From contig JBAZJG010000005.1 in assembly GCA_041651455.1 (NCBI GenBank), positions 3,882 through 67,881 on the forward strand: a DNA stretch of 64,000 nt, given 5' to 3'. Shown here in pieces: positions 1 through 64,000 of the stretch. How positions within the stretch are numbered: position 1 is the first letter of the stretch; every line of letters starts with the position of its first letter. The DNA is from Candidatus Omnitrophota bacterium (GTDB taxonomy: Bacteria > Omnitrophota > Gorgyraeia > Pluralincolimonadales > Pluralincolimonadaceae). The position numbers were made by a program, and so were the translations under genes. The notes below the pieces were generated by a model. It ran no database searches. It was not told the origin of the DNA and saw only the letters and a list, made by a program, of their open reading frames with translations.

Positions 1-1184
1 TCAGGCCGAACACGCAGAGCGTTTTTGTCAGGGTGTTTGTCAAGGAGCCGGCTCCATCAAGCCGTATAGCATGGCGCGGGACAGGAACAGTGTATCCGCT
101 GGCGTTCCCGCCGCCCACAACGCCGCTTTACTCGGGCAGCAGCAGGCGGATCTATTACTACGATAAGGACGGGAATGACATCAGAAATGCGGATTTGAAC
201 GGAGTCATGGAACCGGAAGTCTATCCTGTGTATGATATAAACGGTAACCCGACATACATATATAACCCTTCGCGCCCGGCCAGCTGGACCCTTGAAAGCA
301 TACCGGCACCCGGAACCTACATCTACTGGCAACCGGAAGCGCCGTTCTGCGGGTGCTGGCTGTTCGCAAAAGGTGTCCAGGATGATACTTGGCCTACGGG
401 GGTCGGAGGGGAGACCTTCACGGCGAGGGGTTTCAAGTCGCTCGTAACGGACAGCCACGGCACGGGTGTTGTAAATACCGAGCCGAAGCCCCTCTATTGC
501 TTCGGTGATGTCAGCGAGATAAGGATGTATTCAAAAATGTATTACTCGCAATTCAATTATTCTGCGGATAAAACATTGGGTATGATTGGTTCAGATAACG
601 GGGCATCAACGTCTTATAGGGCCTGGATTAACGGAAGCATGGGGAGGCTTTCAACTTGGACCCCGACATATCCGGCCGCGAACACGACGATATTCAAATA
701 TGTCGCGAACAATCAGTATCTCGGCTGGGATTGGTCGGATTTCGACAGGGGCCAGTGCACTATTGGCCCTAGCGACTGGGACAAGGCAGGCGCTGTCACG
801 AAGATGCAGACGCACTGGGACAATTTACGCGGGATCCCTGAGAGCGGTTATATAACGTCGACTCCTTTCTACGCGGGATCTTTCGTGAAATGGGGGACGG
901 TTACGTGGTCTCCCCAGACCCAGCCAATGGCAAATACGGCGGTCACCATGTACCTAAGGAAGACATCTACGGCGCTCCCGTCCGCGGATGTCTCGTGGAC
1001 CGCGCTCGCGAACGGCGCGGCGATATCGGGGACGGACCCATGGATTCAGTATAAAGCGGTTCTCTCCACTACAAATATAAGCAGGGACCAGTATGCGGCA
1101 AGTTCAAGGACCCCCGTCCTTGCGGACGTAACGATAACGTATTTGCCCGCGATAAAAATAGAATATTGGAGGGAAGGGCTATGA
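1..1184 (+). CDS. Secreted/cell-surface protein, 5'-partial (C-terminal part of a larger protein running off the window start). It shares the C-terminal ~25-aa tail and a 'WGTxxW' module with the 1038-aa protein at 3437-6553.
   Basis: The frame is open to position 3. There is no signal peptide on the visible part. C-terminus is '...PVLADVTITYLPAIKIEYWREGL' versus '...PVIEDVSITYLPRTQVLYSREF' in ORF 3437-6553. The stop overlaps the next start (ATGA at 1181). Confidence 0.5.
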   Translation, partial: RPNTQSVFVRVFVKEPAPSSRIAWRGTGTVYPLAFPPPTTPLYSGSSRRIYYYDKDGNDIRNADLNGVMEPEVYPVYDINGNPTYIYNPSRPASWTLESIPAPGTYIYWQPEAPFCGCWLFAKGVQDDTWPTGVGGETFTARGFKSLVTDSHGTGVVNTEPKPLYCFGDVSEIRMYSKMYYSQFNYSADKTLGMIGSDNGASTSYRAWINGSMGRLSTWTPTYPAANTTIFKYVANNQYLGWDWSDFDRGQCTIGPSDWDKAGAVTKMQTHWDNLRGIPESGYITSTPFYAGSFVKWGTVTWSPQTQPMANTAVTMYLRKTSTALPSADVSWTALANGAAISGTDPWIQYKAVLSTTNISRDQYAASSRTPVLADVTITYLPAIKIEYWREGL

Positions 1185-2176
1185 CGACGAGGATATTTAT
1201 GGCCGTATTTATAGTTTTTTGCGTGGTGGCTTCGACACGTGCCGACACGGTAGTTCTGCAGAACGGAAGGACACTGGAAGGCAGGATACTTGAACAAACA
1301 GACGACTACATTGAGATAAAACTCGGGTCGGGCAAGATGAAGCTCGGTAAGAAAGACATAAAATCATTCGAGATTAAGGAGCCGGCCGAAGGTTATTCAA
1401 CAGTAGAACTTCCCGATATCGAAGTGATGCCCGAGGAAGCGGCGGTACGGAAGCCGGTTGCTGCGGATATCAAGTTGAAGGCGGAGTATACGAAGGGCAA
1501 GGTCTTCGTGAGCGGCACGAGCTCCTATCCGAACAACACGCCGCTGAGGGTCTATTTTATGCAGGGCGAGAGCGTCGTGATGGTCAAGGAATCCCGCGTC
1601 AAGAGAGGGGAGTTCTATATCGCGTTCGGGCCTTTCGAGAAGGAAATTATGGCGGGCAAGTATTCGGTGCGTGCAGAGGCGACCATAGACGGCTCTAAGG
1701 CCTATTCGGAGCCCTTTGCGCTGGTCATCGGAAGCGGAGAGCGCGTAAAGGTCGACGAGACAAGGGAGAAACAGTACCTGCAGGATAAAGCGCAGGAAGT
1801 GTCGGAACTTTATGCAGAGCTGAACAGGGCGTATGATAACGCAAAGGCCTCTTATGACGGGCGGAAATGGAAGGGGTGGTCGAAGGGATGGCTTGAAAAG
1901 GTAAATTCAGCGGCCGCGGAATTCAACGATGATTCCCGGAAGTACATAGCGTCCGTCCGTCCCGTTTCGCAGAGGAGGCTTCAGTTCTGTTTCCACCAAC
2001 TTCCTCTCCTGCTTCGTGCATATACGATAGAGTTCAATTCAAAGAGCGCAAAATCCCCCGGGCAGGTGCTTCCGGTGCAGGATGCGCAGGCGCTGAGGCA
2101 GTCCTTTGACAGGGCACTGTCCGAGACGGTACAGGACGTATCCGCCGTCGCCGTGGACTTGAACCATACGAGATAA
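1181..2176 (+). CDS. Secreted hypothetical protein with signal peptide. Contains an 'FGPFxKE..G.Y' beta-rich repeat module shared with the next ORF.
   Basis: An RBS-like gggaagggct precedes ATG 1181. N-terminus is 'MTTRIFMAVFIVFCVVASTRADTVVLQNGRTLEGRILEQTDDYIEIKL'. The motif 'YIAFGPFEKEIMAGKYSVRAEA' parallels 'ISFGPFGKELAPGTYTIEAEF' in ORF 2218-3432. Confidence 0.5.
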   Translation: MTTRIFMAVFIVFCVVASTRADTVVLQNGRTLEGRILEQTDDYIEIKLGSGKMKLGKKDIKSFEIKEPAEGYSTVELPDIEVMPEEAAVRKPVAADIKLKAEYTKGKVFVSGTSSYPNNTPLRVYFMQGESVVMVKESRVKRGEFYIAFGPFEKEIMAGKYSVRAEATIDGSKAYSEPFALVIGSGERVKVDETREKQYLQDKAQEVSELYAELNRAYDNAKASYDGRKWKGWSKGWLEKVNSAAAEFNDDSRKYIASVRPVSQRRLQFCFHQLPLLLRAYTIEFNSKSAKSPGQVLPVQDAQALRQSFDRALSETVQDVSAVAVDLNHTR

Positions 2177-2217
2177 TGTGATATATTTATATAGATAGAA
2201 ACGCATCTGACTGTCGG

Positions 2218-3432
2218 GTGGGGGAGTATTCTGTGGGCAAAACGACTTCGTATAAAGCCGTTAGGACTGTAGCATTTCTGACCGGCTTTTTTTGTTTTTT
2301 ATGCCTTGCCCGGGCGGAGGTATTGCCCTCGCCGAAGATCACGATACTGAAAGTCGAGTATAATGTATCAGAAGGGAAGCCTATTATAGAGGTTGAGGGC
2401 GAAACGGACCTTCCGGAAGGCGCAGTGCTTTCGGTCTCCATAAGGAATGGCCCGGAACTTACGGCTTACAAGGATATAAAAGCAGTGCCGGGCAGGTTCA
2501 GCGTAAAACTTGGCCCGCTGGACAAGGAACTTGACGGGGAATACAGCGTGCAGGTCATGCTGGGCCATGAACAGCCGCAGGAGATTATAGACCGCCTTAA
2601 AAGGGACTCTTCGGATCTGTCCCTCAAGAGCATACAGGCGGTATCGCTTTTCAAGGCGGTCGCCGTAAGCCGTGAAAAATCCCCTTACGGGATCGAGGTC
2701 TGGGCATACAACGAGCAGTACGGCAAGCAGGTAATAGTGCATGCGGACGGCAAGACAAGCCTGCCTGACGGCGCGGTCCTTAAGGTATACCTGAAGCGCA
2801 TAGATACTATTATTGTCTTCGGAGAATGCATGGTAGCCGAGGGCTCATTCAGTATTTCGTTCGGGCCTTTCGGAAAAGAGCTGGCGCCGGGGACGTATAC
2901 GATCGAAGCGGAGTTCTTCCCCGACCTGCAGAGGCCCGAGTTCAAGAAGGTTGCCAACAACGAGAAGATACCCGCAGCGAAAAGTTCCTGCGAGGCAGTG
3001 GTAGGAAAGGTCTCGGACGTCTCAAAGGCCGAGAATGCGGCGTGGCAGGAAATCAACTCGGCGGTGATGTCCATCGATGAATTATATTGGGAGTTGAAGG
3101 ATGTCTACGCTCTGTCACAAACGCATTTCGACCCTGCCGCCTGGGACGAATGGTCAGACAGGTGGCGTTTCCACCTTAAGAAGGTAAGCAATAGCCTGAA
3201 AGACGGCACGGGCAGGGACAAGTCCCTGTCGTTGTATCCGGAGGCCGAAAAGGGCCTGCCGCTGGCGGTAAAGTACCTTTCGGAGATATATGTTATAATG
3301 ACCGACACGCTGAAGAACCGCGCCCCGGCAAAAAAGGGGGAGCTCGAAAAGCGCTGTTATGCCCTGGAAAACGAACTGGTAAAGCTTATGAAAAAGATGA
3401 AAGCCGAACTGGCGAACTCGCCGAAGGTGTAA
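2218..3432 (+). CDS. Secreted hypothetical protein, paralogous module to the previous ORF. Alternative start at GTG 2233.
   Basis: Signal-peptide-like 'VAFLTGFFCFLCLARAEV'. Internal duplicated module: 'VKLGPLDKELDGEYSVQVML' and 'ISFGPFGKELAPGTYTIEAEF'. Confidence 0.5.
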   Translation: MGEYSVGKTTSYKAVRTVAFLTGFFCFLCLARAEVLPSPKITILKVEYNVSEGKPIIEVEGETDLPEGAVLSVSIRNGPELTAYKDIKAVPGRFSVKLGPLDKELDGEYSVQVMLGHEQPQEIIDRLKRDSSDLSLKSIQAVSLFKAVAVSREKSPYGIEVWAYNEQYGKQVIVHADGKTSLPDGAVLKVYLKRIDTIIVFGECMVAEGSFSISFGPFGKELAPGTYTIEAEFFPDLQRPEFKKVANNEKIPAAKSSCEAVVGKVSDVSKAENAAWQEINSAVMSIDELYWELKDVYALSQTHFDPAAWDEWSDRWRFHLKKVSNSLKDGTGRDKSLSLYPEAEKGLPLAVKYLSEIYVIMTDTLKNRAPAKKGELEKRCYALENELVKLMKKMKAELANSPKV

Positions 3433-3436
3433 GAGG

Positions 3437-6400
3437 ATGATAAAGAAGGGTGTGGCTATAGTATTTGCGCTCGGTGTCCTGGCGATGCTCTCATTGATCG
3501 GCTCGACGATGGTCCTGTCGGTCATAATGGAGCGGAAGGGGACCGTCAATTCCACCGCAAAGATAAAGGCGAGATATCTCGCCGATGCGGGTGTCGCGCG
3601 GGCTATCGCAGAGCTCAAATACGGCAATCAGGGTGCGCGCAATGATTCGGTCGATACGCTGGCGGAGACGATATTCGCGAGCGGACTGTCCGACAATACG
3701 TTGCTGAACGGCCGCGGCAGCTACAGCGTCACGGTTATCGATTGCGCGAGCCGCATAAACCTCAATGGCGGTAACTGCGACGCGCGCCTGTCTCTGATGC
3801 TCCAGAACCTCAGTACGGTCACTGCGGCGGGGCTTACGGTCGCGGAATGCGATACGATTGCCTCGAGGCGCCCATATGTCTGCATAGAAGAGGTGAAATC
3901 AAGGGCTGGTATATCAAGCACCAAATTCGCAAAAATTGAGAATTTTATCACGGTATTCGGTTATATAGACCCGAAGACCGTGGATCCGCAGAACCTCGCT
4001 TCTCCTTACGTGCTTCAGCCCCGTTCACCCGTCAATGTCAATACCGCTTCGGAGGAGGTCCTCAGGGCGGTGCTTATGGGCATTGAGGCGATCCATTCCT
4101 GCCCCAAGTGCGGCGGCGACGGGTACTACTTTGATGTTCTCGGGAACCATCTCGATTGCCCTTATTGTGATGGGTCGGGTTCGTCGGGCTCAATAACGGG
4201 CAACCTTGTTATAAACTCGACAGAAGCGCAGAACCTCGCACAGTACATTGTGACGCACAGGCCGTACTTGAACTGGGAATCTTTTTATGCTTCTATAAAG
4301 TCGTTCTTCAACAACGGGACGACGTCATCCGACCAGGAAGTGGTCATGGCGAACGCGAACCCGAATACCGGCTTCTCTTGGGTGCGCAACGATGCCTGGG
4401 CATCAAGGCTCGGCTATGTCGGCAAATACGTCATAGATATAAACAAGAACGGGACGGTCGAGGCATCGGATAGGGGCCTTACCAAGAGCACTACGGAATT
4501 TAGTTTCAACTCCGGGGGTTTCTACGAGATAAGGTCTACGGGCGTTTACAGGACGGCAGGCGGAGTTCCGCTGGCCCAGCGCGGTGTCGTGACGATTGTT
4601 AAGCTCTTCGGTACGATCAGGGCGACATCTCAGTCCGATTTCGACGGGGCGGGTAATACGAAGACCAATATCTCGACGTATCCGGAACCGGCAGGCGTGG
4701 GGGTTTCCGCGGCGGCTTATGACGGGCAGATAATGCTCTCGAGGATAAACCGCGCGACTCCGAGCTCGGGCAAATACTTCAGGGCAAATTATAATACTAC
4801 GTTGAATGCCGATGCAGGAGGAGGTAACACTGCCCTGCAGAACCCCCCGAATCCAGGGTCCGGGGTTATAGGCACGAAGCCGAACATAGGCAGTATTGCC
4901 TCATACAGCTCTAGGGGTGAGCTGGTGCCGGACGGGATGCTTGTGGATTCTTACGATGTCGTATGTCCGGACTACCTGCCCTCAAATAATATAACCTATA
5001 ATGCGGGGACGATGGAAGTATGGTTCAAGACGATGTGGAACAGCAACGACACGTTGATGTATAACGATAATTGCAAAGACCGCAAGGTCTATCGCCTCAT
5101 GAGCAGGGACGAGATAACCGGTGCCGGTACGAAGACATGGCCTTTCTCGACTTATGTCTTTTATTCTCAGAATTTCGGAGGAGTACAGAAGGGGTGTTCG
5201 ATAGGCGCCCAGGGTTACGGATACTACCAGAGCGGCAATTGGTCTTATATACCGAACACGCCGGAAGGTTCCGGGGATTATAAGATAGAGTTTTGCAGGA
5301 ATTATGTAGGCACCGAGGCATTGGGGATCTGGAATTCCGGCAAGTGGCGCCATTATGTCATTACATGGAAAGAGCCGCCGAACGGAGGCGCGTGTGACCC
5401 GGCGAATACCGGTAATTGGCCCGGTGTTTATCCGAATGACCTGAAGGTATACATGGACGGTACCGAGAGGAGCGCGGACCAGTATTTCCACCACTTTGAA
5501 TACCTTGACAATACCTCGGCGCAATACCTGATGCTCGGCCATGAATGGTGGGCGGGTTCGGGGTCGGTATCGCATTACGAACGCAACCAGCTGAACGGCG
5601 TAATAGGTTCGGTAAGGATATGGGATACACAGTTGTCCACGGCGCAGATATTGGCCGAATACGGCGCGGGGCTTTTTCAGAAGACCGGGACATATGTCTC
5701 GCCTACACTGGCCGTACCGGCCTCCGACGGCCCGACGGTAGAGTGGGGCACGGCAAGCTGGACAGGCATAGTGCCCAGCAGTGATGAATCGATAACCATG
5801 GGCGTGGATACGAATATCTCAGGGACTTATCACGGCAACTGGACATCTACCGGGACCGGCGAGGCTATTGTCGACGGATCCGGCAACCGGCTCAGGAGCG
5901 GCTCAATACGATTCAGGAGTATTTTAAGTTCCACTAAAGGCACGGCAGCCCAGCCGGACGCGGATATAATGCAGAATTATACCGATCCGACCTTCGAGAC
6001 GCATCCTCCGGGAGCCGGCGGGAATGAAGCGCCGCTTCCTCCGGGGTGGGGCGCCTCCGGAAGCTGGGGCACTTTCCTTTCCACTAAGGGAAGGCCTGTC
6101 CACGGAGGCACGTGGTGCGCCGGAAATTTCGGCAGCGGCAGGACTTTCATAAATATACCGGTCACCGGAGGCAAGTCCTACAAGTTCGTGGGTTACTCAT
6201 ACCTGCCGAGCGACCCGGACACCATAAATTGCTATTATACGATGCGGTTCAACGGGACGGGCGGATATAATAGCGGGGAGGTCTCCATAATGGGGACGCG
6301 GGACGCATGGCTCTATACCCGTATACCCACCAACGGAGGCTGGGTCACAGCGCCGTTGGATGCCACGCAATGTACTATCTCGCTGTGCTCGTGGCATACG

Positions 6401-6553
6401 GGGTCCGGATGGATAGCCGCAAGCTTCGACGACCTTAAGCTTATAGAGCAGGGCGCTACGGTCCTGGTCCCGCTTACGGATACGCCCGTCATAGAGGATG
6501 TCAGCATAACCTACCTGCCCAGGACGCAGGTGTTATACAGCAGGGAATTTTAA
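3437..6553 (+). CDS. Large (1038 aa) GspK/PilX-like minor pseudopilin-type protein with a C4 zinc ribbon and a LamG (concanavalin-like) domain. Candidate pilus/pseudopilus tip adhesin.
   Basis: N-terminus 'MIKKGVAIVFALGVLAMLSLIGSTMVLSV' resembles the GspK/PilX N-terminus. Zinc-ribbon motif 'CPKCGGDGYYFDVLGNHLDCPYCDGSG'. LamG hallmark 'GSVRIWDTQLSTAQILAEYGAG'. C-terminal tail conserved with ORF 1-1184. A terminator follows. Confidence 0.55.
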   Translation: MIKKGVAIVFALGVLAMLSLIGSTMVLSVIMERKGTVNSTAKIKARYLADAGVARAIAELKYGNQGARNDSVDTLAETIFASGLSDNTLLNGRGSYSVTVIDCASRINLNGGNCDARLSLMLQNLSTVTAAGLTVAECDTIASRRPYVCIEEVKSRAGISSTKFAKIENFITVFGYIDPKTVDPQNLASPYVLQPRSPVNVNTASEEVLRAVLMGIEAIHSCPKCGGDGYYFDVLGNHLDCPYCDGSGSSGSITGNLVINSTEAQNLAQYIVTHRPYLNWESFYASIKSFFNNGTTSSDQEVVMANANPNTGFSWVRNDAWASRLGYVGKYVIDINKNGTVEASDRGLTKSTTEFSFNSGGFYEIRSTGVYRTAGGVPLAQRGVVTIVKLFGTIRATSQSDFDGAGNTKTNISTYPEPAGVGVSAAAYDGQIMLSRINRATPSSGKYFRANYNTTLNADAGGGNTALQNPPNPGSGVIGTKPNIGSIASYSSRGELVPDGMLVDSYDVVCPDYLPSNNITYNAGTMEVWFKTMWNSNDTLMYNDNCKDRKVYRLMSRDEITGAGTKTWPFSTYVFYSQNFGGVQKGCSIGAQGYGYYQSGNWSYIPNTPEGSGDYKIEFCRNYVGTEALGIWNSGKWRHYVITWKEPPNGGACDPANTGNWPGVYPNDLKVYMDGTERSADQYFHHFEYLDNTSAQYLMLGHEWWAGSGSVSHYERNQLNGVIGSVRIWDTQLSTAQILAEYGAGLFQKTGTYVSPTLAVPASDGPTVEWGTASWTGIVPSSDESITMGVDTNISGTYHGNWTSTGTGEAIVDGSGNRLRSGSIRFRSILSSTKGTAAQPDADIMQNYTDPTFETHPPGAGGNEAPLPPGWGASGSWGTFLSTKGRPVHGGTWCAGNFGSGRTFINIPVTGGKSYKFVGYSYLPSDPDTINCYYTMRFNGTGGYNSGEVSIMGTRDAWLYTRIPTNGGWVTAPLDATQCTISLCSWHTGSGWIAASFDDLKLIEQGATVLVPLTDTPVIEDVSITYLPRTQVLYSREF

Positions 6554-6566
6554 GTATGTCTTTAAA

Positions 6567-6610
6567 GGCCGGCAGGGTACTTGTTATCCTGGCCGGCCTT
6601 TTTTTGTTTT
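6567..6610 (+). terminator. Rho-independent terminator after the 1038-aa gene.
   Basis: GC-rich inverted repeat aggccggcagg...cctggccggcct followed by the T-tract ttttttgtttt. Confidence 0.6.
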
Positions 6611-6751
6611 CAGCCGTTCCGGAGCGGATGAGATTGTCCCCAGGAAAGATGTCGAATCAATAAAGAAGGAAGCGCTGCCTGAGGGTTATCCCGGGATCCC
6701 GGATAAGGAAGATGAGAAATCTCCCGCCGCGAATTTTAGGGCCATTTTTGC

Positions 6752-6780
6752 TTGACAACATTTTTCGGCGGAGTTATATT
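6752..6780 (+). promoter_or_regulatory. Sigma70-type promoter for the EF-G-like gene.
   Basis: TTGACA (6752-6757), 17-nt spacer, TATATT (6775-6780). RBS aaggaagg lies before ATG 6837. Confidence 0.5.
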
Positions 6781-6836
6781 AACTGATACTTATCTGAAGA
6801 TGGACCTCACCAATAATATATTAAAGGAAGGCTTCC

Positions 6837-8885
6837 ATGGAAAGATACCCCGTTGAGAACATCCGCAACATAATCTTCGTGTCGCACTCCGGTTCGGGCA
6901 AGACCTCGTTGGTCGAGGCGTTGCTCTACGATGCCAAGATGACCACCCGTCTCGGGAAGATCTCGGAAGGCAACACGCATTCCGACTATAACTCCGACGA
7001 AATAGAGCGCAAGATATCCATTAGCTCGAAATTCCTGCACCTCATATGGAAGAATACGAGGGTCCACATACTCGATACGCCCGGTTACGCGGATTTCGTC
7101 GGCGACGTCATATCGCCGATGCGCGCAGCCGACGCGGCCGTGCTGCTGGTAGAGGCGGTCCACGGGATAGAGGTCGGCACCGAGCGCGTATGGGAATTCC
7201 TCGAGCAGAGGGGCCTTCCGCGAATAATATTCATAAACAAGCTGGACAAGGAGAACGCGAATTTCGAGAATACGCTGAACATGATACGCGAGAGGTTCGG
7301 CAGGCAGTGCGTGGCGCTGAACTCGCCTGTCGGCGAGCAGCAGTCGCTGAAATCGGTCGAGAGCGTGCTCGCGAAGGGCGGGAAACTGAAAGAGGACCTG
7401 CTCGATGCAGTCGTGGAGACCGACGATACGCTTACCGAGAAATACCTCGAAGGCAAGGAGCTTTCCGCGGACGAGATAACGAAAGCCCTTAAGTCCGCGT
7501 GCGTATCGGGCAAGATAATACCGGTATTCTGCGGTTCCGCCGTCCAGAACATCGGCGTCCAGGAACTGCTCGACGGCATCACGGGCCTTTTGCCTTCGCC
7601 GGCGGACCGTCCCGCGGTCGAGGGGATAAACCCAAAGACGAAGGAGGCCGTTACGAGAAAACCGTCGGAATCCGAACCGTTCTCGGCTTTCATATTCAAG
7701 GACATATTCGACCCGTATGTAGGGCACCTAACGCTCTTCAGGGTCTACTCCGGCTCGGTGGAGTCGAACACGGGTTTCTATAACTCGTCGAGGGACCTGA
7801 AAGAGAGGATAGGCCAGATATACATCCTGCAGGGCAAGGAACAGGTCCCGGTGCAGAAGGCCGGCGCGGGCGATATCGCGGCGGTCGCGAAGCTCAAGGA
7901 TACGCACAATAACGATACCGTATGCGATGAGAAGAACCCGGTTGTCTTCGAGCCGACCGCCTATCCCGAGCCGTGCATATCGAGCTCGGTAAAGCCGAAG
8001 ACGCGCCAGGACGAAGAGAAGATCATGGGCACGCTCACGCGCCTGGCTTCCGAGGACCCGACGTTCAGGATAAGCCGCGACGAGCAGACGCACGAACTGG
8101 TGATATCCGGCATGGGGGACCTGCATCTCGATGTGATGCTCGACAGGATGAAGAAGCGTTTCGGCGTCGACGTAGAAGTCGGCGTCCCGAAGGTCCCGTA
8201 CAAAGAGACGATAAAGAAGGCCGTAAAGATACAGGGAAAGTTCAAGAGGCAGTCCGGCGGCCGCGGACAGTACGGCGACTGCTGGCTTGAGCTCGAACCC
8301 CTGCCCCACGGGCAGCAGTTCGAGTTCGTGGACAAGGTCGTAGGCGGCGCGATACCGAGGCAGTTCATACCTTCCGTCGAGAAGGGCGTAAAGGAAGCGA
8401 TGACGAAGGGCTTCCTCGCGGGTTATCCTGTCGTCGACGTCAGGGTCACGGTGTTCGACGGCTCGTTCCACGAGGTCGACTCGTCTGATATGGCTTTCCA
8501 GATAGCCGGCTCCATGGCGTTCAAGAACGGCCAGGAGCAGGCGAGCCCGGTCCTGCTCGAGCCGATAATGAGCGTGGAGATAATCGTGCCGAACGATTAC
8601 CTCGGGCAGATAACGGGCGATATCAACTCCCGCCGCGGCAGGATCATGGGCATCGAGGGGAGGGGCAAGCAGGAGTACGTGAAGGCGTCCATACCCCTGT
8701 CCGAGATGTTCAAATACGCCACGGAACTGCGCTCGATGACGGGCGGCCGCGGCTCATATTCGATGAAATTCGACCATTACGAGGAAGTCCCGGCCAAGAT
8801 CACCCAGATCATAGTCGCCAACATGAAGAAGGCGGCTGAGGAAGCTGCCGGGGGCCACGCGGGGCACGGCCACGAGCATAAGTAA
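6837..8885 (+). CDS. Elongation factor G family GTPase paralog (EF-G-like). Switch-II catalytic His is replaced by Tyr. His-rich C-terminal tail.
   Basis: G1 'SHSGSGKTS'. G3 'LDTPGYADF' (canonical is DTPGHVDF). G4 'NKLD'. G5 'CGSAVQNIGVQELLD'. EF-G domain IV/V-like C-terminal half. Tail 'GGHAGHGHEHK'. Confidence 0.8.
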   Translation: MERYPVENIRNIIFVSHSGSGKTSLVEALLYDAKMTTRLGKISEGNTHSDYNSDEIERKISISSKFLHLIWKNTRVHILDTPGYADFVGDVISPMRAADAAVLLVEAVHGIEVGTERVWEFLEQRGLPRIIFINKLDKENANFENTLNMIRERFGRQCVALNSPVGEQQSLKSVESVLAKGGKLKEDLLDAVVETDDTLTEKYLEGKELSADEITKALKSACVSGKIIPVFCGSAVQNIGVQELLDGITGLLPSPADRPAVEGINPKTKEAVTRKPSESEPFSAFIFKDIFDPYVGHLTLFRVYSGSVESNTGFYNSSRDLKERIGQIYILQGKEQVPVQKAGAGDIAAVAKLKDTHNNDTVCDEKNPVVFEPTAYPEPCISSSVKPKTRQDEEKIMGTLTRLASEDPTFRISRDEQTHELVISGMGDLHLDVMLDRMKKRFGVDVEVGVPKVPYKETIKKAVKIQGKFKRQSGGRGQYGDCWLELEPLPHGQQFEFVDKVVGGAIPRQFIPSVEKGVKEAMTKGFLAGYPVVDVRVTVFDGSFHEVDSSDMAFQIAGSMAFKNGQEQASPVLLEPIMSVEIIVPNDYLGQITGDINSRRGRIMGIEGRGKQEYVKASIPLSEMFKYATELRSMTGGRGSYSMKFDHYEEVPAKITQIIVANMKKAAEEAAGGHAGHGHEHK

Positions 8886-8889
8886 ACTA

Positions 8890-8919
8890 TTGCCAATACC
8901 CTCCTAAAAGTGGTATAAT
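8890..8919 (+). promoter_or_regulatory. Sigma70-type promoter upstream of yebC.
   Basis: TTGCCA (8890-8895), 18-nt spacer, TATAAT (8914-8919). Confidence 0.45.
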
Positions 8920-8967
8920 TCCCTATCAAAATCCACAAGACAATCCTAATCGGAGGTATTTTCTGAG

Positions 8968-9717
8968 ATGTCCGGACATTCAAAATGGAAGACACAAAAG
9001 AACAAGAAGGCCGCTGCTGACGCGGTAAAGGGCAGGGCGTTCACGAAGGCGACAAAAGAGATCACCGTAGCCGCGAAAGACGGCGGCGGCGACCCCGATA
9101 CGAACCCGAGGCTGCGTTTCGCGCTGGCAAAAGCCAGGGAAGTGAACATGCCTAAGGATAACATCGAAAAGGCGATAAAAAAGGGCACCGGCGAGCTTCC
9201 CGGCGTCGTTTACGAGACGATCTACTACGAAGTATACGGGCCCGGCGGCGTGGCTATCATAGTCGAGGCGCTTACCGACAACAAGAACAGGGCTTCGGCG
9301 GAAATAAAGAACATCCTTTCGCGCAAGGGCGGCAGCATGGCGGGGACGGGCTCGGTATCGCGCCTGTTCCACAAGAAAGGCCTTATCGTCGTCGAGAAGT
9401 CGAAGATAGACGAGGATAAGCTCATGGATATCGTCCTCAACGCCGGCGCCGAGGACATGGCGACCGAGGATACCGTTTACGAGATAACGACGGACCCGAA
9501 GGATTTCGAAAAGGTAAAGAAGGCGCTTGACGACAACAAGGTCGAATGCCAGAGCGCGGAAGTCACGACGCTGCCGACGATGACGGTGAAGGTGGCGGGA
9601 GCCGCCGCGAAACAGGTGCTCGCGCTCGTCGAGATGCTGGAAGATTACGAGGACGTCCAGAACGTCTACGCGAATTTCGATATTCCCGACGACATACTGG
9701 AGCAGCCCAAGGACTGA
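8968..9717 (+). CDS. yebC: YebC/PmpR family DNA-binding transcriptional regulator.
   Basis: 'MSGHSKWKTQKNKKAAADAVKGRAFTKATKEITVAAKDGGGDPDTNPRLRFALAKAREVNMPKDNIEKAI' is the canonical YebC N-terminus. Confidence 0.9.
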   Translation: MSGHSKWKTQKNKKAAADAVKGRAFTKATKEITVAAKDGGGDPDTNPRLRFALAKAREVNMPKDNIEKAIKKGTGELPGVVYETIYYEVYGPGGVAIIVEALTDNKNRASAEIKNILSRKGGSMAGTGSVSRLFHKKGLIVVEKSKIDEDKLMDIVLNAGAEDMATEDTVYEITTDPKDFEKVKKALDDNKVECQSAEVTTLPTMTVKVAGAAAKQVLALVEMLEDYEDVQNVYANFDIPDDILEQPKD

Positions 9718-9719
9718 TA

Positions 9720-10241
9720 ATGAGGATACTGGGTATCGACCCAGGGTTATGCATAACGGGTTACGGGCTCATAGAAGCCGGCCCGCGCGGCCTCAGACTG
9801 ATAGAGGCGGGCGTGGTAAGGACGTCCGCAAAAGACGATATAGAAGCAAGGCTCGCAAGGATATATGAGGGCCTCGAAGGGCTCGTAAAGGAGCACAGGC
9901 CCGAAGTCTTCGTGCTCGAGCAGCTCTATTCGCATTACAAGCACCCGATGACGGCGATACTTATGGGGCACGCGAGGGGCGTCATATGCCTGCTCGCGAA
10001 GCGGTCGGGCGCTAAGCTCGTAGGGTATCCCGCGACCCGCATCAAGAAGGCTTTGACGGGCGCAGGGCATGCAAGCAAGAACCAGATACAGCGCATGATA
10101 CAGGGCGTCTTCGGCATGGCAGCGATGCCGGAACCGCCCGACATTTCGGACGCGCTGGCACTCGCGGTCGCCCATGCATACATGGCGCAGAAAGAGCCCG
10201 TCACTAAATTAACCCTGAAGGTCAACCGGGGGAACAGATGA
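9720..10241 (+). CDS. ruvC: Holliday junction resolvase RuvC.
   Basis: 'MRILGIDPGLCITGYGLIE...VFVLEQLYSHYKHPMTAILMGHARGVI'. The true ATG is at 9720; the track ORF starts further upstream. Confidence 0.9.
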   Translation: MRILGIDPGLCITGYGLIEAGPRGLRLIEAGVVRTSAKDDIEARLARIYEGLEGLVKEHRPEVFVLEQLYSHYKHPMTAILMGHARGVICLLAKRSGAKLVGYPATRIKKALTGAGHASKNQIQRMIQGVFGMAAMPEPPDISDALALAVAHAYMAQKEPVTKLTLKVNRGNR

Positions 10242-10870
10242 TATCCCATATCCGCGGAAAGATCGCCAAGCGCAAGCCGTCGTCTCTTATCCTCGACGTG
10301 GACGGCGGGTTCTCCTACGAAGTCCTTATACCGGGCTGCGTCATGAAGGCGATAGACGGCAGCACGGCTCCCGACGGAACGGTCAAGCTCATAACGTACC
10401 ACTACCACCATACCGACCCCGCCCGCAGCATACCGGTCCTCATAGGTTTCCTCAACGAGATAGAGAAGGAATTCTTCGAGAAGTTCATAACGGTTTCCGG
10501 CATAGGGCCGAAGGCCGCCGTAAAGGCGCTCAACGCCTCCATACCGCAGGTGGTCAAGGCGATAGCCGACGGCGACCTGTCCACGCTGAAGTCCCTTCCG
10601 GGCATAGGCGAGCAGAGGGCAAAGGAGATAGTCGCGAAACTGCAGAACAAGGTCGGGAAGTTCGGCCTGATACGCGAATACGGCATAGAGGTCACGGTAT
10701 CGAAGGGGCAGGATTTTGTCGAGGAGGCGGTCGATGTCCTGCTGCAGCTGCAGTATACGAAGCAGGAGGCGAAGGATATGGTGCAGAAGGCGCTGCAGCG
10801 TTCGCCGAAGATGGACACCGCCGAGGACCTCCTGAACGAAGTATACAAAAATAAGAAGGGCGCAAAGTGA
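10238..10870 (+). CDS. ruvA: Holliday junction DNA helicase subunit RuvA.
   Basis: 'MISHIRGKI...[31 protein letters not shown]'. ATGA overlap with ruvC. Confidence 0.9.
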
Positions 10871-11919
10871 GCTCCGATAAGGCCAGAGAGGAAGGGCCGC
10901 TGCGCGAGAAACTGGTCGTCGCGCAGGAGGCCGAAGAAGACGCGATACTGAACCTGTCGCTGCGGCCGGCGAAGGTCGGTGATTTCGTCGGGCAGAAGGA
11001 CGTTGTCGATAACGTACTGATAGCTATCGCCGCCGCTAAAGGCCGCAAGGAGCCGCTCGAGCACGTGCTCTTCTCGGGCCCTCCCGGACTCGGCAAGACG
11101 ACGCTCGCCCATATAATCGCGGCCGAGATGGGTACTAAGATAACGGCGACATCGGGGCCCGCCATAGAACGCGCGGGGGACCTTATAGGGATCCTGACGA
11201 ACCTCGGGGAAGGCGATATACTTTTCATAGACGAGATACACCGGCTCTCTAAGGTCGTCGAGGAGTTCCTCTACCCTGCGATGGAGAATTACCAGATAGA
11301 TTTCACCATAGATAAGGGGCCGTACGCGAAAACGATAAAGTTCAACCTTAAGCGTTTCACGCTGATAGGCGCGACGACCCGTTCCGGACTGCTGAGCGCG
11401 CCGATGCGCGGAAGGTTCGGGATGCATTATACGCTGGATTTCTATTCCCCGGAGGACCTTGTCCGGATAGTGAAGAGATCGGCCGATATACTCAAGATCG
11501 GCCTCGATAAGGAGAGCGCCGCGGAGATATCCCGCCGCGCGCGCGGAACCCCGCGTATCGCGAACAGGCTGCTGCGAAGGGTAAGGGATTACGCCGAAGT
11601 CAAGAACGGCGGCAAGGTCGACGCGAATACGGTCGACAGGGCGCTCGCTATGCTCGGCATCGATAACATTGGCCTCGATGCGCTCGACAGGAAAGTGCTC
11701 AAGGCGGTCATAGAGACATACAAGGGCGGGCCGGTCGGCATAGAATCCCTTGCCGCGACGCTGAACGAAGAGCCCGATACGATATCCGACGTCGTCGAAC
11801 CGTTCCTGCTGAAGATTGGGTTCCTGAAACGGACCCCGAGAGGCAGGGAGGCGACGGACGCCGCCTGCGAACACATGAAAGTCCCCTCCAAAAAAGAGCC
11901 CCGGAAGGAGTTATTTTAG
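10867..11919 (+). CDS. ruvB: Holliday junction helicase RuvB (AAA+).
   Basis: '[58 protein letters not shown]'. GTG start overlapping the ruvA stop. Confidence 0.9.
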
Positions 11920-11925
11920 CCGGTC

Positions 11926-13080
11926 ATGCGCAATCGCCTCCTGTTAACCATCCTGACCTTACTCGCAGTTAATCTTACCGACGCGGCAGCCGCGCCGGTG
12001 GTCCGCGTCGCCATAGCGAAGGATTTTGATTCGGTAAAGATATTCATAGCGGGCGATTACAGGGTAACAGACCTCATATCGAAAGCTGTGCTGCTCGAAG
12101 GCAAATATGCGGCCGAGACGGCTTTGGCCGCCGGCGGCGCGGGCGGTTTCAGAATGGGGGATTCCCGCTTATCCGCCGACGCGATAAGCATAGAGCCGCT
12201 CGGGGGCGCGAGGGCATATATAAACGACCGCATATTCAGGGGCGGCATAAGGGTATACAAGAACGCAGGGAAGATCACGGTGGTCAACGCGGTCGACCTC
12301 GAGGAATACCTTTACGGCGTCATACGCAACGAAGTGTCGACCTGGTGGCCGATGGAAGCGCTGAAGGCGCAGGCGATCGCGGCAAGGACATATGCGCTCA
12401 ACCAGATGAAGGAATCGAAGGGCAAGGACTACGACGTGCAGGCGGACGTCAGCTCGCAGGTCTACGGCGGGATATTCTCGGAGAAATGGAGGACGAACAG
12501 GGCGGTCGACCAGACGAAGGGCCTCGTGCTGACATATAACGGCGCGATATTCCCGGCGTTCTTCCACGCGACATGCGGCGGAAGCACCTTCGACGCCGCG
12601 AACCTCTGGAACATAAGCCTGCCCCCGCTCAAGGGGGTCAAATGCGACTGGTGCCGCAAGTCCCCGCATTATTATTGGGAGCGCTGGACGCCCGTGAACG
12701 AGGCGGAGAAGAAGCTTGAGGACGCCGGATACCCCGTCGGAGATATCCTCGGCTTCGAAGTGCTCAGGAAGGACCCGTCCGGCAGGGTACTCGAATTGAG
12801 GGTAAAGGGCAGCAAGGGAGACGCGGTCATGCTCGCAAAGGATTTCAGGAGGATCATCGGTTCGGACATAGTCAGGAGCACGAACTTCAAGGTGACGGTC
12901 GTCGGGGAATACGCCGCTTTTGAGGGGCTCGGCTGGGGGCACGGGGTAGGGTTTTGCCAGTGGGGCGCGTATTACATGTCGCGCGCGGGGAAGAAGGCGG
13001 ACGAGATACTGTATTTTTATTATCCGGGGGCGAAGATAATGGGGGATTACGGGGCCGGCGAGGCCAAGGGGAAGATATGA
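11926..13080 (+). CDS. SpoIID/LytB domain protein (amidase enhancer-like). Has a signal peptide.
   Basis: 'VVNAVDLEEYLYGVIRNEVSTWWPMEALKAQAIAARTYAL...FHATCGGSTFDAANLW' are SpoIID family motifs. Confidence 0.8.
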   Translation: MRNRLLLTILTLLAVNLTDAAAAPVVRVAIAKDFDSVKIFIAGDYRVTDLISKAVLLEGKYAAETALAAGGAGGFRMGDSRLSADAISIEPLGGARAYINDRIFRGGIRVYKNAGKITVVNAVDLEEYLYGVIRNEVSTWWPMEALKAQAIAARTYALNQMKESKGKDYDVQADVSSQVYGGIFSEKWRTNRAVDQTKGLVLTYNGAIFPAFFHATCGGSTFDAANLWNISLPPLKGVKCDWCRKSPHYYWERWTPVNEAEKKLEDAGYPVGDILGFEVLRKDPSGRVLELRVKGSKGDAVMLAKDFRRIIGSDIVRSTNFKVTVVGEYAAFEGLGWGHGVGFCQWGAYYMSRAGKKADEILYFYYPGAKIMGDYGAGEAKGKI

Positions 13081-14120
13081 GGCTCAGCGAATTCGACTAC
13101 AGGCTGCCGGAAGAGCTTATTGCGCAGTATCCCGCGCAGGCACGTGACGCCTCGCGGCTCATGGTGGTCCACAAGATATCCAGGAAGATCGAGCACAGGA
13201 ACTTTTCCGACATCGCGGATTATATAGGCCCGGCGGACTGCGTCGTCGTCAACGATACGAAGGTCATAAAGGCGCGCATACCGGGCAAGCGCGCGGATAC
13301 CGGCGGCAAGGCCGAGGTCATGCTGATAGAGAAGCTCAGCGATAAGCTCTACAAGTGCCTGATAGACACCTCGACGAAGATAAAAGTGGGCACGAAGTTC
13401 GTCTTCGGCAGCGGGGAACTTACGGGAGTGATACGCGGGGAGAGCGAGGGCATCAGGCTCATAGAGTTCAGCATAAACGGCGCGGACTTCAACTCGATAC
13501 TCGAGAAGATAGGCATAGTGCCGCTGCCCCCGTATATCAAGAGGGCGCCCGAGAAGGCGGACGAGGAGAGGTACCAGACCGTCTACGCGAAATCACCCGG
13601 GGCGGTCGCGGCCCCGACGGCGGGCCTGCATTTCACCGGCGATGTCATAAATAAGATCAAGTCTACCGGCGCGTCCGTCGAATCCGTGACGCTGCACGTA
13701 GGGTACGGGACGTTCAAGCCGGTCACGTCCGATGACGTGACGAGGCATAAGGTGGAGCCCGAGCTCTTCGACCTGAAGCCCGAGACAGCCCAGAAGCTCA
13801 ACGGCATCAAGGAGAACGGCGGCAAGATATTCGCCGTCGGTACGACCACATGCAGGGTCCTCGAGAGCCAGGCGCAGCTCGTCAAGGGCTCGAAAAACAG
13901 GGTAGGTCCCGGGAAGGGATGGACGAACCTGTTCATATATCCTCCTTATAACTTCAAGTTCGTTGACGCGCTCGTTACGAATTTCCACCTTCCGAAGACG
14001 ACGCTGCTGATGCTCGTCGCCGCGTTCTGCGGCAGGGAGGTCATGCTGCAGGCGTATGAAGAGGCCGTGAAAGAGAAGTACAGGTTCTACAGCTACGGCG
14101 ATTCGATGCTGATAATATGA
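13078..14120 (+). CDS. queA: S-adenosylmethionine:tRNA ribosyltransferase-isomerase QueA.
   Basis: 'MRLSEFDYRLPEELIAQYPAQARDASRLMVV'. The ATG at 13078 overlaps the spoIID stop; the track ORF start at 12954 is rejected. Confidence 0.9.
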
Positions 14121-15238
14121 AGATAGAGATAATAGCCAGGGATACGCATACGCGCGCAAGGGCCGGCAAGGCGGCCACTTCGCACGGGGAGTTCGAGACG
14201 CCGGCGTTCATGCCGGTCGGCACGCAGGCGACCGTAAAGACGCTTTCTAACGGCGATCTCACGGAATGCGGCGTGCAGATCCTGTTATCGAACGCGTACC
14301 ATTTATACCTGCGGCCGGGCGAAGATATCATAAGGAACGCCGGGGGCCTGCATAAGTTCATGGGCTGGGACAGGCCCATATTGACCGACTCGGGGGGTTT
14401 CCAGGTCTTCAGCCTGGCGGTCCTGCGCAAGGTCACCGATGAGGGCGTCGAGTTCCAGTCGCACATAGACGGCTCGAAGCACTTCCTGACCCCGGAGAAG
14501 ATGGTAGGGTTCCAAACCGCGCTCGGAAGTGATATAATGATGGTCCTTGACGAGTGCGTCCATTACCCGTGCGAACATGAGATGGCGAAGAGCGCGGTAA
14601 AGAGGACGCTCGACTGGGCGAAGCTATCGAAGAAGGCGTTCGACCCCGGAACAAGACAGCACCTCTTCGGCATAGTGCAGGGCGCTTCATACAAGGACCT
14701 GAGGCAGGAATGCGCCGAGGAGCTGGTTAAGATGGATTTTGACGGTTACGCGCTCGGGGGGCTTGCGGTGGGCGAGCCGAAGGAGATAACTGCGGAGATG
14801 ACGGCTTTCACGGCCGCGCTGCTTCCCGAAGGGAAGCCCCGATACCTTATGGGCGTCGGCGAGCCGCAGGATATCCTCGAGGCGGTATCGTCGGGCATAG
14901 ACATGTTCGACTGCGTCGTGCCCACGCGCAACGGGCGCAACGGGACCGCGTTCACGTCGAACGGGCGTTTTTCGGTCAGGAATGCCGCCAATTCGCGGGA
15001 CCTCGGGCCCATCGAAGAGGGATGCGGCTGTTACGCGTGCAGGAACCATACGCGCAGTTATATAAGGCACCTCTTCAATACGGACGAGATACTCGGCTTA
15101 AAGCTCGTCTCGCTGCATAACGTTTATTTTTACCAGAAACTCATGCGCGAGATAAGGCAGGCGATAAAGGACGGGAAGTTCACGGAATACAAAAACGAAA
15201 GGACAGGAAGATGGAACAGCAGGCAGCAGGTTCAGTGA
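14117..15238 (+). CDS. tgt: Queuine tRNA-ribosyltransferase Tgt.
   Basis: 'ARAGKAATSHGEFETPAFMPVGTQATVKT...CGCYACRNHTRSYIRHLF' with the zinc motif. Confidence 0.9.
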   Translation: MKIEIIARDTHTRARAGKAATSHGEFETPAFMPVGTQATVKTLSNGDLTECGVQILLSNAYHLYLRPGEDIIRNAGGLHKFMGWDRPILTDSGGFQVFSLAVLRKVTDEGVEFQSHIDGSKHFLTPEKMVGFQTALGSDIMMVLDECVHYPCEHEMAKSAVKRTLDWAKLSKKAFDPGTRQHLFGIVQGASYKDLRQECAEELVKMDFDGYALGGLAVGEPKEITAEMTAFTAALLPEGKPRYLMGVGEPQDILEAVSSGIDMFDCVVPTRNGRNGTAFTSNGRFSVRNAANSRDLGPIEEGCGCYACRNHTRSYIRHLFNTDEILGLKLVSLHNVYFYQKLMREIRQAIKDGKFTEYKNERTGRWNSRQQVQ

Positions 15239-15504
15239 TCAGTTTTTTGCCCCTGATACTTATATTTGTGGTATTCTATTTTTTACTTATCAAACCGCAG
15301 CAGAAGGAACGCAAACGCCACGAAGAGATGGTCAAGAACCTCGCGAAGAACGATGAGGTGGTCACCTCCGGAGGCATCCACGGCACGATAGTCAACGTCA
15401 AGGAGACGTCCGTGGTGCTGCGCGTCGACGAGAACGCGAAGATGGAAGTCGACAAATACGCGATAGCTTACACAGTGAAGAAGAGGTCAGGAGAAGAGAA
15501 ATGA
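15211..15504 (+). CDS. yajC: Preprotein translocase subunit YajC. Start is possibly at in-frame GTG 15235.
   Basis: 'ISFLPLILIFVVFYFLLIKPQQKERKRHEEMVKNLAKNDEVVTSGGIHGTIVNVKE'. Confidence 0.85.
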   Translation: MEQQAAGSVISFLPLILIFVVFYFLLIKPQQKERKRHEEMVKNLAKNDEVVTSGGIHGTIVNVKETSVVLRVDENAKMEVDKYAIAYTVKKRSGEEK

Positions 15505-17738
15505 AAAAGGGTCTTATCTGGAAATTAGCGCTTGTCCTTTTGCTCGCGGGCGTCTCAGCATGGCTCATAAACCCTGTGCTCGACATCAAGGATAAGGACG
15601 GCAAGGTGGTCAGGGAAGGGAAGATAAACCTCGGCCTCGACCTGCAGGGCGGCATGCATCTCGTGCTGAAGGTCGATACCTCTAAGATACCCGAAGAAGC
15701 GAGGAAGGACGCGGCCGACCGCGCGCTTGAGGTCATCCGCAACAGGATAGACGAGTTCGGCGTGAAGGAACCGCAGATATCCCCGCAGGGCAAGGACGAG
15801 ATAGTCGTCCAGCTGCCGGGCATAACCGACAGGGACAGGGCGCTCCAGCTCATAGGCAAGACGGCGCTCCTCGAGTTCAAGCTTGTTTCCGATGACGCCG
15901 AGGCGATCAAGAAAGCCCTCGGAGGGGAGACGCCGGCCGGTTATGAGCTCAAGGAAGATGAGAACGGCGATAAGATCCTGCTTGAAAAAGAGGCCGTCCT
16001 GACCGGTTCCGCGATCATCACGGCATATATGAGTTTTGACAATTCGCGTTTCAATGAACCGTACGTGGCGCTGGAGTTGAATTCGGAAGGCGCAAAGAAG
16101 TTCGCCGAGATAACGAAGAAATTCTGCAGGAGGGGCGGGATACCGGGCAGGCAGCTTGCCATCGTGCTTGACGGGAAAGTCAAGTCGGCGCCCGAACTGA
16201 AAGATCCCATTACCGACGGCAAGGCCGTGATAACGGGCAGGTTCTCGAAAGAGGACGCCAACGACCTCGCTATAGTGCTTAAGGTCGGCGCGCTTCCGGC
16301 CCCCGTATACATCGAGGAGGAGAGGACCGTCGGCCCGCTGCTCGGGCAGGACTCTATAAATGACGGCATCAGGGCCACGCTTCTCGGCGCGGCTTTCGTC
16401 GGGATTTTCATATTGGTCTATTACCTGTTCGCGGGTTTTGTGGCGGACATCGCGATGGCGCTGAACATACTTTTGCTGTTGGGTGCCATGGCATATTTCA
16501 AGGTAACGATGACGCTGCCCGGCATCGCGGGTATCGTGCTTACCCTCGGCATGGCGGTCGACGCGAACGTGCTTATACAGGAGAGGATGCGCGAAGAGAT
16601 CGAGGCGGGCAAGACGCTCGCTCAGGCCATAAGGCTCGGTTACGACAGGGCCATGAGCGCGATCATCGATTCCAACCTGACGACGGTAGTAGCCGCCATA
16701 TTCCTGTTCCAGTTCGGCACGGGCCCTATACGCGGGTTCGCGCTGACGCTCATAATCGGTCTTCTGATAAGCATGTTCACGTCCGTTTTTGTGACAAGGG
16801 TCATATTCGAGACGCTGTTAGGGCTTAAACTGCTGAAGGGCCTGCCGATGCTCAAGATCATCGGGACCCCGAAGTTCGACTATATAAAGATCCGCTGGAT
16901 ATGCTACGCGCTTTCTATCACGGTGCTCGCGGTAGGCATGGGCACTTATTTCATGAAAGGCCCGGATGTATACGGCGTGGACTTCAGGGGCGGCCAGGTC
17001 CAGGAATTCAAGTTCCGCGATACGGTGGATGCGAAGGACGTGCGCGCGGCGCTCGCGGAGATAAACCTCGGCAACGCCTCCGTCCAGCAGCTAAGGGACG
17101 ACCCCAAGGTCTTCATAATCCGCACCCAGGAAGAGGTCACCGACGAGATATCGAAGAAATTCGCATCGACCTTCAAGGAGAACAAGGCCGAGATAATAAA
17201 GATAGACAAGGTCGGGCCTTCGGTAGGCGGCCAGCTGAGGATGAAAGCTTTATACGCGATCGTCTTTTCGATGCTCGGCATCATGGTATATGTCGCGTTC
17301 AGGTTCAAGCACTGGTATTTCGCGCTTGCGGGCGTCATCGCGCTGTTCCATGACGTATTCGTCGCGATGGGATTCATGGCGCTTTCCGGGCGCGAGATGA
17401 CGCTTCTGATCGTCTCGGCACTGCTGACTATCGCCGGTTTTTCGATAAACGACACTATAGTTATCTATGACAGGATAAGGGAGAACGCGAAGCTGAACCA
17501 TAAGATGTCCCTGAGAGACCTTATAAACCTCAGCGTGAACCAGACGATGTCGAGAACTCTGCTGACATCCTTCACGGTGCTCGTGGTCGTGGCCGTGCTT
17601 TATATGTACGGCGGCGAAGTCCTCAACGATTTCGCGTTCTGTCTTCTCGTAGGGTTCATATCGGGCATCTATTCGACGGTCTTCATCGCGAGCCCGCTGA
17701 TATTGCTGTTCCACGGGAATAAAAAAAGGAACCTATGA
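15501..17738 (+). CDS. secDF: Protein translocase subunit SecDF (fused SecD-SecF, 745 aa).
   Basis: SecD periplasmic domain followed by two six-transmembrane bundles ('GLDLQGGMHLVLKVD', 'GPLLGQDSINDGIRATLLGAAFV', 'SGIYSTVFIASPLILLF'). Confidence 0.9.
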   Translation: MKKGLIWKLALVLLLAGVSAWLINPVLDIKDKDGKVVREGKINLGLDLQGGMHLVLKVDTSKIPEEARKDAADRALEVIRNRIDEFGVKEPQISPQGKDEIVVQLPGITDRDRALQLIGKTALLEFKLVSDDAEAIKKALGGETPAGYELKEDENGDKILLEKEAVLTGSAIITAYMSFDNSRFNEPYVALELNSEGAKKFAEITKKFCRRGGIPGRQLAIVLDGKVKSAPELKDPITDGKAVITGRFSKEDANDLAIVLKVGALPAPVYIEEERTVGPLLGQDSINDGIRATLLGAAFVGIFILVYYLFAGFVADIAMALNILLLLGAMAYFKVTMTLPGIAGIVLTLGMAVDANVLIQERMREEIEAGKTLAQAIRLGYDRAMSAIIDSNLTTVVAAIFLFQFGTGPIRGFALTLIIGLLISMFTSVFVTRVIFETLLGLKLLKGLPMLKIIGTPKFDYIKIRWICYALSITVLAVGMGTYFMKGPDVYGVDFRGGQVQEFKFRDTVDAKDVRAALAEINLGNASVQQLRDDPKVFIIRTQEEVTDEISKKFASTFKENKAEIIKIDKVGPSVGGQLRMKALYAIVFSMLGIMVYVAFRFKHWYFALAGVIALFHDVFVAMGFMALSGREMTLLIVSALLTIAGFSINDTIVIYDRIRENAKLNHKMSLRDLINLSVNQTMSRTLLTSFTVLVVVAVLYMYGGEVLNDFAFCLLVGFISGIYSTVFIASPLILLFHGNKKRNL

Positions 17739-18601
17739 GCAATAACAAGTTTGCCCAGATACGCAAACTGCTCCTGGTCATCCTCGCGCTGAACTGGGGC
17801 GTGGCCATCGCGAAGATCGTATACGGCCACCTGACGAACTCCGTTTCGATGTTCGCGGACGGCATCCATTCGCTCTCGGACGGCTCGTCGAACATAATAG
17901 GGCTGATAGGCATAGGTGTGGCCGCGCGCCCGAGGGACGTCGGGCATCCTTACGGCCACAGGAAGTACGAGACGCTCGCGTCGATGGCGATAGCCGTTGC
18001 GCTCTTTATGATAGCGTTCAGGCTGCTGAGCGATTCGGTCCATAAGTTGTGGCACCAGGAGCTGATAAATCCCGAGGCGAACCTGTTGAGCTTCATCGTT
18101 ATGGGCGTCACGATCGCGGTCAACGTCAGCGTGATGAAGTATGAGCGCAGGAAGGGCAAGGAGCTTAACAGCGATTTCCTCATCGCGGATTCGCTGCATA
18201 CGGGCTCCGACATTCTCGCCTCCGTCATGGTCGTCGTCAGCTTAATAAGCGTAAGGCTCGGCCTGCCCATAATCGACGTCATCGCGGGCATGGTCATATC
18301 GCTTCTGGTCGGCTATGTCGGCGTAAGCATACTCAGGGACAGTTCGAGGGTCCTGACCGATTATGCGGTCATAAATTCCCAGCAGATTACGGAGACCCTG
18401 TCAGACATGAAAGAGGTCATCGGCTGCCACCGCATACGCACGCGCGGCCGCACCGACGATGTCCATGTCGACCTGCACATCACTGTGGACAGGAACATGA
18501 GCGTGGGAAAGGCCCATGACCTCTCCACGGCGATAGAGAAGCGCATACGCGAGAAGTTTTCCGGCGTTACCGACGTGATGGTACACGTCGAGCCCGCGTA
18601 G
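17735..18601 (+). CDS. Cation diffusion facilitator family transporter (CzcD/FieF-like).
   Basis: 'IAKIVYGHLTNSVSMFADGIHSLSDGSSNIIGLIGI...GHPYGHRKYETLAS' plus a C-terminal cytoplasmic domain. Confidence 0.85.
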   Translation: MSNNKFAQIRKLLLVILALNWGVAIAKIVYGHLTNSVSMFADGIHSLSDGSSNIIGLIGIGVAARPRDVGHPYGHRKYETLASMAIAVALFMIAFRLLSDSVHKLWHQELINPEANLLSFIVMGVTIAVNVSVMKYERRKGKELNSDFLIADSLHTGSDILASVMVVVSLISVRLGLPIIDVIAGMVISLLVGYVGVSILRDSSRVLTDYAVINSQQITETLSDMKEVIGCHRIRTRGRTDDVHVDLHITVDRNMSVGKAHDLSTAIEKRIREKFSGVTDVMVHVEPA

Positions 18602-18602
18602 C

Positions 18603-20318
18603 ATGCAGAAGGCCTGGGAGGTAGATTCTCCGGATAAGAATTCCTGCGAAGCCCTCGCGAAAGAACTCAACGTTTCCCCGATTCTCGCCCACCTGCTGGC
18701 AAAAAGGGGAGTTAAGTCCGCCGAAGACGCTCGCGCTTTCCTCGAATGCGGCCTCGATTCACTGCACGACCCGTTCCTCTTCAAGGACATGCCGAAGGCC
18801 GTCTCCCGCATCAACTCCGCCATAGGCAAAAAGGAAAAGATAATAATCTTCGGCGACTACGATGTCGACGGGTTGACCGCCACGGCGCTACTTTATAATA
18901 CGCTTAGGTCATACGGCGCCGACGTCCATAACTACATCCCCGACCGTGTTAAAGAGGGCTATGGCTTGAATCTTTCCGCACTCGAAAAGGCGTGCGACGG
19001 AAAGATGAAACTCGCGATAGCCGTCGATTGCGGCATCACCTCGGCGGAAGAGATAGATTTCCTAAATAAGCACGGCATAGATTCCATAATAATAGACCAT
19101 CACGAACCGGTCGAAGGTAAAATTCCGCACGCGTACGGAATTTTAAACCCGCTGGTGCCGGGCTCAGGATATCCTTATAAGCACCTGGCCAGCGTGGGGC
19201 TGGTTTATAAGCTCTCACAGGCCATGTCCGGGGACTCAAAGCACGCAGGACGGCCCGTAGAAGAGGACCTCGACCTTGTCGCGCTCGGCACGATAGCCGA
19301 TGTCGCTCCGCTGACCGGCGAGAACAGGATCCTCGTAAAGCACGGCCTGAAATACCTTGCTAAGACGAAGAGGCCGGGGCTGCGCGCGCTCATGGAAGTC
19401 GCGGGCATCGGCAGGAAGAAGGAGTTCTATTCCGAGACGGTCGGTTTCATCCTCGGCCCCCGGATAAATGCCTCGGGAAGGATGAACTCTTCCTCGCATT
19501 CGCTGAAACTACTGCTTACCGAAGACAAGGAAGAAGCGATGAAGCTCGCGGAAGAACTCGACAAAAGCAACCGCGAACGGCAGAAGATGGAGGAGGTAAT
19601 ACTTAAGGAAGCCGTCTCGAAGGTCGAGCGCGAAGTCAACTTCAAGGAACATAAGGTAATAGTCCTGCACGGCGACACATGGCACCCCGGCGTTATAGGG
19701 ATAGTCGCATCGCGCATAGTCGAGAGGTTCTACCGTCCCACGATACTCGTCGCGTTCGACGGCGAAGGGGCCGGGCACGGCAAAGGTTCCGGGAGGTCGA
19801 TAAAGAGGTTCCATCTTTTTGACGCCATATCTAAATGCAAGGAACACCTCGTGGAATTTGGCGGGCACGAGCATGCGGCCGGCATAACTATAACGAAGGG
19901 CAACATGGATAATTTCCGCAACGCCTTGAACCTTGTCGCGCATGAGACGCTGCAACCGCTGGACCTCGTGCCGACGCTCGATATAGACGCCTGGATATCC
20001 CTAAAGGACATAACGCCGAAATTGATGAAGGAGCTTGCGCTGCTCGAGCCGTACGGCGTCGGCAACAGGAAGCCGGTCTTTGCGGTAAAGGGGCTGACCC
20101 TGAAGGCCCCGCCGAAGGTCCTCGGCTCGAATACGCTGAAGATATGGGTAACGGACGGGCAGATGACTTATGAGGCGGTGGGTTTCAGGAAAGCCCTGGA
20201 TTATAAACTCGATTCCGCCTCATTGAATTTCGATCTGGCTTTCACGCCATCGGTCAACGTATGGCAGGGGCAGGAGATGGTGCAGTTGCAGCTTAAGGAC
20301 CTGAAAGTAAAGCTTTAG
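18603..20318 (+). CDS. recJ: Single-stranded-DNA-specific exonuclease RecJ.
   Basis: 'KIIIFGDYDVDGLTATALL', DHH and DHHA1 motifs ('IIIDHHEP'). Confidence 0.9.
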   Translation: MQKAWEVDSPDKNSCEALAKELNVSPILAHLLAKRGVKSAEDARAFLECGLDSLHDPFLFKDMPKAVSRINSAIGKKEKIIIFGDYDVDGLTATALLYNTLRSYGADVHNYIPDRVKEGYGLNLSALEKACDGKMKLAIAVDCGITSAEEIDFLNKHGIDSIIIDHHEPVEGKIPHAYGILNPLVPGSGYPYKHLASVGLVYKLSQAMSGDSKHAGRPVEEDLDLVALGTIADVAPLTGENRILVKHGLKYLAKTKRPGLRALMEVAGIGRKKEFYSETVGFILGPRINASGRMNSSSHSLKLLLTEDKEEAMKLAEELDKSNRERQKMEEVILKEAVSKVEREVNFKEHKVIVLHGDTWHPGVIGIVASRIVERFYRPTILVAFDGEGAGHGKGSGRSIKRFHLFDAISKCKEHLVEFGGHEHAAGITITKGNMDNFRNALNLVAHETLQPLDLVPTLDIDAWISLKDITPKLMKELALLEPYGVGNRKPVFAVKGLTLKAPPKVLGSNTLKIWVTDGQMTYEAVGFRKALDYKLDSASLNFDLAFTPSVNVWQGQEMVQLQLKDLKVKL

Positions 20319-20319
20319 T

Positions 20320-20547
20320 CTATGCTTTTACTATCTTACCGGACCTGATGCAGGCGGTACAGACCTTGATCGTCTTTATAACGCCTTTCATGTTGACCTT
20401 GACCTTCTGCAGGTTGGGGGTAAAGCGCCTTATGCTCCTGCCGGTTATCTTGCGCCCGACACCGCCGTCCTTCTTGGCCATACCGCGGCGCTTGATCTTC
20501 ATGCCGGCCATCTTGCCTTTTCCGCATATATCGCATACTTTTGACAT
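20320..20547 (-). CDS. rpmB: 50S ribosomal protein L28.
   Basis: 'MSKVCDICGKGKMAGMKIKRRGMAKKDGGVGRKITGRSIRRFTPNLQKVKV'. Confidence 0.9.
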   Translation of the reverse strand: MSKVCDICGKGKMAGMKIKRRGMAKKDGGVGRKITGRSIRRFTPNLQKVKVNMKGVIKTIKVCTACIRSGKIVKA

Positions 20548-20579
20548 TACTTCCTCCTTAATGTATTATTGAGTGTATA

Positions 20580-22688
20580 ATGATAGCATATATGGATAAA
20601 AACATCAACAGTAAAAAGCAGCCCTTATGCGATATTCCCGTCCGTTTCGTCAAGGGCGTAGGCCCGGCGAGGGCCGAGATACTGAAAAAGCTCGATATCG
20701 TGACTGTCGAGGACCTGCTTTACCATTTCCCGCGAAGGTATGAGGACCGCAGCCGCTTCAATCCGATCAACAAGCTCAAGGAGGGCGAGTACGCCGCCAT
20801 CAGGGGCGAGGTGCTGACGTCGGGCACGCGCAGCGGCAGGCCCCGTTTCGGCCGGGGCAAGGGCATGTCTTTATATAAGATGGCGTTCGGCGACGACACC
20901 GGCATTATCTATGCCGTCTGGTTCAACCAGCCCTATATGCAGGATGTCTTCAAGCAGGGGGATAAGGTCATATTGTACGGCAAAGTCGAGAGGTACAAGG
21001 ACCTCCAGATGTCAAACCCCGAATTCGAGATAATTAACGACGAGGACAAAGAAACGATCCATACAGGTAGGATAGTCCCCATATACCCGCTGACCGAAGG
21101 GGTCAGCCAGAGGGGCATGCGCGGCATAATCAAAAATATGCTCGACAGGTATCTTGGAGACGCGGAGGAGTTCCTGCCAGAAGAGGTCAGGCAGAGGAAT
21201 AACCTGCCAGCGCTGGAGCGGGCCCTTTCCAATATGCATTTCCCCGAGAGCGAGGAGCTGCGCAGGGCCGCGTACGAGAGGGTCGTCTTCGACGAATTCT
21301 TCGTGTTGCAGGTCGCGCTTGCGCAGAGGCGGCAGAAGATAAAAGGGCTCGGCACCGGCGTCGCGCATAAGACGGGCGGTGAGCTGATGGAGTCGTTCAG
21401 GGCCATGCTGCCATTCAAGCTTACCGGTGCGCAGGAGCGGGCCGTAGAAGATATCGAAAAGGACATGGCGAGCGATAAGCCGATGAACCGCCTGCTTGAG
21501 GGCGATGTCGGGTCGGGAAAGACCATAGTTGCCGCCCACGCGCTCGTGCTTACGGTATCGAACGGCTACCAGGGCGCGTTGATGGCGCCGACGCAGATAC
21601 TCGCGCAGCAGCACTTTACCGGCCTTAACAGGCTCCTGAGCCCTCTAGGGATAAATGTGATGCTGCTTCGGGATGAGGCCCGGGAGGAGGCCCTGCGGAT
21701 GATAGAGGAGGGCCGCGCGAATATTGTTGTCGGCACGCACGCGCTCATACAGGAAGGTGTCAGGTTCAAGCGCCTCGGGCTTGCCGTTGTGGACGAGCAG
21801 CATAAGTTCGGCGTCGACCAGAGGGCGCAGCTGAAGCAGAAGGGCATCAATCCCGACATGCTGTTCATGACCGCCACGCCTATACCGCGGACGCTTGCGA
21901 TGACGCTCTACGGCGACCTCGACCTTTCGGTGCTGGATGAGCTGCCGAAAGGCAGGATACCGTCTAAGTCATTCCTTGTCGGGGAGGACAAGCGCGAAGG
22001 CGTATACAAGTTCATAGCGCAGGAGGCCGCCGCCGGCAGCCAGGTATTCATAATATGCCCGCTTATCAAGAAAAAGGATGGCGAGCTGAAAGCGGCTACC
22101 GAGATGTACGACAGGTTCAGGAAAGGGGTCTTCCCGGGGCTCAATGTCGGGCTCATCCACGGGAAGCTCGATAACGACGAGAAAGAGCGCGTGATGCGGG
22201 ATTTCGGGGCAGGGAAGGTGCAGATACTCGTCTCGACCACGGTGGTCGAGGTCGGCATCGATAACCCGAACGTCTCTGTAATGCTTATAGAGAACCCCGA
22301 AAGGTTCGGGCTTAGCCAGCTGCACCAGCTGCGCGGCAGGATCGGAAGGGGCAACCAGCGCTCGTACTGCATAATGATCTCGGATACGGGTTCCGAAACG
22401 GCGCGCAAGCGCATAAAAGCCCTTGTCAGCAACACGAGCGGGTTCAGTATCGCCGAAGAGGACCTGCAGCTGCGCGGCCCGGGGCAGTTCTTCGGGACCA
22501 GGCAGCACGGCCTCCCGGAACTGCGCTACGCAAACCTGCTTGCCAACGTCAGGCAGCTCGAAGCGGCGCGCAGGGAAGCGTTCGGGCTGGTCGGCGCCGA
22601 CGCGGAACTCGCGAAACCCCGGAACAGGCACCTAAAAGAGACCGTCAGGAGGAAGTTCCCCGATGAGGATAACAAGCGGGACTCATAA
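20580..22688 (+). CDS. recG: ATP-dependent DNA helicase RecG.
   Basis: 'VRFVKGVGPARAEILKKLDIVTVEDLLYHFPRRYEDRS', Walker A 'GDVGSGKT', DEQH box 'VVDEQHKFG'. Confidence 0.9.
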   Translation: MIAYMDKNINSKKQPLCDIPVRFVKGVGPARAEILKKLDIVTVEDLLYHFPRRYEDRSRFNPINKLKEGEYAAIRGEVLTSGTRSGRPRFGRGKGMSLYKMAFGDDTGIIYAVWFNQPYMQDVFKQGDKVILYGKVERYKDLQMSNPEFEIINDEDKETIHTGRIVPIYPLTEGVSQRGMRGIIKNMLDRYLGDAEEFLPEEVRQRNNLPALERALSNMHFPESEELRRAAYERVVFDEFFVLQVALAQRRQKIKGLGTGVAHKTGGELMESFRAMLPFKLTGAQERAVEDIEKDMASDKPMNRLLEGDVGSGKTIVAAHALVLTVSNGYQGALMAPTQILAQQHFTGLNRLLSPLGINVMLLRDEAREEALRMIEEGRANIVVGTHALIQEGVRFKRLGLAVVDEQHKFGVDQRAQLKQKGINPDMLFMTATPIPRTLAMTLYGDLDLSVLDELPKGRIPSKSFLVGEDKREGVYKFIAQEAAAGSQVFIICPLIKKKDGELKAATEMYDRFRKGVFPGLNVGLIHGKLDNDEKERVMRDFGAGKVQILVSTTVVEVGIDNPNVSVMLIENPERFGLSQLHQLRGRIGRGNQRSYCIMISDTGSETARKRIKALVSNTSGFSIAEEDLQLRGPGQFFGTRQHGLPELRYANLLANVRQLEAARREAFGLVGADAELAKPRNRHLKETVRRKFPDEDNKRDS

Positions 22689-23229
22689 AAGCAGGATAAT
22701 CAAGGCCCCGGACAGCATAAGGCCCACGCTCGATAACGTCCGGAAAGCCATATTTGACATACTCGGCGAGGGCGTAAAGGGCTCCAGGGTGCTAGACCTT
22801 TTCGCCGGCTCGGGCGCGCTGGGTATTGAAGCCCTCAGCAGGGGGGCGGCCTCATGCACGTTCGTCGACAACAGCCGCGCCTCCATAAAGGCCATAAAGG
22901 CGAACCTTGAGGGTTTGGGGCTCAGCGCCGCCGGGCGCGGGCCGTCGGAAAGCTCCGTCATATACGCCGATTCCGAGGCCGCCATTGGCAGGCTCGCGGA
23001 AGACGGAGCCGCATTCGACATAATACTGATGGACCCCCCCTATTATAAGGAATTAGCCAAAAAAACCTTGTCTTTGCTGGGCAATTGTGATATATTATCC
23101 GGGACTGGCGTAGCGGTTATAGAGCAGTCTAAGCACGATGGCCCACTACCGCCTGTATGCGGGGGCCTAAAGCTCTTGCGTACCGCCAGGTACGGTGATA
23201 CGCTGGTTTCATTTTATCGCAAGGATTAA
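22663..23229 (+). CDS. rsmD: 16S rRNA (guanine966-N2)-methyltransferase RsmD.
   Basis: 'LDLFAGSGALGIEALSRGAASCTFVDNS...MDPPY'. Confidence 0.85.
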   Translation: MRITSGTHKSRIIKAPDSIRPTLDNVRKAIFDILGEGVKGSRVLDLFAGSGALGIEALSRGAASCTFVDNSRASIKAIKANLEGLGLSAAGRGPSESSVIYADSEAAIGRLAEDGAAFDIILMDPPYYKELAKKTLSLLGNCDILSGTGVAVIEQSKHDGPLPPVCGGLKLLRTARYGDTLVSFYRKD

Positions 23230-23237
23230 CGCAAATC

Positions 23238-23717
23238 ATGAAGAATAAGGCAGTCTATCCGGGGACTTTTGACCCTGTAACATTCGGCCATATCGACCTG
23301 ATAAAAAGGGCCCTGAAGATCTTTGATACCGTCATAATAGCCGTTGCGCACAATGCGGACAAGGGGCCGCTATTCGGCGTTGAGGAGCGCATCGCGATGC
23401 TGAGACAGGCGACCGGGGGCATGAAGGGCGTCGTCATAGAGAGCTTTGACGGGCTCGCGGTGGATTACGTCAGGAAGAAGGGTTCCGTCGTCATGGTCCG
23501 CGGCCTAAGGATGCTCTCTGACTTCGAATACGAGTTCCAGATGGCGCTGACGAACAGGAAGCTCGGACAGGATATAGAGACGATATTCATGATGCCTTCG
23601 GAATCCTACTCATACCTTTCATCAAAACTCATCAAGGAGGCGTTCGCGCTCGGCGCAGACGTAAAGGACTTTGTCCCGCCGTTCGTCGCCAAGGCGCTCG
23701 CGAAAAAACTAAGATGA
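23238..23717 (+). CDS. coaD: Phosphopantetheine adenylyltransferase.
   Basis: 'MKNKAVYPGTFDPVTFGHIDLIKRA'. Confidence 0.9.
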   Translation: MKNKAVYPGTFDPVTFGHIDLIKRALKIFDTVIIAVAHNADKGPLFGVEERIAMLRQATGGMKGVVIESFDGLAVDYVRKKGSVVMVRGLRMLSDFEYEFQMALTNRKLGQDIETIFMMPSESYSYLSSKLIKEAFALGADVKDFVPPFVAKALAKKLR

Positions 23718-24160
23718 AGATAAAGATAAACGACATACCGAAGGACGGCATCACGCTGGAAGAGAGACAGGACGCCGCGGCGCTTGACCTCGCGCGCGAC
23801 GACCTCAAGTTCGTGACCCCCGTGGCCCTCTCGGCGTTCCTGACGCGCGATAAGGACGACGTGTACGCGCACGTGAAGGCGAGCGGGCGCATAGAGGCGG
23901 TATGCGGCAGGTGCCTTGCGGCATATACGATAGATTTCGACAAGGAATTCGATTTCAGCTACGATGTGAAGGGCAAGAACATCCTCGACTTGACGGACGA
24001 CATAAGGGCGGAGATAATATTGGAGTATCCGATCAAGCCGCTTTGCAGGGAGAACTGCAAGGGGTTGTGCCAGGTATGCGGCAAGAGCCTCAACGAGGGC
24101 GATTGCGGGCACACACCTGACGCGCAAAAATGGAACGAAGCGAAAAAGAACGGTAATTAA
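23714..24160 (+). CDS. yceD: YceD/DUF177 family protein.
   Basis: Cys motifs 'CGRCLAAY...CQVCGKSLNEGDCGH'. Position immediately upstream of rpmF-plsX. Confidence 0.75.
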   Translation: MKIKINDIPKDGITLEERQDAAALDLARDDLKFVTPVALSAFLTRDKDDVYAHVKASGRIEAVCGRCLAAYTIDFDKEFDFSYDVKGKNILDLTDDIRAEIILEYPIKPLCRENCKGLCQVCGKSLNEGDCGHTPDAQKWNEAKKNGN

Positions 24161-24181
24161 GGAAAGAAGGAGAAGAGATAA

Positions 24182-24379
24182 ATGGCACTGCCAAAGAGAA
24201 AACATTCGAAAGCAAGGCGCGACAAATCCCGCACACACCAGGTACTGTCGGCACCCCAGGTGACGAAGTGCCCGCAATGTTTCGCGTTCGTAAAGACGCA
24301 TTGCGCGTGCCCGAGCTGCGGATATTATAAGGGGCGCAAGGTCCTTGACGTCAAGGTCAAGGAAGAGAAGAAGAAATGA
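24182..24379 (+). CDS. rpmF: 50S ribosomal protein L32.
   Basis: 'MALPKRKHSKARRDKSRTHQ...CPQCFAFVKTHCACPSCGYYKGRKV'. Confidence 0.9.
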   Translation: MALPKRKHSKARRDKSRTHQVLSAPQVTKCPQCFAFVKTHCACPSCGYYKGRKVLDVKVKEEKKK

Positions 24380-25368
24380 GGATAGCCGTAGATGGGATGG
24401 GGGGCGACTACGCGCCTAAGGTAGTCGTCGAAGGCGCCGTAATGGCCGCATCCGAATACGGACATGAGGTAATAATAGTCGGCGACAAGCCGAGGATAGA
24501 CGCGGAACTCGGCAGGATCGGCCCGGTCCCGCAGAGCATCAGCGTCGTGCACGCCTCGGAAGTCATCGATATGCACGAGCCCGGCGCCACGAGCGCTCGC
24601 GCGAAGAAGGACTCCTCGATATGCGTCGCGACGGAGCTTGTGAAGGAAGGCAAGGCCGACGCGGTCGTATCGGCCGGCAATACGGCCGCTTTCGTAAGCG
24701 CGGCGATGCTGTCGCTGCGCAGGCTCCCGGGGGTCGAACGCCCCGGCATCGCGATACCGCTGCCCTCGATCAAGGGGCCGGTAGTGCTGATAGACGTCGG
24801 AGCGACGATAAACCCCGAGCCGGAGCACCTCCTGGGCTTCGCCGTAATGGGCGGCGTATATGCCCGCCATATATTGCGGATGGAAGATCCCTCGATAGGC
24901 CTGTTGAATATCGGCGAGGAGTCATCGAAGGGCCCAGATTACCTTAAGCAGGCGCACCAGTTGCTGGAATCGAGCAACCTGAATTTCAAAGGCAACGCAG
25001 AGGGCAAGGATATATTCGCCGGACATTTCGACGTCGTGGTATGCGACGGTTATACGGGCAACGTGGTGCTGAAGGTATCCGAATCCATTGCGACCACGAT
25101 CTCCTCGTTCATAAAGGACCAGATAAAGAAAGATCCGCTGAGGATAATCGGCGGGCTGCTTACAAAGCCGGCGTTCGAGGCCGTCAAGAAGCAGATAGAC
25201 TATGCCGAATACGGCGGCGCCCCGCTGCTCGGCGTCAACGGCATATGCATAATCAGCCACGGCCGCTCTTCGGCTAAGGCAGTCAAGAACGCGATCAGGG
25301 TCGCGGGCGAGTTCGTAGAGCACAAGGTGAACAACCATATCCTCGAAGCGGTAAAGACCCTCAAATGA
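24376..25368 (+). CDS. plsX: Phosphate acyltransferase PlsX.
   Basis: 'MRIAVDGMGGDYAPKVVVEGAV'. Confidence 0.9.
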   Translation: MRIAVDGMGGDYAPKVVVEGAVMAASEYGHEVIIVGDKPRIDAELGRIGPVPQSISVVHASEVIDMHEPGATSARAKKDSSICVATELVKEGKADAVVSAGNTAAFVSAAMLSLRRLPGVERPGIAIPLPSIKGPVVLIDVGATINPEPEHLLGFAVMGGVYARHILRMEDPSIGLLNIGEESSKGPDYLKQAHQLLESSNLNFKGNAEGKDIFAGHFDVVVCDGYTGNVVLKVSESIATTISSFIKDQIKKDPLRIIGGLLTKPAFEAVKKQIDYAEYGGAPLLGVNGICIISHGRSSAKAVKNAIRVAGEFVEHKVNNHILEAVKTLK

Positions 25369-26381
25369 CGCCAAAACCCAAAACTATAAAGAAAAACCCG
25401 AAGAAGGCGAAAGCCGGCATAATAGGCCTCGGCGCGTACCTTCCGAGCAAGGTCATGACGAACCTCGACCTCGAGAAGCTCGTCGAGACCTCGGACGAAT
25501 GGATACGCACAAGGACCGGCATCTCCGAACGCAGGATAGCCTGCAAGGAAGAGACCACCTCGGACCTTGCGGCATATGCAGCTACGGCGGCTATAAAAGA
25601 CGCGAAGCTCGACCCGAAGGACATAGAGCTAATAATACTCGCTACGATAACCCCGGATATGCCTTTCCCGGCAACGAGCTGTTTTGTGCAGGCGAAGATC
25701 GGCGCGGTGAACGCGGCATGCTTCGATATCAACGCCGCATGTTCCGGTTTTATACATGAACTTACGATAGCGCAGCAGTTCATAGAGAGCGGGATGTATA
25801 AGAATATACTCGTGATAGGGGTGGAACTGCTCTCCCGTTTTGTCGACTGGAAAGACCGTTCGACCTGCGTGCTCTTCGGCGACGGCGCCGGCGCGGCCGT
25901 AATTGCGCCGGTCAAGAAGGGCGGGCTGCTGTCCTCATATATCGGCGCAGACGGGACGAAGAGCAACCTGCTGATGTTCCCGGCCGGCGGTTCCGTGAAT
26001 CCCGCGTCGCACGAGACGGTGACGCAGGGGCTGCATTTCCTGAAGATGGAGGGCAATGAGGTCTTCAAGAACGCCGTACGCGTCATGACGACGGCGGCGG
26101 GCAAGGCAGTAGAGAAGGCGGGGCTTACGATAAAAGATATCGATTGCGTCATACCGCACCAGGCAAATATAAGGATAATCGAAGCGGTCATCGCCCGCGT
26201 CGGTATCCCGCTCGAGAAGGTATTTGTGAACGTTGAAAAATACGGCAACATGTCTGCCGCCTCGGCGATCGTCGCGCTGTTCGAAGCCGTTGAGGCGGGG
26301 CGCGTGAAGAAGGGCGACAAGGTCCTTCTCGTCGCGTTCGGGAGCGGTTTTGTCTGGGGGTCGTGCGTAATAGAATGGTAG
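25365..26381 (+). CDS. fabH: 3-oxoacyl-ACP synthase III FabH (the true start may be internal).
   Basis: 'IIGLGAYLPSKVMTNLDLEKLVETSDEWIRTRTGISERRIA...NAACSGF'. Confidence 0.9.
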   Translation: MTPKPKTIKKNPKKAKAGIIGLGAYLPSKVMTNLDLEKLVETSDEWIRTRTGISERRIACKEETTSDLAAYAATAAIKDAKLDPKDIELIILATITPDMPFPATSCFVQAKIGAVNAACFDINAACSGFIHELTIAQQFIESGMYKNILVIGVELLSRFVDWKDRSTCVLFGDGAGAAVIAPVKKGGLLSSYIGADGTKSNLLMFPAGGSVNPASHETVTQGLHFLKMEGNEVFKNAVRVMTTAAGKAVEKAGLTIKDIDCVIPHQANIRIIEAVIARVGIPLEKVFVNVEKYGNMSAASAIVALFEAVEAGRVKKGDKVLLVAFGSGFVWGSCVIEW

Positions 26382-27310
26382 ATACCGCTATAATATTCCC
26401 CGGCCAGGGGGCCCAGTATGTAGGCATGGGCAAGGAGCTTTACGGGCAGTTTCCCGCCTCGAAGGTAATATTCGAAAAAGCCAACCAGATCCTCAGTTTC
26501 GATATCGCCAAACTCTGTTTCGAAGGGCCCAAGGAAGAACTTACGAGGACCGATATCTGCCAGCCGGCGATCCTTACCGTCTCGATAGCCGCGCTGAGGG
26601 CGCTTGAATCCGCGCTGCCGGTCCAGTTGGCGCCGAAAGCGGTTCTGGGCCTTAGCCTCGGAGAATATACCGCGCTTGTTGCGGCGGGATCGATCGCTTT
26701 CGACGACGCGGTCACGCTCGTAAGGAAACGCGGGCAGTTCATGGAGGAGGCCTCGCGCGAGAACCCCGGCACTATGGCATCGGTCATAGGTTTCCCGCTC
26801 GAAGAGACGAAGAAGGCCTGCGCCGAGACGGGCGCCCAGATAGCGAACCTGAACTCACCCGGTCAGATAGTGATATCCGGTACCAAGGAGAAAGTAGAAG
26901 CGGCCTCTAACCTGGCCAGGGAGAGGGGCGCGAGGAAAGTTATACCGCTCGATGTAAGCGGTGCTTTCCACTCGGACCTCATGGAGCCTGCCGCACGCAG
27001 GCTGAAGGCCGAGGTGGATAATATTGATATAAAGGAACCGAAGATAAAAGTGGTAACGAACGTCAACGCGGGCTATGAATCCTCTCCGGACGAGATCAAG
27101 GCGAACCTTGTGACGCAGGTGAAGTCGTCCGTGCTCTGGGAGGACTCGATAAAGCTCCTCGCGCATGAAGGGATAAAGAGGTATATTGAAGTGGGGCCGG
27201 GAAAGGTGCTCGCAGGGCTGTTACGCAGGATCGACCCGGGGCTCGAGTGCCTTAACGTGGAGACCGCCTCCGACGTTTCAGCCGTAAAAGAAGCGTTGGC
27301 GCAGGGGTAG
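26363..27310 (+). CDS. fabD: Malonyl-CoA:ACP transacylase FabD.
   Basis: 'AIIFPGQGAQYVGMGKELY...GLSLGEYTALVAAG'. Confidence 0.9.
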   Translation: MRNRMVDTAIIFPGQGAQYVGMGKELYGQFPASKVIFEKANQILSFDIAKLCFEGPKEELTRTDICQPAILTVSIAALRALESALPVQLAPKAVLGLSLGEYTALVAAGSIAFDDAVTLVRKRGQFMEEASRENPGTMASVIGFPLEETKKACAETGAQIANLNSPGQIVISGTKEKVEAASNLARERGARKVIPLDVSGAFHSDLMEPAARRLKAEVDNIDIKEPKIKVVTNVNAGYESSPDEIKANLVTQVKSSVLWEDSIKLLAHEGIKRYIEVGPGKVLAGLLRRIDPGLECLNVETASDVSAVKEALAQG

Positions 27311-27323
27311 AGAGGAGAAACGC

Positions 27324-28064
27324 ATGATATTCAAGGACAGGGTGTGCCTCGTGACAGGTGGAGCAAGGGGAATAGGCAGGGAGATAGCGCTTGCGTTCGC
27401 AAAACAGGGCTCGGATATAGCGCTTTGCGACGTGAACCAGGAAGCTCTCGACGTCACGAGCAAGGAGATAGAGGCCCTCGGGCGCAAAGCGGCGACATTC
27501 GTCGTCGACGTGACGAACCTGTCGCAGGTCGAGGATATGGTCAATAAGACGCTTGACAAATTCCAGAAAATCGATATACTGATTAACAACGCAGGCATTA
27601 CCAGAGACGCCTTGATAGTCCGTATGAGCGAGCAGGAGTTCGACTCCGTTATCGCCGTAAACCTAAAGGGGACATTCAATTGCACCAAGGCGTGCTCAAA
27701 GGTAATGATGAAGCAGAGATACGGGAAGATCGTGTCTATAGCTTCGATCATAGGGATAATGGGTAATGCCGGACAAGCCAATTACGCGGCTTCGAAGGCG
27801 GGCATAATAGGGATAACGAAGAGCGTCGCCAAGGAACTGGCGTCAAGGAACGTGAACGTGAACGCGATCGCTCCGGGCTTCATAGAGACCGATATGACGG
27901 CCAAACTTCCCGAGAACGTAAAGGCCCAAATGTTGTCGCTTATCCCTTTGAGCAGGTTCGGAAAAGCCAGCGACGTAGCTGAACTTGCGATGTTCCTGGC
28001 GTCGGAAGCGTCGTCATATATAACCGGACAGGTAATAAAGATCGACGGCGGGATGGTCATGTAG
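27324..28064 (+). CDS. fabG: 3-oxoacyl-ACP reductase FabG.
   Basis: '[16 protein letters not shown]', '[18 protein letters not shown]'. Confidence 0.9.
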
Positions 28065-28086
28065 TCAACCCAACAAGGAGGAGTAC

Positions 28087-28332
28087 ATGTCAGCTGTAGC
28101 AGATAAAGTCAGGGAGATCATAGCAAAGCAGTTAGGCGTAAAACTCGAAGAAGTCACACCCCAGGCGACGTTCATAGACGACCTCGGCGCAGATTCGCTT
28201 GATACGGTCGAGATAGTCATGGCTTTGGAAGAGGAGTTCAAGGCCGAGATACCGGATGAAGATGCCGAAAAGATGAAGACGGTCGGCGAAGCCATCAAAT
28301 ACATCGAAGAAAAATCGGGCGGTAAGGCCTAG
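28087..28332 (+). CDS. acpP: Acyl carrier protein.
   Basis: '[23 protein letters not shown]'. Confidence 0.95.
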
Positions 28333-28382
28333 CCCAGGGGGCAGGCCTACCTAATCCACTAAAGGTAGGGCCTATATTTTTT

Positions 28383-29630
28383 ATGGAAAGAAGAAGAGTC
28401 GTAGTTACCGGCCTTGGCGCCATCACCCCGGTAGGGAACAGCAAAGATGAACTCTGGGCTTCCCTCCTCGCGGGTAAAAGCGGCGCAGGCAGGATAACCC
28501 AATTCGATCCCACGGAATTCGACAGCCAGATAGCCTGCGAGGTCAAGGATTTTGACCCCTCCAAGTATATTGCGAACCAGAAGGACATAAGGAGGATGGA
28601 CAGGTTTGTCCAGTTCGCGGTCAGTTCGACGAAAATGGCTATCGATGATTCCGGGCTGGACATATCGAAAGAGGACCCCTACAGGATCGGCGTGCTTGTC
28701 GGTTCCGGCATAGGCGGCCTCAAGGTCATCCAGGACCAGACCCTCGTCTGGAAGGAGAAAGGCCCCGGAAGGCTCGCCCCTCTTCTGATCCCCATGCTTA
28801 TAGTCAATATGGCCCCCGGCCAGATATCCATACAGTTCGGGCTCAAAGGCCCGAACTCGTGCGTTGCGACGGCATGCGCGACGGGTAACCATTCGATAGG
28901 GGAAGCCCTGAGGCTTATCCAGCACGGGTATGCCGATGTAATGATCGCCGGAGGAACGGAGGCGGCGGTCGTACCTACGGGCGTTGGCGGTTTTTGCGCG
29001 CTGACCGCCCTTTCGAAGAGGAATAACGACCCGGAACACGCGAGCAGGCCGTTCGACAAGAACAGGGACGGTTTCGTCATCGGCGAGGGCTGCGGTATAG
29101 CGGTGCTCGAATCTCTAGAGCATGCGCAGAAGCGCGGCGCGAAGATATACGCCGAGGTCGCCGGATACGGGATGTCGGGCGATGCCTATCATATGACGGC
29201 CCCTGACCCGAACGGCGAAGGCGCGGCGATGTGCATGAAACTCGCGCTTAAGGACGGCGGGTTGGATCTTGGGGACGTCTCCTACATAAATGCCCACGGG
29301 ACTTCCACGGAACTTAACGACAAGATAGAGACGCTCGCGATAAAGAAGGTCTTCGGCGAACTGGCATACAAGATACCGGTCAGCTCGACGAAATCAATGA
29401 CGGGCCACTGCCTCGGCGCGGCCGGCGGCGTGGAATTCGCCGCCTGCGTCATGGCGATAAAGGAGGATATCGTGCCTCCGACCATAAATTACGAGACGCC
29501 CGACCCGGCCTGCGATCTCGATTATGTACCGAATAAGGCAAGGAAGGTCAAGGTCAACGTCGCGATATCCAACGCCTTCGGCTTTGGCGGGCACAATGCG
29601 TGCGTCGCCGTCAAGAAATTCCTGCCTTAA
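28383..29630 (+). CDS. fabF: 3-oxoacyl-ACP synthase II FabF.
   Basis: '[16 protein letters not shown]', '[11 protein letters not shown]', '[11 protein letters not shown]'. Confidence 0.9.
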
Positions 29631-29648
29631 CAATTATGGAGTAAAAAA

Positions 29649-30803
29649 ATGGATTACCTTTTAACCGAACAGCAGATAATGGTGCGCGATCTCGCGCGCA
29701 AGATCGCGAAAGAGAAGATAGCTCCGGTAGCGGCCGAGCATGACGAGAAAGAGACGTTCCCGTGGGAGATAATGAAGGTCATGGCCGAATCCGACCTCTG
29801 CGGCGTATATATAGAGGAGAAGTACGGCGGCCTCGGCGGCGGCGCGATGGAACTCTGCCTCGTGACCGAGGAGCTCTCCCGCGCGTGCGGCGGCATAGCT
29901 ATATGCTTCGCGGCGACTGCGCTCGGCACTTACCCTATAATACTGTTCGGCAATGACGCGCAGAAGCAGAAATACCTGCCGGAGATTGCGAGCGGCAGGA
30001 AGCTCGCGGCTTTTGCCCTGACCGAAGCGGGGGCGGGCTCGGACGCCGGCGCCATCGCCACGACAGCAAGGAAAGAGGGCGACTATTACGTGCTGAACGG
30101 CGTGAAGCAGTGGATAACCAACGGCGGGGAAGCGGAGATATATACGGTCATCGCGATGACCGACAGGGATAAGGGCGCTCGCGGGGCAAGCTTCTTTATA
30201 GTCGAGAAGGGGACTCCCGGTTTTGATTTCGGCAAGAAAGAGAAGAAACTCGGGATCCGCGCCTCGGCGACGCGCGAGCTCATATTCAACGAATGCAAGG
30301 TCCATAAGGATAACCTGCTCGGCCGCGAAGGCATGGGTTTTATAGTCGCCATGAAGACCTTCGACAAGTCGCGCCCGGGTGTCGCGGCGCAGGCCGTGGG
30401 CATTGCGCAGGGCGCATTGGACCACGCGGTCAAGTATTCGCGCGAACGCAAACAGTTCGGCAAGACGATATCGTCGTTCCAGGGCCTCCAGTTCATGCTC
30501 GCGGACATGGCCACGCAGGTAGAGGCGGCGCGCGCGTTGACTTACGCCACCGCGAGGATGGTCGATTCCGGCGCAAGGGATGTCTCGAAGGAATCGGCAA
30601 TGGTGAAATTGTTCGCGTCCGATACGGCGATGAAGGTCACGACCGACGCGATACAGGTCCTCGGCGGTTACGGTTACATGCGCGATTACCCGGTAGAGAA
30701 GTATATGCGCGACGCGAAGATAACCCAGATATACGAAGGCACGAACCAGATACAGCGCAACATAATAGCGCTTGAAGTGCTGAAAGAGCAGCTGAAGAAA
30801 TGA
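29649..30803 (+). CDS. Acyl-CoA dehydrogenase (short-chain/butyryl-CoA dehydrogenase-like).
   Basis: '[39 protein letters not shown]', '[35 protein letters not shown]'. Confidence 0.85.
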
Positions 30804-31606
30804 ACATAATCGTCTGCATAAAACAGGTCCCCGATACGCAGGACATCAGGATAAACCCCGAGACGAACACGCTGATGCGCGAGGGCGTCCAGTCGATAGT
30901 CAACCCGTTCGACATGTACGCGATAGAAGAGGCGCTCAGGATAAAGGAAAAGGCCGGCGCCGCCACGACGAAGGTAACGGTGCTTTCGATGGGCCCGCAG
31001 CAGGCCGAGGAGGCGCTGCGCGAGGCGGTATCGATGGGCGTAGACGAGATGGTGCTGATGTGCGACCGCGCGTTCGCGGGTTCCGACACCTGGGCGACGA
31101 GCTATACCCTTGCCAAGGGCATACAGAAGCTCGGGAAGTTCGACCTTATAATATGCGGCAAACAGGCGATAGACGGCGATACGGCCCAGGTTGGCCCCGG
31201 CATCGCCGCCACGCTTGACATCCCGCAGGTGACTTATGTCAAGAAGACCGAAGAGATCAAGGAAGGTTCCGCGCGTTTCGAGAGGATGACCGAGGAGGGT
31301 TACGAGGTCATAGAGACGCCGCTGCCCTGCCTGATAACGGTCGTAAAAGAGATAAATATCCCGCGCCTCCCGTCCCTGAAAGGGAAGATAAAAGCGAAAC
31401 AGTCGAAGGCAGCGGTCATATGCGCGAAGGACATAGACGCGGACCCGGATAGGCTCGGCCTTAAGGGATCGCCTACCGTGGTCAACAAGATATTTTCCCC
31501 GCCGAAGAGGACGGGCGGCCAGATGCTCCAGGGGGAGGTCCCGGAGATAGTCGGCAAGCTGGCGGATTCCATCAAGGATGTAGTCATATCAGTGAGCAAG
31601 ACATAA
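30800..31606 (+). CDS. etfB: Electron transfer flavoprotein beta subunit.
   Basis: '[30 protein letters not shown]'. Confidence 0.85.
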
Positions 31607-31607
31607 A

Positions 31608-32852
31608 ATGGCTGATAATAATTCAAGGGAATGTTCGATACAGATACTCGCGGATAAATGCACGGGCTGCACGCTCTGCGTGAAGGCGTGCCCGTTCGGC
31701 GCGATATCTATGAAGGATGACGCGCAGGCCAAGAAGGGCAAGCTCGCAGTAATAGATTTCGTTAAATGCACGCTCTGCGGCGCGTGCGTCGAGGCATGCA
31801 AGTTCAACGCGATCGAGAAGACCGTATGCAAAGTCCAGCCGAAGGTGCGGCTCGACGACTATAAGGGCGTATGGGTCTTTGCCGAACAGAAAAAAGGCAA
31901 AGTCCAGAGCGTAGCGTTCGAGCTCCTCGGGAAGGGCAGGGAACTAGCTAACGACCTCGGTGTGGAGCTTGCGGCGGTACTGGTCGGCGATAACGTAGCC
32001 AGCCAGGCGGACGAGCTTTTCTCCCGCGGCGCGGACAAGGTCTACCTTGTCGAAAGCCCGAAGCTCAAGGATTACCAGGACGAGCCCTACACGAACATAA
32101 TTGTAGAGCTCGTGAAGGAGTTCAAGCCCGAGATACTGTTGTACGGGGCTACATCGATAGGAAGGTCCCTCGCGTCGCGCATCGCCGTGAAGATATACAC
32201 GGGCCTCACGGCCGACTGCACAGGCCTCGCGATAGACAAACAGAAGAGATTATTATTGCAGACCCGTCCGGCGTTCGGAGGCAATATAATGGCCACGATC
32301 CTCTGCGAGAACTACCGGCCGCAGATGGCAACGGTGCGCCACAAGGTCTTTAAGGAAGCCGCCGTGGACAAGGCGAAAAAAGGCCAGGTTATCAAGAAGG
32401 ATTACCCGGGCAACATTTACGACTCACGCACGAAGATAACGAACGTCGTGGAAGAGCTGTCGGCCACGGTCAACCTTACCGAGGCGGACATAATCGTCTC
32501 CGGAGGCAGGGGGCTCGGAAAGGCCGAAAACTTCAAGGTAATAGAGGAACTCGCGAAAGTGCTCGGGGGCGCCGTGGGCGCCTCGCGTTCGGCGGTAGAC
32601 GCCGAGTGGATACCTTACTCGCACCAGGTGGGCCAAACGGGCAAGACCGTTTGTCCCAAGATATACATAGCGTGCGGCATCTCGGGGCAGATACAGCATC
32701 TTGCCGGGATGTCTTCCTCGGAGATCATAATCGCGGTCAATAAAGACCCCCAGGCGCCTATATTCTCCGTGGCGACCTACGGGATCGTCGGGGACCTGTT
32801 TGAGGTAGTCCCCGCGCTGACGCAGAAGTTCAAGGAGATCCTTAAAAAGTAG
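31608..32852 (+). CDS. etfA: Electron transfer flavoprotein alpha subunit with an N-terminal 2x[4Fe-4S] ferredoxin domain.
   Basis: Ferredoxin motifs 'CTGCTLCVKACPFGAI' and 'CTLCGACVEACKFNAI', then the EtfA FAD-binding region 'SGQIQHLAGMSSSEIIIAVNKDPQAPIF'. Confidence 0.85.
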   Translation: MADNNSRECSIQILADKCTGCTLCVKACPFGAISMKDDAQAKKGKLAVIDFVKCTLCGACVEACKFNAIEKTVCKVQPKVRLDDYKGVWVFAEQKKGKVQSVAFELLGKGRELANDLGVELAAVLVGDNVASQADELFSRGADKVYLVESPKLKDYQDEPYTNIIVELVKEFKPEILLYGATSIGRSLASRIAVKIYTGLTADCTGLAIDKQKRLLLQTRPAFGGNIMATILCENYRPQMATVRHKVFKEAAVDKAKKGQVIKKDYPGNIYDSRTKITNVVEELSATVNLTEADIIVSGGRGLGKAENFKVIEELAKVLGGAVGASRSAVDAEWIPYSHQVGQTGKTVCPKIYIACGISGQIQHLAGMSSSEIIIAVNKDPQAPIFSVATYGIVGDLFEVVPALTQKFKEILKK

Positions 32853-32876
32853 CTTCTCTTTAACAGGGGGATCCAA

Positions 32877-34454
32877 TTGGCAGAAGTCCCGCTTAGCAGC
32901 ACAAGAGAGAAGATCCCTTTTACCTCAAGCATAAACTTCAGGTTCATCCTCATATTCATCCTGCTCGTCACCGTTACGACATTCCTCAGCGGCATCATAC
33001 TGATATACCAGGGCCAGAGGTCGCTCGAGGACGCGGTCCTCAAGAGGAACCTGACCGCGTGCGAGAATGTCCGCAGCAAGATAGAAAATTTTATACAGGG
33101 GGCCAAATCCTCCGTTGAACTGATGACCCTGATGCCCGGGATAAAAGACCTCGACCTTTTCCAGATAGACAAGATGATGTACGAGGTCATATCGGAGCAT
33201 GAGCGCCTGGACCCCGTGGCGGTCCTCAACGACCAGGGCATAATGATATCCTCGCGCAATCCCGCAGACCAGAACAAGGACATGTCCGGCAGCGATCTTT
33301 TCCTGAAGACCAAGAGCAAGAGCTACATATCGGACATATATTTTTCCTCCGACGGACAGCCGCTGATAACCATAGCGGCGCCGATATTCGATTACGACAG
33401 CTTCGGCAGGAGGATAGGCGTGCTTGTGACTGCCGTCAAACTTCGCAGCCTCTGGCCGACCCTCGACGGGACCAAGGTCGGGGAGAAGGGCATGATAGTG
33501 GTGACGGACAGGAAGGGCGAACTGGTCTACAGGTCCGGAGAAGTGAAGACGGGCAACGTCGGCAATGACAGGACCGTAAAGCTCGCGCTTGAAGGCAGGA
33601 CGGGCAGCGTAAATTACGGGAACATGCTAAGCTCATACATGCCGCTTACCGGGATGGTTACCGGGTCCGTGGTCGTTAAGCAGCCGGCAAGGGAGGCCCT
33701 TTACGGCGTGGCGAAGATGAGGAGCCAATCGATGATCCTGCTGGTCCTGAGCATAATGGTTGCCATCGCGATAGGCCTCGTGTTGTCGAACAGCATGCTC
33801 ATCTCGGTCAGGAAACTTCTTGTAGGTACGAAGATAGTCGCCGAGGGCGACCTCGGATATAAGATAGACATAAAGACGGATGACGAGATCGGCGAGCTCG
33901 CGAGGTCGTTCAACGCGATGACGGTCGAGCTCAAAAAGCAAAGGGAGCGGGCGATAACCGACGAGCTTACGCATCTCTATACGCATTCGTATTTCCTTGA
34001 GACGCTTAAGGCGGAGGTCTACAGGTCGAAGAGGTACAGGGTCCGCCTGTCGCTGATGATGCTCGACATCGACCATTTTAAGTCGTTCAACGACAACTAC
34101 GGGCACCAGGTCGGCGATGAGGTGCTTATCAAGATATCCGATATGCTGAAGTCGAGCCTCAGGGAATCCGATGTCGCGTCAAGGTACGGCGGCGAGGAGC
34201 TCGTCGTGCTCGCGGCCGAGACCGACAAGGAGGGAATATACATACTTGCCGAAAGGGTGCGCAAGAAGATCGCCGAGGACGTGATCGTCGAGTATGAGGA
34301 CAAGAAGCTAAGGGTCACCGTAAGTATAGGCGTCACGACACTTACCGAGGACGACATAAAGAGGGACATATTCCCGGATGACTTCCTGAAGCGGGTCGAT
34401 ATGGCGCTCTATAAGGCAAAGGACAAAGGAAGAAATTGCGTCGTACAATTATAG
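32877..34454 (+). CDS. Membrane-anchored sensor diguanylate cyclase (Cache-like periplasmic domain - HAMP - GGDEF). TTG start.
   Basis: N-terminal transmembrane helix, second transmembrane helix 'LLVLSIMVAIAIGLVL', HAMP 'DEIGELARSFNAMTVEL', GGDEF domain 'LMMLDIDHFKSFNDNYGHQVGD...RYGGEELVVL'. Confidence 0.8.
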   Translation: MAEVPLSSTREKIPFTSSINFRFILIFILLVTVTTFLSGIILIYQGQRSLEDAVLKRNLTACENVRSKIENFIQGAKSSVELMTLMPGIKDLDLFQIDKMMYEVISEHERLDPVAVLNDQGIMISSRNPADQNKDMSGSDLFLKTKSKSYISDIYFSSDGQPLITIAAPIFDYDSFGRRIGVLVTAVKLRSLWPTLDGTKVGEKGMIVVTDRKGELVYRSGEVKTGNVGNDRTVKLALEGRTGSVNYGNMLSSYMPLTGMVTGSVVVKQPAREALYGVAKMRSQSMILLVLSIMVAIAIGLVLSNSMLISVRKLLVGTKIVAEGDLGYKIDIKTDDEIGELARSFNAMTVELKKQRERAITDELTHLYTHSYFLETLKAEVYRSKRYRVRLSLMMLDIDHFKSFNDNYGHQVGDEVLIKISDMLKSSLRESDVASRYGGEELVVLAAETDKEGIYILAERVRKKIAEDVIVEYEDKKLRVTVSIGVTTLTEDDIKRDIFPDDFLKRVDMALYKAKDKGRNCVVQL

Positions 34455-35668
34455 CGTTAGCCGCATTCGTCGCCGTTGCGGCGTTCCTGCCCGCGGAAGT
34501 CCTGGTCCGCGAAAGGGTCCTCAAGAAACCCGAGACGATCCAGAACATCGGCTTCACAAAAGGCACTACGGTGTATTTCGACGAATCCGGCAGGCTGCAA
34601 TTCGCGAGCCTCGGCGCCGACCAGCAGGTCGGGGGCATCAGGTTCGCTAAACGAACGTCCGTTTATTTCGACGGCTCCGGAAGGATCGATTATGTATACC
34701 TCGCCGCCGACCAGCAGGTGCTCGGGGTGGACGTAAGAAAGGGGACCTCGGTATATTTTACCAAGAACGGGAAGCTTGACTACATCATGGTCGCCGGTGA
34801 CGAAGAGATCGGCGGCCTTCTCTGTGCGAATGGCTCAAAGGCGGGTTTCTATGAGTCGGGAAAACTCCGGTATGCCACGCTCGGCAAGGACCAGCAGGTG
34901 CAGGGGATACCGTGCGCTAAGGGCTCAATAGCGGGTTTTTATGAATCGGGGAAACTGCGGCACGGGATATTATCAGATGACTCATGCGTGCAGGGCATAA
35001 TGTTCGCGAAAGGCACCTACCTTCTTTTTTATGAGACGGGCGGCATAAAGAGCGCATACCTCGTTGCGCCTACCGAAATAATGGGCATTACCTGCGCGAA
35101 CGGTCCGAGCGCGAGTTTTTATGAGAACGGTAAACTTGACTGGGCTGTCCTTGCGAACGTAAGCGAGGTCCAGGGGATATCATGCGCGAAGGGTTCGACG
35201 ATCGGGTTTTATAATACCGGAAAGCTCCAGTACGCTACGCTGTCTTACGAACAGGAAATCGACGGCATCGCATGCGCAAAAGGCGCGAAGGCCGGTTTTT
35301 ACCAGTCGGGTAAACTCCAGTTCACGACTCTTGCGGCAGACCAGCAGGTCTTCGGCATTCCTTGCGCAAAGGGCACGGTCGCCGGCCTGTATGAGAACGG
35401 CAAGCTGCAGTATGCGACCCTCAGCTCCGACAGGGAGATAAACAGCATACCCTGCGCGAAGGGAACGAAAGTTGATTTTTATGAGTCCGGAAGCCTGCAG
35501 AATGCTACGCTGTCCAAAGACCACAGGATAGGCAATATCGACTGTCCTAAAGGAGCAGTTGTCGGTATACGCGAATCCGGCACGCTTAAATACCTGATAT
35601 CCGAAGGGTCTAAGGCGAGTTTCGACGAGAACGGAAACCAGAGAGATATCGAAAAGACTGCAGATTGA
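34436..35668 (+). CDS. Secreted tandem-repeat protein, ~14 repeats of 23 aa (MORN_2/YwqK-like repeat). TTG start overlapping the GGDEF gene end.
   Basis: Signal peptide 'RRTIIALAAFVAVAAFLPAEV'. Periodic 'G..(V/A)(Y/G)F(Y/D)E(S/N)GKL(Q/R)YATL..DQQV.GI.CAKG' units. Confidence 0.7.
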   Translation: MRRTIIALAAFVAVAAFLPAEVLVRERVLKKPETIQNIGFTKGTTVYFDESGRLQFASLGADQQVGGIRFAKRTSVYFDGSGRIDYVYLAADQQVLGVDVRKGTSVYFTKNGKLDYIMVAGDEEIGGLLCANGSKAGFYESGKLRYATLGKDQQVQGIPCAKGSIAGFYESGKLRHGILSDDSCVQGIMFAKGTYLLFYETGGIKSAYLVAPTEIMGITCANGPSASFYENGKLDWAVLANVSEVQGISCAKGSTIGFYNTGKLQYATLSYEQEIDGIACAKGAKAGFYQSGKLQFTTLAADQQVFGIPCAKGTVAGLYENGKLQYATLSSDREINSIPCAKGTKVDFYESGSLQNATLSKDHRIGNIDCPKGAVVGIRESGTLKYLISEGSKASFDENGNQRDIEKTAD

Positions 35669-35705
35669 GTTCCCGCCTATTTTTTAGTTTTTCCTTAAAA
35701 AATCC

Positions 35706-35734
35706 TTGACGACCTTCCGTACGCGTAATACAAT
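35706..35734 (+). promoter_or_regulatory. Sigma70-type promoter upstream of the HTH / TolC-like / giant gene operon.
   Basis: TTGACG (35706-35711), 17-nt spacer, TACAAT (35729-35734). RBS ggaggaaggag lies before ATG 35767. Confidence 0.45.
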
Positions 35735-35766
35735 TATATACGAAATATGGAGGAAGGAGAGTCTAT

Positions 35767-35961
35767 ATGGACATAGGCGCGAAATACATAACTATGGAAG
35801 AGGTCGTGAATTACTTAAGCCTTAGCGAGGGCAGTATCCGTAAACTTATACGGGAACAGAGTTTCCCGCACGTAAAGGTGCTCAGGAAATATCTGTTCAA
35901 TAAGCAGGATGTCGACGCGTGGCTTAAGATGCATTCACAGGGCCTAAGGGCAAATAAGTAG
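35767..35961 (+). CDS. Small helix-turn-helix DNA-binding protein (excisionase/MerR-like HTH_17 type).
   Basis: 'ITMEEVVNYLSLSEGSIRKLIREQSFPHVKVLRKYLFNKQDVDAWL' is the typical excisionase-family HTH. Confidence 0.6.
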   Translation: MDIGAKYITMEEVVNYLSLSEGSIRKLIREQSFPHVKVLRKYLFNKQDVDAWLKMHSQGLRANK

Positions 35962-35985
35962 CATTACCTAACTATTAAAGGGGTC

Positions 35986-38900
35986 ATGCTAAGCCAAAAT
36001 TGTAAGAAATATATTATATCATTATCCATCGCGCTCGCGATGTCGTTTCCGTCGATGTCGTGCCCCGGGGAATTAGATTACAATAAGCTTTCGCTTGAAG
36101 CCGCGCTGAACAGGATGTATGAAGTAGACCCCGAAATACAGATAAGCAGACTCGCATGCGATGCGTCCCTCCTCGAGATAAAAGCAAGGAAACTCGATAC
36201 ATTCATGCCGAAGCTCAGCGTCGGCGTCAGTATAGTCAAGCCGGTCGATATCTTCACGAAACTTGACCAGCAAAAAGAGATGTTCTTTGAACAGCAGGTT
36301 ATCATAGAATTCGCCGTGACCTCAAACAGCTTCAACCATATCCTTAAGGACAGGAAAGGGTACGAAGCTAGCATGCTCGAATTGAAGCAGGCGGTTTCCG
36401 AAAGGAGCCGTGAGCTCATCACCGTATATTACGCCGTCGCAAGGGCCCAGGAGAATTACAGGTCCAGCTGCGATAACATCGAGACAGTCGAGAAGGTCCT
36501 GAAGATGGTCGAAAACAGCAATGAATATACGGACGTCGAAAAACTCGAGATAAGGAACTATCTTGCCGTGGTCACGGAAGAGAAGTTAGGCGCGCTGAAT
36601 ACGCTCATCAATACGAGAAGAGACCTCCGCGGGCTTCTCGGTCTGGAGAACAGGGAAGATATCGATATAACCGTCGAGGAACTGCCTGATAATATCAACA
36701 ATGACATCGCCTTCTATGAAAACCCGTTGATAAGGCCGGCGGATTACACCCTCGACATATATAAGAAAAGGGGTGAGGCTGCGGACGTGGCCTCCCGGAT
36801 CAGCGCGTCTCCCTTATTGAAATTTTCTTCCGCGACGATCCTCGGCATCGCCGAGGGCAGGTTCACGAAACTCCAGAAGAAAGTGATAACTGATACGGGA
36901 GTGGAGTTGCATATAACCGACTTTGGCTATACCGGAGGCCTCAATGATGTAAGCAAGATTAATTCGCAGATAGCGAGGTTGGAGGTATTGAAAGCAGAAG
37001 AGGACCTTGAGTATTCGGATTTAATAGCGAACGGCAAACTGGCCGAACTAAGCGGCCTAATAGATAATTACAGGGAATACATAACGAAGACGGAAGACAT
37101 GTTGAGGATGTTCAGGGAACGCCTCTCCTTGCCGGTCATCGAGATAATAAGGATGAACGATAATCTCTATAAGGCCAAGTATGCGATGCAACAGGCGCTC
37201 GTCGATTATACGGTCATGCTCTCGAACCTTAAAGGTGTCGAGCTGAAACCCGAACAGACCAGCCCTCAATACCAGGATATGAGCTTGGAAGACCTGCTTG
37301 CGAGGGGCGAGAGGAGTGACATCCTGACCGTCAAACAGATATCCGAGAAGAAGATGAGGATGGAAAACGTCAGGATCAACGCGACAAAGGCCGGATATTT
37401 CCCGAAGATCACCGGTGCGGCCATACTTGAGAACGCGAACATAGACGGCGTGCCGTCGCAGGCTACGAGGGCTTACGTTGCGCTTGAAGGGCAGCTCTTT
37501 AACTTCAAGAACGGGCAGGCCATCAGGGCAGCGAAGGCCAGCATGGAAGAAATCAGGTACGAGGGCGCCGCGCTGCAGAACGTGGTCGCGGATGAGATAA
37601 TAAAGAACTACCTGTTCATATTAAGGAGCAAGAATACCTTAAAATGGCTGAACGAGATCAAGGGGATAAAAGACGACATAATACGCGATATGCTGGAAAA
37701 TATGGAAGGCAAGGGCCCCAAATATAGTAATTCGGATATACTGCCGCTGGTCCTGCAGCAGATGGAGCTGGACAGGATGATGGCGGATGCCGAGTTCTCG
37801 CTGGCGGTCGTCGAGTATAGCCTCAAGAAATGGACCGGCATACCGCTCAACGAGACGATAAGCGTAAAGGAGCTCCCGGCGTTCGGGGAGGACGAAGGGC
37901 TCTCAGGGTTCATGGCGCTGATCCGGTCCAAGGTGGCGCCGTATTTCGACGGTAAGGCGCCGGTAAAACAAGCCCTGAGCGCCGTCGAAAAGAACAGGGC
38001 GGAAGAGGCGCGGGCCGTCGCGTATGATGGGGCGCTGCTCCAGGTAAAATGCGAGACGAAGGGCATGGAATATAAGGGATGGCATGATCCCGACAGGCAG
38101 GTGTCTTTCAGCGTCTCCGTGCCGTGGGGCGACCGCAGGGAAAAGATAGCCAGGTCTGAGGCGGCGAGGACCCGCATCAAGTCGGAGATCGAGTATTTGA
38201 AGAGCATGGATGCTTATGAAAAAGAGAGGTTATCCGTCAAGACCTCCTACGATTCATCGAAAGCGCTCCTTGAAGACCTGCGCAGCAAGAAGGAGAATAT
38301 GGAATCGCAGTACAGGATAACCGAGGAACTTTACCGGTTCGGCGGCCGGACAAAGAAGCAGATGGTTGATTCCAAGCTGGATTTCATAGTAGCGCAGATG
38401 AGCTATGAGGAAGCCGTCCTTGACAACTATTACCACAATGCGAGGGAGCTGCTGGTAGTGGAGAAAGATGCGGAACCCGAAGGCAGCGAAAGGATATTGC
38501 TGGCCGGATTGCAGGAAGCGATAGACCTTGCCATGCAGAACAGCCGCGAAATAAGGAAATACGAGGAGAGCCTCAAGCTCGAGAAGGAAACATTGGATTA
38601 TTACAAGACGGTGAGGATAAAGGGCGATATCGGAGGGGATTCCTATATAATAGATAACAAGGGCTGGAATGAGACAAAGAGGGTCAAGACCGCGGGGATC
38701 GTCGCGACCGCCGACATTGACCTCGTGAACAAATATATGGTGAAAGTCCAGCAGCGCAGGATCGAGCTTGCCGAAAAGGACCTCGAGCAGGCGAAGTTCG
38801 ACCTGACCCTGAAGGTCGCGGATGCCTACTCGGGCTACCTCGGTTCGCTCGCGGAGACCTCGGAAGTCCGCAAGGAATACGAGAGGCAGAAGACGGTCCT

Positions 38901-39795
38901 GGCGGAAATGGAAGAGCTTTTCAAGGCGAAAGCGATAGCGCATGTGGACCTGCTGAAGCAGAGGGAGTTCGTAGAGAGCCTTCTGCAGAAGTACATCGAC
39001 ACCAACAGGTATACCGAAGGGCACAGGAACAGCCTCGGCATTGCCGTCGGAGGCCTCGACCCGAGGTTTTCGGTCGTGAACACCGAGGTTTACGACAAGT
39101 CCGCCCGGCGCGTCGCGCTTACGGAAGATTTCGAGATCAAGCAGAGGCTGTTGGACGAGCTTACATCCGCGAGGCAGGCGCTCCAGGGACTGCTGCAGGA
39201 TGATCTGCTCAAGCGCGCGGAGATCAAACTCGACATGGCCAGGCTTGATACCCAAGCTATATCAAAACAGGTAAAGACGCTCGCGGTCAACCTCGAGTAC
39301 ATATACCTTACGGATTTCATGGGACTAATAATGAGGGATGAAGCCGCCTTCTCGCGTTATGACAACATGTCGGAGTTTTTCTCGCTGAACTCCATAGACC
39401 AGATATTCAATCCCGCCACCGGGACTAAGGCGAGGATTGCGGCGATAAGCGAGAAGGTCGCGGCATTAAGGTCGAAGTCATATACGAAAAACGTTGTCCA
39501 GGACGCGTTGAGGAGGTTTACCGATTACCAGGTGGCCGTGGCCGATTACGCCAACTACGAGAAGAACGAAACGGTGCTGGAAAACGAGATGGCCGAGAAG
39601 ATGCGTATGGAAGAGGCGGCAGGGAACACGGCCCTGATCAGGCAGAGGGAGCTAAAAGAGACGATACTTAACAACAAGATAAAGAAGATACAGGCATTCT
39701 ACAGGATGATGAAATTTATGAACGAACTGGACCGTTATCTGATAAGATATACTTCAAAAGGCATAGAATCATACGTAACATTCGTCACAAAATGA
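35986..39795 (+). CDS. Unusually long (1269 aa) TolC-like outer-membrane channel protein (OEP family repeats plus extensions).
   Basis: Signal peptide. 'LSLEAALNRMYEVDPEIQISRLA' is a TolC-type N-terminal motif. Recurrent OEP-type coiled-coil/beta segments ('AIRAAKASMEEIRYEGAALQNVVADEIIKNYLFIL', 'EELYRFGGRTKKQMVDSKLDFIVAQMSYEEAVLDNYY'). The stop overlaps the next start (ATGA). Confidence 0.55.
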   Translation: MLSQNCKKYIISLSIALAMSFPSMSCPGELDYNKLSLEAALNRMYEVDPEIQISRLACDASLLEIKARKLDTFMPKLSVGVSIVKPVDIFTKLDQQKEMFFEQQVIIEFAVTSNSFNHILKDRKGYEASMLELKQAVSERSRELITVYYAVARAQENYRSSCDNIETVEKVLKMVENSNEYTDVEKLEIRNYLAVVTEEKLGALNTLINTRRDLRGLLGLENREDIDITVEELPDNINNDIAFYENPLIRPADYTLDIYKKRGEAADVASRISASPLLKFSSATILGIAEGRFTKLQKKVITDTGVELHITDFGYTGGLNDVSKINSQIARLEVLKAEEDLEYSDLIANGKLAELSGLIDNYREYITKTEDMLRMFRERLSLPVIEIIRMNDNLYKAKYAMQQALVDYTVMLSNLKGVELKPEQTSPQYQDMSLEDLLARGERSDILTVKQISEKKMRMENVRINATKAGYFPKITGAAILENANIDGVPSQATRAYVALEGQLFNFKNGQAIRAAKASMEEIRYEGAALQNVVADEIIKNYLFILRSKNTLKWLNEIKGIKDDIIRDMLENMEGKGPKYSNSDILPLVLQQMELDRMMADAEFSLAVVEYSLKKWTGIPLNETISVKELPAFGEDEGLSGFMALIRSKVAPYFDGKAPVKQALSAVEKNRAEEARAVAYDGALLQVKCETKGMEYKGWHDPDRQVSFSVSVPWGDRREKIARSEAARTRIKSEIEYLKSMDAYEKERLSVKTSYDSSKALLEDLRSKKENMESQYRITEELYRFGGRTKKQMVDSKLDFIVAQMSYEEAVLDNYYHNARELLVVEKDAEPEGSERILLAGLQEAIDLAMQNSREIRKYEESLKLEKETLDYYKTVRIKGDIGGDSYIIDNKGWNETKRVKTAGIVATADIDLVNKYMVKVQQRRIELAEKDLEQAKFDLTLKVADAYSGYLGSLAETSEVRKEYERQKTVLAEMEELFKAKAIAHVDLLKQREFVESLLQKYIDTNRYTEGHRNSLGIAVGGLDPRFSVVNTEVYDKSARRVALTEDFEIKQRLLDELTSARQALQGLLQDDLLKRAEIKLDMARLDTQAISKQVKTLAVNLEYIYLTDFMGLIMRDEAAFSRYDNMSEFFSLNSIDQIFNPATGTKARIAAISEKVAALRSKSYTKNVVQDALRRFTDYQVAVADYANYEKNETVLENEMAEKMRMEEAAGNTALIRQRELKETILNNKIKKIQAFYRMMKFMNELDRYLIRYTSKGIESYVTFVTK

Positions 39796-42700
39796 GCGGG
39801 AATATGTCAAAGAGCGGCAAAAAAATAGCCATAGTGCTGGTAGCGGTCGCGGCCATCTTCATCACGGCGCGCTCGTGTATGCACCGTTCCGCGGATGTAC
39901 GGGACGCGGCCGGCACACAGCAACCGATCGCAGCCGGTGCCGCGCGTACAGATAACCCGCTCGACCATGCGCGGCAGCGCGATTCGGCTTTAAATGCCGG
40001 AGAATTGATATCCTTCATATTGGAATGGACCAACCCGGAGACCGGGCTGGTGCCTACAATCATATCAAAGAGCGGGCAAAAGAACCCTTTTGCCGACCTG
40101 TCTTATACGTACGCGCAGGCGGTTGCGCACCAGAACCTCATAATTGCGGGATCAAACGACAGGTCGCAGGCCGCCGCGGAGATATTCAGGCAGAGGGGAG
40201 AGACGAGGGATATACCTAACTGCTTCAACGTCCGGACCGGGTTTAGCGAGGACCCTTTGGTAACTGCCGGGCCAAACGCGTACTGGGGCATAAGTTTCAT
40301 AAGGGAATACAAGGCAACCGGCGACGAAAAGTGGCTTACGGCAGCAAAGAGGCGCGCAGATTTCCTGCTAAAACTGCAGACGGATGACGGCGGGATAAGA
40401 AAGAACCCCTTCCAGGGCAACGCGGAATATAAAGCCAAGTCGACAGAGGAGAACCTCGATTGCTATGCGCTGTTCGTGATGCTTTCCGATATCACAAAGG
40501 AGAATAAGTATGCGGTTGCCGCGTCCGATGTGCTCAAATGGCTTGCGGAAAGCGGTGTATATGACATAGAAGCGGGTTATTTTATCGCAGGCACATCGGA
40601 TGATCAGATGAACCCGTTGTATGCAACAGACGCGAACGCGCTCGCTATCATAATACTCGGCCCTGAGCTGCTCGATTCAGAAGGCAAGGTCCGGTTCGGC
40701 GGGGCCGGCACAAGCCGCAGGATCCTGGACAGCCTTGATGCGGCCAAGGTCAAAGTAGATTATCTCCATCCGTCCGGCGTCACGATAAAAGACCTAGAAG
40801 GATTCGATTTTACCGACAAATTCGGCAGGCCAGGCAGGAAACCAGTCCTGAGCCCCGAGTTCACTTCCCAGGCGGTGCTGGCATATCTGGTAATGGCAAG
40901 GCACGCGAAAGAGAAAGGAGATGCCGAGTATTCGGCCAAGCTGATCGAAGACGCGCGGCGTTATCTCGATAACCTAGGGAGGATGGCAGCGCGCACAGGG
41001 AAGTCGGCGTCACTGCCTTATGCCTCGGAGAAAGGGATTAGGCGTTATCCGTTCGACAACTGGCTGACGCCGCAGGGAGATGCGGATATATCGGCGACAT
41101 GGGCGTCATTCCCATTATCGGGATTCAATCCGTTCGCGCTTGAAGGGTTAGGGCTGCGTGATGCGCTGAAGGACTCCGCGGAATGGATGTCCGATACGGG
41201 TGAGGTCATAAAGCCCGAAAAAGCTTTCGTTATCCCCGAACCGGAGAAGATCATATCCGAAGCAGAGCTCATTGCCCAGCAGGAAGCGGCAAGGGAAGAG
41301 GCGATGAGGAAGCCGATCGTGTATTATAAGGTCCTTTACGACCAGGTCAATAAGGATGCGACTATTGCGAGAAGGAGAGTGATAGCCGTCCTGATGACAA
41401 GCTACAATTGCTGGTTCGACGGCGTGCTGGATACGGCGTCGCGGGACTATGACGTGATCGGCGTTGACGGGAATTATAAGGTTTTCTACAAAAGATTCCA
41501 GGACCTTCCGGAAGCGACAAGGAAAGCCGTGCAATCGGAATATGCCTATTTTGACGAGCCAACCGGCATAAAATGGAGGATGGCCCCGAAATACAATTTG
41601 TATCTAGACGGGCAGTATAAGCCGTATTATGCCTTCGAGATAGACGGCGATTACAACATAATCAGGCAGTTTGCGTCCGAGAGCGACATCCCTGAAGAGA
41701 ACAGGGCCGATCTCAAGAGCGCAAAAGCCCAATTCCAGTCCTCCCGCGGCCTTCCCGAGGGCCATCTTATAGCAAGGTATTTCACCGCGCTCGAAGTGGA
41801 CGACGAGATGAATATAACGAACTATTACGAAGCGATAGATGACCTTCCCGGCCTTGTCTCTAAAGTCCCGATAAGCGAGGATGAGTTCAGGAGGTATATA
41901 AAGGCGAAGGACTGGGAGAGGCTGGACCTGGTCTCTGCTGGCATCATACCTGATGAAAAAGGGATGCTTGCCGTACAGGAGAGAGGTATGTATTACGCAA
42001 GGGTCCTCGGCCTCGATGAGACGAGGAGGCTGCGTGTCGGTGGTGTCTCCGTAGCCAGCGGACGCGAGATAATCATGGGAACGAGGTTCAGTCTTACTAA
42101 CTGGCGCATAGGAGAGGCATCGAAAACTAACGCCGTCAAATACGAGATCGGGCTCATAAAAGGCATGGTCATAAAGCCGCGTGAACAGTTTACCGGAAGC
42201 GGCCCTTCACCGACGCAGCCGCTTTGGATATACCTCGGGGAAGATATGATCGCGTCCGAGACCGCGGAATTCAAGAGAAGGCTCATGAGCTTGTTGAAGC
42301 GCATCAAATCAGAGAAGGATGCGCAGACACGCCTCGAGCTCGTGGAACAATACGACCGGTTGGCCGGAGAGCTCGCCTGGTACGACGAGAACGGGTTCAT
42401 ACATGTTATCTATTATGGTGTAAAAGCTGCCGAAAAGAGGTTCGGGGATTTTGCGTCGGCAAAGGCAAGAGCGGAGAACAGCCTGAGGACCTACGAATCG
42501 ATCCTGGGTAAGGACCAACTCGGGCGGGACCTGCGCGATTCATACGGCCGCGTATGGCTAAAGGTCATAAACGAGGCGACCGGACGCATATTATACGTCG
42601 AGGTCTATGATATGGCGGGAAATCTCGAGACGATATATTCCGGGAAAATCGATATCGACCCGCTAACTAAGGAGGTCAGGTCCGAAATAAGGACCGATCT

Positions 42701-45700
42701 CGAGTACGACAAGGAGACCCTGCAGGTAGTCGGCAGCCACACATACCGCACGGACGAGAACGGGGATTGGGTGTCCGATATATCCGAGAGCATATTCAAA
42801 GGGTATACGCCCGACAAGAAGTATTTCGTTTCGGAGGTGCATATATTCGATAGGGACGAGGACGGCAGGATAATATTCGAGGACGGGAAAGCCAGGTATA
42901 CAAAGAAGATAGAATATTACACGCCTGAAGGCGATATATCGGCCCAGATGGTGAAGAATATAATTACTATAGTCAAGTACGGCGCCAACCATGAGGTCGT
43001 GAAAGAGGTATTTCTCGAGCGGCCCGGAAAGGTCCTGACAGGGGAGAACACGAACCTCGATAACCTGACGCAGGGCCTTGCGTGGGTCCGCAGGTACAAG
43101 ACGACAGGCAAGATCTTGACTTTCAAGGATTCGCTCGTGAAGTCCCTGACATCGCTGCCGGAAGAAGAAAGGGAAACGGCCGCGCTGCTGATATTGAACA
43201 GGCTCGGCGCGGAGAAGGTGGGCAGGATCAGCGATATCCTTATGCTGGAAGAGAACGAGGTCACGAACAACCTGACCGGCGACCCTGCCGCGGCCGGGGA
43301 GGCGCCCTATTTTGTGTTCTATGAACCGGGCGACAGTTTAGGCCGGCAAAGGCTCATAGTGCGCGGCGGTACGATGGAGGTCCCCGTTGACTGGATAGCC
43401 GAGGCCGATATACCTTCGAAGACGCTCACCTTCAACCTTGCCGGTGAATTGGTCTCGATAAGCGATGTCGACAGCTCTGTCCGCGCGGATTCCGTACTGC
43501 CTCCCGGATATATAGAAAGGATGGCGCCGCTCGGTATCAACGCCGATACGCTGCTGCCCCAGATGAAGAAGAGGATATTCAGGATGGTGACCGGCGAGGA
43601 CGGCCTGCCGCATTTCACGAATACGGTGGCCATAACGACGGTCAGCTACATGATACCCGACGACGTTCTCGGCAGGGAGCTCTTGAATGTCAAGTTTGTC
43701 ATGCTCGGGGACGAGACGACGCTCCACAGCGGCAGCGCGCTGAAGCTCAAGCGAAATATATTCGGCAGGGACACGCTTATCGAGTCGTGGAAGGACGAAA
43801 GGGGCGAGGCCCGCACCCGTGCTATAGCCAAGAAAGAGGATACCGTAGTATATGAATGGTATAAGGAAGGCCTCGGCACCGGCGAGCTGCGAGAGCGCCT
43901 GAAGTCCGAATGCGGCAAGATCGTGAAACGCAAGATACTGGAAGAGGCGCTTGAGAACGTCGCGGAGGCGCCGTTCGGCACAATGCCCGGCTATCACGTC
44001 ATAAAGCCGAACGGGCGTATAGGCGAGATCAAATATTTCTCCGGCACAGTCGAATATCCGCGCAGCGTCTTCAGTCATCCCGGGGTAAAGGTGCCTTATG
44101 AGACGGAAGCGCCGCCGTTCAAGCTTCCGGACGGTCCCCTGATAAGGGGAGTGAAATACGGCGTGTTGAATTCCGATTACGCGTTCTATGACGTGCATTC
44201 GCTCAGCGGCCAGCTGATAGTCCTCGAACGCCGTTTCATAATCCTGCGCCTCATGAACATACTGCCGGTGCAGGGCGGCAGGCAGACTGAATATTATGAC
44301 CCGCTCGTCCCGTATTCATACCTGAGGCCGATAAAGATAGAAAGGGATTTCAGGCCCGGCACACAACCCGAGGGCACGCAGCCGGGCACCCAGATCGTTG
44401 CGGTCTTTATCGGCGATGCGAGCATCTACCACCGTAACGGATGGCAGACCCAGACTTTCCTCGAGAGGAGGCCGTTCGATATAGAGCACTGGATACGCTC
44501 TGATTACGAGTTCGACGATAACGGCGTATATAAGTTCAAGAAAGAGCATATCGAAAGCAGTTCGATATACCTGATGAGGTCTATAAAATGGCAGAAGCCG
44601 CTAGCTTTCTTCGCGTTTGTGGCAGGCCTCTTCTTCCTGGCCGGGTATGTCTCGCGCAGCAGGCTTAAGGCAGGTAAGAGGTCCAGGATGGCTGTCGCGC
44701 GTGCGGCATCGCGGCCGTTCAGCAGGGAAGTGCTTGCGCGGCTCTCGGTACCTGAAGAGCTGAAAGCCGCCTGTATAAGGGTTTATGAAGGACATGAGCC
44801 GGTATCGGAACTCTTCGCCGCATCCGAAAAGGTCTTCAGGCCCAGGATCGAGGAATGCCTTCGCGGTTTCGGGGCCGACCCTGCCGGACATACGGCAAGC
44901 GTAAATGTCCTGCTGGACAGGATCGCGTGCCGGATCGGAAGGGAGGATATAAATTTAAGCAACCTGTTCGCAGTTGAAGCGAAAGAGTTCGGGGAATGGT
45001 CTAAGAAGAACGGGCATTCCGTCAACATTGCCGCAGGCAGGCCCGGCAGGGACGACCTGTCGGTGATAGTCCTCTTCAGGCTGGTATTCGACGAATCGAT
45101 GGAATTCAGGGCCGCCGTCACCGGGTTCAGGAATTACCTGCTCGATAAGTCGCTCGGGCTCCTTGACGAAGGCAGGAAAGGCGATATATTGCGCGAGATA
45201 CGCGGCGATACTCTCGCTTTCCTCGAGGCCTTAAGGCCTGGTTATGACAGGAAGCTCGGGCTCACTAAGGAATATATATTCACGTATGATGACATGAGCG
45301 AGCTCTTTGAAGGAAAGAGGCCAGGTTTCATCGCCTCATTCTCCCAGCTGGCAGGAAAGACCGCCGAGCAAAAACTCTCCTGGCTCGCGTCAAGGGCGGG
45401 CAAGGATGCCGCCGCGGACGTGAAGTCATACAAGAGCTACATATGGCTCAAGACGTTCCCTGATAAGGCCGGCGTTCCGCAGTTCGTCTGGAACCTTAGG
45501 CGCTTCTGGGAATTTCTCGTGCCGATGTTCGCGGCAGTGACTCTGGGCGGCGTAGCGATAGCCCTGAAACGGATACCGTTCGCCCAACGCCTCTCCGGTG
45601 CGATGGGCCCGATAGGAGCCACCTTTGTCGAGGTAACGGCCCTGATATTTATCGGCCTCATCATAACTATGGCCTTCAAGAGGCGGACACTCGGCGATTA

Positions 45701-48700
45701 CAGGCCCGCGCTGAGGGATGCGGCCGGGAGCAAGGAGCTCAGGCGCTCGATCAGGCTGTTCTGGATAATGTTCGGCTCGGCTTCTTATCTCTGGGGCCTC
45801 TTCAGCATATTCGTGATAATCTGGACCGTCAGGATCATAAGCAAACTCACGTTCGTGAGCGCCGGATGGGGCCTGTTCATCAACGTGAGCGCGCTGCTGC
45901 TCACCTTCACGTTCATACTGTCGAGCTTCTTCTCGCTCTTTTATATCATAATAGCGTTGATAGGGTTTTACCGCGGCAAGAGGGAAGGCATCGGCCAGGT
46001 CATATCATGGGCCCAGATGAGGAGGAAGTTCGAGGCATCCAGGCGGTGCTTCGGGCAGATCATCACTCCGTCCGAAGCGTTTTGGAAATCATATTGGAAT
46101 TCCATGATAACGGAACTCTACGATTATTATGTCATCAGTGCCGCGGAGAGGGATGGGCTGGTTTATTCGGAAAAGAACGCGGTGCCGAAGCTATCCTCAC
46201 AGCCGCGTGCCGAAGAGGCCTCCGAAAGGATGCGCCTGTACGTAAACAGCTGGCTTATGGAGATGCCGAAGGCATGCTCCTGGAACGACCTGCCGACCTT
46301 CACGGCAATGGTAACGGCTTTCAATGAGCCGGTAAGCTTCTCGTTCGACGAGCTGAACGGCTGCGACAGGGGGGCCGAGGTCACGAGGCTTAACCACCTG
46401 ATCGGGTTCTATAGGCCGCAGTGGGAAGAATTTGTCGGCAGGCTAAATTCCGCCGACCTCGGGCATTATATCACGAGGGAACAGCTAAAGCTGCTCTTCG
46501 GCCTGAAGAAGCTGCCCGAAGGGCTCCCTGAACAACTGAAGGAAAAGATCAGGAAGTGGGCAAACCTGACGGTCCAGTGCGTCGAGAAGACGGCCGTGGA
46601 GGTATACAGGATACGCGACGCTTTCGCGGCATACGCACGGGCCTGCTATCCCGGAATCTCCGAGAAGGCGGTATCGGAGATGGTCTCTGATAAGGTCCAG
46701 ATACTGCTGAATTACGAGGGCTACCACAGCGCCGCGACCCGCGATTCCGACAAGGAGGCCCTGAGGAGGATCATGAAGGAGCTCCCGTTCCTTGACGTAT
46801 ACTGGGCGGCGCCGGAAGGCGACGAGAAGGGAACGGACCGCGGGCTCCACCGCTATAACCCGTCGACAGACAGCATAGAGCTTATAGAGACCGCGCCGTT
46901 CACCTCCACGGTCAAGAAAGGCAAGCCGAGCGGGCTGAACCAGGCGCTGCCGTTCGTGAAGGGCGAGACGGTCCTTTTCTTCGACGCGAACTGCTCGGTC
47001 AGGATAGAGGACGCCCTGAAACTGCCCGTCGCGCTTTCCGAGTTCGCGGACGACCCGTCGCTCGGCGAAGTCCTGTTCGCGGAATACATATTCAACAAGA
47101 ACTACTCCTGGATCTCCCAGGCGATAGGTTTCAACGAGGAGACCTTCGTTTCGGTGACCCAGAGGACGCTTAACATCTTCCAGGCCTGCGGTTTCTACGG
47201 CCACAGCGCGATAATAAAGACAGACATGATAACCGCGGCCTGCGGCCTGCCGCAGGATTACATATCGGAGGACATACTCCTTGCCACGGCATTATGGAAA
47301 AAGGGCCTGAGGACCTCGCACAAAGAATACCTGACCTTCGGGAAGGGCAGGGAGACCTCGTATTTCACGAGCCTCGTGCCGCTGACGAAGTGGGCGATGG
47401 GTTCTTCCGACGCCGCGATAGGCCGCGTCATGCGCGGCATACTCGATTCGAGGAATGTCCATGTCGCGCAGAAGTTCATGCTGATGTTCGGGTTCTCGTT
47501 CTTCTACCAGACCCCGCTGATGTTCGTGATAAACTTCCTTTACCTGTGGCTGATGATCTGCTGGGGCATAAACGGTTTCATGGCGGTCCCGTACCCGATA
47601 GTCTTCGGTATCCTCGGCCTGCTCTTCAACCAGGCGATAACCGCTACCGGCGTCGCGTACCTCGTGGAACATTACGGTTTCAGGAAGTCCTTCTCCGCAT
47701 ACATGAAGCTTGTCGCGAAGAACCATTTCTTTTACGCGTCGGTCATACCCGCGTACGCGTTCGGTTTCCTCGCAGGCCTGAAGGGAAAGGCAGTCTTTAT
47801 CATAAGCCCGAAGGGATGGAACCTGGGCCACCTGCCCCTCAAGACGATATGGGGGGAGAAGAGGGCCATACTGAAGGCGGCGCTCTTCAGCACCATGGTA
47901 GGCCTTCCGCTCGCATACCTGTTCGTGTCGACCGAGACGGTCCCGTTATGGATAAGCCCGTTCATACCGTTCCTGCCGTTCGCCGTAGTTGCGGCTATGT
48001 ACTTGGCCGGCCTCAGGTGGAAAGAGACGGGATTGGGTTTCCTGAAGGATTGGCGCGACGAGATAGTCCCCGACGGCGACATCCGCAAGATGTCCGTCAT
48101 AAAGCTGCAGATGATATACGCGATGGTCTTGCTTGTCTTCACGGGAGTCGGCTTCGTCATGTGGGGCCTTATATTCTCATCCCTGGCGGTCAAGGCGCTG
48201 TTCATATTCTCGGTCCTTTACATAAGCACGACGCTGTCGTTCATAATAATGCCGCTCTTTGCGCATTCGCAGCCGGTCGCGCTGTTCAAGGAGATAACGA
48301 TATCCAAGTTCTGGAATTACGCGGTGATACCGATGCTGCTGGCGAGCATTGTTCTCGGCGCGGTCTCTATAATGTCGAGCCCCGCGACGGCATCGCCCGA
48401 ATCCGTCGTCTATACGCTTCTCGGCATATCGATGCTTGTCGGATGGGCGCTGCTTAAGTGGAAGCTCAGCGGGTATGCGAGGCTTGACAGGTGGCTCAGG
48501 CAGAACCTGGCCGGATACGCATCCTCTTCGCCGGTACGCAAAGCCGACCTCATGGATGACATATACTTCGCTCACCAGGAGTTGATCCAGAGCGACAGGC
48601 AGGAGGAGCTTAAATACAGCAGGAAGGCCGGGAAGGCCAAAGCCGTGTTCGTGTTCACGCTGTCGGCCGCGTTGCTGATGTATTTCACGTCGGAATTCTA

Positions 48701-49019
48701 CCCGAGGTTCTTCAGCAACTGGATATGGATCGTTATCGCGATCGAGGCGGTCTACCTGCTGATATTGAACGTCGAGCATACTAAGGGCGACAGGATATAC
48801 CTGGGCAAGTTATTCAGCGAAATAATGATTAATGATTTCAACAGGCTCAATGAGAATGTCAGGGCCATGGAAGACATCTGGAAGAAACTGGACAGGATAT
48901 ACAAGGCCAAGCTTATCAGGACCTATGAGGACGAAGTCAGGGCCAAGAGGGCGATGACCGTTTACATGTCCAGGTGCATAAGGTCGTGGGAGGCGGGACA
49001 GCAGCAGAAGCCTACTTAG
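39792..49019 (+). CDS. Giant (3075 aa) membrane protein fusing an exported region to an OpgH/MdoH-like GT2 glucan synthase. Order: N-terminal signal-anchor, exported region with an (alpha/alpha)6-like module, re-entrant transmembrane segment, cytoplasmic linker, transmembrane cluster, GT2 catalytic core, C-terminal multi-transmembrane bundle.
   Basis: N-terminus 'KKIAIVLVAVAAIFITA'. (alpha/alpha)6-like helical hairpins ('YWGISFIREYKATGDEKWLTAAKRRADFLLKLQTDDGG'). Transmembrane segment at aa ~1598 'PLAFFAFVAGLFFLAGYV'. GT2 motifs 'TAFNEP', 'GKPSGLNQAL', 'LFFDANCS', 'GHSAIIK', 'SEDILLATALWKKGLRT', 'TKWAMG'. About 8 C-terminal transmembrane helices. Confidence 0.7.
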   Translation: MSGNMSKSGKKIAIVLVAVAAIFITARSCMHRSADVRDAAGTQQPIAAGAARTDNPLDHARQRDSALNAGELISFILEWTNPETGLVPTIISKSGQKNPFADLSYTYAQAVAHQNLIIAGSNDRSQAAAEIFRQRGETRDIPNCFNVRTGFSEDPLVTAGPNAYWGISFIREYKATGDEKWLTAAKRRADFLLKLQTDDGGIRKNPFQGNAEYKAKSTEENLDCYALFVMLSDITKENKYAVAASDVLKWLAESGVYDIEAGYFIAGTSDDQMNPLYATDANALAIIILGPELLDSEGKVRFGGAGTSRRILDSLDAAKVKVDYLHPSGVTIKDLEGFDFTDKFGRPGRKPVLSPEFTSQAVLAYLVMARHAKEKGDAEYSAKLIEDARRYLDNLGRMAARTGKSASLPYASEKGIRRYPFDNWLTPQGDADISATWASFPLSGFNPFALEGLGLRDALKDSAEWMSDTGEVIKPEKAFVIPEPEKIISEAELIAQQEAAREEAMRKPIVYYKVLYDQVNKDATIARRRVIAVLMTSYNCWFDGVLDTASRDYDVIGVDGNYKVFYKRFQDLPEATRKAVQSEYAYFDEPTGIKWRMAPKYNLYLDGQYKPYYAFEIDGDYNIIRQFASESDIPEENRADLKSAKAQFQSSRGLPEGHLIARYFTALEVDDEMNITNYYEAIDDLPGLVSKVPISEDEFRRYIKAKDWERLDLVSAGIIPDEKGMLAVQERGMYYARVLGLDETRRLRVGGVSVASGREIIMGTRFSLTNWRIGEASKTNAVKYEIGLIKGMVIKPREQFTGSGPSPTQPLWIYLGEDMIASETAEFKRRLMSLLKRIKSEKDAQTRLELVEQYDRLAGELAWYDENGFIHVIYYGVKAAEKRFGDFASAKARAENSLRTYESILGKDQLGRDLRDSYGRVWLKVINEATGRILYVEVYDMAGNLETIYSGKIDIDPLTKEVRSEIRTDLEYDKETLQVVGSHTYRTDENGDWVSDISESIFKGYTPDKKYFVSEVHIFDRDEDGRIIFEDGKARYTKKIEYYTPEGDISAQMVKNIITIVKYGANHEVVKEVFLERPGKVLTGENTNLDNLTQGLAWVRRYKTTGKILTFKDSLVKSLTSLPEEERETAALLILNRLGAEKVGRISDILMLEENEVTNNLTGDPAAAGEAPYFVFYEPGDSLGRQRLIVRGGTMEVPVDWIAEADIPSKTLTFNLAGELVSISDVDSSVRADSVLPPGYIERMAPLGINADTLLPQMKKRIFRMVTGEDGLPHFTNTVAITTVSYMIPDDVLGRELLNVKFVMLGDETTLHSGSALKLKRNIFGRDTLIESWKDERGEARTRAIAKKEDTVVYEWYKEGLGTGELRERLKSECGKIVKRKILEEALENVAEAPFGTMPGYHVIKPNGRIGEIKYFSGTVEYPRSVFSHPGVKVPYETEAPPFKLPDGPLIRGVKYGVLNSDYAFYDVHSLSGQLIVLERRFIILRLMNILPVQGGRQTEYYDPLVPYSYLRPIKIERDFRPGTQPEGTQPGTQIVAVFIGDASIYHRNGWQTQTFLERRPFDIEHWIRSDYEFDDNGVYKFKKEHIESSSIYLMRSIKWQKPLAFFAFVAGLFFLAGYVSRSRLKAGKRSRMAVARAASRPFSREVLARLSVPEELKAACIRVYEGHEPVSELFAASEKVFRPRIEECLRGFGADPAGHTASVNVLLDRIACRIGREDINLSNLFAVEAKEFGEWSKKNGHSVNIAAGRPGRDDLSVIVLFRLVFDESMEFRAAVTGFRNYLLDKSLGLLDEGRKGDILREIRGDTLAFLEALRPGYDRKLGLTKEYIFTYDDMSELFEGKRPGFIASFSQLAGKTAEQKLSWLASRAGKDAAADVKSYKSYIWLKTFPDKAGVPQFVWNLRRFWEFLVPMFAAVTLGGVAIALKRIPFAQRLSGAMGPIGATFVEVTALIFIGLIITMAFKRRTLGDYRPALRDAAGSKELRRSIRLFWIMFGSASYLWGLFSIFVIIWTVRIISKLTFVSAGWGLFINVSALLLTFTFILSSFFSLFYIIIALIGFYRGKREGIGQVISWAQMRRKFEASRRCFGQIITPSEAFWKSYWNSMITELYDYYVISAAERDGLVYSEKNAVPKLSSQPRAEEASERMRLYVNSWLMEMPKACSWNDLPTFTAMVTAFNEPVSFSFDELNGCDRGAEVTRLNHLIGFYRPQWEEFVGRLNSADLGHYITREQLKLLFGLKKLPEGLPEQLKEKIRKWANLTVQCVEKTAVEVYRIRDAFAAYARACYPGISEKAVSEMVSDKVQILLNYEGYHSAATRDSDKEALRRIMKELPFLDVYWAAPEGDEKGTDRGLHRYNPSTDSIELIETAPFTSTVKKGKPSGLNQALPFVKGETVLFFDANCSVRIEDALKLPVALSEFADDPSLGEVLFAEYIFNKNYSWISQAIGFNEETFVSVTQRTLNIFQACGFYGHSAIIKTDMITAACGLPQDYISEDILLATALWKKGLRTSHKEYLTFGKGRETSYFTSLVPLTKWAMGSSDAAIGRVMRGILDSRNVHVAQKFMLMFGFSFFYQTPLMFVINFLYLWLMICWGINGFMAVPYPIVFGILGLLFNQAITATGVAYLVEHYGFRKSFSAYMKLVAKNHFFYASVIPAYAFGFLAGLKGKAVFIISPKGWNLGHLPLKTIWGEKRAILKAALFSTMVGLPLAYLFVSTETVPLWISPFIPFLPFAVVAAMYLAGLRWKETGLGFLKDWRDEIVPDGDIRKMSVIKLQMIYAMVLLVFTGVGFVMWGLIFSSLAVKALFIFSVLYISTTLSFIIMPLFAHSQPVALFKEITISKFWNYAVIPMLLASIVLGAVSIMSSPATASPESVVYTLLGISMLVGWALLKWKLSGYARLDRWLRQNLAGYASSSPVRKADLMDDIYFAHQELIQSDRQEELKYSRKAGKAKAVFVFTLSAALLMYFTSEFYPRFFSNWIWIVIAIEAVYLLILNVEHTKGDRIYLGKLFSEIMINDFNRLNENVRAMEDIWKKLDRIYKAKLIRTYEDEVRAKRAMTVYMSRCIRSWEAGQQQKPT

Positions 49020-50391
49020 TATTGTAGCTTTCTTTCAAAACCTCGTGGTAGTAGAGCCAATCGTCGCTAACCTTCTTCATCGCGCTGTAGAGGTTCCTGT
49101 AATCGTCGTAGATATCGCATTCGAACTCGATATTACGCCTTCCGCTCAGGAAATGCGCGAAGAGCTTGTAGTTCATCTCCTTGCGCAGGAAGTTCTTCTT
49201 CTTGAGGGCATAGAAGAGCGATCCGCTGCCTTCGAAGCAGTTCATTATCCTTACCCATTCGCAGGCGATGAATATGCAGTTCTTGTAGCTTCCGAACAGG
49301 TCGACCGTGTCGCAGTCGATGAATACGCATGATTCGAGCTTGCTCGACGGTTTTATCTTCTTGCTCCTGACGAAATAGTTGCCGTTCTCGTCCGGTTTGG
49401 ATATCTGCGCGGTCAGCTTGCGCAGCAATTCGAGATATGTCATTATGTTTGACGCCCAGTCGATCCAGTAGCCCCTGGCGATGGCGCCGCCGACGCTTAT
49501 CTCGTATTGCTGAAGGCATTCCCTCATTGCGAGCTGTATCTTCGATAGCGCCTTCTTCTCCAGGACGAGCGACTCGCAGACCAGCTTGTTGAAGCTCCAT
49601 TCGGTCGCGTTCAGGTGCGCGATGAAGTCCTTGTTCTTCTCCTTGGAGCAGAAGAGGTCGACCGCGTTCTGCAGCTTATCCAGGCTGTCTTTTGTGGTGA
49701 ATAGCTGGAACGTATTCGCGAGCGTCATACCCTTTGTATATTTAGGTATCAATTTTTCGTCGAAGGTCTTTTCGTAAAAAGAGGATATGCCGTTATTAGA
49801 GTCGAGCTTAGCCGTGCCGAGGCTCCCGAGGGCCCTGTTTATCTGTATCGGGGTCAGCAGCATGGAAGCCGTATGCGAGTTAAGCGATCTCAGCAGGCCG
49901 TTTATGTCCACATCGGCGTAATCGAAACACTGGTCGATCGGAAGTATGATAACCGTGTTCTTCAAAAGCGGGATGCTCTTGGCGATGCACGGAAGAAGCA
50001 TGTCCGGCGCCCGGCCTTCGGGGAACCTTATGCTCGCCTTTGACGGCGTGCCGAATTCATAAGAGAGGGGGAATATCCTCGTGGCGAGGCCGGCGTCATG
50101 GATATATACAATAGTATCGAAGGAATCAAGCTTCTTCTTGGAAAGGAGCCTCTTTATACGCTCGTGGGTCTTGAGGTAACCGGTAAGGTTACCGCGGGTC
50201 TGGCCCATCTCGGCCATCCCGACAAGCTCGACGTCTATCGTCTTGTTATACCGCTCCCTGAGCTTCTTCTTGAAGAGCTGTTTGAGGTCGAGAGAGAACT
50301 CAAGCTTATCATAAGAGTTCAGTACGAGCAGTACCCTGTCCGCGACCTCATTTTTTACTTTTAGGTTCTCCAGTACGGTAGTCTTAGCCAT
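49012..50391 (-). CDS. Hypothetical protein, convergent to and overlapping the giant gene end by 8 nt. The C-terminal region has hexapeptide-repeat-like (left-handed beta-helix) character. Possibly sugar-nucleotide related. Visibly lower GC than its neighbours.
   Basis: 'MAKTTVLENLKVKNEVADRVLLVLNSYDKLEF...'. C-terminal 'CVFIDCDTVDLFGSYKNCIFIACEWVRI'. K/N/F/Y-rich composition. Confidence 0.45.
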   Translation of the reverse strand: MAKTTVLENLKVKNEVADRVLLVLNSYDKLEFSLDLKQLFKKKLRERYNKTIDVELVGMAEMGQTRGNLTGYLKTHERIKRLLSKKKLDSFDTIVYIHDAGLATRIFPLSYEFGTPSKASIRFPEGRAPDMLLPCIAKSIPLLKNTVIILPIDQCFDYADVDINGLLRSLNSHTASMLLTPIQINRALGSLGTAKLDSNNGISSFYEKTFDEKLIPKYTKGMTLANTFQLFTTKDSLDKLQNAVDLFCSKEKNKDFIAHLNATEWSFNKLVCESLVLEKKALSKIQLAMRECLQQYEISVGGAIARGYWIDWASNIMTYLELLRKLTAQISKPDENGNYFVRSKKIKPSSKLESCVFIDCDTVDLFGSYKNCIFIACEWVRIMNCFEGSGSLFYALKKKNFLRKEMNYKLFAHFLSGRRNIEFECDIYDDYRNLYSAMKKVSDDWLYYHEVLKESYNTK

Positions 50392-50398
50392 TTACGAA

Positions 50399-50427
50399 AA
50401 TATACCCTTTTTTATTAAAAAAGTCAA
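50399..50427 (-). promoter_or_regulatory. Sigma70-type promoter on the minus strand for the 49012-50391 gene. The -10 lies ~7 nt from the ATG (leaderless-type).
   Basis: Minus strand reads TTGACT, 17 nt, TATATT, ttcgtaa, ATG. Plus-strand coordinates: -35 at 50422-50427, -10 at 50399-50404. Confidence 0.4.
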
Positions 50428-50442
50428 GCATTTTGGCCTGCC

Positions 50443-50471
50443 TTGACATTTCTAACCCTATGTGGTATACT
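50443..50471 (+). promoter_or_regulatory. Sigma70-type promoter for cvpA.
   Basis: TTGACA (50443-50448), 17-nt spacer, TATACT (50466-50471). RBS aggag lies before ATG 50492. Confidence 0.5.
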
Positions 50472-50491
50472 TGCTTCCAAATATCAGGAGA

Positions 50492-51028
50492 ATGATCTTG
50501 CCGGAAGCGGTCCAGCGTATAAATTGGGTTGATGTCTTAACCGTAATCCTTTTGCTAAGAACATGTTATATCGGCGCCAGGACCGGCCTATCGGAAGAGG
50601 TCTTCAGGATGATAGGCGTCATTTTCGCCCTGTATATTTCAATGAGTTTTTACTCTCCGCTCGGGAGCAGGATCAATGCGAGTTTTTCCCTGCCTCAGGA
50701 ACTTGTCGACGGGGTTTCTTTTTTAATTCTAATTTTACTGTCTATGTTAAGTCTTAAGTTAGTCGCCCTCGGCGTGACGAAGGTGGTCAAGCTCGCGTTC
50801 GCCGACAAGATAAACCAGTGGGGCGGGTTCATATCGGGATTGCTGAGGGGCGCTTTACTCCTCAGCCTGCTCTTCACGCTGTTCGGGATATTGCAGGTGG
50901 ATTACCTCGTGAAGTCGGTCGAAGAACGTTCCCTGACCGGCCCGTATATAAGCAAGATCGCGCCGTACGCATACCAGGTTGTCGTAAGGAACTCCCCCGA
51001 AGCAATAAAAATAGAAGAACAAAAATAA
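50492..51028 (+). CDS. cvpA: CvpA family membrane protein (colicin V production protein-like).
   Basis: 'MILPEAVQRINWVDVLTVILLLRTCYIGARTGLSEEVFRMIGVIFALYI' and four transmembrane segments. The ATG at 50492 after the RBS is preferred over track start 50462. Confidence 0.75.
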   Translation: MILPEAVQRINWVDVLTVILLLRTCYIGARTGLSEEVFRMIGVIFALYISMSFYSPLGSRINASFSLPQELVDGVSFLILILLSMLSLKLVALGVTKVVKLAFADKINQWGGFISGLLRGALLLSLLFTLFGILQVDYLVKSVEERSLTGPYISKIAPYAYQVVVRNSPEAIKIEEQK

Positions 51029-51040
51029 CAGGAGGATGAG

Positions 51041-52000
51041 TTGAAATTATCGAAGATCTATGATCTCGTGGTAAGGGAAGGTATTGCCGCCGACCCGCGC
51101 GGAAAAGATGCGGTCGCGAAAGTCCTCTCGAAAGCCGGTAGGGATTACGAGGCGCTGAAGGAGAAGGATAAGCAGTATTTCGACAAGGAGAGGCTGCGGA
51201 ACCCTTACGCGGACACGAGGATACTTTACGGCAGCGGCTCTACGGAGGTCAAGCGTATAATCGTAGGCGTCGATATGGAAGTGGGCGAGGTCGTCCTGGC
51301 CGACAGGCTCAGGGAGAAAGGGATGAAGATAGACCTCATACTGGCCCACCACCCGGAAGGCCGCGCATGGGCGAATTTTTATGAGGTGATGAATATGCAG
51401 CCGGACATATGGGCGAAGTTCGGCGTACCGATAAATGTCGCGGAAGGGATAATGAAGGACAGGGTAAAAGAGGTCGAGCGCAGGGTCATGCCGGCCAACC
51501 ATACGCGCACGGTCGACGCCGCGAGATTGCTCGACATCCCCATGATGTGCGCGCATACGGTGGCGGACAACCATGTCGTCTCGTATTTGCAGAAGCTCAT
51601 GGACTCGAAAGCGCCGGACACGGTTGCCGAGGTCATAGACATACTGAAAGAGATACCCGAATACCAGCAAGCGATGAAGGTCAACGCCGGGCCGCGCGTA
51701 TTTTTCGGGGATCCGAAGAACAGGGCGGGCAAGGTCTTCGTGGACATGACCGGAGGCACCGAAGGCCCGACCAACATGTTCGAGAAGCTCGAAGACGCCG
51801 GGGTCGGCACGATCGTCGCGATGCACCTCGGAGAGGACCACCTGAAGAACGCGCAGAAAGGCCACCTGAACGTGGTCATCGCAGGGCACATATCGAGCGA
51901 TAACCTCGGCCTGAACCTGCTCTTCGACAAGCTCGCGAAAGAGGAAAAGCTTGAGTTCATCGGTTGTTCGGGCTTCGAAAGGGTAAGCCGCGGCAAATAA
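51041..52000 (+). CDS. Nif3-like dinuclear metal centre protein (YqfO/YbgI family), tentative.
   Basis: 'LILAHHPEG' and 'VVIAGHISSD' are Nif3-type His motifs. It sits next to dnaG-rpoD as in Firmicutes. Confidence 0.45.
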   Translation: MKLSKIYDLVVREGIAADPRGKDAVAKVLSKAGRDYEALKEKDKQYFDKERLRNPYADTRILYGSGSTEVKRIIVGVDMEVGEVVLADRLREKGMKIDLILAHHPEGRAWANFYEVMNMQPDIWAKFGVPINVAEGIMKDRVKEVERRVMPANHTRTVDAARLLDIPMMCAHTVADNHVVSYLQKLMDSKAPDTVAEVIDILKEIPEYQQAMKVNAGPRVFFGDPKNRAGKVFVDMTGGTEGPTNMFEKLEDAGVGTIVAMHLGEDHLKNAQKGHLNVVIAGHISSDNLGLNLLFDKLAKEEKLEFIGCSGFERVSRGK

Positions 52001-53772
52001 TGGCGTTTTCGGAACAGGTATTAGAAGAGATACAGAGCAAGTCCGATATCGTCGAGATCATCGGAAGCTACATACCGCTCAGGCGCGCCGGAAGGAATTA
52101 CAAGGCGAACTGCCCGTTCCATAAGGAAAAGACCCCGTCATTCATGATTAGCCCCGCGAAACAGATCTTCCATTGTTTCGGGTGCGGCGCGGGCGGGAAC
52201 GTCTTCGGGTTCGTGATGAAGATGGAGAACATAGATTTCCCGGAGGCGGTAAGGACCCTGGCGGAAAAAGCCGGCGTAAAACTCCCGAGCTTCACGCGCA
52301 GCCAGTTCGAGACGAGCAGTTACGCGGTGCAGATATACAAGACGAACGAGATGGCAGCGGCATATTACCGTTCTATGCTGTTGAGCACGGATGCCGGAAA
52401 GCGCGCGGCGGCATACCTGAAGAACCGCGGCATAAGCGAAGAGGCAGCTAAGAAGGCGGGCCTCGGGTTCGCGCCGGACGAATGGAGCGGGCTCATAAAC
52501 TACGCGAAGGGCAAGGGCGTAGACATAGCGGTGCTCGAGCGTTCGGGCCTCGTCGTCCCGAAAGAGGGAGGCGGGCACTACGACAGGTTCAGGAACAAGG
52601 TCATCTTCCCGATATTTGACATAAAGGACAGGGTTGTCGCTTTCGGCGCAAGGGTGCTGGACAACTCGGTCCCGAAGTACATAAATTCTCCCGAGACTGA
52701 GGTCTATATAAAGAGCAGGCACCTCTACGGCCTTAACTTTTCGGTCAAGGAGGTAAAGGAGAAGGACCTCTGCATAATCGTGGAGGGCTATCTCGATTTC
52801 CTTGTGCCATACGATATGGGCGCCGGGAATATCGCGGCTTCCCTCGGGACGAGCCTCACGGACTCGCAGGCGAGGCTTATCAAAAGATATACGAAGAACG
52901 TGGTCATGCTCTATGACGGGGATTCCGCAGGCGAGGCAGCGTCGTTGCGCGGACTGGATGTTTTCCTCCAGGAGAACATCACCGTGAAGGTCGCGGTTCT
53001 GCCGAAGGGTTTCGACCCGGATTCCTTCATAAGGGGCAAAGGACTCGCGGCGTTCGAGGCGCTCATCTCGTCGGCTTCGGACCTGTTCGATTACAAGTTA
53101 GGGATATTGTCGTCGAGATACGACGGCCGCACTTCATCGGGCAAGGCGAAGATATGCTCCGAGATGCTGCCGACGATAGCGAAGGTCTCCGACGCGGTAC
53201 TGAAGTTCGAGTTCATAAGGAGGCTGTCGGAGAAGCTCCAGATACGGGAAGAGGCGCTCCTTTCGGAGATAAAGAAGGTAAAGCCCCAGGACCGCGGCTA
53301 TGAGCTCCCGGAGGAGTTCGCCTCAGAGAGCAGGCCGCAGGCCGCGATGGCCGAGAAGATAATTGTCGGGCTTATGCTCGAGGACCCGGACGTCATAGCC
53401 GAGGTAAAGGGAAAGCTGAAACCCTCGGATTTCGAGGACCAGGCGGCCAGGAAGGTCGTCGAGGAGATATTCGCGAATTACGGCGACGGGAAGTCGTTCA
53501 ACCCTTCCCGGCTCATAAACAAATTGTCGGACCCGGAACTTACGAGGCTCATTGCGGAGTCGACAAGCCTGATCGAAGATATAAAGGACAAGCAGAAGAA
53601 CCTCGAGGATTGCATCAGGTGGATGGCGGCCAAGCACGCGAAGGCGCGGCTCGCGGAATTACAGAACCTTATTAAGGCGGCCCAGGTCATGGGCGACGAA
53701 GGCAAGGTAAACCAGCTCGTCGCCGAATACAGCGGCCTGATAAAATACCAGAAAGAATTTGCCAGGAGATGA
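52000..53772 (+). CDS. dnaG: DNA primase DnaG.
   Basis: Zinc finger '[36 protein letters not shown]' and TOPRIM domain 'IVEGYLDFL...[12 protein letters not shown]'. ATG 52000 overlaps the upstream TAA. Confidence 0.9.
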
Positions 53773-55364
53773 CTGCAGTGAAGAAGACGGACATTAGGAA
53801 AAGGATAAAGGGCCTTGAGAAGCTCATAGCCCTCGGCAAGGAGAAGGGGCACCTCACTTTCGAGGAGGTAAACAACCTGCTTCCCGAGGAAGTGACGTCC
53901 TCCGAGGATATCGACGAGATATTCGCGGTCCTCGACAAGGAGAAGATCGAGATAATCGACTCCGAAGAGGAGAAGGAGCTCAAGGAAGAGGCGATGGAGG
54001 AGGAGAAGGAAGAGCACCATAAGCACGAGGCAGAGGCAGAAGAGCTCCCCCGCATGGCCGTCATGGAAGACCCTGTCCGCATGTACCTGAAGCAGATGGG
54101 GCAGATCTCGCTCTTGACGCGCGAGCAGGAGTTAGAGCTCGCGAAGAAGATAAAAGAAGCGGAGTTCAGGTTCCGCGAAGCGGTCTTCGAGTGCAAGTTC
54201 TGCAGGAGGGAGATCCTCCAGCTCGTAAACGATATCCTCGCGAGGCAGGTCAACATAGACGAGGTCGTCGATATAGACCCGACCGAGAAGATAGAGAAGG
54301 TCGTGAAGAAGATGCAGCGCCTGACCAAGAGGCTGCGCGGCGCAAAGAAGACGACGAACCTCGTGCCGCTTCTGATGGAATTCAGGTTCTCGACTTCCGT
54401 GGTCGAAGACCTTTCGAACATGATGAAATACCTTGTCGCCGACATAGAGAAGATAGACAGGGACGTCGTCAGGTTAAGGGGCAGGGCGCCGAGGGGGCAT
54501 ATCTCCGGGATCAAGGAGAGGAAGCGCAAGATACTCCGCGATTTCGGCGAGCCGCTGCTGAAGATAAAGGACAGGTTGGCTTACGTTAGGCGCCGCGAAA
54601 GGCAGTTCGAGAGCGCGCAGAAGAAACTCGTCGAGGCGAACCTCAGGCTCGTTGTGTCGATCGCTAAAAAATACACGAACAGGGGCTTATCGTTCCTCGA
54701 CCTCATACAGGAAGGCAATATCGGCCTGATGCGCGCGGTCGACAAGTTCGAATACGAGCGCGGATACAAGTTCTCGACGTACGCGACGTGGTGGATAAGG
54801 CAGGCGATAACCCGCGCTATTGCGGACCAGGCGCGCACTATCAGGATCCCGGTCCATATGACCGAGACGATAAACAAGCTCATACGCGTATCGCGCAACC
54901 TCGTGCAGGAGACAGGCCGCGAGCCGCTTCCCGAGGAGATCGCGCACGAGATGAGGATGGCGACCGAGAAGGTGCGCGGTATCCTCAAGATAGCTCAGGA
55001 ACCCATATCCCTGCAGACGCCGGTCGGCGACGAGGGAGATACGCATTTCGGCGATTTCATCGAGGACAAACGTGCCGTCTCCCCTGCAAATGCCACGGCA
55101 TATTCGATGCTCAAGGAACAGCTCGAGGACGTGCTGACCACGCTGACCGAAAGGGAGAAGAAGGTACTGAAGCTCCGTTTCGGCATCGGCGACGGCTGCC
55201 CGAGGACGCTCGAAGAGGTCGGCTCGATATTCAATGTCACGAGGGAGAGGGTAAGACAGATAGAAGCTAAGGCCCTGCGCAAGCTGCGCCATCCGATACG
55301 CTCGAAGAAGCTCAAGACGTTCCTCGAGATGGGATTGGGCCTGGGAGAGGAGAGTGCTTCCTAA
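53769..55364 (+). CDS. rpoD: RNA polymerase sigma factor RpoD (sigma-70).
   Basis: '[28 protein letters not shown]', region 2 '[50 protein letters not shown]', region 4 '[28 protein letters not shown]'. Confidence 0.95.
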
Positions 55365-56325
55365 GGGTTTGAAGTTATCGCGTCGCAGGTTCATGAGGTA
55401 TTCCTTTGCCGGACTGGCTTTCCTAGCAGCCGGCAGTTTTATTTCCGGGGCCCGCCCGCTTCTCGCGCAATCGGGCGCTTCTAGCGGACGTCCGAAAAAG
55501 AGAATAAAAGGCGAACACGATCTCGTGTGCGCCAGGAATTCGGACCCGTATTCGATGACCGTAAAAGCCATAGGCGCGATGGGCGGGATGGAGAGGTTCG
55601 TGAAGAAAGGCAGCACGGTCGTCGTGAAGCCGAACATCGGCTGGGACCGCACGCCGGAACAGGCGGCGAACACGAACCCGCTTGTTGTCGCCGCGGTCGT
55701 AGAGCTCTGCTTCAAGGCCGGCGCGAAGAAGGTGAACGTATTCGATAATACCTGCAACGACCCGCGCCGCTGTTATGATTCGAGCGGCATCCGGGAGGCG
55801 GCAAAGGGGAAGGGCGCGAACGTATTCTTCCCGGACCTTAAGGACACCGTCCCCGCGAAGTTCCCTTACGAGAGCCCTATGGAGGGCTGGCCGATACTGC
55901 GCGCGGCGCTCGAATGCGATACTTTCATAAACGTCCCCGTGTTGAAACACCACGGCGGACCGGGGCTCACGCTCTCTATGAAGAACCTCATGGGTGTCTG
56001 CTCGGGCAGCCGCGGGCTTATGCATGACGGCCTTGGCAGGAAGATAGTCGACCTGACGGACTTCATAAATCCCGAACTTACGGTGATCGACGGCATAAAA
56101 TACCTCGAGAGGCACGGCCCGACCGGCGGCAGCCTTTCGGATGTGCGCGAGCTCAATACGGTGATCGTCTCGACGGACCCGACGCTCGCGGATGCCTACG
56201 CGTCGGACGCGGCAGGAAAGGGCCCGCTGTTCCTCGAAAGCGTCAGAATAGCCGCGCAACGCAAGCTTGGTAACGCTGATATCGGCAAGGCCGATATACT
56301 TGTAATGGACCCGCGGCTCGTATGA
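55354..56325 (+). CDS. DUF362 domain protein with a twin-arginine (Tat) signal.
   Basis: Tat signal '[31 protein letters not shown]'. DUF362-type body ('[10 protein letters not shown]...[10 protein letters not shown]'). Confidence 0.7.
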
Positions 56326-57731
56326 AAGCCAGAAAGTGGGTCGCCATCCGCAGGTCCTCCCAGATACTTTCCTTTTTGCTTTTCACGGCCATTCTCTGGT
56401 CGACGACTTACCCTCTTAAGGGCGGCCCCGTGCCCCCCGAAACATTATTCAGACTCGACCCGCTCGTGATCTTCATCACTTCGCTGAGCGAGAGGGTCCT
56501 GCTGCCGGGCATCGTACTATCCTCGATGATGATATTGCTGACCTTGATATTCGGCAGGTTCTTTTGCGGATGGGTATGCCCGCTCGGCGCGGCTTTCGAC
56601 CTTGCAGGCCTGGCGGCAAGGAAGAGGGAAAAGGAGAACGGGAAAGCCAACGCGAGGAACAGGAAGCTCAAATATGTCATACTGGCCGCCGTCGTGTTGT
56701 CCGCCCTTTTCGGCATCCAGGCGGCATGGGTGCTCGACCCGCTCGGTATAATGTCGCGGTTCCTTTCGCTCTCGTTCATACCGTCAGTATCGTCGGCGCT
56801 GCGGGTGCAGTTCAACAATACGTTCATCAATACGCAGTCCATGTCCGTACTGTTCCTCGTCGCTGCCGCCACGGTCCTGGTAAAAAAGCGTTTCTGGTGC
56901 CGCAGCGTATGCCCGCTCGGCGCGATATATGCACTTACGGCAAAAGCCGCGTTACTGAACCGCAGGGTCCGCGGGTGCAGCGATTGCGGGGCGTGCGCGG
57001 CGAACTGCAGGATGGGTGCGATCAGGGATGACTTCAGCTATTCGAAAGGGGAGTGCATCCTCTGCATGGACTGCGTTTATGACTGCCCGGCCGCCGGGAC
57101 GAAATTCGCGTTCGGCGGACAAGACGGGACGCGCGGTGCCGGTACTGACGCGTCGAGGAGGAATATCCTGATATTGATATCGTCCTCGGTGTTGTTGTCG
57201 GGGTTCGGGAGACTCAGGTTTCCCGCGCGCGCTCGCACGGTCATAAGGCCGCCTGCCGCGCTGCCGGAGGATGAGTTCGTCGACCGGTGTATCAGGTGCG
57301 GCAACTGCATGAGGGTATGTATAACGAACGGCCTGCAGCCCGCAATGGGAGAGTGCGGCGTTACAGGCATATGGACGCCGAAACTTGTTCCTGAGATAGG
57401 GTATTGCGAGTATAATTGTACGTTGTGCGGCAACACATGCCCGACCGGCGCGATACGCAGGATATCGCTCGCGCAGAAGCACGATACGGATCTCGGGCTC
57501 GCCGTTGTGGACCGCGAAAGGTGTATATCGTGGGCCGACGGGAAACAGTGCATGGTATGCGAGGAACACTGCCCCGTTCCGCGGAAAGCGATCAAGGCGG
57601 TAGAAGAGGCCGTCAACGGCAGGGTAATACGAAAGCCGGTAGTAGACGGCAACCTCTGCGTCGGCTGCGGCATCTGCCAGAACAAATGCCCGGTGGACCC
57701 CGTAAGGGCCATCAGGGTCAGGCCATTCTGA
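56322..57731 (+). CDS. Membrane-bound polyferredoxin (NapH/MauN-like, multiple 4Fe-4S clusters).
   Basis: Transmembrane helices with 'CGWVCPLGA' and 'CRSVCPLGA', then C-x2-C-x2-C-x3-CP motifs ('CSDCGACAANCR', 'CILCMDCVYDCP', 'CIRCGNCMRVC', 'CTLCGNTCP', 'CVGCGICQNKCP'). Confidence 0.8.
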   Translation: MKARKWVAIRRSSQILSFLLFTAILWSTTYPLKGGPVPPETLFRLDPLVIFITSLSERVLLPGIVLSSMMILLTLIFGRFFCGWVCPLGAAFDLAGLAARKREKENGKANARNRKLKYVILAAVVLSALFGIQAAWVLDPLGIMSRFLSLSFIPSVSSALRVQFNNTFINTQSMSVLFLVAAATVLVKKRFWCRSVCPLGAIYALTAKAALLNRRVRGCSDCGACAANCRMGAIRDDFSYSKGECILCMDCVYDCPAAGTKFAFGGQDGTRGAGTDASRRNILILISSSVLLSGFGRLRFPARARTVIRPPAALPEDEFVDRCIRCGNCMRVCITNGLQPAMGECGVTGIWTPKLVPEIGYCEYNCTLCGNTCPTGAIRRISLAQKHDTDLGLAVVDRERCISWADGKQCMVCEEHCPVPRKAIKAVEEAVNGRVIRKPVVDGNLCVGCGICQNKCPVDPVRAIRVRPF

Positions 57732-57745
57732 AAGGAGAGCGAAAA

Positions 57746-58867
57746 ATGTTCGGAAGGAGAGCAGTGCCGAAGGTAAAATCATCCGATACGATCTACGCTT
57801 ACCTTAAACGCGGGATAAGGGAAGGCGCATCCGATATCCACTGGGAGCCGTACAACGACGGAAACAGGGAGAGCATAGTGATACGCTTCAGGGTAGACGG
57901 GATCCTGAAGGATGCGGGTAAGCTCTCCAGCGAGACGTTCTCGAGCACCGTAATAAACGCGATAAAGATAATGTCCGCGATGGACCCTACGAAGAAGCGC
58001 ACCAACCAGGACGGCCGCTTCAATTTTACGCAGGACGGCACCGGATACGACGTAAGGGTCGCTATCATGCCGACGATATCCGGCGAGAAGGTCGTCATGA
58101 GGATAACGAACAGGGGCACTTACTGCAAGAACATCTCCGAGCTCGGCATGGGCGGGGAAGCCCTGAAAAATTTCGAACAGATGATACACAGGCCGGAAGG
58201 CTTCGTGCTGATAACCGGCCCGTCCGGCGCCGGCAAGACGACGACGCTCTATTCGATACTGCAGAACGTCTACAGGCGCGAGATAAACATCTGCACGATC
58301 GAGGACCCGGTCGAGCTGCAGTTCGCCGGGATAAACCAGATACAGGTCAACTACGAATACGGCATGACGTTCGTCACGGGACTGCGCGCGATAATGAGGC
58401 AGGACCCCAATATAGTGGCGGTAGGCGAGATAAGGGACCTCGAGACAGTCCGGATAGCGTTCCAGGCGTCGCTCGCCGGCTCCATGGTGTTCTCGACGCT
58501 GCACGCGAGGGACGCGGTCAACACCGTGACGAGGCTCATGGACATGGGAGTCGAGCCGTTCTTCATTGCGACCGCGCTGACCGGCATAGTATCGCAGCGG
58601 CTCATCCGCCTCACATGCCGCGACTGCAGCGGCCAGGGCTGCAAACAGTGCAACTTTACCGGGTTCAGGAAGAGGATAGGCGTCTTCGAAGTGCTCCGCA
58701 TGAACGATCCCCTGAGGCAGCTGATATTGAAACGGCCGAATTTCGAGGAACTGAAGGCCGCGGCGATAGGCCAGGGGATGGTGCCGTTCGCGTCGCTTAT
58801 AGAGCCGATGATAAAGCAGGGCCTGACCACTGCCGAAGAGGTCAACAGGGTCCTCGCGCTGGAATAA
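57746..58867 (+). CDS. GspE/PilB-family secretion ATPase, short form lacking N-terminal domains.
   Basis: Walker A 'LITGPSGAGKTTTLYS'. Asp box, His box 'VFSTLHA'. Tetracysteine 'CRDCSGQGCKQCNFTG'. The true ATG is at 57746 after the RBS aaaggagag. Confidence 0.8.
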   Translation: MFGRRAVPKVKSSDTIYAYLKRGIREGASDIHWEPYNDGNRESIVIRFRVDGILKDAGKLSSETFSSTVINAIKIMSAMDPTKKRTNQDGRFNFTQDGTGYDVRVAIMPTISGEKVVMRITNRGTYCKNISELGMGGEALKNFEQMIHRPEGFVLITGPSGAGKTTTLYSILQNVYRREINICTIEDPVELQFAGINQIQVNYEYGMTFVTGLRAIMRQDPNIVAVGEIRDLETVRIAFQASLAGSMVFSTLHARDAVNTVTRLMDMGVEPFFIATALTGIVSQRLIRLTCRDCSGQGCKQCNFTGFRKRIGVFEVLRMNDPLRQLILKRPNFEELKAAAIGQGMVPFASLIEPMIKQGLTTAEEVNRVLALE

Positions 58868-58875
58868 GCCGCCCC

Positions 58876-58897
58876 GGCGCGCCGCGCGCCTTATTTT
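58876..58897 (+). terminator. Rho-independent terminator after the GspE-like gene.
   Basis: Palindrome ggcgcg-ccg-cgcgcc followed by ttatttt. Confidence 0.5.
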
Positions 58898-58942
58898 GGG
58901 CTTGCTAAATCCGACTTAAAATAGTATCATATCTATCACTTT

Positions 58943-59019
58943 GGGCCCATAGCTCAGTTGGTTAGAGCAGCTGACTCATAATCAGCGGGTCATAGGTTCA
59001 AGTCCTATTGGGCCCACCA
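58943..59019 (+). tRNA. tRNA-Met (anticodon CAT; elongator-type, or possibly tRNA-Ile2).
   Basis: Cloverleaf parses as GGGCCCA/TGGGCCC acceptor stem, D-loop AGTTGGTTA, anticodon loop CTCATAA, T-loop TTCAAGT, 3' CCA encoded. G1-C72 pairs, so it is not initiator-like. Confidence 0.85.
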
Positions 59020-59027
59020 AATTTTTC

Positions 59028-59104
59028 GGGCGATTGGCTCAGTTGGTTAGAGCGCCACATTCACATTGTGGAGGTCAAAGGTTCGAATCCTTTATCGCCC
59101 ACCA
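59028..59104 (+). tRNA. tRNA-Val (anticodon CAC).
   Basis: GGGCGAT/ATCGCCC acceptor stem, anticodon loop TTCACAT, T-loop TTCGAAT, CCA encoded. It lies 8 nt after tRNA-Met. Confidence 0.85.
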
Positions 59105-59126
59105 TCTCACACCCCGGGAGCGCCAC

Positions 59127-59861
59127 ATGCAAAAGATTAATGTTGAAGAGCAGATAGGCTACCTGAAAAAACTCCAGGCCGTCGACGGCGATATCTTCCG
59201 GCTGCGCAGGGATAGGGCGTCGAAGCCCAAGCTTATCGAGGACCTCGAAGCGCGCCGTAACGACGAGCAGGCCGCGGTCAGGGGCATCGAGGAGAAGATA
59301 AAGGCGAACCAGGTAAAGCGCAAACAGCGCGAGCTCGACCTGCAGGCGAAAGAGGACGGGGTCAAGAAGCTCCAGGCCCAGCTCTACCAGCTGAAGACGA
59401 ATAAAGAATACCAGACGATGCAGCAGGAGATAGAGGGCCATAAGGCGGACAAGTCCCGCGTCGAGGACGACATACTCGTGCTTATGGAAGAGGCGGACAC
59501 GCTGAATAGGGACCTCGCGAAGGAGAGGGCGCTTTTTGCCGACGCGGAGAAGCACCTGAACGAGGACAAGAAGGTCATAGAGGACGAGATCGCCGCGCTC
59601 GACAAACGGATCGCGGAACTCGAGGCGGAACGCGCCGCCGCGGCCGCTCAGGTCGATAAGAAGGTCCTCGCGCATTACGAGAAGGTATTGTCGGGCAGGG
59701 ACGGTGTCGCGATAGTCGCCGTAAAAGACAACGCGTGCCAGGGTTGCTTCATGAACCTTCCGCCGCAGATGATAAACGAGATCAAGATGAACGACAAGGT
59801 CATCACCTGCGAGAGCTGCGCGCGCATATTGTACATTGAGAAAGAAGCCGATGCGTCATAA
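59127..59861 (+). CDS. Coiled-coil protein with C-terminal C4 zinc ribbon (DUF164/zf-RING_7 family, usual partner of Nif3 and RNase H).
   Basis: Long coiled-coil region, then 'CQGCFMNLPPQMINEIKMNDKVITCESCARILY'. The track start 59034 lies inside tRNA-Val, so ATG 59127 is used. Confidence 0.7.
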   Translation: MQKINVEEQIGYLKKLQAVDGDIFRLRRDRASKPKLIEDLEARRNDEQAAVRGIEEKIKANQVKRKQRELDLQAKEDGVKKLQAQLYQLKTNKEYQTMQQEIEGHKADKSRVEDDILVLMEEADTLNRDLAKERALFADAEKHLNEDKKVIEDEIAALDKRIAELEAERAAAAAQVDKKVLAHYEKVLSGRDGVAIVAVKDNACQGCFMNLPPQMINEIKMNDKVITCESCARILYIEKEADAS

Positions 59862-60267
59862 GCGCCTCGTCATATATACGGACGGCGGTTCCCACGGTAA
59901 TCCAGGGCCGTCGGGCATAGGCGTCATCCTGTGCGCCGAAGGCGGAGAGACCGTAAAGAATATATCGAAGTATATCGGAGAGACGACGAACAACGTCGCG
60001 GAATACATGGCGCTGATATACGGCCTTCAGGAGGCCTTGATTTTAAGGGCCGATGAGGTTATAATCAATTCGGATTCGGAATTGCTTGTAAGGCAGCTGA
60101 AAAAGGAATATAAGGTAAAAGACAGGGACCTTAAGGTGCTCAACGGACAGGTAGAGCACCTGTTGTCGGGTTTCAGGAAATACGAGATAAACCATATCGA
60201 CCGTTCCCTTAACAAGGGCGCGGACAGGCTGGCCGATAAGGCCGTAGGCCAGGAGTCGCTCTTTTAG
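59836..60267 (+). CDS. rnhA: Ribonuclease HI-type RNase H.
   Basis: 'LVIYTDGGSHGNPGPSGIGVIL...TNNVAEYMALIYGLQEA...INSDSELLVRQ'. Confidence 0.8.
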   Translation: MRKKPMRHKRLVIYTDGGSHGNPGPSGIGVILCAEGGETVKNISKYIGETTNNVAEYMALIYGLQEALILRADEVIINSDSELLVRQLKKEYKVKDRDLKVLNGQVEHLLSGFRKYEINHIDRSLNKGADRLADKAVGQESLF

Positions 60268-60281
60268 ATCACAGGATTTGG

Positions 60282-60606
60282 GCAGGCCGGATGGTCGCTT
60301 CCAGCGATGGAGGAGGAAAGTCCGAGCTCCAAAGGACAGCGTAGCGGGTAACGCCCGTCTGCCGTAAGGCAAGGATCAGAGCCACAGTGACGAACAATCC
60401 CATGCGGGAGGCCAGACGGCCTTAACGCCGGGACGAAGTGAAACGCGGCAATCTCTACGCGGAGCAAGGCCAAATAGGCGCATCTCCTGGGGCTGTCCGC
60501 CCCAAGCCCGCAAGGGCGGATGCGCGGGTTGGCTGCTTGAGCCCCGGAGCAATCCGGGGTCTAGATGGATGATCATCGAACACAAAACTCGGCTTATAGG
60601 CCTGCC
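60282..60606 (+). ncRNA. rnpB: RNase P RNA (bacterial type A).
   Basis: Conserved P4/CR-I 'GGAGGAAAGTCCGAGCTCC', 3' CR-V 'ACAAAACTCGGCTTATAG'. P1 pairing GGCAGGCC...GGCCTGCC. Confidence 0.8.
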
Positions 60607-60630
60607 CAAAATAATTTTCAGGAGAAGGAA

Positions 60631-61002
60631 TTGGCTATAGAAAGCCGCGCCGGCATAAGGGTTAAGATAGACGCGACCATAATGGTCGAGATCGACACGG
60701 GCATGAAGGACAAGATCCGCATAATCCGCGAGCCCCAGAAGGCCGTCGTCGTAGATATAAGCATCATCGGGCTTGGCGTGATATCGCCGATATTCCTTCC
60801 GAAAGGCGCCATTCTCGTCATTCAGCTCGATGCCTCGATATTCAATATCGGCAAACCCGCGAGGGTCATAGGAGAGGTCCGGTATTGCAGGCCGTCGAAG
60901 AACAAGGATTACAGGACCGGCGTAAAGTTCCTGGACATAGACAATGTCCTTCTGGCGAAGATAAAGGAATACGTCGAGCAGTATAAGCATAACGCGGTAT
61001 GA
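60631..61002 (+). CDS. PilZ domain protein (c-di-GMP binding). TTG start.
   Basis: 'ESRAGIRVKID' (RxxxR-like) and 'VVDISIIGLGV' (D/NxSxxG-like) PilZ motifs. RBS ggagaagg lies before TTG 60631. The ORF's upstream part overlaps the RNase P RNA, so it is trimmed. Confidence 0.6.
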   Translation: MAIESRAGIRVKIDATIMVEIDTGMKDKIRIIREPQKAVVVDISIIGLGVISPIFLPKGAILVIQLDASIFNIGKPARVIGEVRYCRPSKNKDYRTGVKFLDIDNVLLAKIKEYVEQYKHNAV

Positions 61003-61027
61003 ATCTACGGGAGACGCGGCACGGCAT

Positions 61028-62128
61028 ATGGACATAAAAACGATATTCAAATCAATGGTAGATACCGGGGCTTCCGACATCTTCTTCAAGGTGGGAAGCC
61101 CCGTTAATTTTCGCGTGGATGGGCTGCTGGTCCCGCAGGGTTCCGAAGCCCTTACCGAAAAAGACATCTCGAAAATGATCGACGATGTCCTGGGCGCGGA
61201 GCAGAAGAAGGCTTTTGAAAGGGACCGCGAGATAGATTTCGGCGTAAACTTCGAGGGGCTCGGAAGGTTCCGCGGAAGCATATTCCACCAGAACGGCCTG
61301 CCCGGCGCCGTCTTCAGGTTCATAAAGGGCAAGATAGAGGCGTTCGACCCGCTGAACCTGCCGTCGAAAGTGCTCAGCAAACTCGCGCTCGAGAAGAGGG
61401 GCCTGATACTTGTCACGGGCGCGACCGGAAGCGGCAAGTCCACGACTATCGCGAGCATAATTGAATATATCAACCAGAACCTCCCGTCCCATATAGTCAC
61501 GATCGAGGACCCGATAGAGTTTGTCTTCGAGGACAAGAGGTCTCTTGTCGAACAGCGCGAACTCGGCCTCGATACGCCGTCTTACATCGACGCGCTGAAG
61601 CATGTCATGTACCAGAGCCCGGACGTAATATTCATCGGCAACATACGCGACATGGAGACGATGGCGGCCGCCATGACAGCCGCCGAGACAGGCCAGCTCG
61701 TCGTGAGCACGATCCATTCCGTTAACGCTATACAGACCGTCGAGAGGATAGTGAATTTCTACCCGCCCCACCAGCATGAGGAGATACGCATGCAGCTCTC
61801 GCTGTTGCTGAAAGGCGTCATCTCGCAGAGGCTGATCCCCGTAAAGGAAGGCAAGGGCAGGATGCCTGCCTGCGAGGTCATGCTTAATACCCCGACTATC
61901 TCCGCCCTCATCAGGGAAGGCAAGACGAACGAACTTCTGCATTATATAGAGGAAGGCGGAATATTCGGCATGCAGACATTCGACCAGTGCCTCGCCAAGC
62001 TTTGCCTCGACGGCCGCATCTCCGTCGAAGAGGCAAAGCGATTCTGCGATTCCGTCGCGATACTCGACCTCGCCCTCAAAGGCATCAAGCGCACAGAGCG
62101 CGGCACCCCGTTCACCCCCAACCGCTAA
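61028..62128 (+). CDS. pilT: Type IV pilus retraction ATPase PilT/PilU family.
   Basis: 'MDIKTIFKSMVDTGASDIFFKVGSP', Walker A 'ILVTGATGSGKSTT', 'AETGQLVVSTIHS'. Confidence 0.85.
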   Translation: MDIKTIFKSMVDTGASDIFFKVGSPVNFRVDGLLVPQGSEALTEKDISKMIDDVLGAEQKKAFERDREIDFGVNFEGLGRFRGSIFHQNGLPGAVFRFIKGKIEAFDPLNLPSKVLSKLALEKRGLILVTGATGSGKSTTIASIIEYINQNLPSHIVTIEDPIEFVFEDKRSLVEQRELGLDTPSYIDALKHVMYQSPDVIFIGNIRDMETMAAAMTAAETGQLVVSTIHSVNAIQTVERIVNFYPPHQHEEIRMQLSLLLKGVISQRLIPVKEGKGRMPACEVMLNTPTISALIREGKTNELLHYIEEGGIFGMQTFDQCLAKLCLDGRISVEEAKRFCDSVAILDLALKGIKRTERGTPFTPNR

Positions 62129-62236
62129 TTTAGGAGCCACTAGTCTGGTCCAGAGGGACACCCTAAGATAATAAAGGACGGAGTCTGTCCAGCATGTCCC
62201 CTCGGAGGATGGCTCCTACTACTACTATTATTTCCC

Positions 62237-62265
62237 TTGACATGAGTGGGGGAGGGGTGTATACT
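62237..62265 (+). promoter_or_regulatory. Sigma70-type promoter of the mraZ/dcw cluster.
   Basis: TTGACA (62237-62242), 17-nt spacer, TATACT (62260-62265). Confidence 0.55.
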
Positions 62266-62277
62266 TTGTAGCGTCAG

Positions 62278-62317
62278 GTGGAGTAAAGTGGTTTAAAGTG
62301 GAGAATATGGTTGTGGG
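62278..62317 (+). promoter_or_regulatory. Candidate MraZ operator: direct repeats of GTGG with 10-nt periodicity just downstream of the -10.
   Basis: GTGGagtaaa GTGGtttaaa GTGGagaata TGGttGTGGG. This is analogous to the E. coli MraZ TGGGN direct-repeat operator. Confidence 0.4.
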
Positions 62318-62445
62318 TCCAAATTAGCCTTTGTCGGGGAGCCCTCGCAAGAGGGAAAGGCAAAGCAAAAAGGGTCCAGCCGGTCCTTATAAATTTTGGG
62401 CCCACAACCTTTTATTCTTGTCTTCGCTATTTGGGGGGATGATAG

Positions 62446-62892
62446 ATGTTTTACGGAGAATACGAACATACTATCGACAGGAAGGGCAGGATCATAATAC
62501 CCTCCAAGTTCCGCGAGGTCTTCAAGGAAAATTTCGTCGAAAAATTCTACGTGACGCGCGGCCTCGACAAGTGCCTCTTCGTTTTCACCGAGGAAGAATG
62601 GAAGCTCGCCGAGCAGAAGTTCAAAGGCATGTCTTTCACTAAAGCCGATTCGAGGAAGTTCAACCGCCTGTTCTTCTCGGGCGCCGTCGACGTCACATGC
62701 GACAAGCAGGGAAGGGTCCTGCTGCCGCAGTACCTGAAGGATTACGCGGGGATCAAGCGGGACGTGATGATAGTCGGCGTCTCGAACAGGATGGAGATCT
62801 GGTCGAAGGAGGAGTGGAACAGGTACTACGATAACGCGGCGCCTTCGTTCGAGAAGACCGCGGAGAATCTTTTGGAACTTGACAATACATAA
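62446..62892 (+). CDS. mraZ: Transcriptional regulator MraZ.
   Basis: 'MFYGEYEHTIDRKGRIIIPSKFREVF' and duplicated 'DxxxR' MraZ halves. Confidence 0.9.
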   Translation: MFYGEYEHTIDRKGRIIIPSKFREVFKENFVEKFYVTRGLDKCLFVFTEEEWKLAEQKFKGMSFTKADSRKFNRLFFSGAVDVTCDKQGRVLLPQYLKDYAGIKRDVMIVGVSNRMEIWSKEEWNRYYDNAAPSFEKTAENLLELDNT

Positions 62893-63778
62893 GCCCGTTC
62901 TTTTGAAAGAGGTTCTTGAGGCGCTTGAGCCCGCGCCGGGAAAGACGATAGTCGACTGCACGGTCGGCCTCGGAGGACATGCCGAGGCGATTGTTGCGGC
63001 GATATCGCCCGGAGGGCGGCTGGTCGGAATTGACAGGGACGCGCAGGCGCTTGAGATAGCGAAGGAGAGATTAGGGAGGCCCGGGGAGAGGGTAGACCTG
63101 ATCAAGGGAAGGTTTGACGAGCTCGACGCGATCTTTGAGAAGGCCGGGATAAAAGGGGCCGACGGTTTCCTGTTCGACCTCGGCGTATCCTCGATGCAGT
63201 TCGATGAGGCGGCCCGCGGGTTCAGTTTCCGCGCCGACGCCCCTCTCGATATGCGCATGGATACGGCTGCGGCAAAAGACGCCGCCGAGGTCGTCAATAC
63301 CGCGAGCGAGGCGGAGCTGGACCGCATACTCGACGAATACGGAGAGGAGAGGTTCCACCGGAGGATCGCCGCGGCGATAGTAGAGGAGAGGAAGAAGGCC
63401 CGGATAGAGACGACCGGAAGGCTTGTCGATATAATCGTGCACGCGATGCCTTATAAGATGAGGCACGGCAGGGTGCATGCGGCGACAAGGAGCTTCCAGG
63501 CGTTCAGGATAGCGGTGAACGACGAGCTGGGGGCGCTCGAAAGGGCGCTGGACCAGGCTATAGGGCTGCTGAACACGGCGGGTGTCATATGCGTGATATC
63601 CTACCACTCGCTGGAAGACAGGATAGTGAAGAACAAGTTCAGGGAAGCCAAGGCCCGAAAGATATTGGAATTGAAGAGCAAGAAGCCGGTGACGCCGACG
63701 GAGCAGGAGATAGGCGATAATCCGCGGGCACGCAGCGCAAAGATGCGCGCCGCAGCCAAAATGGCGGCAAGCGGCTAG
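62879..63778 (+). CDS. rsmH: 16S rRNA (cytosine1402-N4)-methyltransferase RsmH (MraW). TTG start.
   Basis: 'HKPVLLKEVLEALEPAPGKTIVDCTVGLGGHAEAIV', 'DLGVSSMQFDEAARGFSF'. Confidence 0.9.
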   Translation: MTIHKPVLLKEVLEALEPAPGKTIVDCTVGLGGHAEAIVAAISPGGRLVGIDRDAQALEIAKERLGRPGERVDLIKGRFDELDAIFEKAGIKGADGFLFDLGVSSMQFDEAARGFSFRADAPLDMRMDTAAAKDAAEVVNTASEAELDRILDEYGEERFHRRIAAAIVEERKKARIETTGRLVDIIVHAMPYKMRHGRVHAATRSFQAFRIAVNDELGALERALDQAIGLLNTAGVICVISYHSLEDRIVKNKFREAKARKILELKSKKPVTPTEQEIGDNPRARSAKMRAAAKMAASG

Positions 63779-63811
63779 GACGCCGCAAAACGGCGTCCAG
63801 ACAGGGGAGAG

Positions 63812-64000
63812 ATGAGAGTTTATAAGTTCCTTATAATGACGGTATCGGTCACGGCGGTTGCGCTGGTCTATGTGACGCAGCAGACCTCGCTGATACGCCT
63901 AAGCTACGACATAAAAGCCAAGGAGCAGGCCTACTCGGAGCTCCTTGACCGCAATAAGATACTGCTGTATAATGTGAGGCAGCTGGAATCCCCGGCGCGT
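63812..64000 (+). CDS. ftsL: Cell division protein FtsL-like, 3'-partial at the window end.
   Basis: 'MRVYKFLIMTVSVTAVALVYVTQQTSLIRLSYDIKAKEQAYSELLDRNKILLYNVRQLESPA' is a single transmembrane helix plus coiled coil. Position after rsmH. Confidence 0.6.
   Translation, partial: MRVYKFLIMTVSVTAVALVYVTQQTSLIRLSYDIKAKEQAYSELLDRNKILLYNVRQLESPAR

What the first reader, a model, noticed from the sequence alone, without database searches (positions are those of the whole stretch)
39792..49019. 3075-aa giant protein: exported (alpha/alpha)6-like region fused to an OpgH/MdoH-like GT2 glucan synthase
This is a single uninterrupted 9.2-kb ORF in a ~60% GC genome, which cannot be a chance frame.

Architecture read directly from the sequence:
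- N-terminal signal-anchor ('KKIAIVLVAVAAIFITA'), so the next ~1570 aa are predicted outside the cytoplasm.
- The exported part begins with aromatic-rich helix-hairpin repeats typical of (alpha/alpha)6 toroid glycan-processing enzymes ('YWGISFIREYKATGDEKWLTAAKRRADFLLKLQTDDGG', 'NPLYATDANALAIIILG').
- Membrane re-entry at ~aa 1598.
- A cytoplasmic linker.
- A 5-helix transmembrane cluster.
- A GT2 core: NEP ('TAFNEP'), 'GKPSGLNQAL' (the AKAGNLN-type substrate loop), 'FFDANCS' (DxD), 'GHSAIIK', 'SEDILLATALWKKGLRT' (TED plus (R/K)(R/K)xGW) and 'TKWAMG' (QxxRW position). These match my recollection of E. coli OpgH ('GHNAIIR', 'SHDFVEAALMRRAGW', 'RRWCxGN').
- About 8 C-terminal transmembrane helices.

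This is synthase-plus-periplasmic-processing in one polypeptide. The size is similar to cyclic beta-1,2-glucan synthase Cgs, but with a different domain order (a permutation), and I do not know of a described equivalent.
Basis: partly seen in the sequence, partly recalled or inferred. Interest (0 to 1): 0.9.

Follow-up and report, generated by a model that had tools for sequence, protein, structure and literature searches.

The report
Bacterial FKS-type glucan synthase giant
This 3,075-residue Omnitrophota membrane protein joins a fungal/plant-type (FKS/callose-synthase, GT48-like) polysaccharide synthase to a huge periplasmic module. It sits in a conserved gene cluster with a triple-length TolC-like outer-membrane protein. 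This points to an undescribed bacterial machine for making and exporting a glucan-like polymer, and to a large prokaryotic branch of an enzyme family studied almost only in eukaryotes.

Summary
The ORF is real: 39792-49019, + strand, 3,075 codons. At least 12 full-length homologues (42-100% identity) exist in Omnitrophota MAGs, so it is neither a chance frame nor a fusion artefact.

The family assignment is wrong.
- The core is GT48-like, not OpgH/GT2. Pfam Glucan_synthase scores 86 bits, E 2e-24.
- A family profile hits yeast Fks1 at E 7e-20. BcsA reaches only 2e-4 and OpgH gives nothing.
- The supposed "DxD" is the GT48 hallmark D-A-N.
- 12 of 16 mapped Fks1 functional or active-site residues are conserved.

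In an Auribacterota-related lineage the two halves are separate adjacent genes. The conserved neighbours are:
- a 1,269-aa protein in which each third matches TolC/OEP;
- a 459-aa weakly GlgC-like protein;
- a dCache-HAMP-GGDEF sensor paired with a MORN-repeat protein.

An exhaustive search finds 507 clusters carrying this domain. The named top hits are Omnitrophota hypothetical proteins of up to 6,932 aa (longest listed, unnamed, 7,886 aa), and eukaryotic callose synthases enter at E ~1e-19.

Best reading: a synthase-dependent trans-envelope glucan secretion system built on a GT48-type engine. Product, export route and c-di-GMP control are inferred. New variant of a known kind; high interest.

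The parts
32877..34454 (+). dCache_1-HAMP-GGDEF membrane sensor diguanylate cyclase (525 aa). It is a candidate regulator of the system.
   Evidence: Pfam: GGDEF E 1e-42, dCache_1 E 7e-17, HAMP E 5e-10. It is linked to the giant gene in three arrangements. It lies upstream in the window and L003. It lies downstream in L001/L002 (giant protein ~43-45% identical) and in L014.
34436..35668 (+). Exported MORN_2-repeat protein (410 aa, N-terminal signal peptide). Its ORF overlaps the end of the GGDEF gene by 19 nt.
   Evidence: Pfam MORN_2 scores 35.4 bits against a cut-off of 29.6. The translation shows a signal peptide and repeats of the type 'CAKGS.AGFYESGKL.YATL'. It always travels with the GGDEF gene.
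35767..35961 (+). 64-aa small ORF matching an HTH_17-annotated gene, lying just upstream of the OEP gene. A promoter-like site lies at 35706-35734.
   Evidence: ORF list. The orthologue in L003 carries Pfam HTH_17. It is conserved at 75-95% identity in L003, L007, L008, L010, L012, L013 and L017. The promoter-like site is TTGACG-17-TACAAT, 10 of 12 matches; this is a consensus match only.
35986..39795 (+). Triple-length TolC/OEP-like outer-membrane protein (1,269 aa, signal peptide). It is probably a single chain forming a pseudo-trimeric exit duct. Its stop codon overlaps the giant gene's start.
   Evidence: Pfam OEP E 9e-23 for the whole protein. Each third alone passes the OEP cut-off of 22 bits: 48.4, 36.4 and 35.7 bits. 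The L001 orthologue has 5 OEP stretches. It lies directly upstream of the synthase in every locus that has a flank.
39792..49019 (+). The giant ORF as a whole: 3,075 aa (or 3,071 aa if translation starts at 39804).
39822..39872 (+). TM1 signal anchor, aa 11-27. The preceding tail is K-rich and cytoplasmic.
   Evidence: Hydropathy peak of 2.35 and 3 K/R residues before it.
39972..41201 (+). Periplasmic GH76-like (alpha/alpha)6 domain, aa ~61-470. Whether it is catalytic is unresolved.
   Evidence: Pfam GH76 38.3 bits over aa 162-271. Aman6-type alpha-1,6-mannanases match at E 2e-5. D154 is invariant, but the neighbouring position 153 varies (E/A/D/K), so the canonical DD pair is not kept.
41202..42491 (+). 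Periplasmic mixed helix/strand region, aa 471-900. It matches no known family.
   Evidence: No Pfam hit at E <= 10. The AlphaFold model has pLDDT mostly 60-85. Mean column identity is 0.68.
42492..44591 (+). Periplasmic beta-hairpin-rich region, aa 901-1600. It is as conserved as the catalytic core and shows weak resemblance to RHS/YD-shell and LolA folds.
44595..44657 (+). TM2, aa 1602-1622: return to the cytoplasm. It is followed by 'SRSRLKAGKRSRM'.
   Evidence: Hydropathy and positive-inside rule.
44658..45503 (+). Cytoplasmic linker domain, aa 1623-1904. It occupies the position of the Fks1 N-terminal accessory domain. The gene split in Auribacterota-like genomes falls at its start.
   Evidence: 9.9% Arg and no Pfam hit. 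The stand-alone 1,447-aa homologue P0018 aligns from aa 1680 onward. The separate 1,661-aa N-half partner aligns from aa 10 onward (the printed alignment is cut off at aa ~1475).
45504..45983 (+). Four long TM helices preceding the GT domain, aa 1905-2064.
   Evidence: AlphaFold helices at 1902-1924, 1931-1967, 1980-2018 and 2024-2064. Hydropathy. The profile alignment to Fks1 begins at the last of these helices (Fks1 residue 693).
45984..47471 (+). Cytoplasmic GT48-like (Fks/callose-synthase-type) GT-A catalytic domain, aa 2065-2560. Key residues are E2179, K2378, D2398-A-N2400, E2431, H2471, E2493-D2494, K2518, R2520 and K2533.
   Evidence: Pfam PF02364 86.1 bits, E 2.4e-24. Fks1 E 7e-20 by profile. 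Foldseek hits Fks1/Fks2 at E 1e-14. Residue mapping, against the residues listed in PMC10499315 and PMC12715860. Family-wide conservation.
47472..48791 (+). C-terminal bundle of about 10-12 TM helices, aa 2561-3000. This is the putative polymer-translocating channel.
   Evidence: Hydropathy, AlphaFold helices (low pLDDT here) and mean column identity 0.75.
48792..49016 (+). K/R-rich helical cytoplasmic tail, aa 3001-3075.
49012..50391 (-). Convergent 459-aa protein, conserved with the locus. It is tentatively a divergent GlgC-like sugar-1-phosphate nucleotidyltransferase that supplies the donor.
   Evidence: It is 50-52% identical in loci where the synthase is only 43-45% identical, and it occurs in three different arrangements. 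Weak NTP_transferase signals appear in three family members: E 1.4e-3, E 0.036, and one precomputed PF00483 assignment. The family profile hits E. coli GlgC colinearly at E 0.036. It has a G-loop-like motif 'HDAGLATRIFPLS'. The assignment is not significant on its own.

Best explanation
The gene encodes the inner-membrane engine of a synthase-dependent, trans-envelope polysaccharide secretion system. The engine is of the eukaryote-type GT48 (Fks1/callose synthase) kind, not the usual bacterial GT2 kind.

Shown by the analysis:
1. The C-terminal ~1,450 aa is a GT48-like module. It has a cytoplasmic accessory region, 4 TM helices, a GT-A domain carrying the Fks1 active-site set (including the metal-independent D-A-N motif and the ED motif), and a ~10-12-helix bundle.
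2. This module is fused to a ~1,570-aa periplasmic module held between TM1 and TM2. The fusion is found in Omnitrophota. In an Auribacterota-related lineage the two modules are adjacent separate genes.
3. The periplasmic module consists of a GH76-like (alpha/alpha)6 domain followed by ~1,100 aa of highly conserved mixed and beta-hairpin structure.
4. A triple-length TolC-like gene always lies directly upstream. A 459-aa weakly GlgC-like gene and a dCache-HAMP-GGDEF plus MORN gene pair are recurrently linked.

Inferred mechanism:
1. The GT domain polymerises a nucleotide-sugar, most likely UDP-glucose giving a beta-1,3-glucan-like chain. The donor may be supplied by the neighbouring nucleotidyltransferase-like protein.
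2. The chain is threaded through the enzyme's own TM channel, as in Fks1 and BcsA.
3. The periplasmic module receives, guides and possibly trims or transglycosylates the chain. This would be analogous to BcsB plus BcsZ, or to fungal Fks working with Dfg5/Gas1 remodelers.
4. The module hands the chain to the single-chain TolC-like duct for release at the cell surface.
5. Output is tuned by an environmental signal through c-di-GMP.
For: GT48 identity:
- Pfam Glucan_synthase 86.1 bits, E 2.4e-24, aa 2139-2587.
- The best PDB sequence hit is Fks1 (E 5e-10 with the single sequence; E 7e-20 with the family profile over Fks1 693-1273).
- The Foldseek top 13 hits are Fks1/Fks2, at E 1e-14 to 1e-11.
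- Fks1 residues E851, K1082, D1102, N1104, E1155, E1173, H1195, E1221, D1222, K1246, R1248 and K1261 map to identical residues. All are invariant in the 11 or 12 sequences present at each column.
- Across 83 bacterial-like and 21 eukaryote-like domains, K2378, D2398 and D2494 are 100% conserved and E2493 is 99% conserved.
- Bona fide callose synthases are reached at E ~1e-19 in a library of 1.8 billion proteins.

Topology:
- Positive-inside rule and an even number of helices between the cytoplasmic linker and the GT domain.

Module boundaries and functional linkage:
- The split version has genes of 1,321 aa (OEP-like), 1,661 aa (GH76 half, 43% identity), 1,447 aa (GT48 half, 44%) and 460 aa (52%).
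- The synteny table covers 19 loci.

TolC-like partner:
-.

c-di-GMP link:
- The GGDEF-MORN pair stays adjacent despite rearrangement.

Pattern of a remodeler fused to the synthase:
- The relative P0034 carries a GH72 (Gas1-type beta-1,3-glucanosyltransferase) hit at 34.9 bits, N-terminal to a 318-bit Glucan_synthase domain. It lies next to a canonical NTP_transferase gene.

Constraint on the periplasmic part:
- The periplasmic region is as conserved as the catalytic core.
Against: - No biochemical data exist for any bacterial member. Donor sugar and linkage are extrapolated from eukaryotic GT48.
- Four of the 16 mapped Fks1 residues differ here: Y849 to F, D1080 to K, K1172 to N, N1220 to S.
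- The GH76-like domain points, if anything, to alpha-mannan chemistry, and it lacks a conserved DD pair.
- Both AlphaFold models are mediocre (mean pLDDT 59.7 and 65.0). TM-scores to Fks1 are only 0.3-0.38.
- No PilZ or other known c-di-GMP receptor domain is detected in the synthase, and the Auribacterota-like locus has no GGDEF gene within 10 kb.
- TolC-type ducts normally dock onto periplasmic adaptor proteins. No adaptor is present, and polysaccharide export through a TolC-like duct has no precedent that I know of.
- The nucleotidyltransferase assignment for the 459-aa protein is below significance.
Confidence: 0.6

Rival explanations
1. The protein would be an OpgH/MdoH-like GT2 glucan synthase that makes periplasmic (osmoregulated or cyclic) glucans. 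The fused periplasmic part would process them, and nothing would be exported across the outer membrane.
For: - The general GT-A layout with flanking TM bundles is shared by OpgH, BcsA and Fks1.
- The 'YGHSAII' motif resembles OpgH 'WGHNAII'.
- Pfam Glyco_trans_2_3 scores 26.7 bits, 0.3 bits under its cut-off.
- A periplasmic destination for the polymer cannot be excluded from sequence.
Against: - E. coli OpgH gives BLASTP E 0.12 over 19 aa and hhalign probability 0.2%.
- No OpgH chain is found in the PDB searches, while Fks1 scores E 7e-20.
- The motif is D-A-N, not DxD, and there is no QxxRW.
- A dedicated TolC-like outer-membrane gene is translationally coupled upstream in every locus. This argues for export beyond the periplasm.
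Confidence: 0.05
2. The protein would be one of the Omnitrophota 'giant proteins' used for attachment to, or attack on, host or prey cells. The exported GH76-like and beta-hairpin (RHS-like) part would act on foreign surface glycans or deliver cargo. The GT module would serve mainly as a membrane anchor or modify prey-derived sugars.
For: - Omnitrophota giant proteins carrying GH and GT domains have been proposed to serve predation (bioRxiv 10.1101/2023.11.21.568195, PMC10066038).
- The GT48-like domain occurs in many hypothetical proteins; named examples reach 6,932 aa and are from Omnitrophota, and the longest listed (unnamed) is 7,886 aa.
- The region resembles RHS/teneurin shells, which encapsulate cargo.
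Against: - The exported part is held between two TM helices of an inner-membrane protein, so it cannot reach another cell unless it is cleaved.
- The full catalytic residue set of a processive synthase is invariant.
- The gene sits among housekeeping genes (EF-G, RuvB, SecDF, DnaG, RpoD).
- The RHS resemblance fails at sequence level.
Confidence: 0.1
3. The machinery would be the same, but the product would be a structural envelope polymer (a wall, sheath or 'coat' glucan of the cell itself) rather than a regulated biofilm exopolysaccharide. Alternatively the product would not be a beta-1,3-glucan at all, for example a mannan or a mixed polymer.
For: - The locus sits in a housekeeping genomic context.
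- The system shows very high conservation.
- GH76 enzymes act on alpha-1,6-mannan or, as Dfg5, cross-link wall components to beta-glucan (PMC12295086).
- The D-x-N position and some donor-contacting residues vary across the bacterial family.
Against: - Linkage to a sensor diguanylate cyclase is typical of conditionally produced exopolysaccharides.
- The family occurs in only ~12 of 185,579 species representatives. That is too sparse for an essential phylum-wide wall polymer.
- The GH72 fusion in a relative points to beta-1,3-glucan.
Confidence: 0.2

Closest known systems
Fungal Fks1/Fks2 and plant/protist callose synthases (CAZy GT48, Pfam PF02364)
   Same: - The GT-A domain is inserted between TM bundles.
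- The active-site set is conserved, including E851-type UDP contact, K1082, the D-A-N motif, the ED motif, K1246/R1248 and interface-helix K1261.
- A cytoplasmic accessory region precedes the TM helices.
- A comparable number of TM helices lies on both sides of the GT domain.
- These proteins are the best sequence and fold matches.
   Different: - Sequence identity is only 13-15% in the Foldseek alignments.
- The host is bacterial, so there is no Rho1 GTPase.
- A ~1,600-aa TM-anchored periplasmic module is fused (or separately encoded) N-terminally.
- The gene is in an operon with a TolC-like outer-membrane protein and is linked to c-di-GMP signalling.
- Fks1 residues Y849, D1080, K1172 and N1220 are substituted.
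Bacterial cellulose synthase system BcsA-BcsB-BcsZ-BcsC (GT2, synthase-dependent secretion)
   Same: - The logic is the same: a processive GT-A synthase-translocase in the inner membrane, a large periplasmic partner anchored by a TM helix, an (alpha/alpha)6 glycosidase-family component in the periplasm (BcsZ is GH8), a dedicated outer-membrane exit, and control by c-di-GMP.
- BcsA is the second-best structural and sequence relative (E 1.5e-5 to 2e-4).
   Different: - The engine is GT48-like, with DAN instead of DxD and no QxxRW.
- There is no PilZ domain.
- The periplasmic partner is unrelated to BcsB and is fused to the synthase.
- The outer-membrane component is a triple-length TolC/OEP protein, not a TPR plus 16-strand barrel like BcsC.
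OpgH (MdoH) and cyclic beta-1,2-glucan synthase Cgs
   Same: They are large inner-membrane glucan synthases whose products enter the periplasm. Cgs is likewise a ~2,900-aa multidomain fusion of synthesis and processing activities (statement about Cgs is from my own knowledge).
   Different: - There is no significant sequence or profile similarity to OpgH.
- No GT84 or GH94 signal was seen in Pfam.
- In Cgs the processing domains are cytoplasmic, whereas here the extra module is periplasmic.
Fungal wall 'synthase-remodeler' pairs: Fks/Bgs with Gas1 (GH72), Dfg5/Dcw1 (GH76) or Ghs2 (GH16)
   Same: A GT48 synthase is physically coupled to an extracytoplasmic GH-family domain of the same families that remodel beta-1,3-glucan walls in fungi. 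The domain is GH76-like here and GH72-like in relative P0034. Sources: PMC12295086, PMC13612389.
   Different: - Here the coupling is covalent or operonic, and it is in a diderm bacterium.
- Catalytic competence of the GH76-like domain is unproven, because the DD pair is not conserved.
TolC/OEP outer-membrane factors
   Same: Each third of the upstream 1,269-aa protein matches the OEP family above the Pfam cut-off.
   Different: - Canonical TolC is a homotrimer of ~450-490-aa protomers, whereas this protein is three protomer-lengths in one chain.
- It is paired with a glycan synthase rather than with an ABC/RND/MFS pump plus adaptor.
- No description of such a single-chain form was found. That search was limited.

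Membership tests
GT48 (Fks1 / callose synthase; Pfam Glucan_synthase PF02364) | Significant match to the family profile, above the curated threshold | tested here: met
   86.1 bits against a cut-off of 37.2, E 2.4e-24. It covers aa 2139-2587 and profile positions 4-496 of 819. All 12 homologues carry a precomputed PF02364 assignment.
GT48 (Fks1 / callose synthase; Pfam Glucan_synthase PF02364) | Closest solved structures and sequences are GT48 members rather than GT2 | tested here: met
   Fks1/Fks2 score E 7e-20 against BcsA at 2e-4 by profile. By Foldseek, Fks1/Fks2 score E 1e-14 to 1e-11 against BcsA at 1e-3. The model is only medium quality (pLDDT 59.7).
GT48 (Fks1 / callose synthase; Pfam Glucan_synthase PF02364) | D-A-N (D-x-N) motif in place of the GT-A DxD (Fks1 D1102/N1104; PMC10499315) | tested here: met
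   D2398-A2399-N2400 are invariant in 12 of 12 sequences. Across 83 bacterial-like domains, D is 100% conserved and the third position is N in 81% and D in 18%.
GT48 (Fks1 / callose synthase; Pfam Glucan_synthase PF02364) | Catalytic ED motif (Fks1 E1221/D1222) and acceptor/product residues H1195, K1246, R1248, K1261 | tested here: met
   E2493, D2494, H2471, K2518, R2520 and K2533 are all conserved in the 11 sequences present at those columns.
GT48 (Fks1 / callose synthase; Pfam Glucan_synthase PF02364) | UDP-Glc-contacting residues Y849, E851, D1080, K1082, N1085 | tested here: inconclusive
   E2179 and K2378 are kept. Y849 becomes F2177, D1080 becomes K2376, and N1085 becomes G2381 (with N2383 two residues on). 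Donor specificity therefore cannot be read off.
GT48 (Fks1 / callose synthase; Pfam Glucan_synthase PF02364) | Architecture: cytosolic accessory domain, TM helices, GT domain, then ~11 further TM helices | tested here: inconclusive
   The order is the same: linker aa 1623-1904, 4 TM helices, GT domain, ~10-12 TM helices. The TM count comes from hydropathy and a low-confidence model. Homology of the linker to the Fks1 accessory domain was not detected.
GT48 (Fks1 / callose synthase; Pfam Glucan_synthase PF02364) | UDP-glucose:1,3-beta-D-glucan glucosyltransferase activity | not testable with these tools
   This needs an enzyme assay and product analysis.
OpgH/MdoH-type GT2 glucan synthase | Detectable homology to OpgH | tested here: not met
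   BLASTP against E. coli OpgH gives a best match of 21.6 bits, E 0.12, over 19 aa. hhalign of the family profile against OpgH gives probability 0.2%.
OpgH/MdoH-type GT2 glucan synthase | GT2 signature motifs DxD and Q(Q/R)xRW, and a GT2 Pfam model above threshold | tested here: not met
   The protein has DAN, not DxD. The segment aligned after GKGRE is 'TKWAMGSSDAAIGR', which has no QxxRW. Glyco_trans_2_3 scores 26.7 bits against a cut-off of 27.
GH76 (alpha-1,6-mannanase / Dfg5) | Profile match above threshold | tested here: met
   PF03663 scores 38.3 bits against a cut-off of 25.9. It covers only profile positions 89-206 of 366. PDB GH76 chains match at E 2e-5.
GH76 (alpha-1,6-mannanase / Dfg5) | Catalytic Asp-Asp pair (BcGH76 D124/D125; PMC12295086) | tested here: inconclusive
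   The HMMER alignment starts just after the expected position. Upstream, only D154 is invariant. Position 153 is E/A/D/K across the family, and 'AGPNAYWG' follows. A conserved DD pair is not evident. No residue-level structural alignment was possible.
GH76 (alpha-1,6-mannanase / Dfg5) | (alpha/alpha)6 toroid fold over the whole domain | not tested
RHS / YD-repeat shell proteins | YD-repeat sequence profile | tested here: not met
   There is no Pfam RHS_repeat hit at E <= 10. hhalign against E. coli RhsA gives probability 0.1%. Only 3 YD-like motifs occur in aa 441-1600 (2 of them in aa 901-1600); about 0.3 were expected by chance in aa 901-1600.
RHS / YD-repeat shell proteins | Beta-hairpin spiral/cocoon fold | tested here: inconclusive
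TolC / OEP outer-membrane factor (the upstream gene) | OEP repeats above threshold | tested here: met
   Whole protein E 9e-23. The thirds score 48.4, 36.4 and 35.7 bits against a cut-off of 22.
c-di-GMP-activated synthase (BcsA/Alg44/PelD-type) | A PilZ or other recognised c-di-GMP receptor domain in the synthase complex | tested here: not met
   There is no PilZ hit in the giant protein or in the window neighbours scanned. Only genomic linkage to a GGDEF sensor supports regulation.

The most novel reading that the evidence does not exclude
Omnitrophota and their relatives may hold a large, unrecognised prokaryotic radiation of GT48 beta-glucan synthases, already coupled to GH72- and GH76-type wall remodelers. 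Eukaryotic Fks and callose synthases would then be one offshoot of this radiation (or an ancient exchange partner). The window's subfamily would have built on this engine a new kind of trans-envelope secretion machine, in which a conserved beta-hairpin periplasmic cage and a single-chain TolC-like duct conduct a polysaccharide.
Probability: 0.3. Interest if true: 0.9.

Novelty: new variant of a known kind. Interest (0 to 1): 0.8.

Why it matters
**GT48 outside eukaryotes.** GT48 enzymes make callose, fungal wall glucan (the echinocandin target), laminarin and chrysolaminarin. They are treated in the literature as eukaryotic. The GT48 phylogeny read here (PMC7965971) is midpoint-rooted and names only eukaryotic groups, and the Fks review read here compares Fks1 only with GT2 enzymes and mentions no bacterial GT48 (PMC12715860). 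A diverse bacterial branch would have three consequences:
1. It would provide an outgroup and a testable origin scenario for the eukaryotic beta-1,3-glucan wall machinery.
2. It would offer compact prokaryotic members, such as the 1,447-aa stand-alone form, for structural and mechanistic work on a drug-target family.
3. It would assign a function to a recurrent domain in the enigmatic giant proteins of Omnitrophota, which are currently annotated as 'hypothetical', 'GH76 protein' or 'GT2 protein'.

**Secretion-system variant.** The operon also suggests a new solution to polysaccharide export across two membranes: a synthase fused to its periplasmic partner, plus a single-chain TolC-like duct. 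Known synthase-dependent systems (cellulose, alginate, Pel, PNAG) do not work this way.

Tried and rejected
- **OpgH homology.** I fetched E. coli OpgH and compared it by BLASTP and hhalign. There was no significant similarity, so this was rejected.
- **NCBIfam.** The scan of the giant protein returned nothing.
- **Word-indexed search with the GT core alone.** It returned only 3 hits. This reflects the tool's prefilter. The exhaustive HMMER search found 507.
- **RHS membership of aa 901-1600.** There was no Pfam hit and hhalign against RhsA gave 0.1%. Only weak fold resemblance remains, so it is kept as a resemblance, not a membership.
- **Internal repeats in the 1,269-aa OEP protein.** BLASTP self-comparison found none. 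Pfam on the separate thirds did show repeated OEP units.
- **Function of the 459-aa neighbour.**
  - Pfam and PDB searches with the single sequence gave nothing.
  - PDB profile searches were topped by spurious HIV gp41 hits.
  - Only sub-threshold NTP_transferase and GlgC signals appeared.
- **PilZ or other c-di-GMP receptor in the synthase.** None was found.
- **Neighbour-joining tree of 104 GT domains.** The sequences tagged eukaryote-like by score group together, interleaved with a few untagged sequences, among several deep clades whose named members are bacterial. The tree is crude, unrooted in effect, and many sequences are of unknown origin, so I draw no conclusion about direction.
- **Literature.** The Omnitrophota giant-gene papers mention no GT48 or glucan synthase.

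Full report
**1. The observation**

The window contains one uninterrupted ORF at 39792..49019 on the + strand, 3,075 codons.
- Its ATG overlaps the stop codon of an upstream 1,269-codon ORF (ATGA).
- A second ATG lies four codons downstream. NCBI uses that one in its identical protein (P0001, 3,071 aa).

The frame is not a chance frame or an assembly fusion.
- Twelve homologues at 42-100% identity were found. Eleven are 3,035-3,136 aa and one is truncated at 2,513 aa.
- They come from independent NCBI, JGI, ENA and Logan assemblies and align end to end.
- They are labelled Candidatus Omnitrophota. Their source names are 'glycoside hydrolase family 76 protein' or 'glycosyltransferase family 2 protein'.
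- A scan of one genome per GTDB species (185,579) finds only 12 loci. Most are Omnitrophota; others are labelled Auribacterota, plain 'bacterium', or (MAG labels that may be wrong) Planctomycetia and Spirochaetes.

**2. Anatomy**

Hydropathy and the positive-inside rule, together with AlphaFold helices, give this layout:

| Residues | Feature |
|---|---|
| 1-10 | K-rich N-terminal tail |
| 11-27 | TM1 |
| 28-1601 | exported region |
| 1602-1622 | TM2, followed by 'SRSRLKAGKRSRM' |
| 1623-1904 | Arg-rich cytoplasmic linker |
| 1902-2064 | four long TM helices |
| ~2065-2560 | soluble domain |
| 2561-~3000 | about 10-12 further TM helices |
| 3001-3075 | K/R-rich helical tail |

- The 42-residue hydrophobic stretch at aa 2020-2061 could be read as a hairpin, which would put the GT domain outside. 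AlphaFold predicts it as one continuous helix. An even number of helices therefore separates the cytoplasmic linker from the GT domain.
- The Fks1 alignment begins at the end of this helix (Fks1 residue 693). Fks1's GT domain (~residues 713-1281/1294) is cytosolic and inserted between TM6 and TM7 (PMC12715860).

**3. The catalytic core is GT48-like, not OpgH**

Evidence for GT48:
- Pfam gives Glucan_synthase (PF02364, the Fks1/callose-synthase family, CAZy GT48) at 86.1 bits, E 2.4e-24, against a cut-off of 37.2. Glyco_trans_2_3 is just under its threshold (26.7 vs 27). NCBIfam has nothing.
- Against all PDB sequences the best hits are yeast Fks1/Fks2 (E 5e-10), followed by BcsA (E 1.5e-5).
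- With a profile of the 12 homologues, Fks1 rises to E 7e-20 in one stretch spanning Fks1 residues 693-1273. BcsA stays at 2e-4, and no OpgH chain appears at E <= 1.
- An AlphaFold model of aa 1900-3075 is of medium quality only (mean pLDDT 59.7; 70-89 over most of the first ~300 residues of the GT domain). Even so, its top 13 Foldseek hits in the PDB are all Fks1/Fks2 (E 1e-14 to 1e-11, TM 0.29-0.38). BcsA follows at 1e-3.

- I fetched E. coli OpgH. BLASTP finds only 'FYGHSAIIKTD / YWGHNAIIRV' (21.6 bits, E 0.12).
- hhalign of the family profile against OpgH gives probability 0.2%.

Residue mapping:
- I used the HMMER alignment to Fks1 and the functional residues listed in the Fks1 structure papers (PMC10499315, PMC12715860).
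- Conserved (12): E851 to E2179, K1082 to K2378, D1102 and N1104 (the D-A-N motif) to D2398 and N2400, E1155 to E2431, E1173 to E2449, H1195 to H2471, E1221/D1222 to E2493/D2494, K1246/R1248 to K2518/R2520, K1261 to K2533.
- All of these are invariant in the homologues present at each column.
- Substituted (4): Y849 to F, D1080 to K, K1172 to N, N1220 to S. In addition, N1085 aligns to G2381.
In Fks1 this motif replaces the metal-binding DxD.
- 'TKWAMG' aligns to the Fks1 interface helix, not to a QxxRW motif.

**4. A large bacterial family**

- An exhaustive HMMER scan of 1.84 billion cluster representatives with aa 2100-2640 finds 507 proteins at E <= 1e-3, 225 at E <= 1e-10 and 51 at E <= 1e-30.
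- Of the top-ranked proteins looked up, those that carry a source name are almost all from Omnitrophota (others: Auribacterota, one Patescibacteria-labelled, 'bacterium') and nearly all are called 'hypothetical protein'. Several carry no name. Many are cut by contig ends.
- 35 of the 148 listed are at least 3,000 aa and 19 are at least 5,000 aa. The longest is 7,886 aa.
- Bona fide eukaryotic enzymes enter at E ~1e-19. Examples are the Thraustotheca callose synthase, a Pavlovales glucan synthase and a Cyanophora protein.
- Some Omnitrophota members are much closer to the eukaryotic family than the window protein is. P0030 scores 322 bits on the Pfam model and carries 'GKPEGQNN...IDINQD...NEDIFGG'.
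- Across 83 bacterial-like and 21 eukaryote-like domains, K2378, D2398 and D2494 are 100% conserved and E2493 is 99% conserved. The third DAN position is N in 81% and D in 18%.
- In a crude neighbour-joining tree the sequences tagged eukaryote-like by score group together, interleaved with a few untagged sequences, among several deep clades whose named members are bacterial. I draw no conclusion about direction from it.
- Full-text searches found no paper connecting GT48 or glucan synthase with Omnitrophota or its giant genes.
- Of the GT48 papers read here, one phylogeny is midpoint-rooted and names only eukaryotic groups (PMC7965971), and another covers only plant, algal and fungal members (PMC3797821).
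- I believe CAZy lists few or no characterised bacterial GT48 members. That is from memory and was not checked.

**5. The exported half**

- Pfam GH76 scores above threshold (38.3 bits) over aa 162-271. PDB GH76 alpha-1,6-mannanases match at E 2e-5.
- The defining catalytic Asp-Asp pair (PMC12295086) is not evident. Near the expected position only D154 is invariant, and its neighbour varies (E/A/D/K). The domain may bind glycan rather than cleave it. This is unresolved.
- The remaining ~1,100 aa match no Pfam family, even at E <= 10.
- An AlphaFold model of aa 441-1600 (pLDDT 65, pTM 0.52) shows a mixed region followed by long antiparallel beta-hairpins from about aa 920.
- Foldseek's top 17 PDB hits are teneurin, Rhs and TcB/TcC YD-shell proteins (E 3e-8 to 1e-3), but TM-scores are below 0.1.
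- Sequence-level RHS membership fails.
- This region is as conserved as the catalytic core (mean column identity 0.74 vs 0.76). It is therefore a functional part, not a spacer.

**6. Gene context and the split version**

- In a 1.99-Mb contig of an Auribacterota-related bacterium the same system is encoded as separate adjacent genes:
  - a 1,321-aa OEP-like protein (27% identity to the window's);
  - a 1,661-aa protein aligning from aa 10 of the giant onward (43%, with a weak GH76 hit);
  - the 1,447-aa protein P0018, equivalent to aa 1680-3055 (44%);
  - a convergent 460-aa protein (52%).
- tblastn of the window's proteins against 19 loci shows the following:
  - The order OEP-like, N-half, C-half holds wherever flanks exist.
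  - The halves are in different frames (split genes) in L005/6, L015 and L018, and fused in the Omnitrophota loci.
  - The 459-aa gene is present in most loci, in three different positions.
  - The dCache-HAMP-GGDEF plus MORN-repeat pair lies upstream in window-type loci and downstream in L001/L002 and L014.
- The upstream 1,269-aa protein has a signal peptide, and each of its thirds independently matches the TolC/OEP family (48.4, 36.4 and 35.7 bits; cut-off 22). It is three TolC protomer-lengths in one chain.
- The 459-aa protein has a 'HDAGLATRIFPLS' loop and only sub-threshold nucleotidyltransferase signals. These are NTP_transferase at E 1.4e-3 and 0.036 in two orthologues, one precomputed PF00483 assignment, and a colinear GlgC hit at E 0.036 with the family profile.
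- The relative P0034 carries a GH72 (Gas1-type beta-1,3-glucanosyltransferase) hit N-terminal to its GT48 domain. It lies next to a canonical NTP_transferase gene.
- The surrounding window is housekeeping: EF-G, RuvB, Tgt, SecDF, RecJ, RecG, PlsX, FabD, ETF, DnaG, RpoD, RNase P.

**7. Mechanism**

Shown:
- a GT48-type synthase module with an intact catalytic signature;
- a conserved periplasmic module that is fused to it or adjacent;
- a dedicated TolC-like outer-membrane gene that overlaps the synthase start codon and so is probably translationally coupled;
- recurrent linkage to a sensor diguanylate cyclase and to a putative nucleotidyltransferase.

Inferred:
- The GT domain polymerises a nucleotide-sugar, most likely UDP-Glc giving a beta-1,3-glucan-like chain.
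- It extrudes the chain through its own TM channel, as Fks1 and BcsA do.
- The periplasmic module captures, guides and perhaps remodels the chain.
- The chain is passed to the single-chain TolC-like duct.
- c-di-GMP from the dCache sensor modulates output.

My confidence is about 0.9 that the core is GT48-type. It is about 0.6 for the trans-envelope secretion reading as a whole, and about 0.4 for beta-1,3-glucan as the product.

Weak points:
- There is no biochemistry for any bacterial member.
- No c-di-GMP receptor domain was found.
- No periplasmic adaptor for the TolC-like protein is present.
- The GH76-like domain has unclear chemistry.
- Both structure models are mediocre.

**8. Comparison and novelty**

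- The system works like the Bcs cellulose system, that is, synthase-dependent secretion with a periplasmic partner, an (alpha/alpha)6 component, an outer-membrane exit and c-di-GMP control. Its engine, however, belongs with Fks1 and callose synthase.
- Pairing a GT48 synthase with a GH76-like domain (GH72-like in a relative) echoes fungal wall synthase-remodeler modules (PMC12295086, PMC13612389).
- It is not an OpgH relative.
- I rate it a new variant of a known kind. The new elements are the bacterial GT48 branch, the fusion to a 1,570-aa periplasmic module, and the single-chain TolC-like partner.
- Interest is high. It gives the GT48 family a prokaryotic context and assigns a function to a recurrent domain of Omnitrophota giant proteins. 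It also offers small bacterial homologues of an antifungal drug target for experiment.

Noticed in passing
window 35986-39795 (+): This 1,269-aa protein has a signal peptide, and each of its thirds independently matches the TolC/OEP family above threshold. The L001 orthologue has 5 OEP stretches. It looks like three TolC protomers in one chain, that is, a single-chain pseudo-trimeric outer-membrane duct. I found no description of such a form, but the search was limited.
   Followed up: partly
window 49012-50391 (-): This 459-aa protein has no Pfam family. It is more conserved than the synthase itself: 50-52% identity where the synthase is 43-45%. It stays with the locus in three different arrangements. 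Its signals for a GlgC/NTP_transferase are weak, and it has a Cys-rich C-terminus that resembles a left-handed beta-helix.
   Followed up: partly
L005/L006 990-16323; also L015 and L018: In Auribacterota-related genomes the giant protein is encoded as two adjacent genes (1,661 aa and 1,447 aa). The break falls just after TM2. This is either a natural gene fission or the ancestral unfused state.
   Followed up: yes
P0034 / L019 1442-8389: This relative (2,315 aa) combines a GH72 (fungal Gas1-type beta-1,3-glucanosyltransferase) hit with a 318-bit Glucan_synthase domain. It lies next to a canonical NTP_transferase gene.
   Followed up: partly
P0020, P0026-P0028, P0047, P0059, P0061, P0143 and others: Proteins of 5,000-7,886 aa carry the same GT48-like domain at varying positions. 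Those with source names are Omnitrophota, labelled hypothetical, LysM-domain or FAD-dependent oxidoreductase; several carry no name. This suggests the GT48-like module is a recurrent building block of the phylum's giant proteins. Their other domains were not examined.
   Followed up: partly
window 35767-35961 (+), with a promoter-like site at 35706-35734: A 64-aa ORF matching an HTH_17-annotated gene lies between the MORN gene and the OEP gene, and is conserved in the close relatives. It may be a local regulator, or it may mark the start of the OEP-synthase operon.
   Followed up: no
window 32877-35668 (+): A dCache-HAMP-GGDEF sensor gene and an exported MORN_2-repeat protein gene overlap by 19 nt. 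They move together from upstream to downstream of the synthase in distant relatives. The role of the MORN protein is unknown.
   Followed up: partly
L001/L002 1-5504 and 22214-26686: In the distant Omnitrophota locus several further genes flank the system. They are a GT2 (Glyco_tranf_2_3) gene, a second ordinary-length OEP gene (393 aa), a phosphoglucomutase (PGM_PMM) and a 444-aa PilZ protein. These could be further parts of the pathway in that lineage.
   Followed up: no
window 3437-6553 (+): A 1,038-aa ORF has no Pfam family at E <= 1e-5. It lies among housekeeping genes.
   Followed up: no
window 58943-59104 and 60279-60612 (+): tRNA-Met and tRNA-Val genes and a bacterial class A RNase P RNA (215 bits) lie here. 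These are ordinary features.
   Followed up: yes
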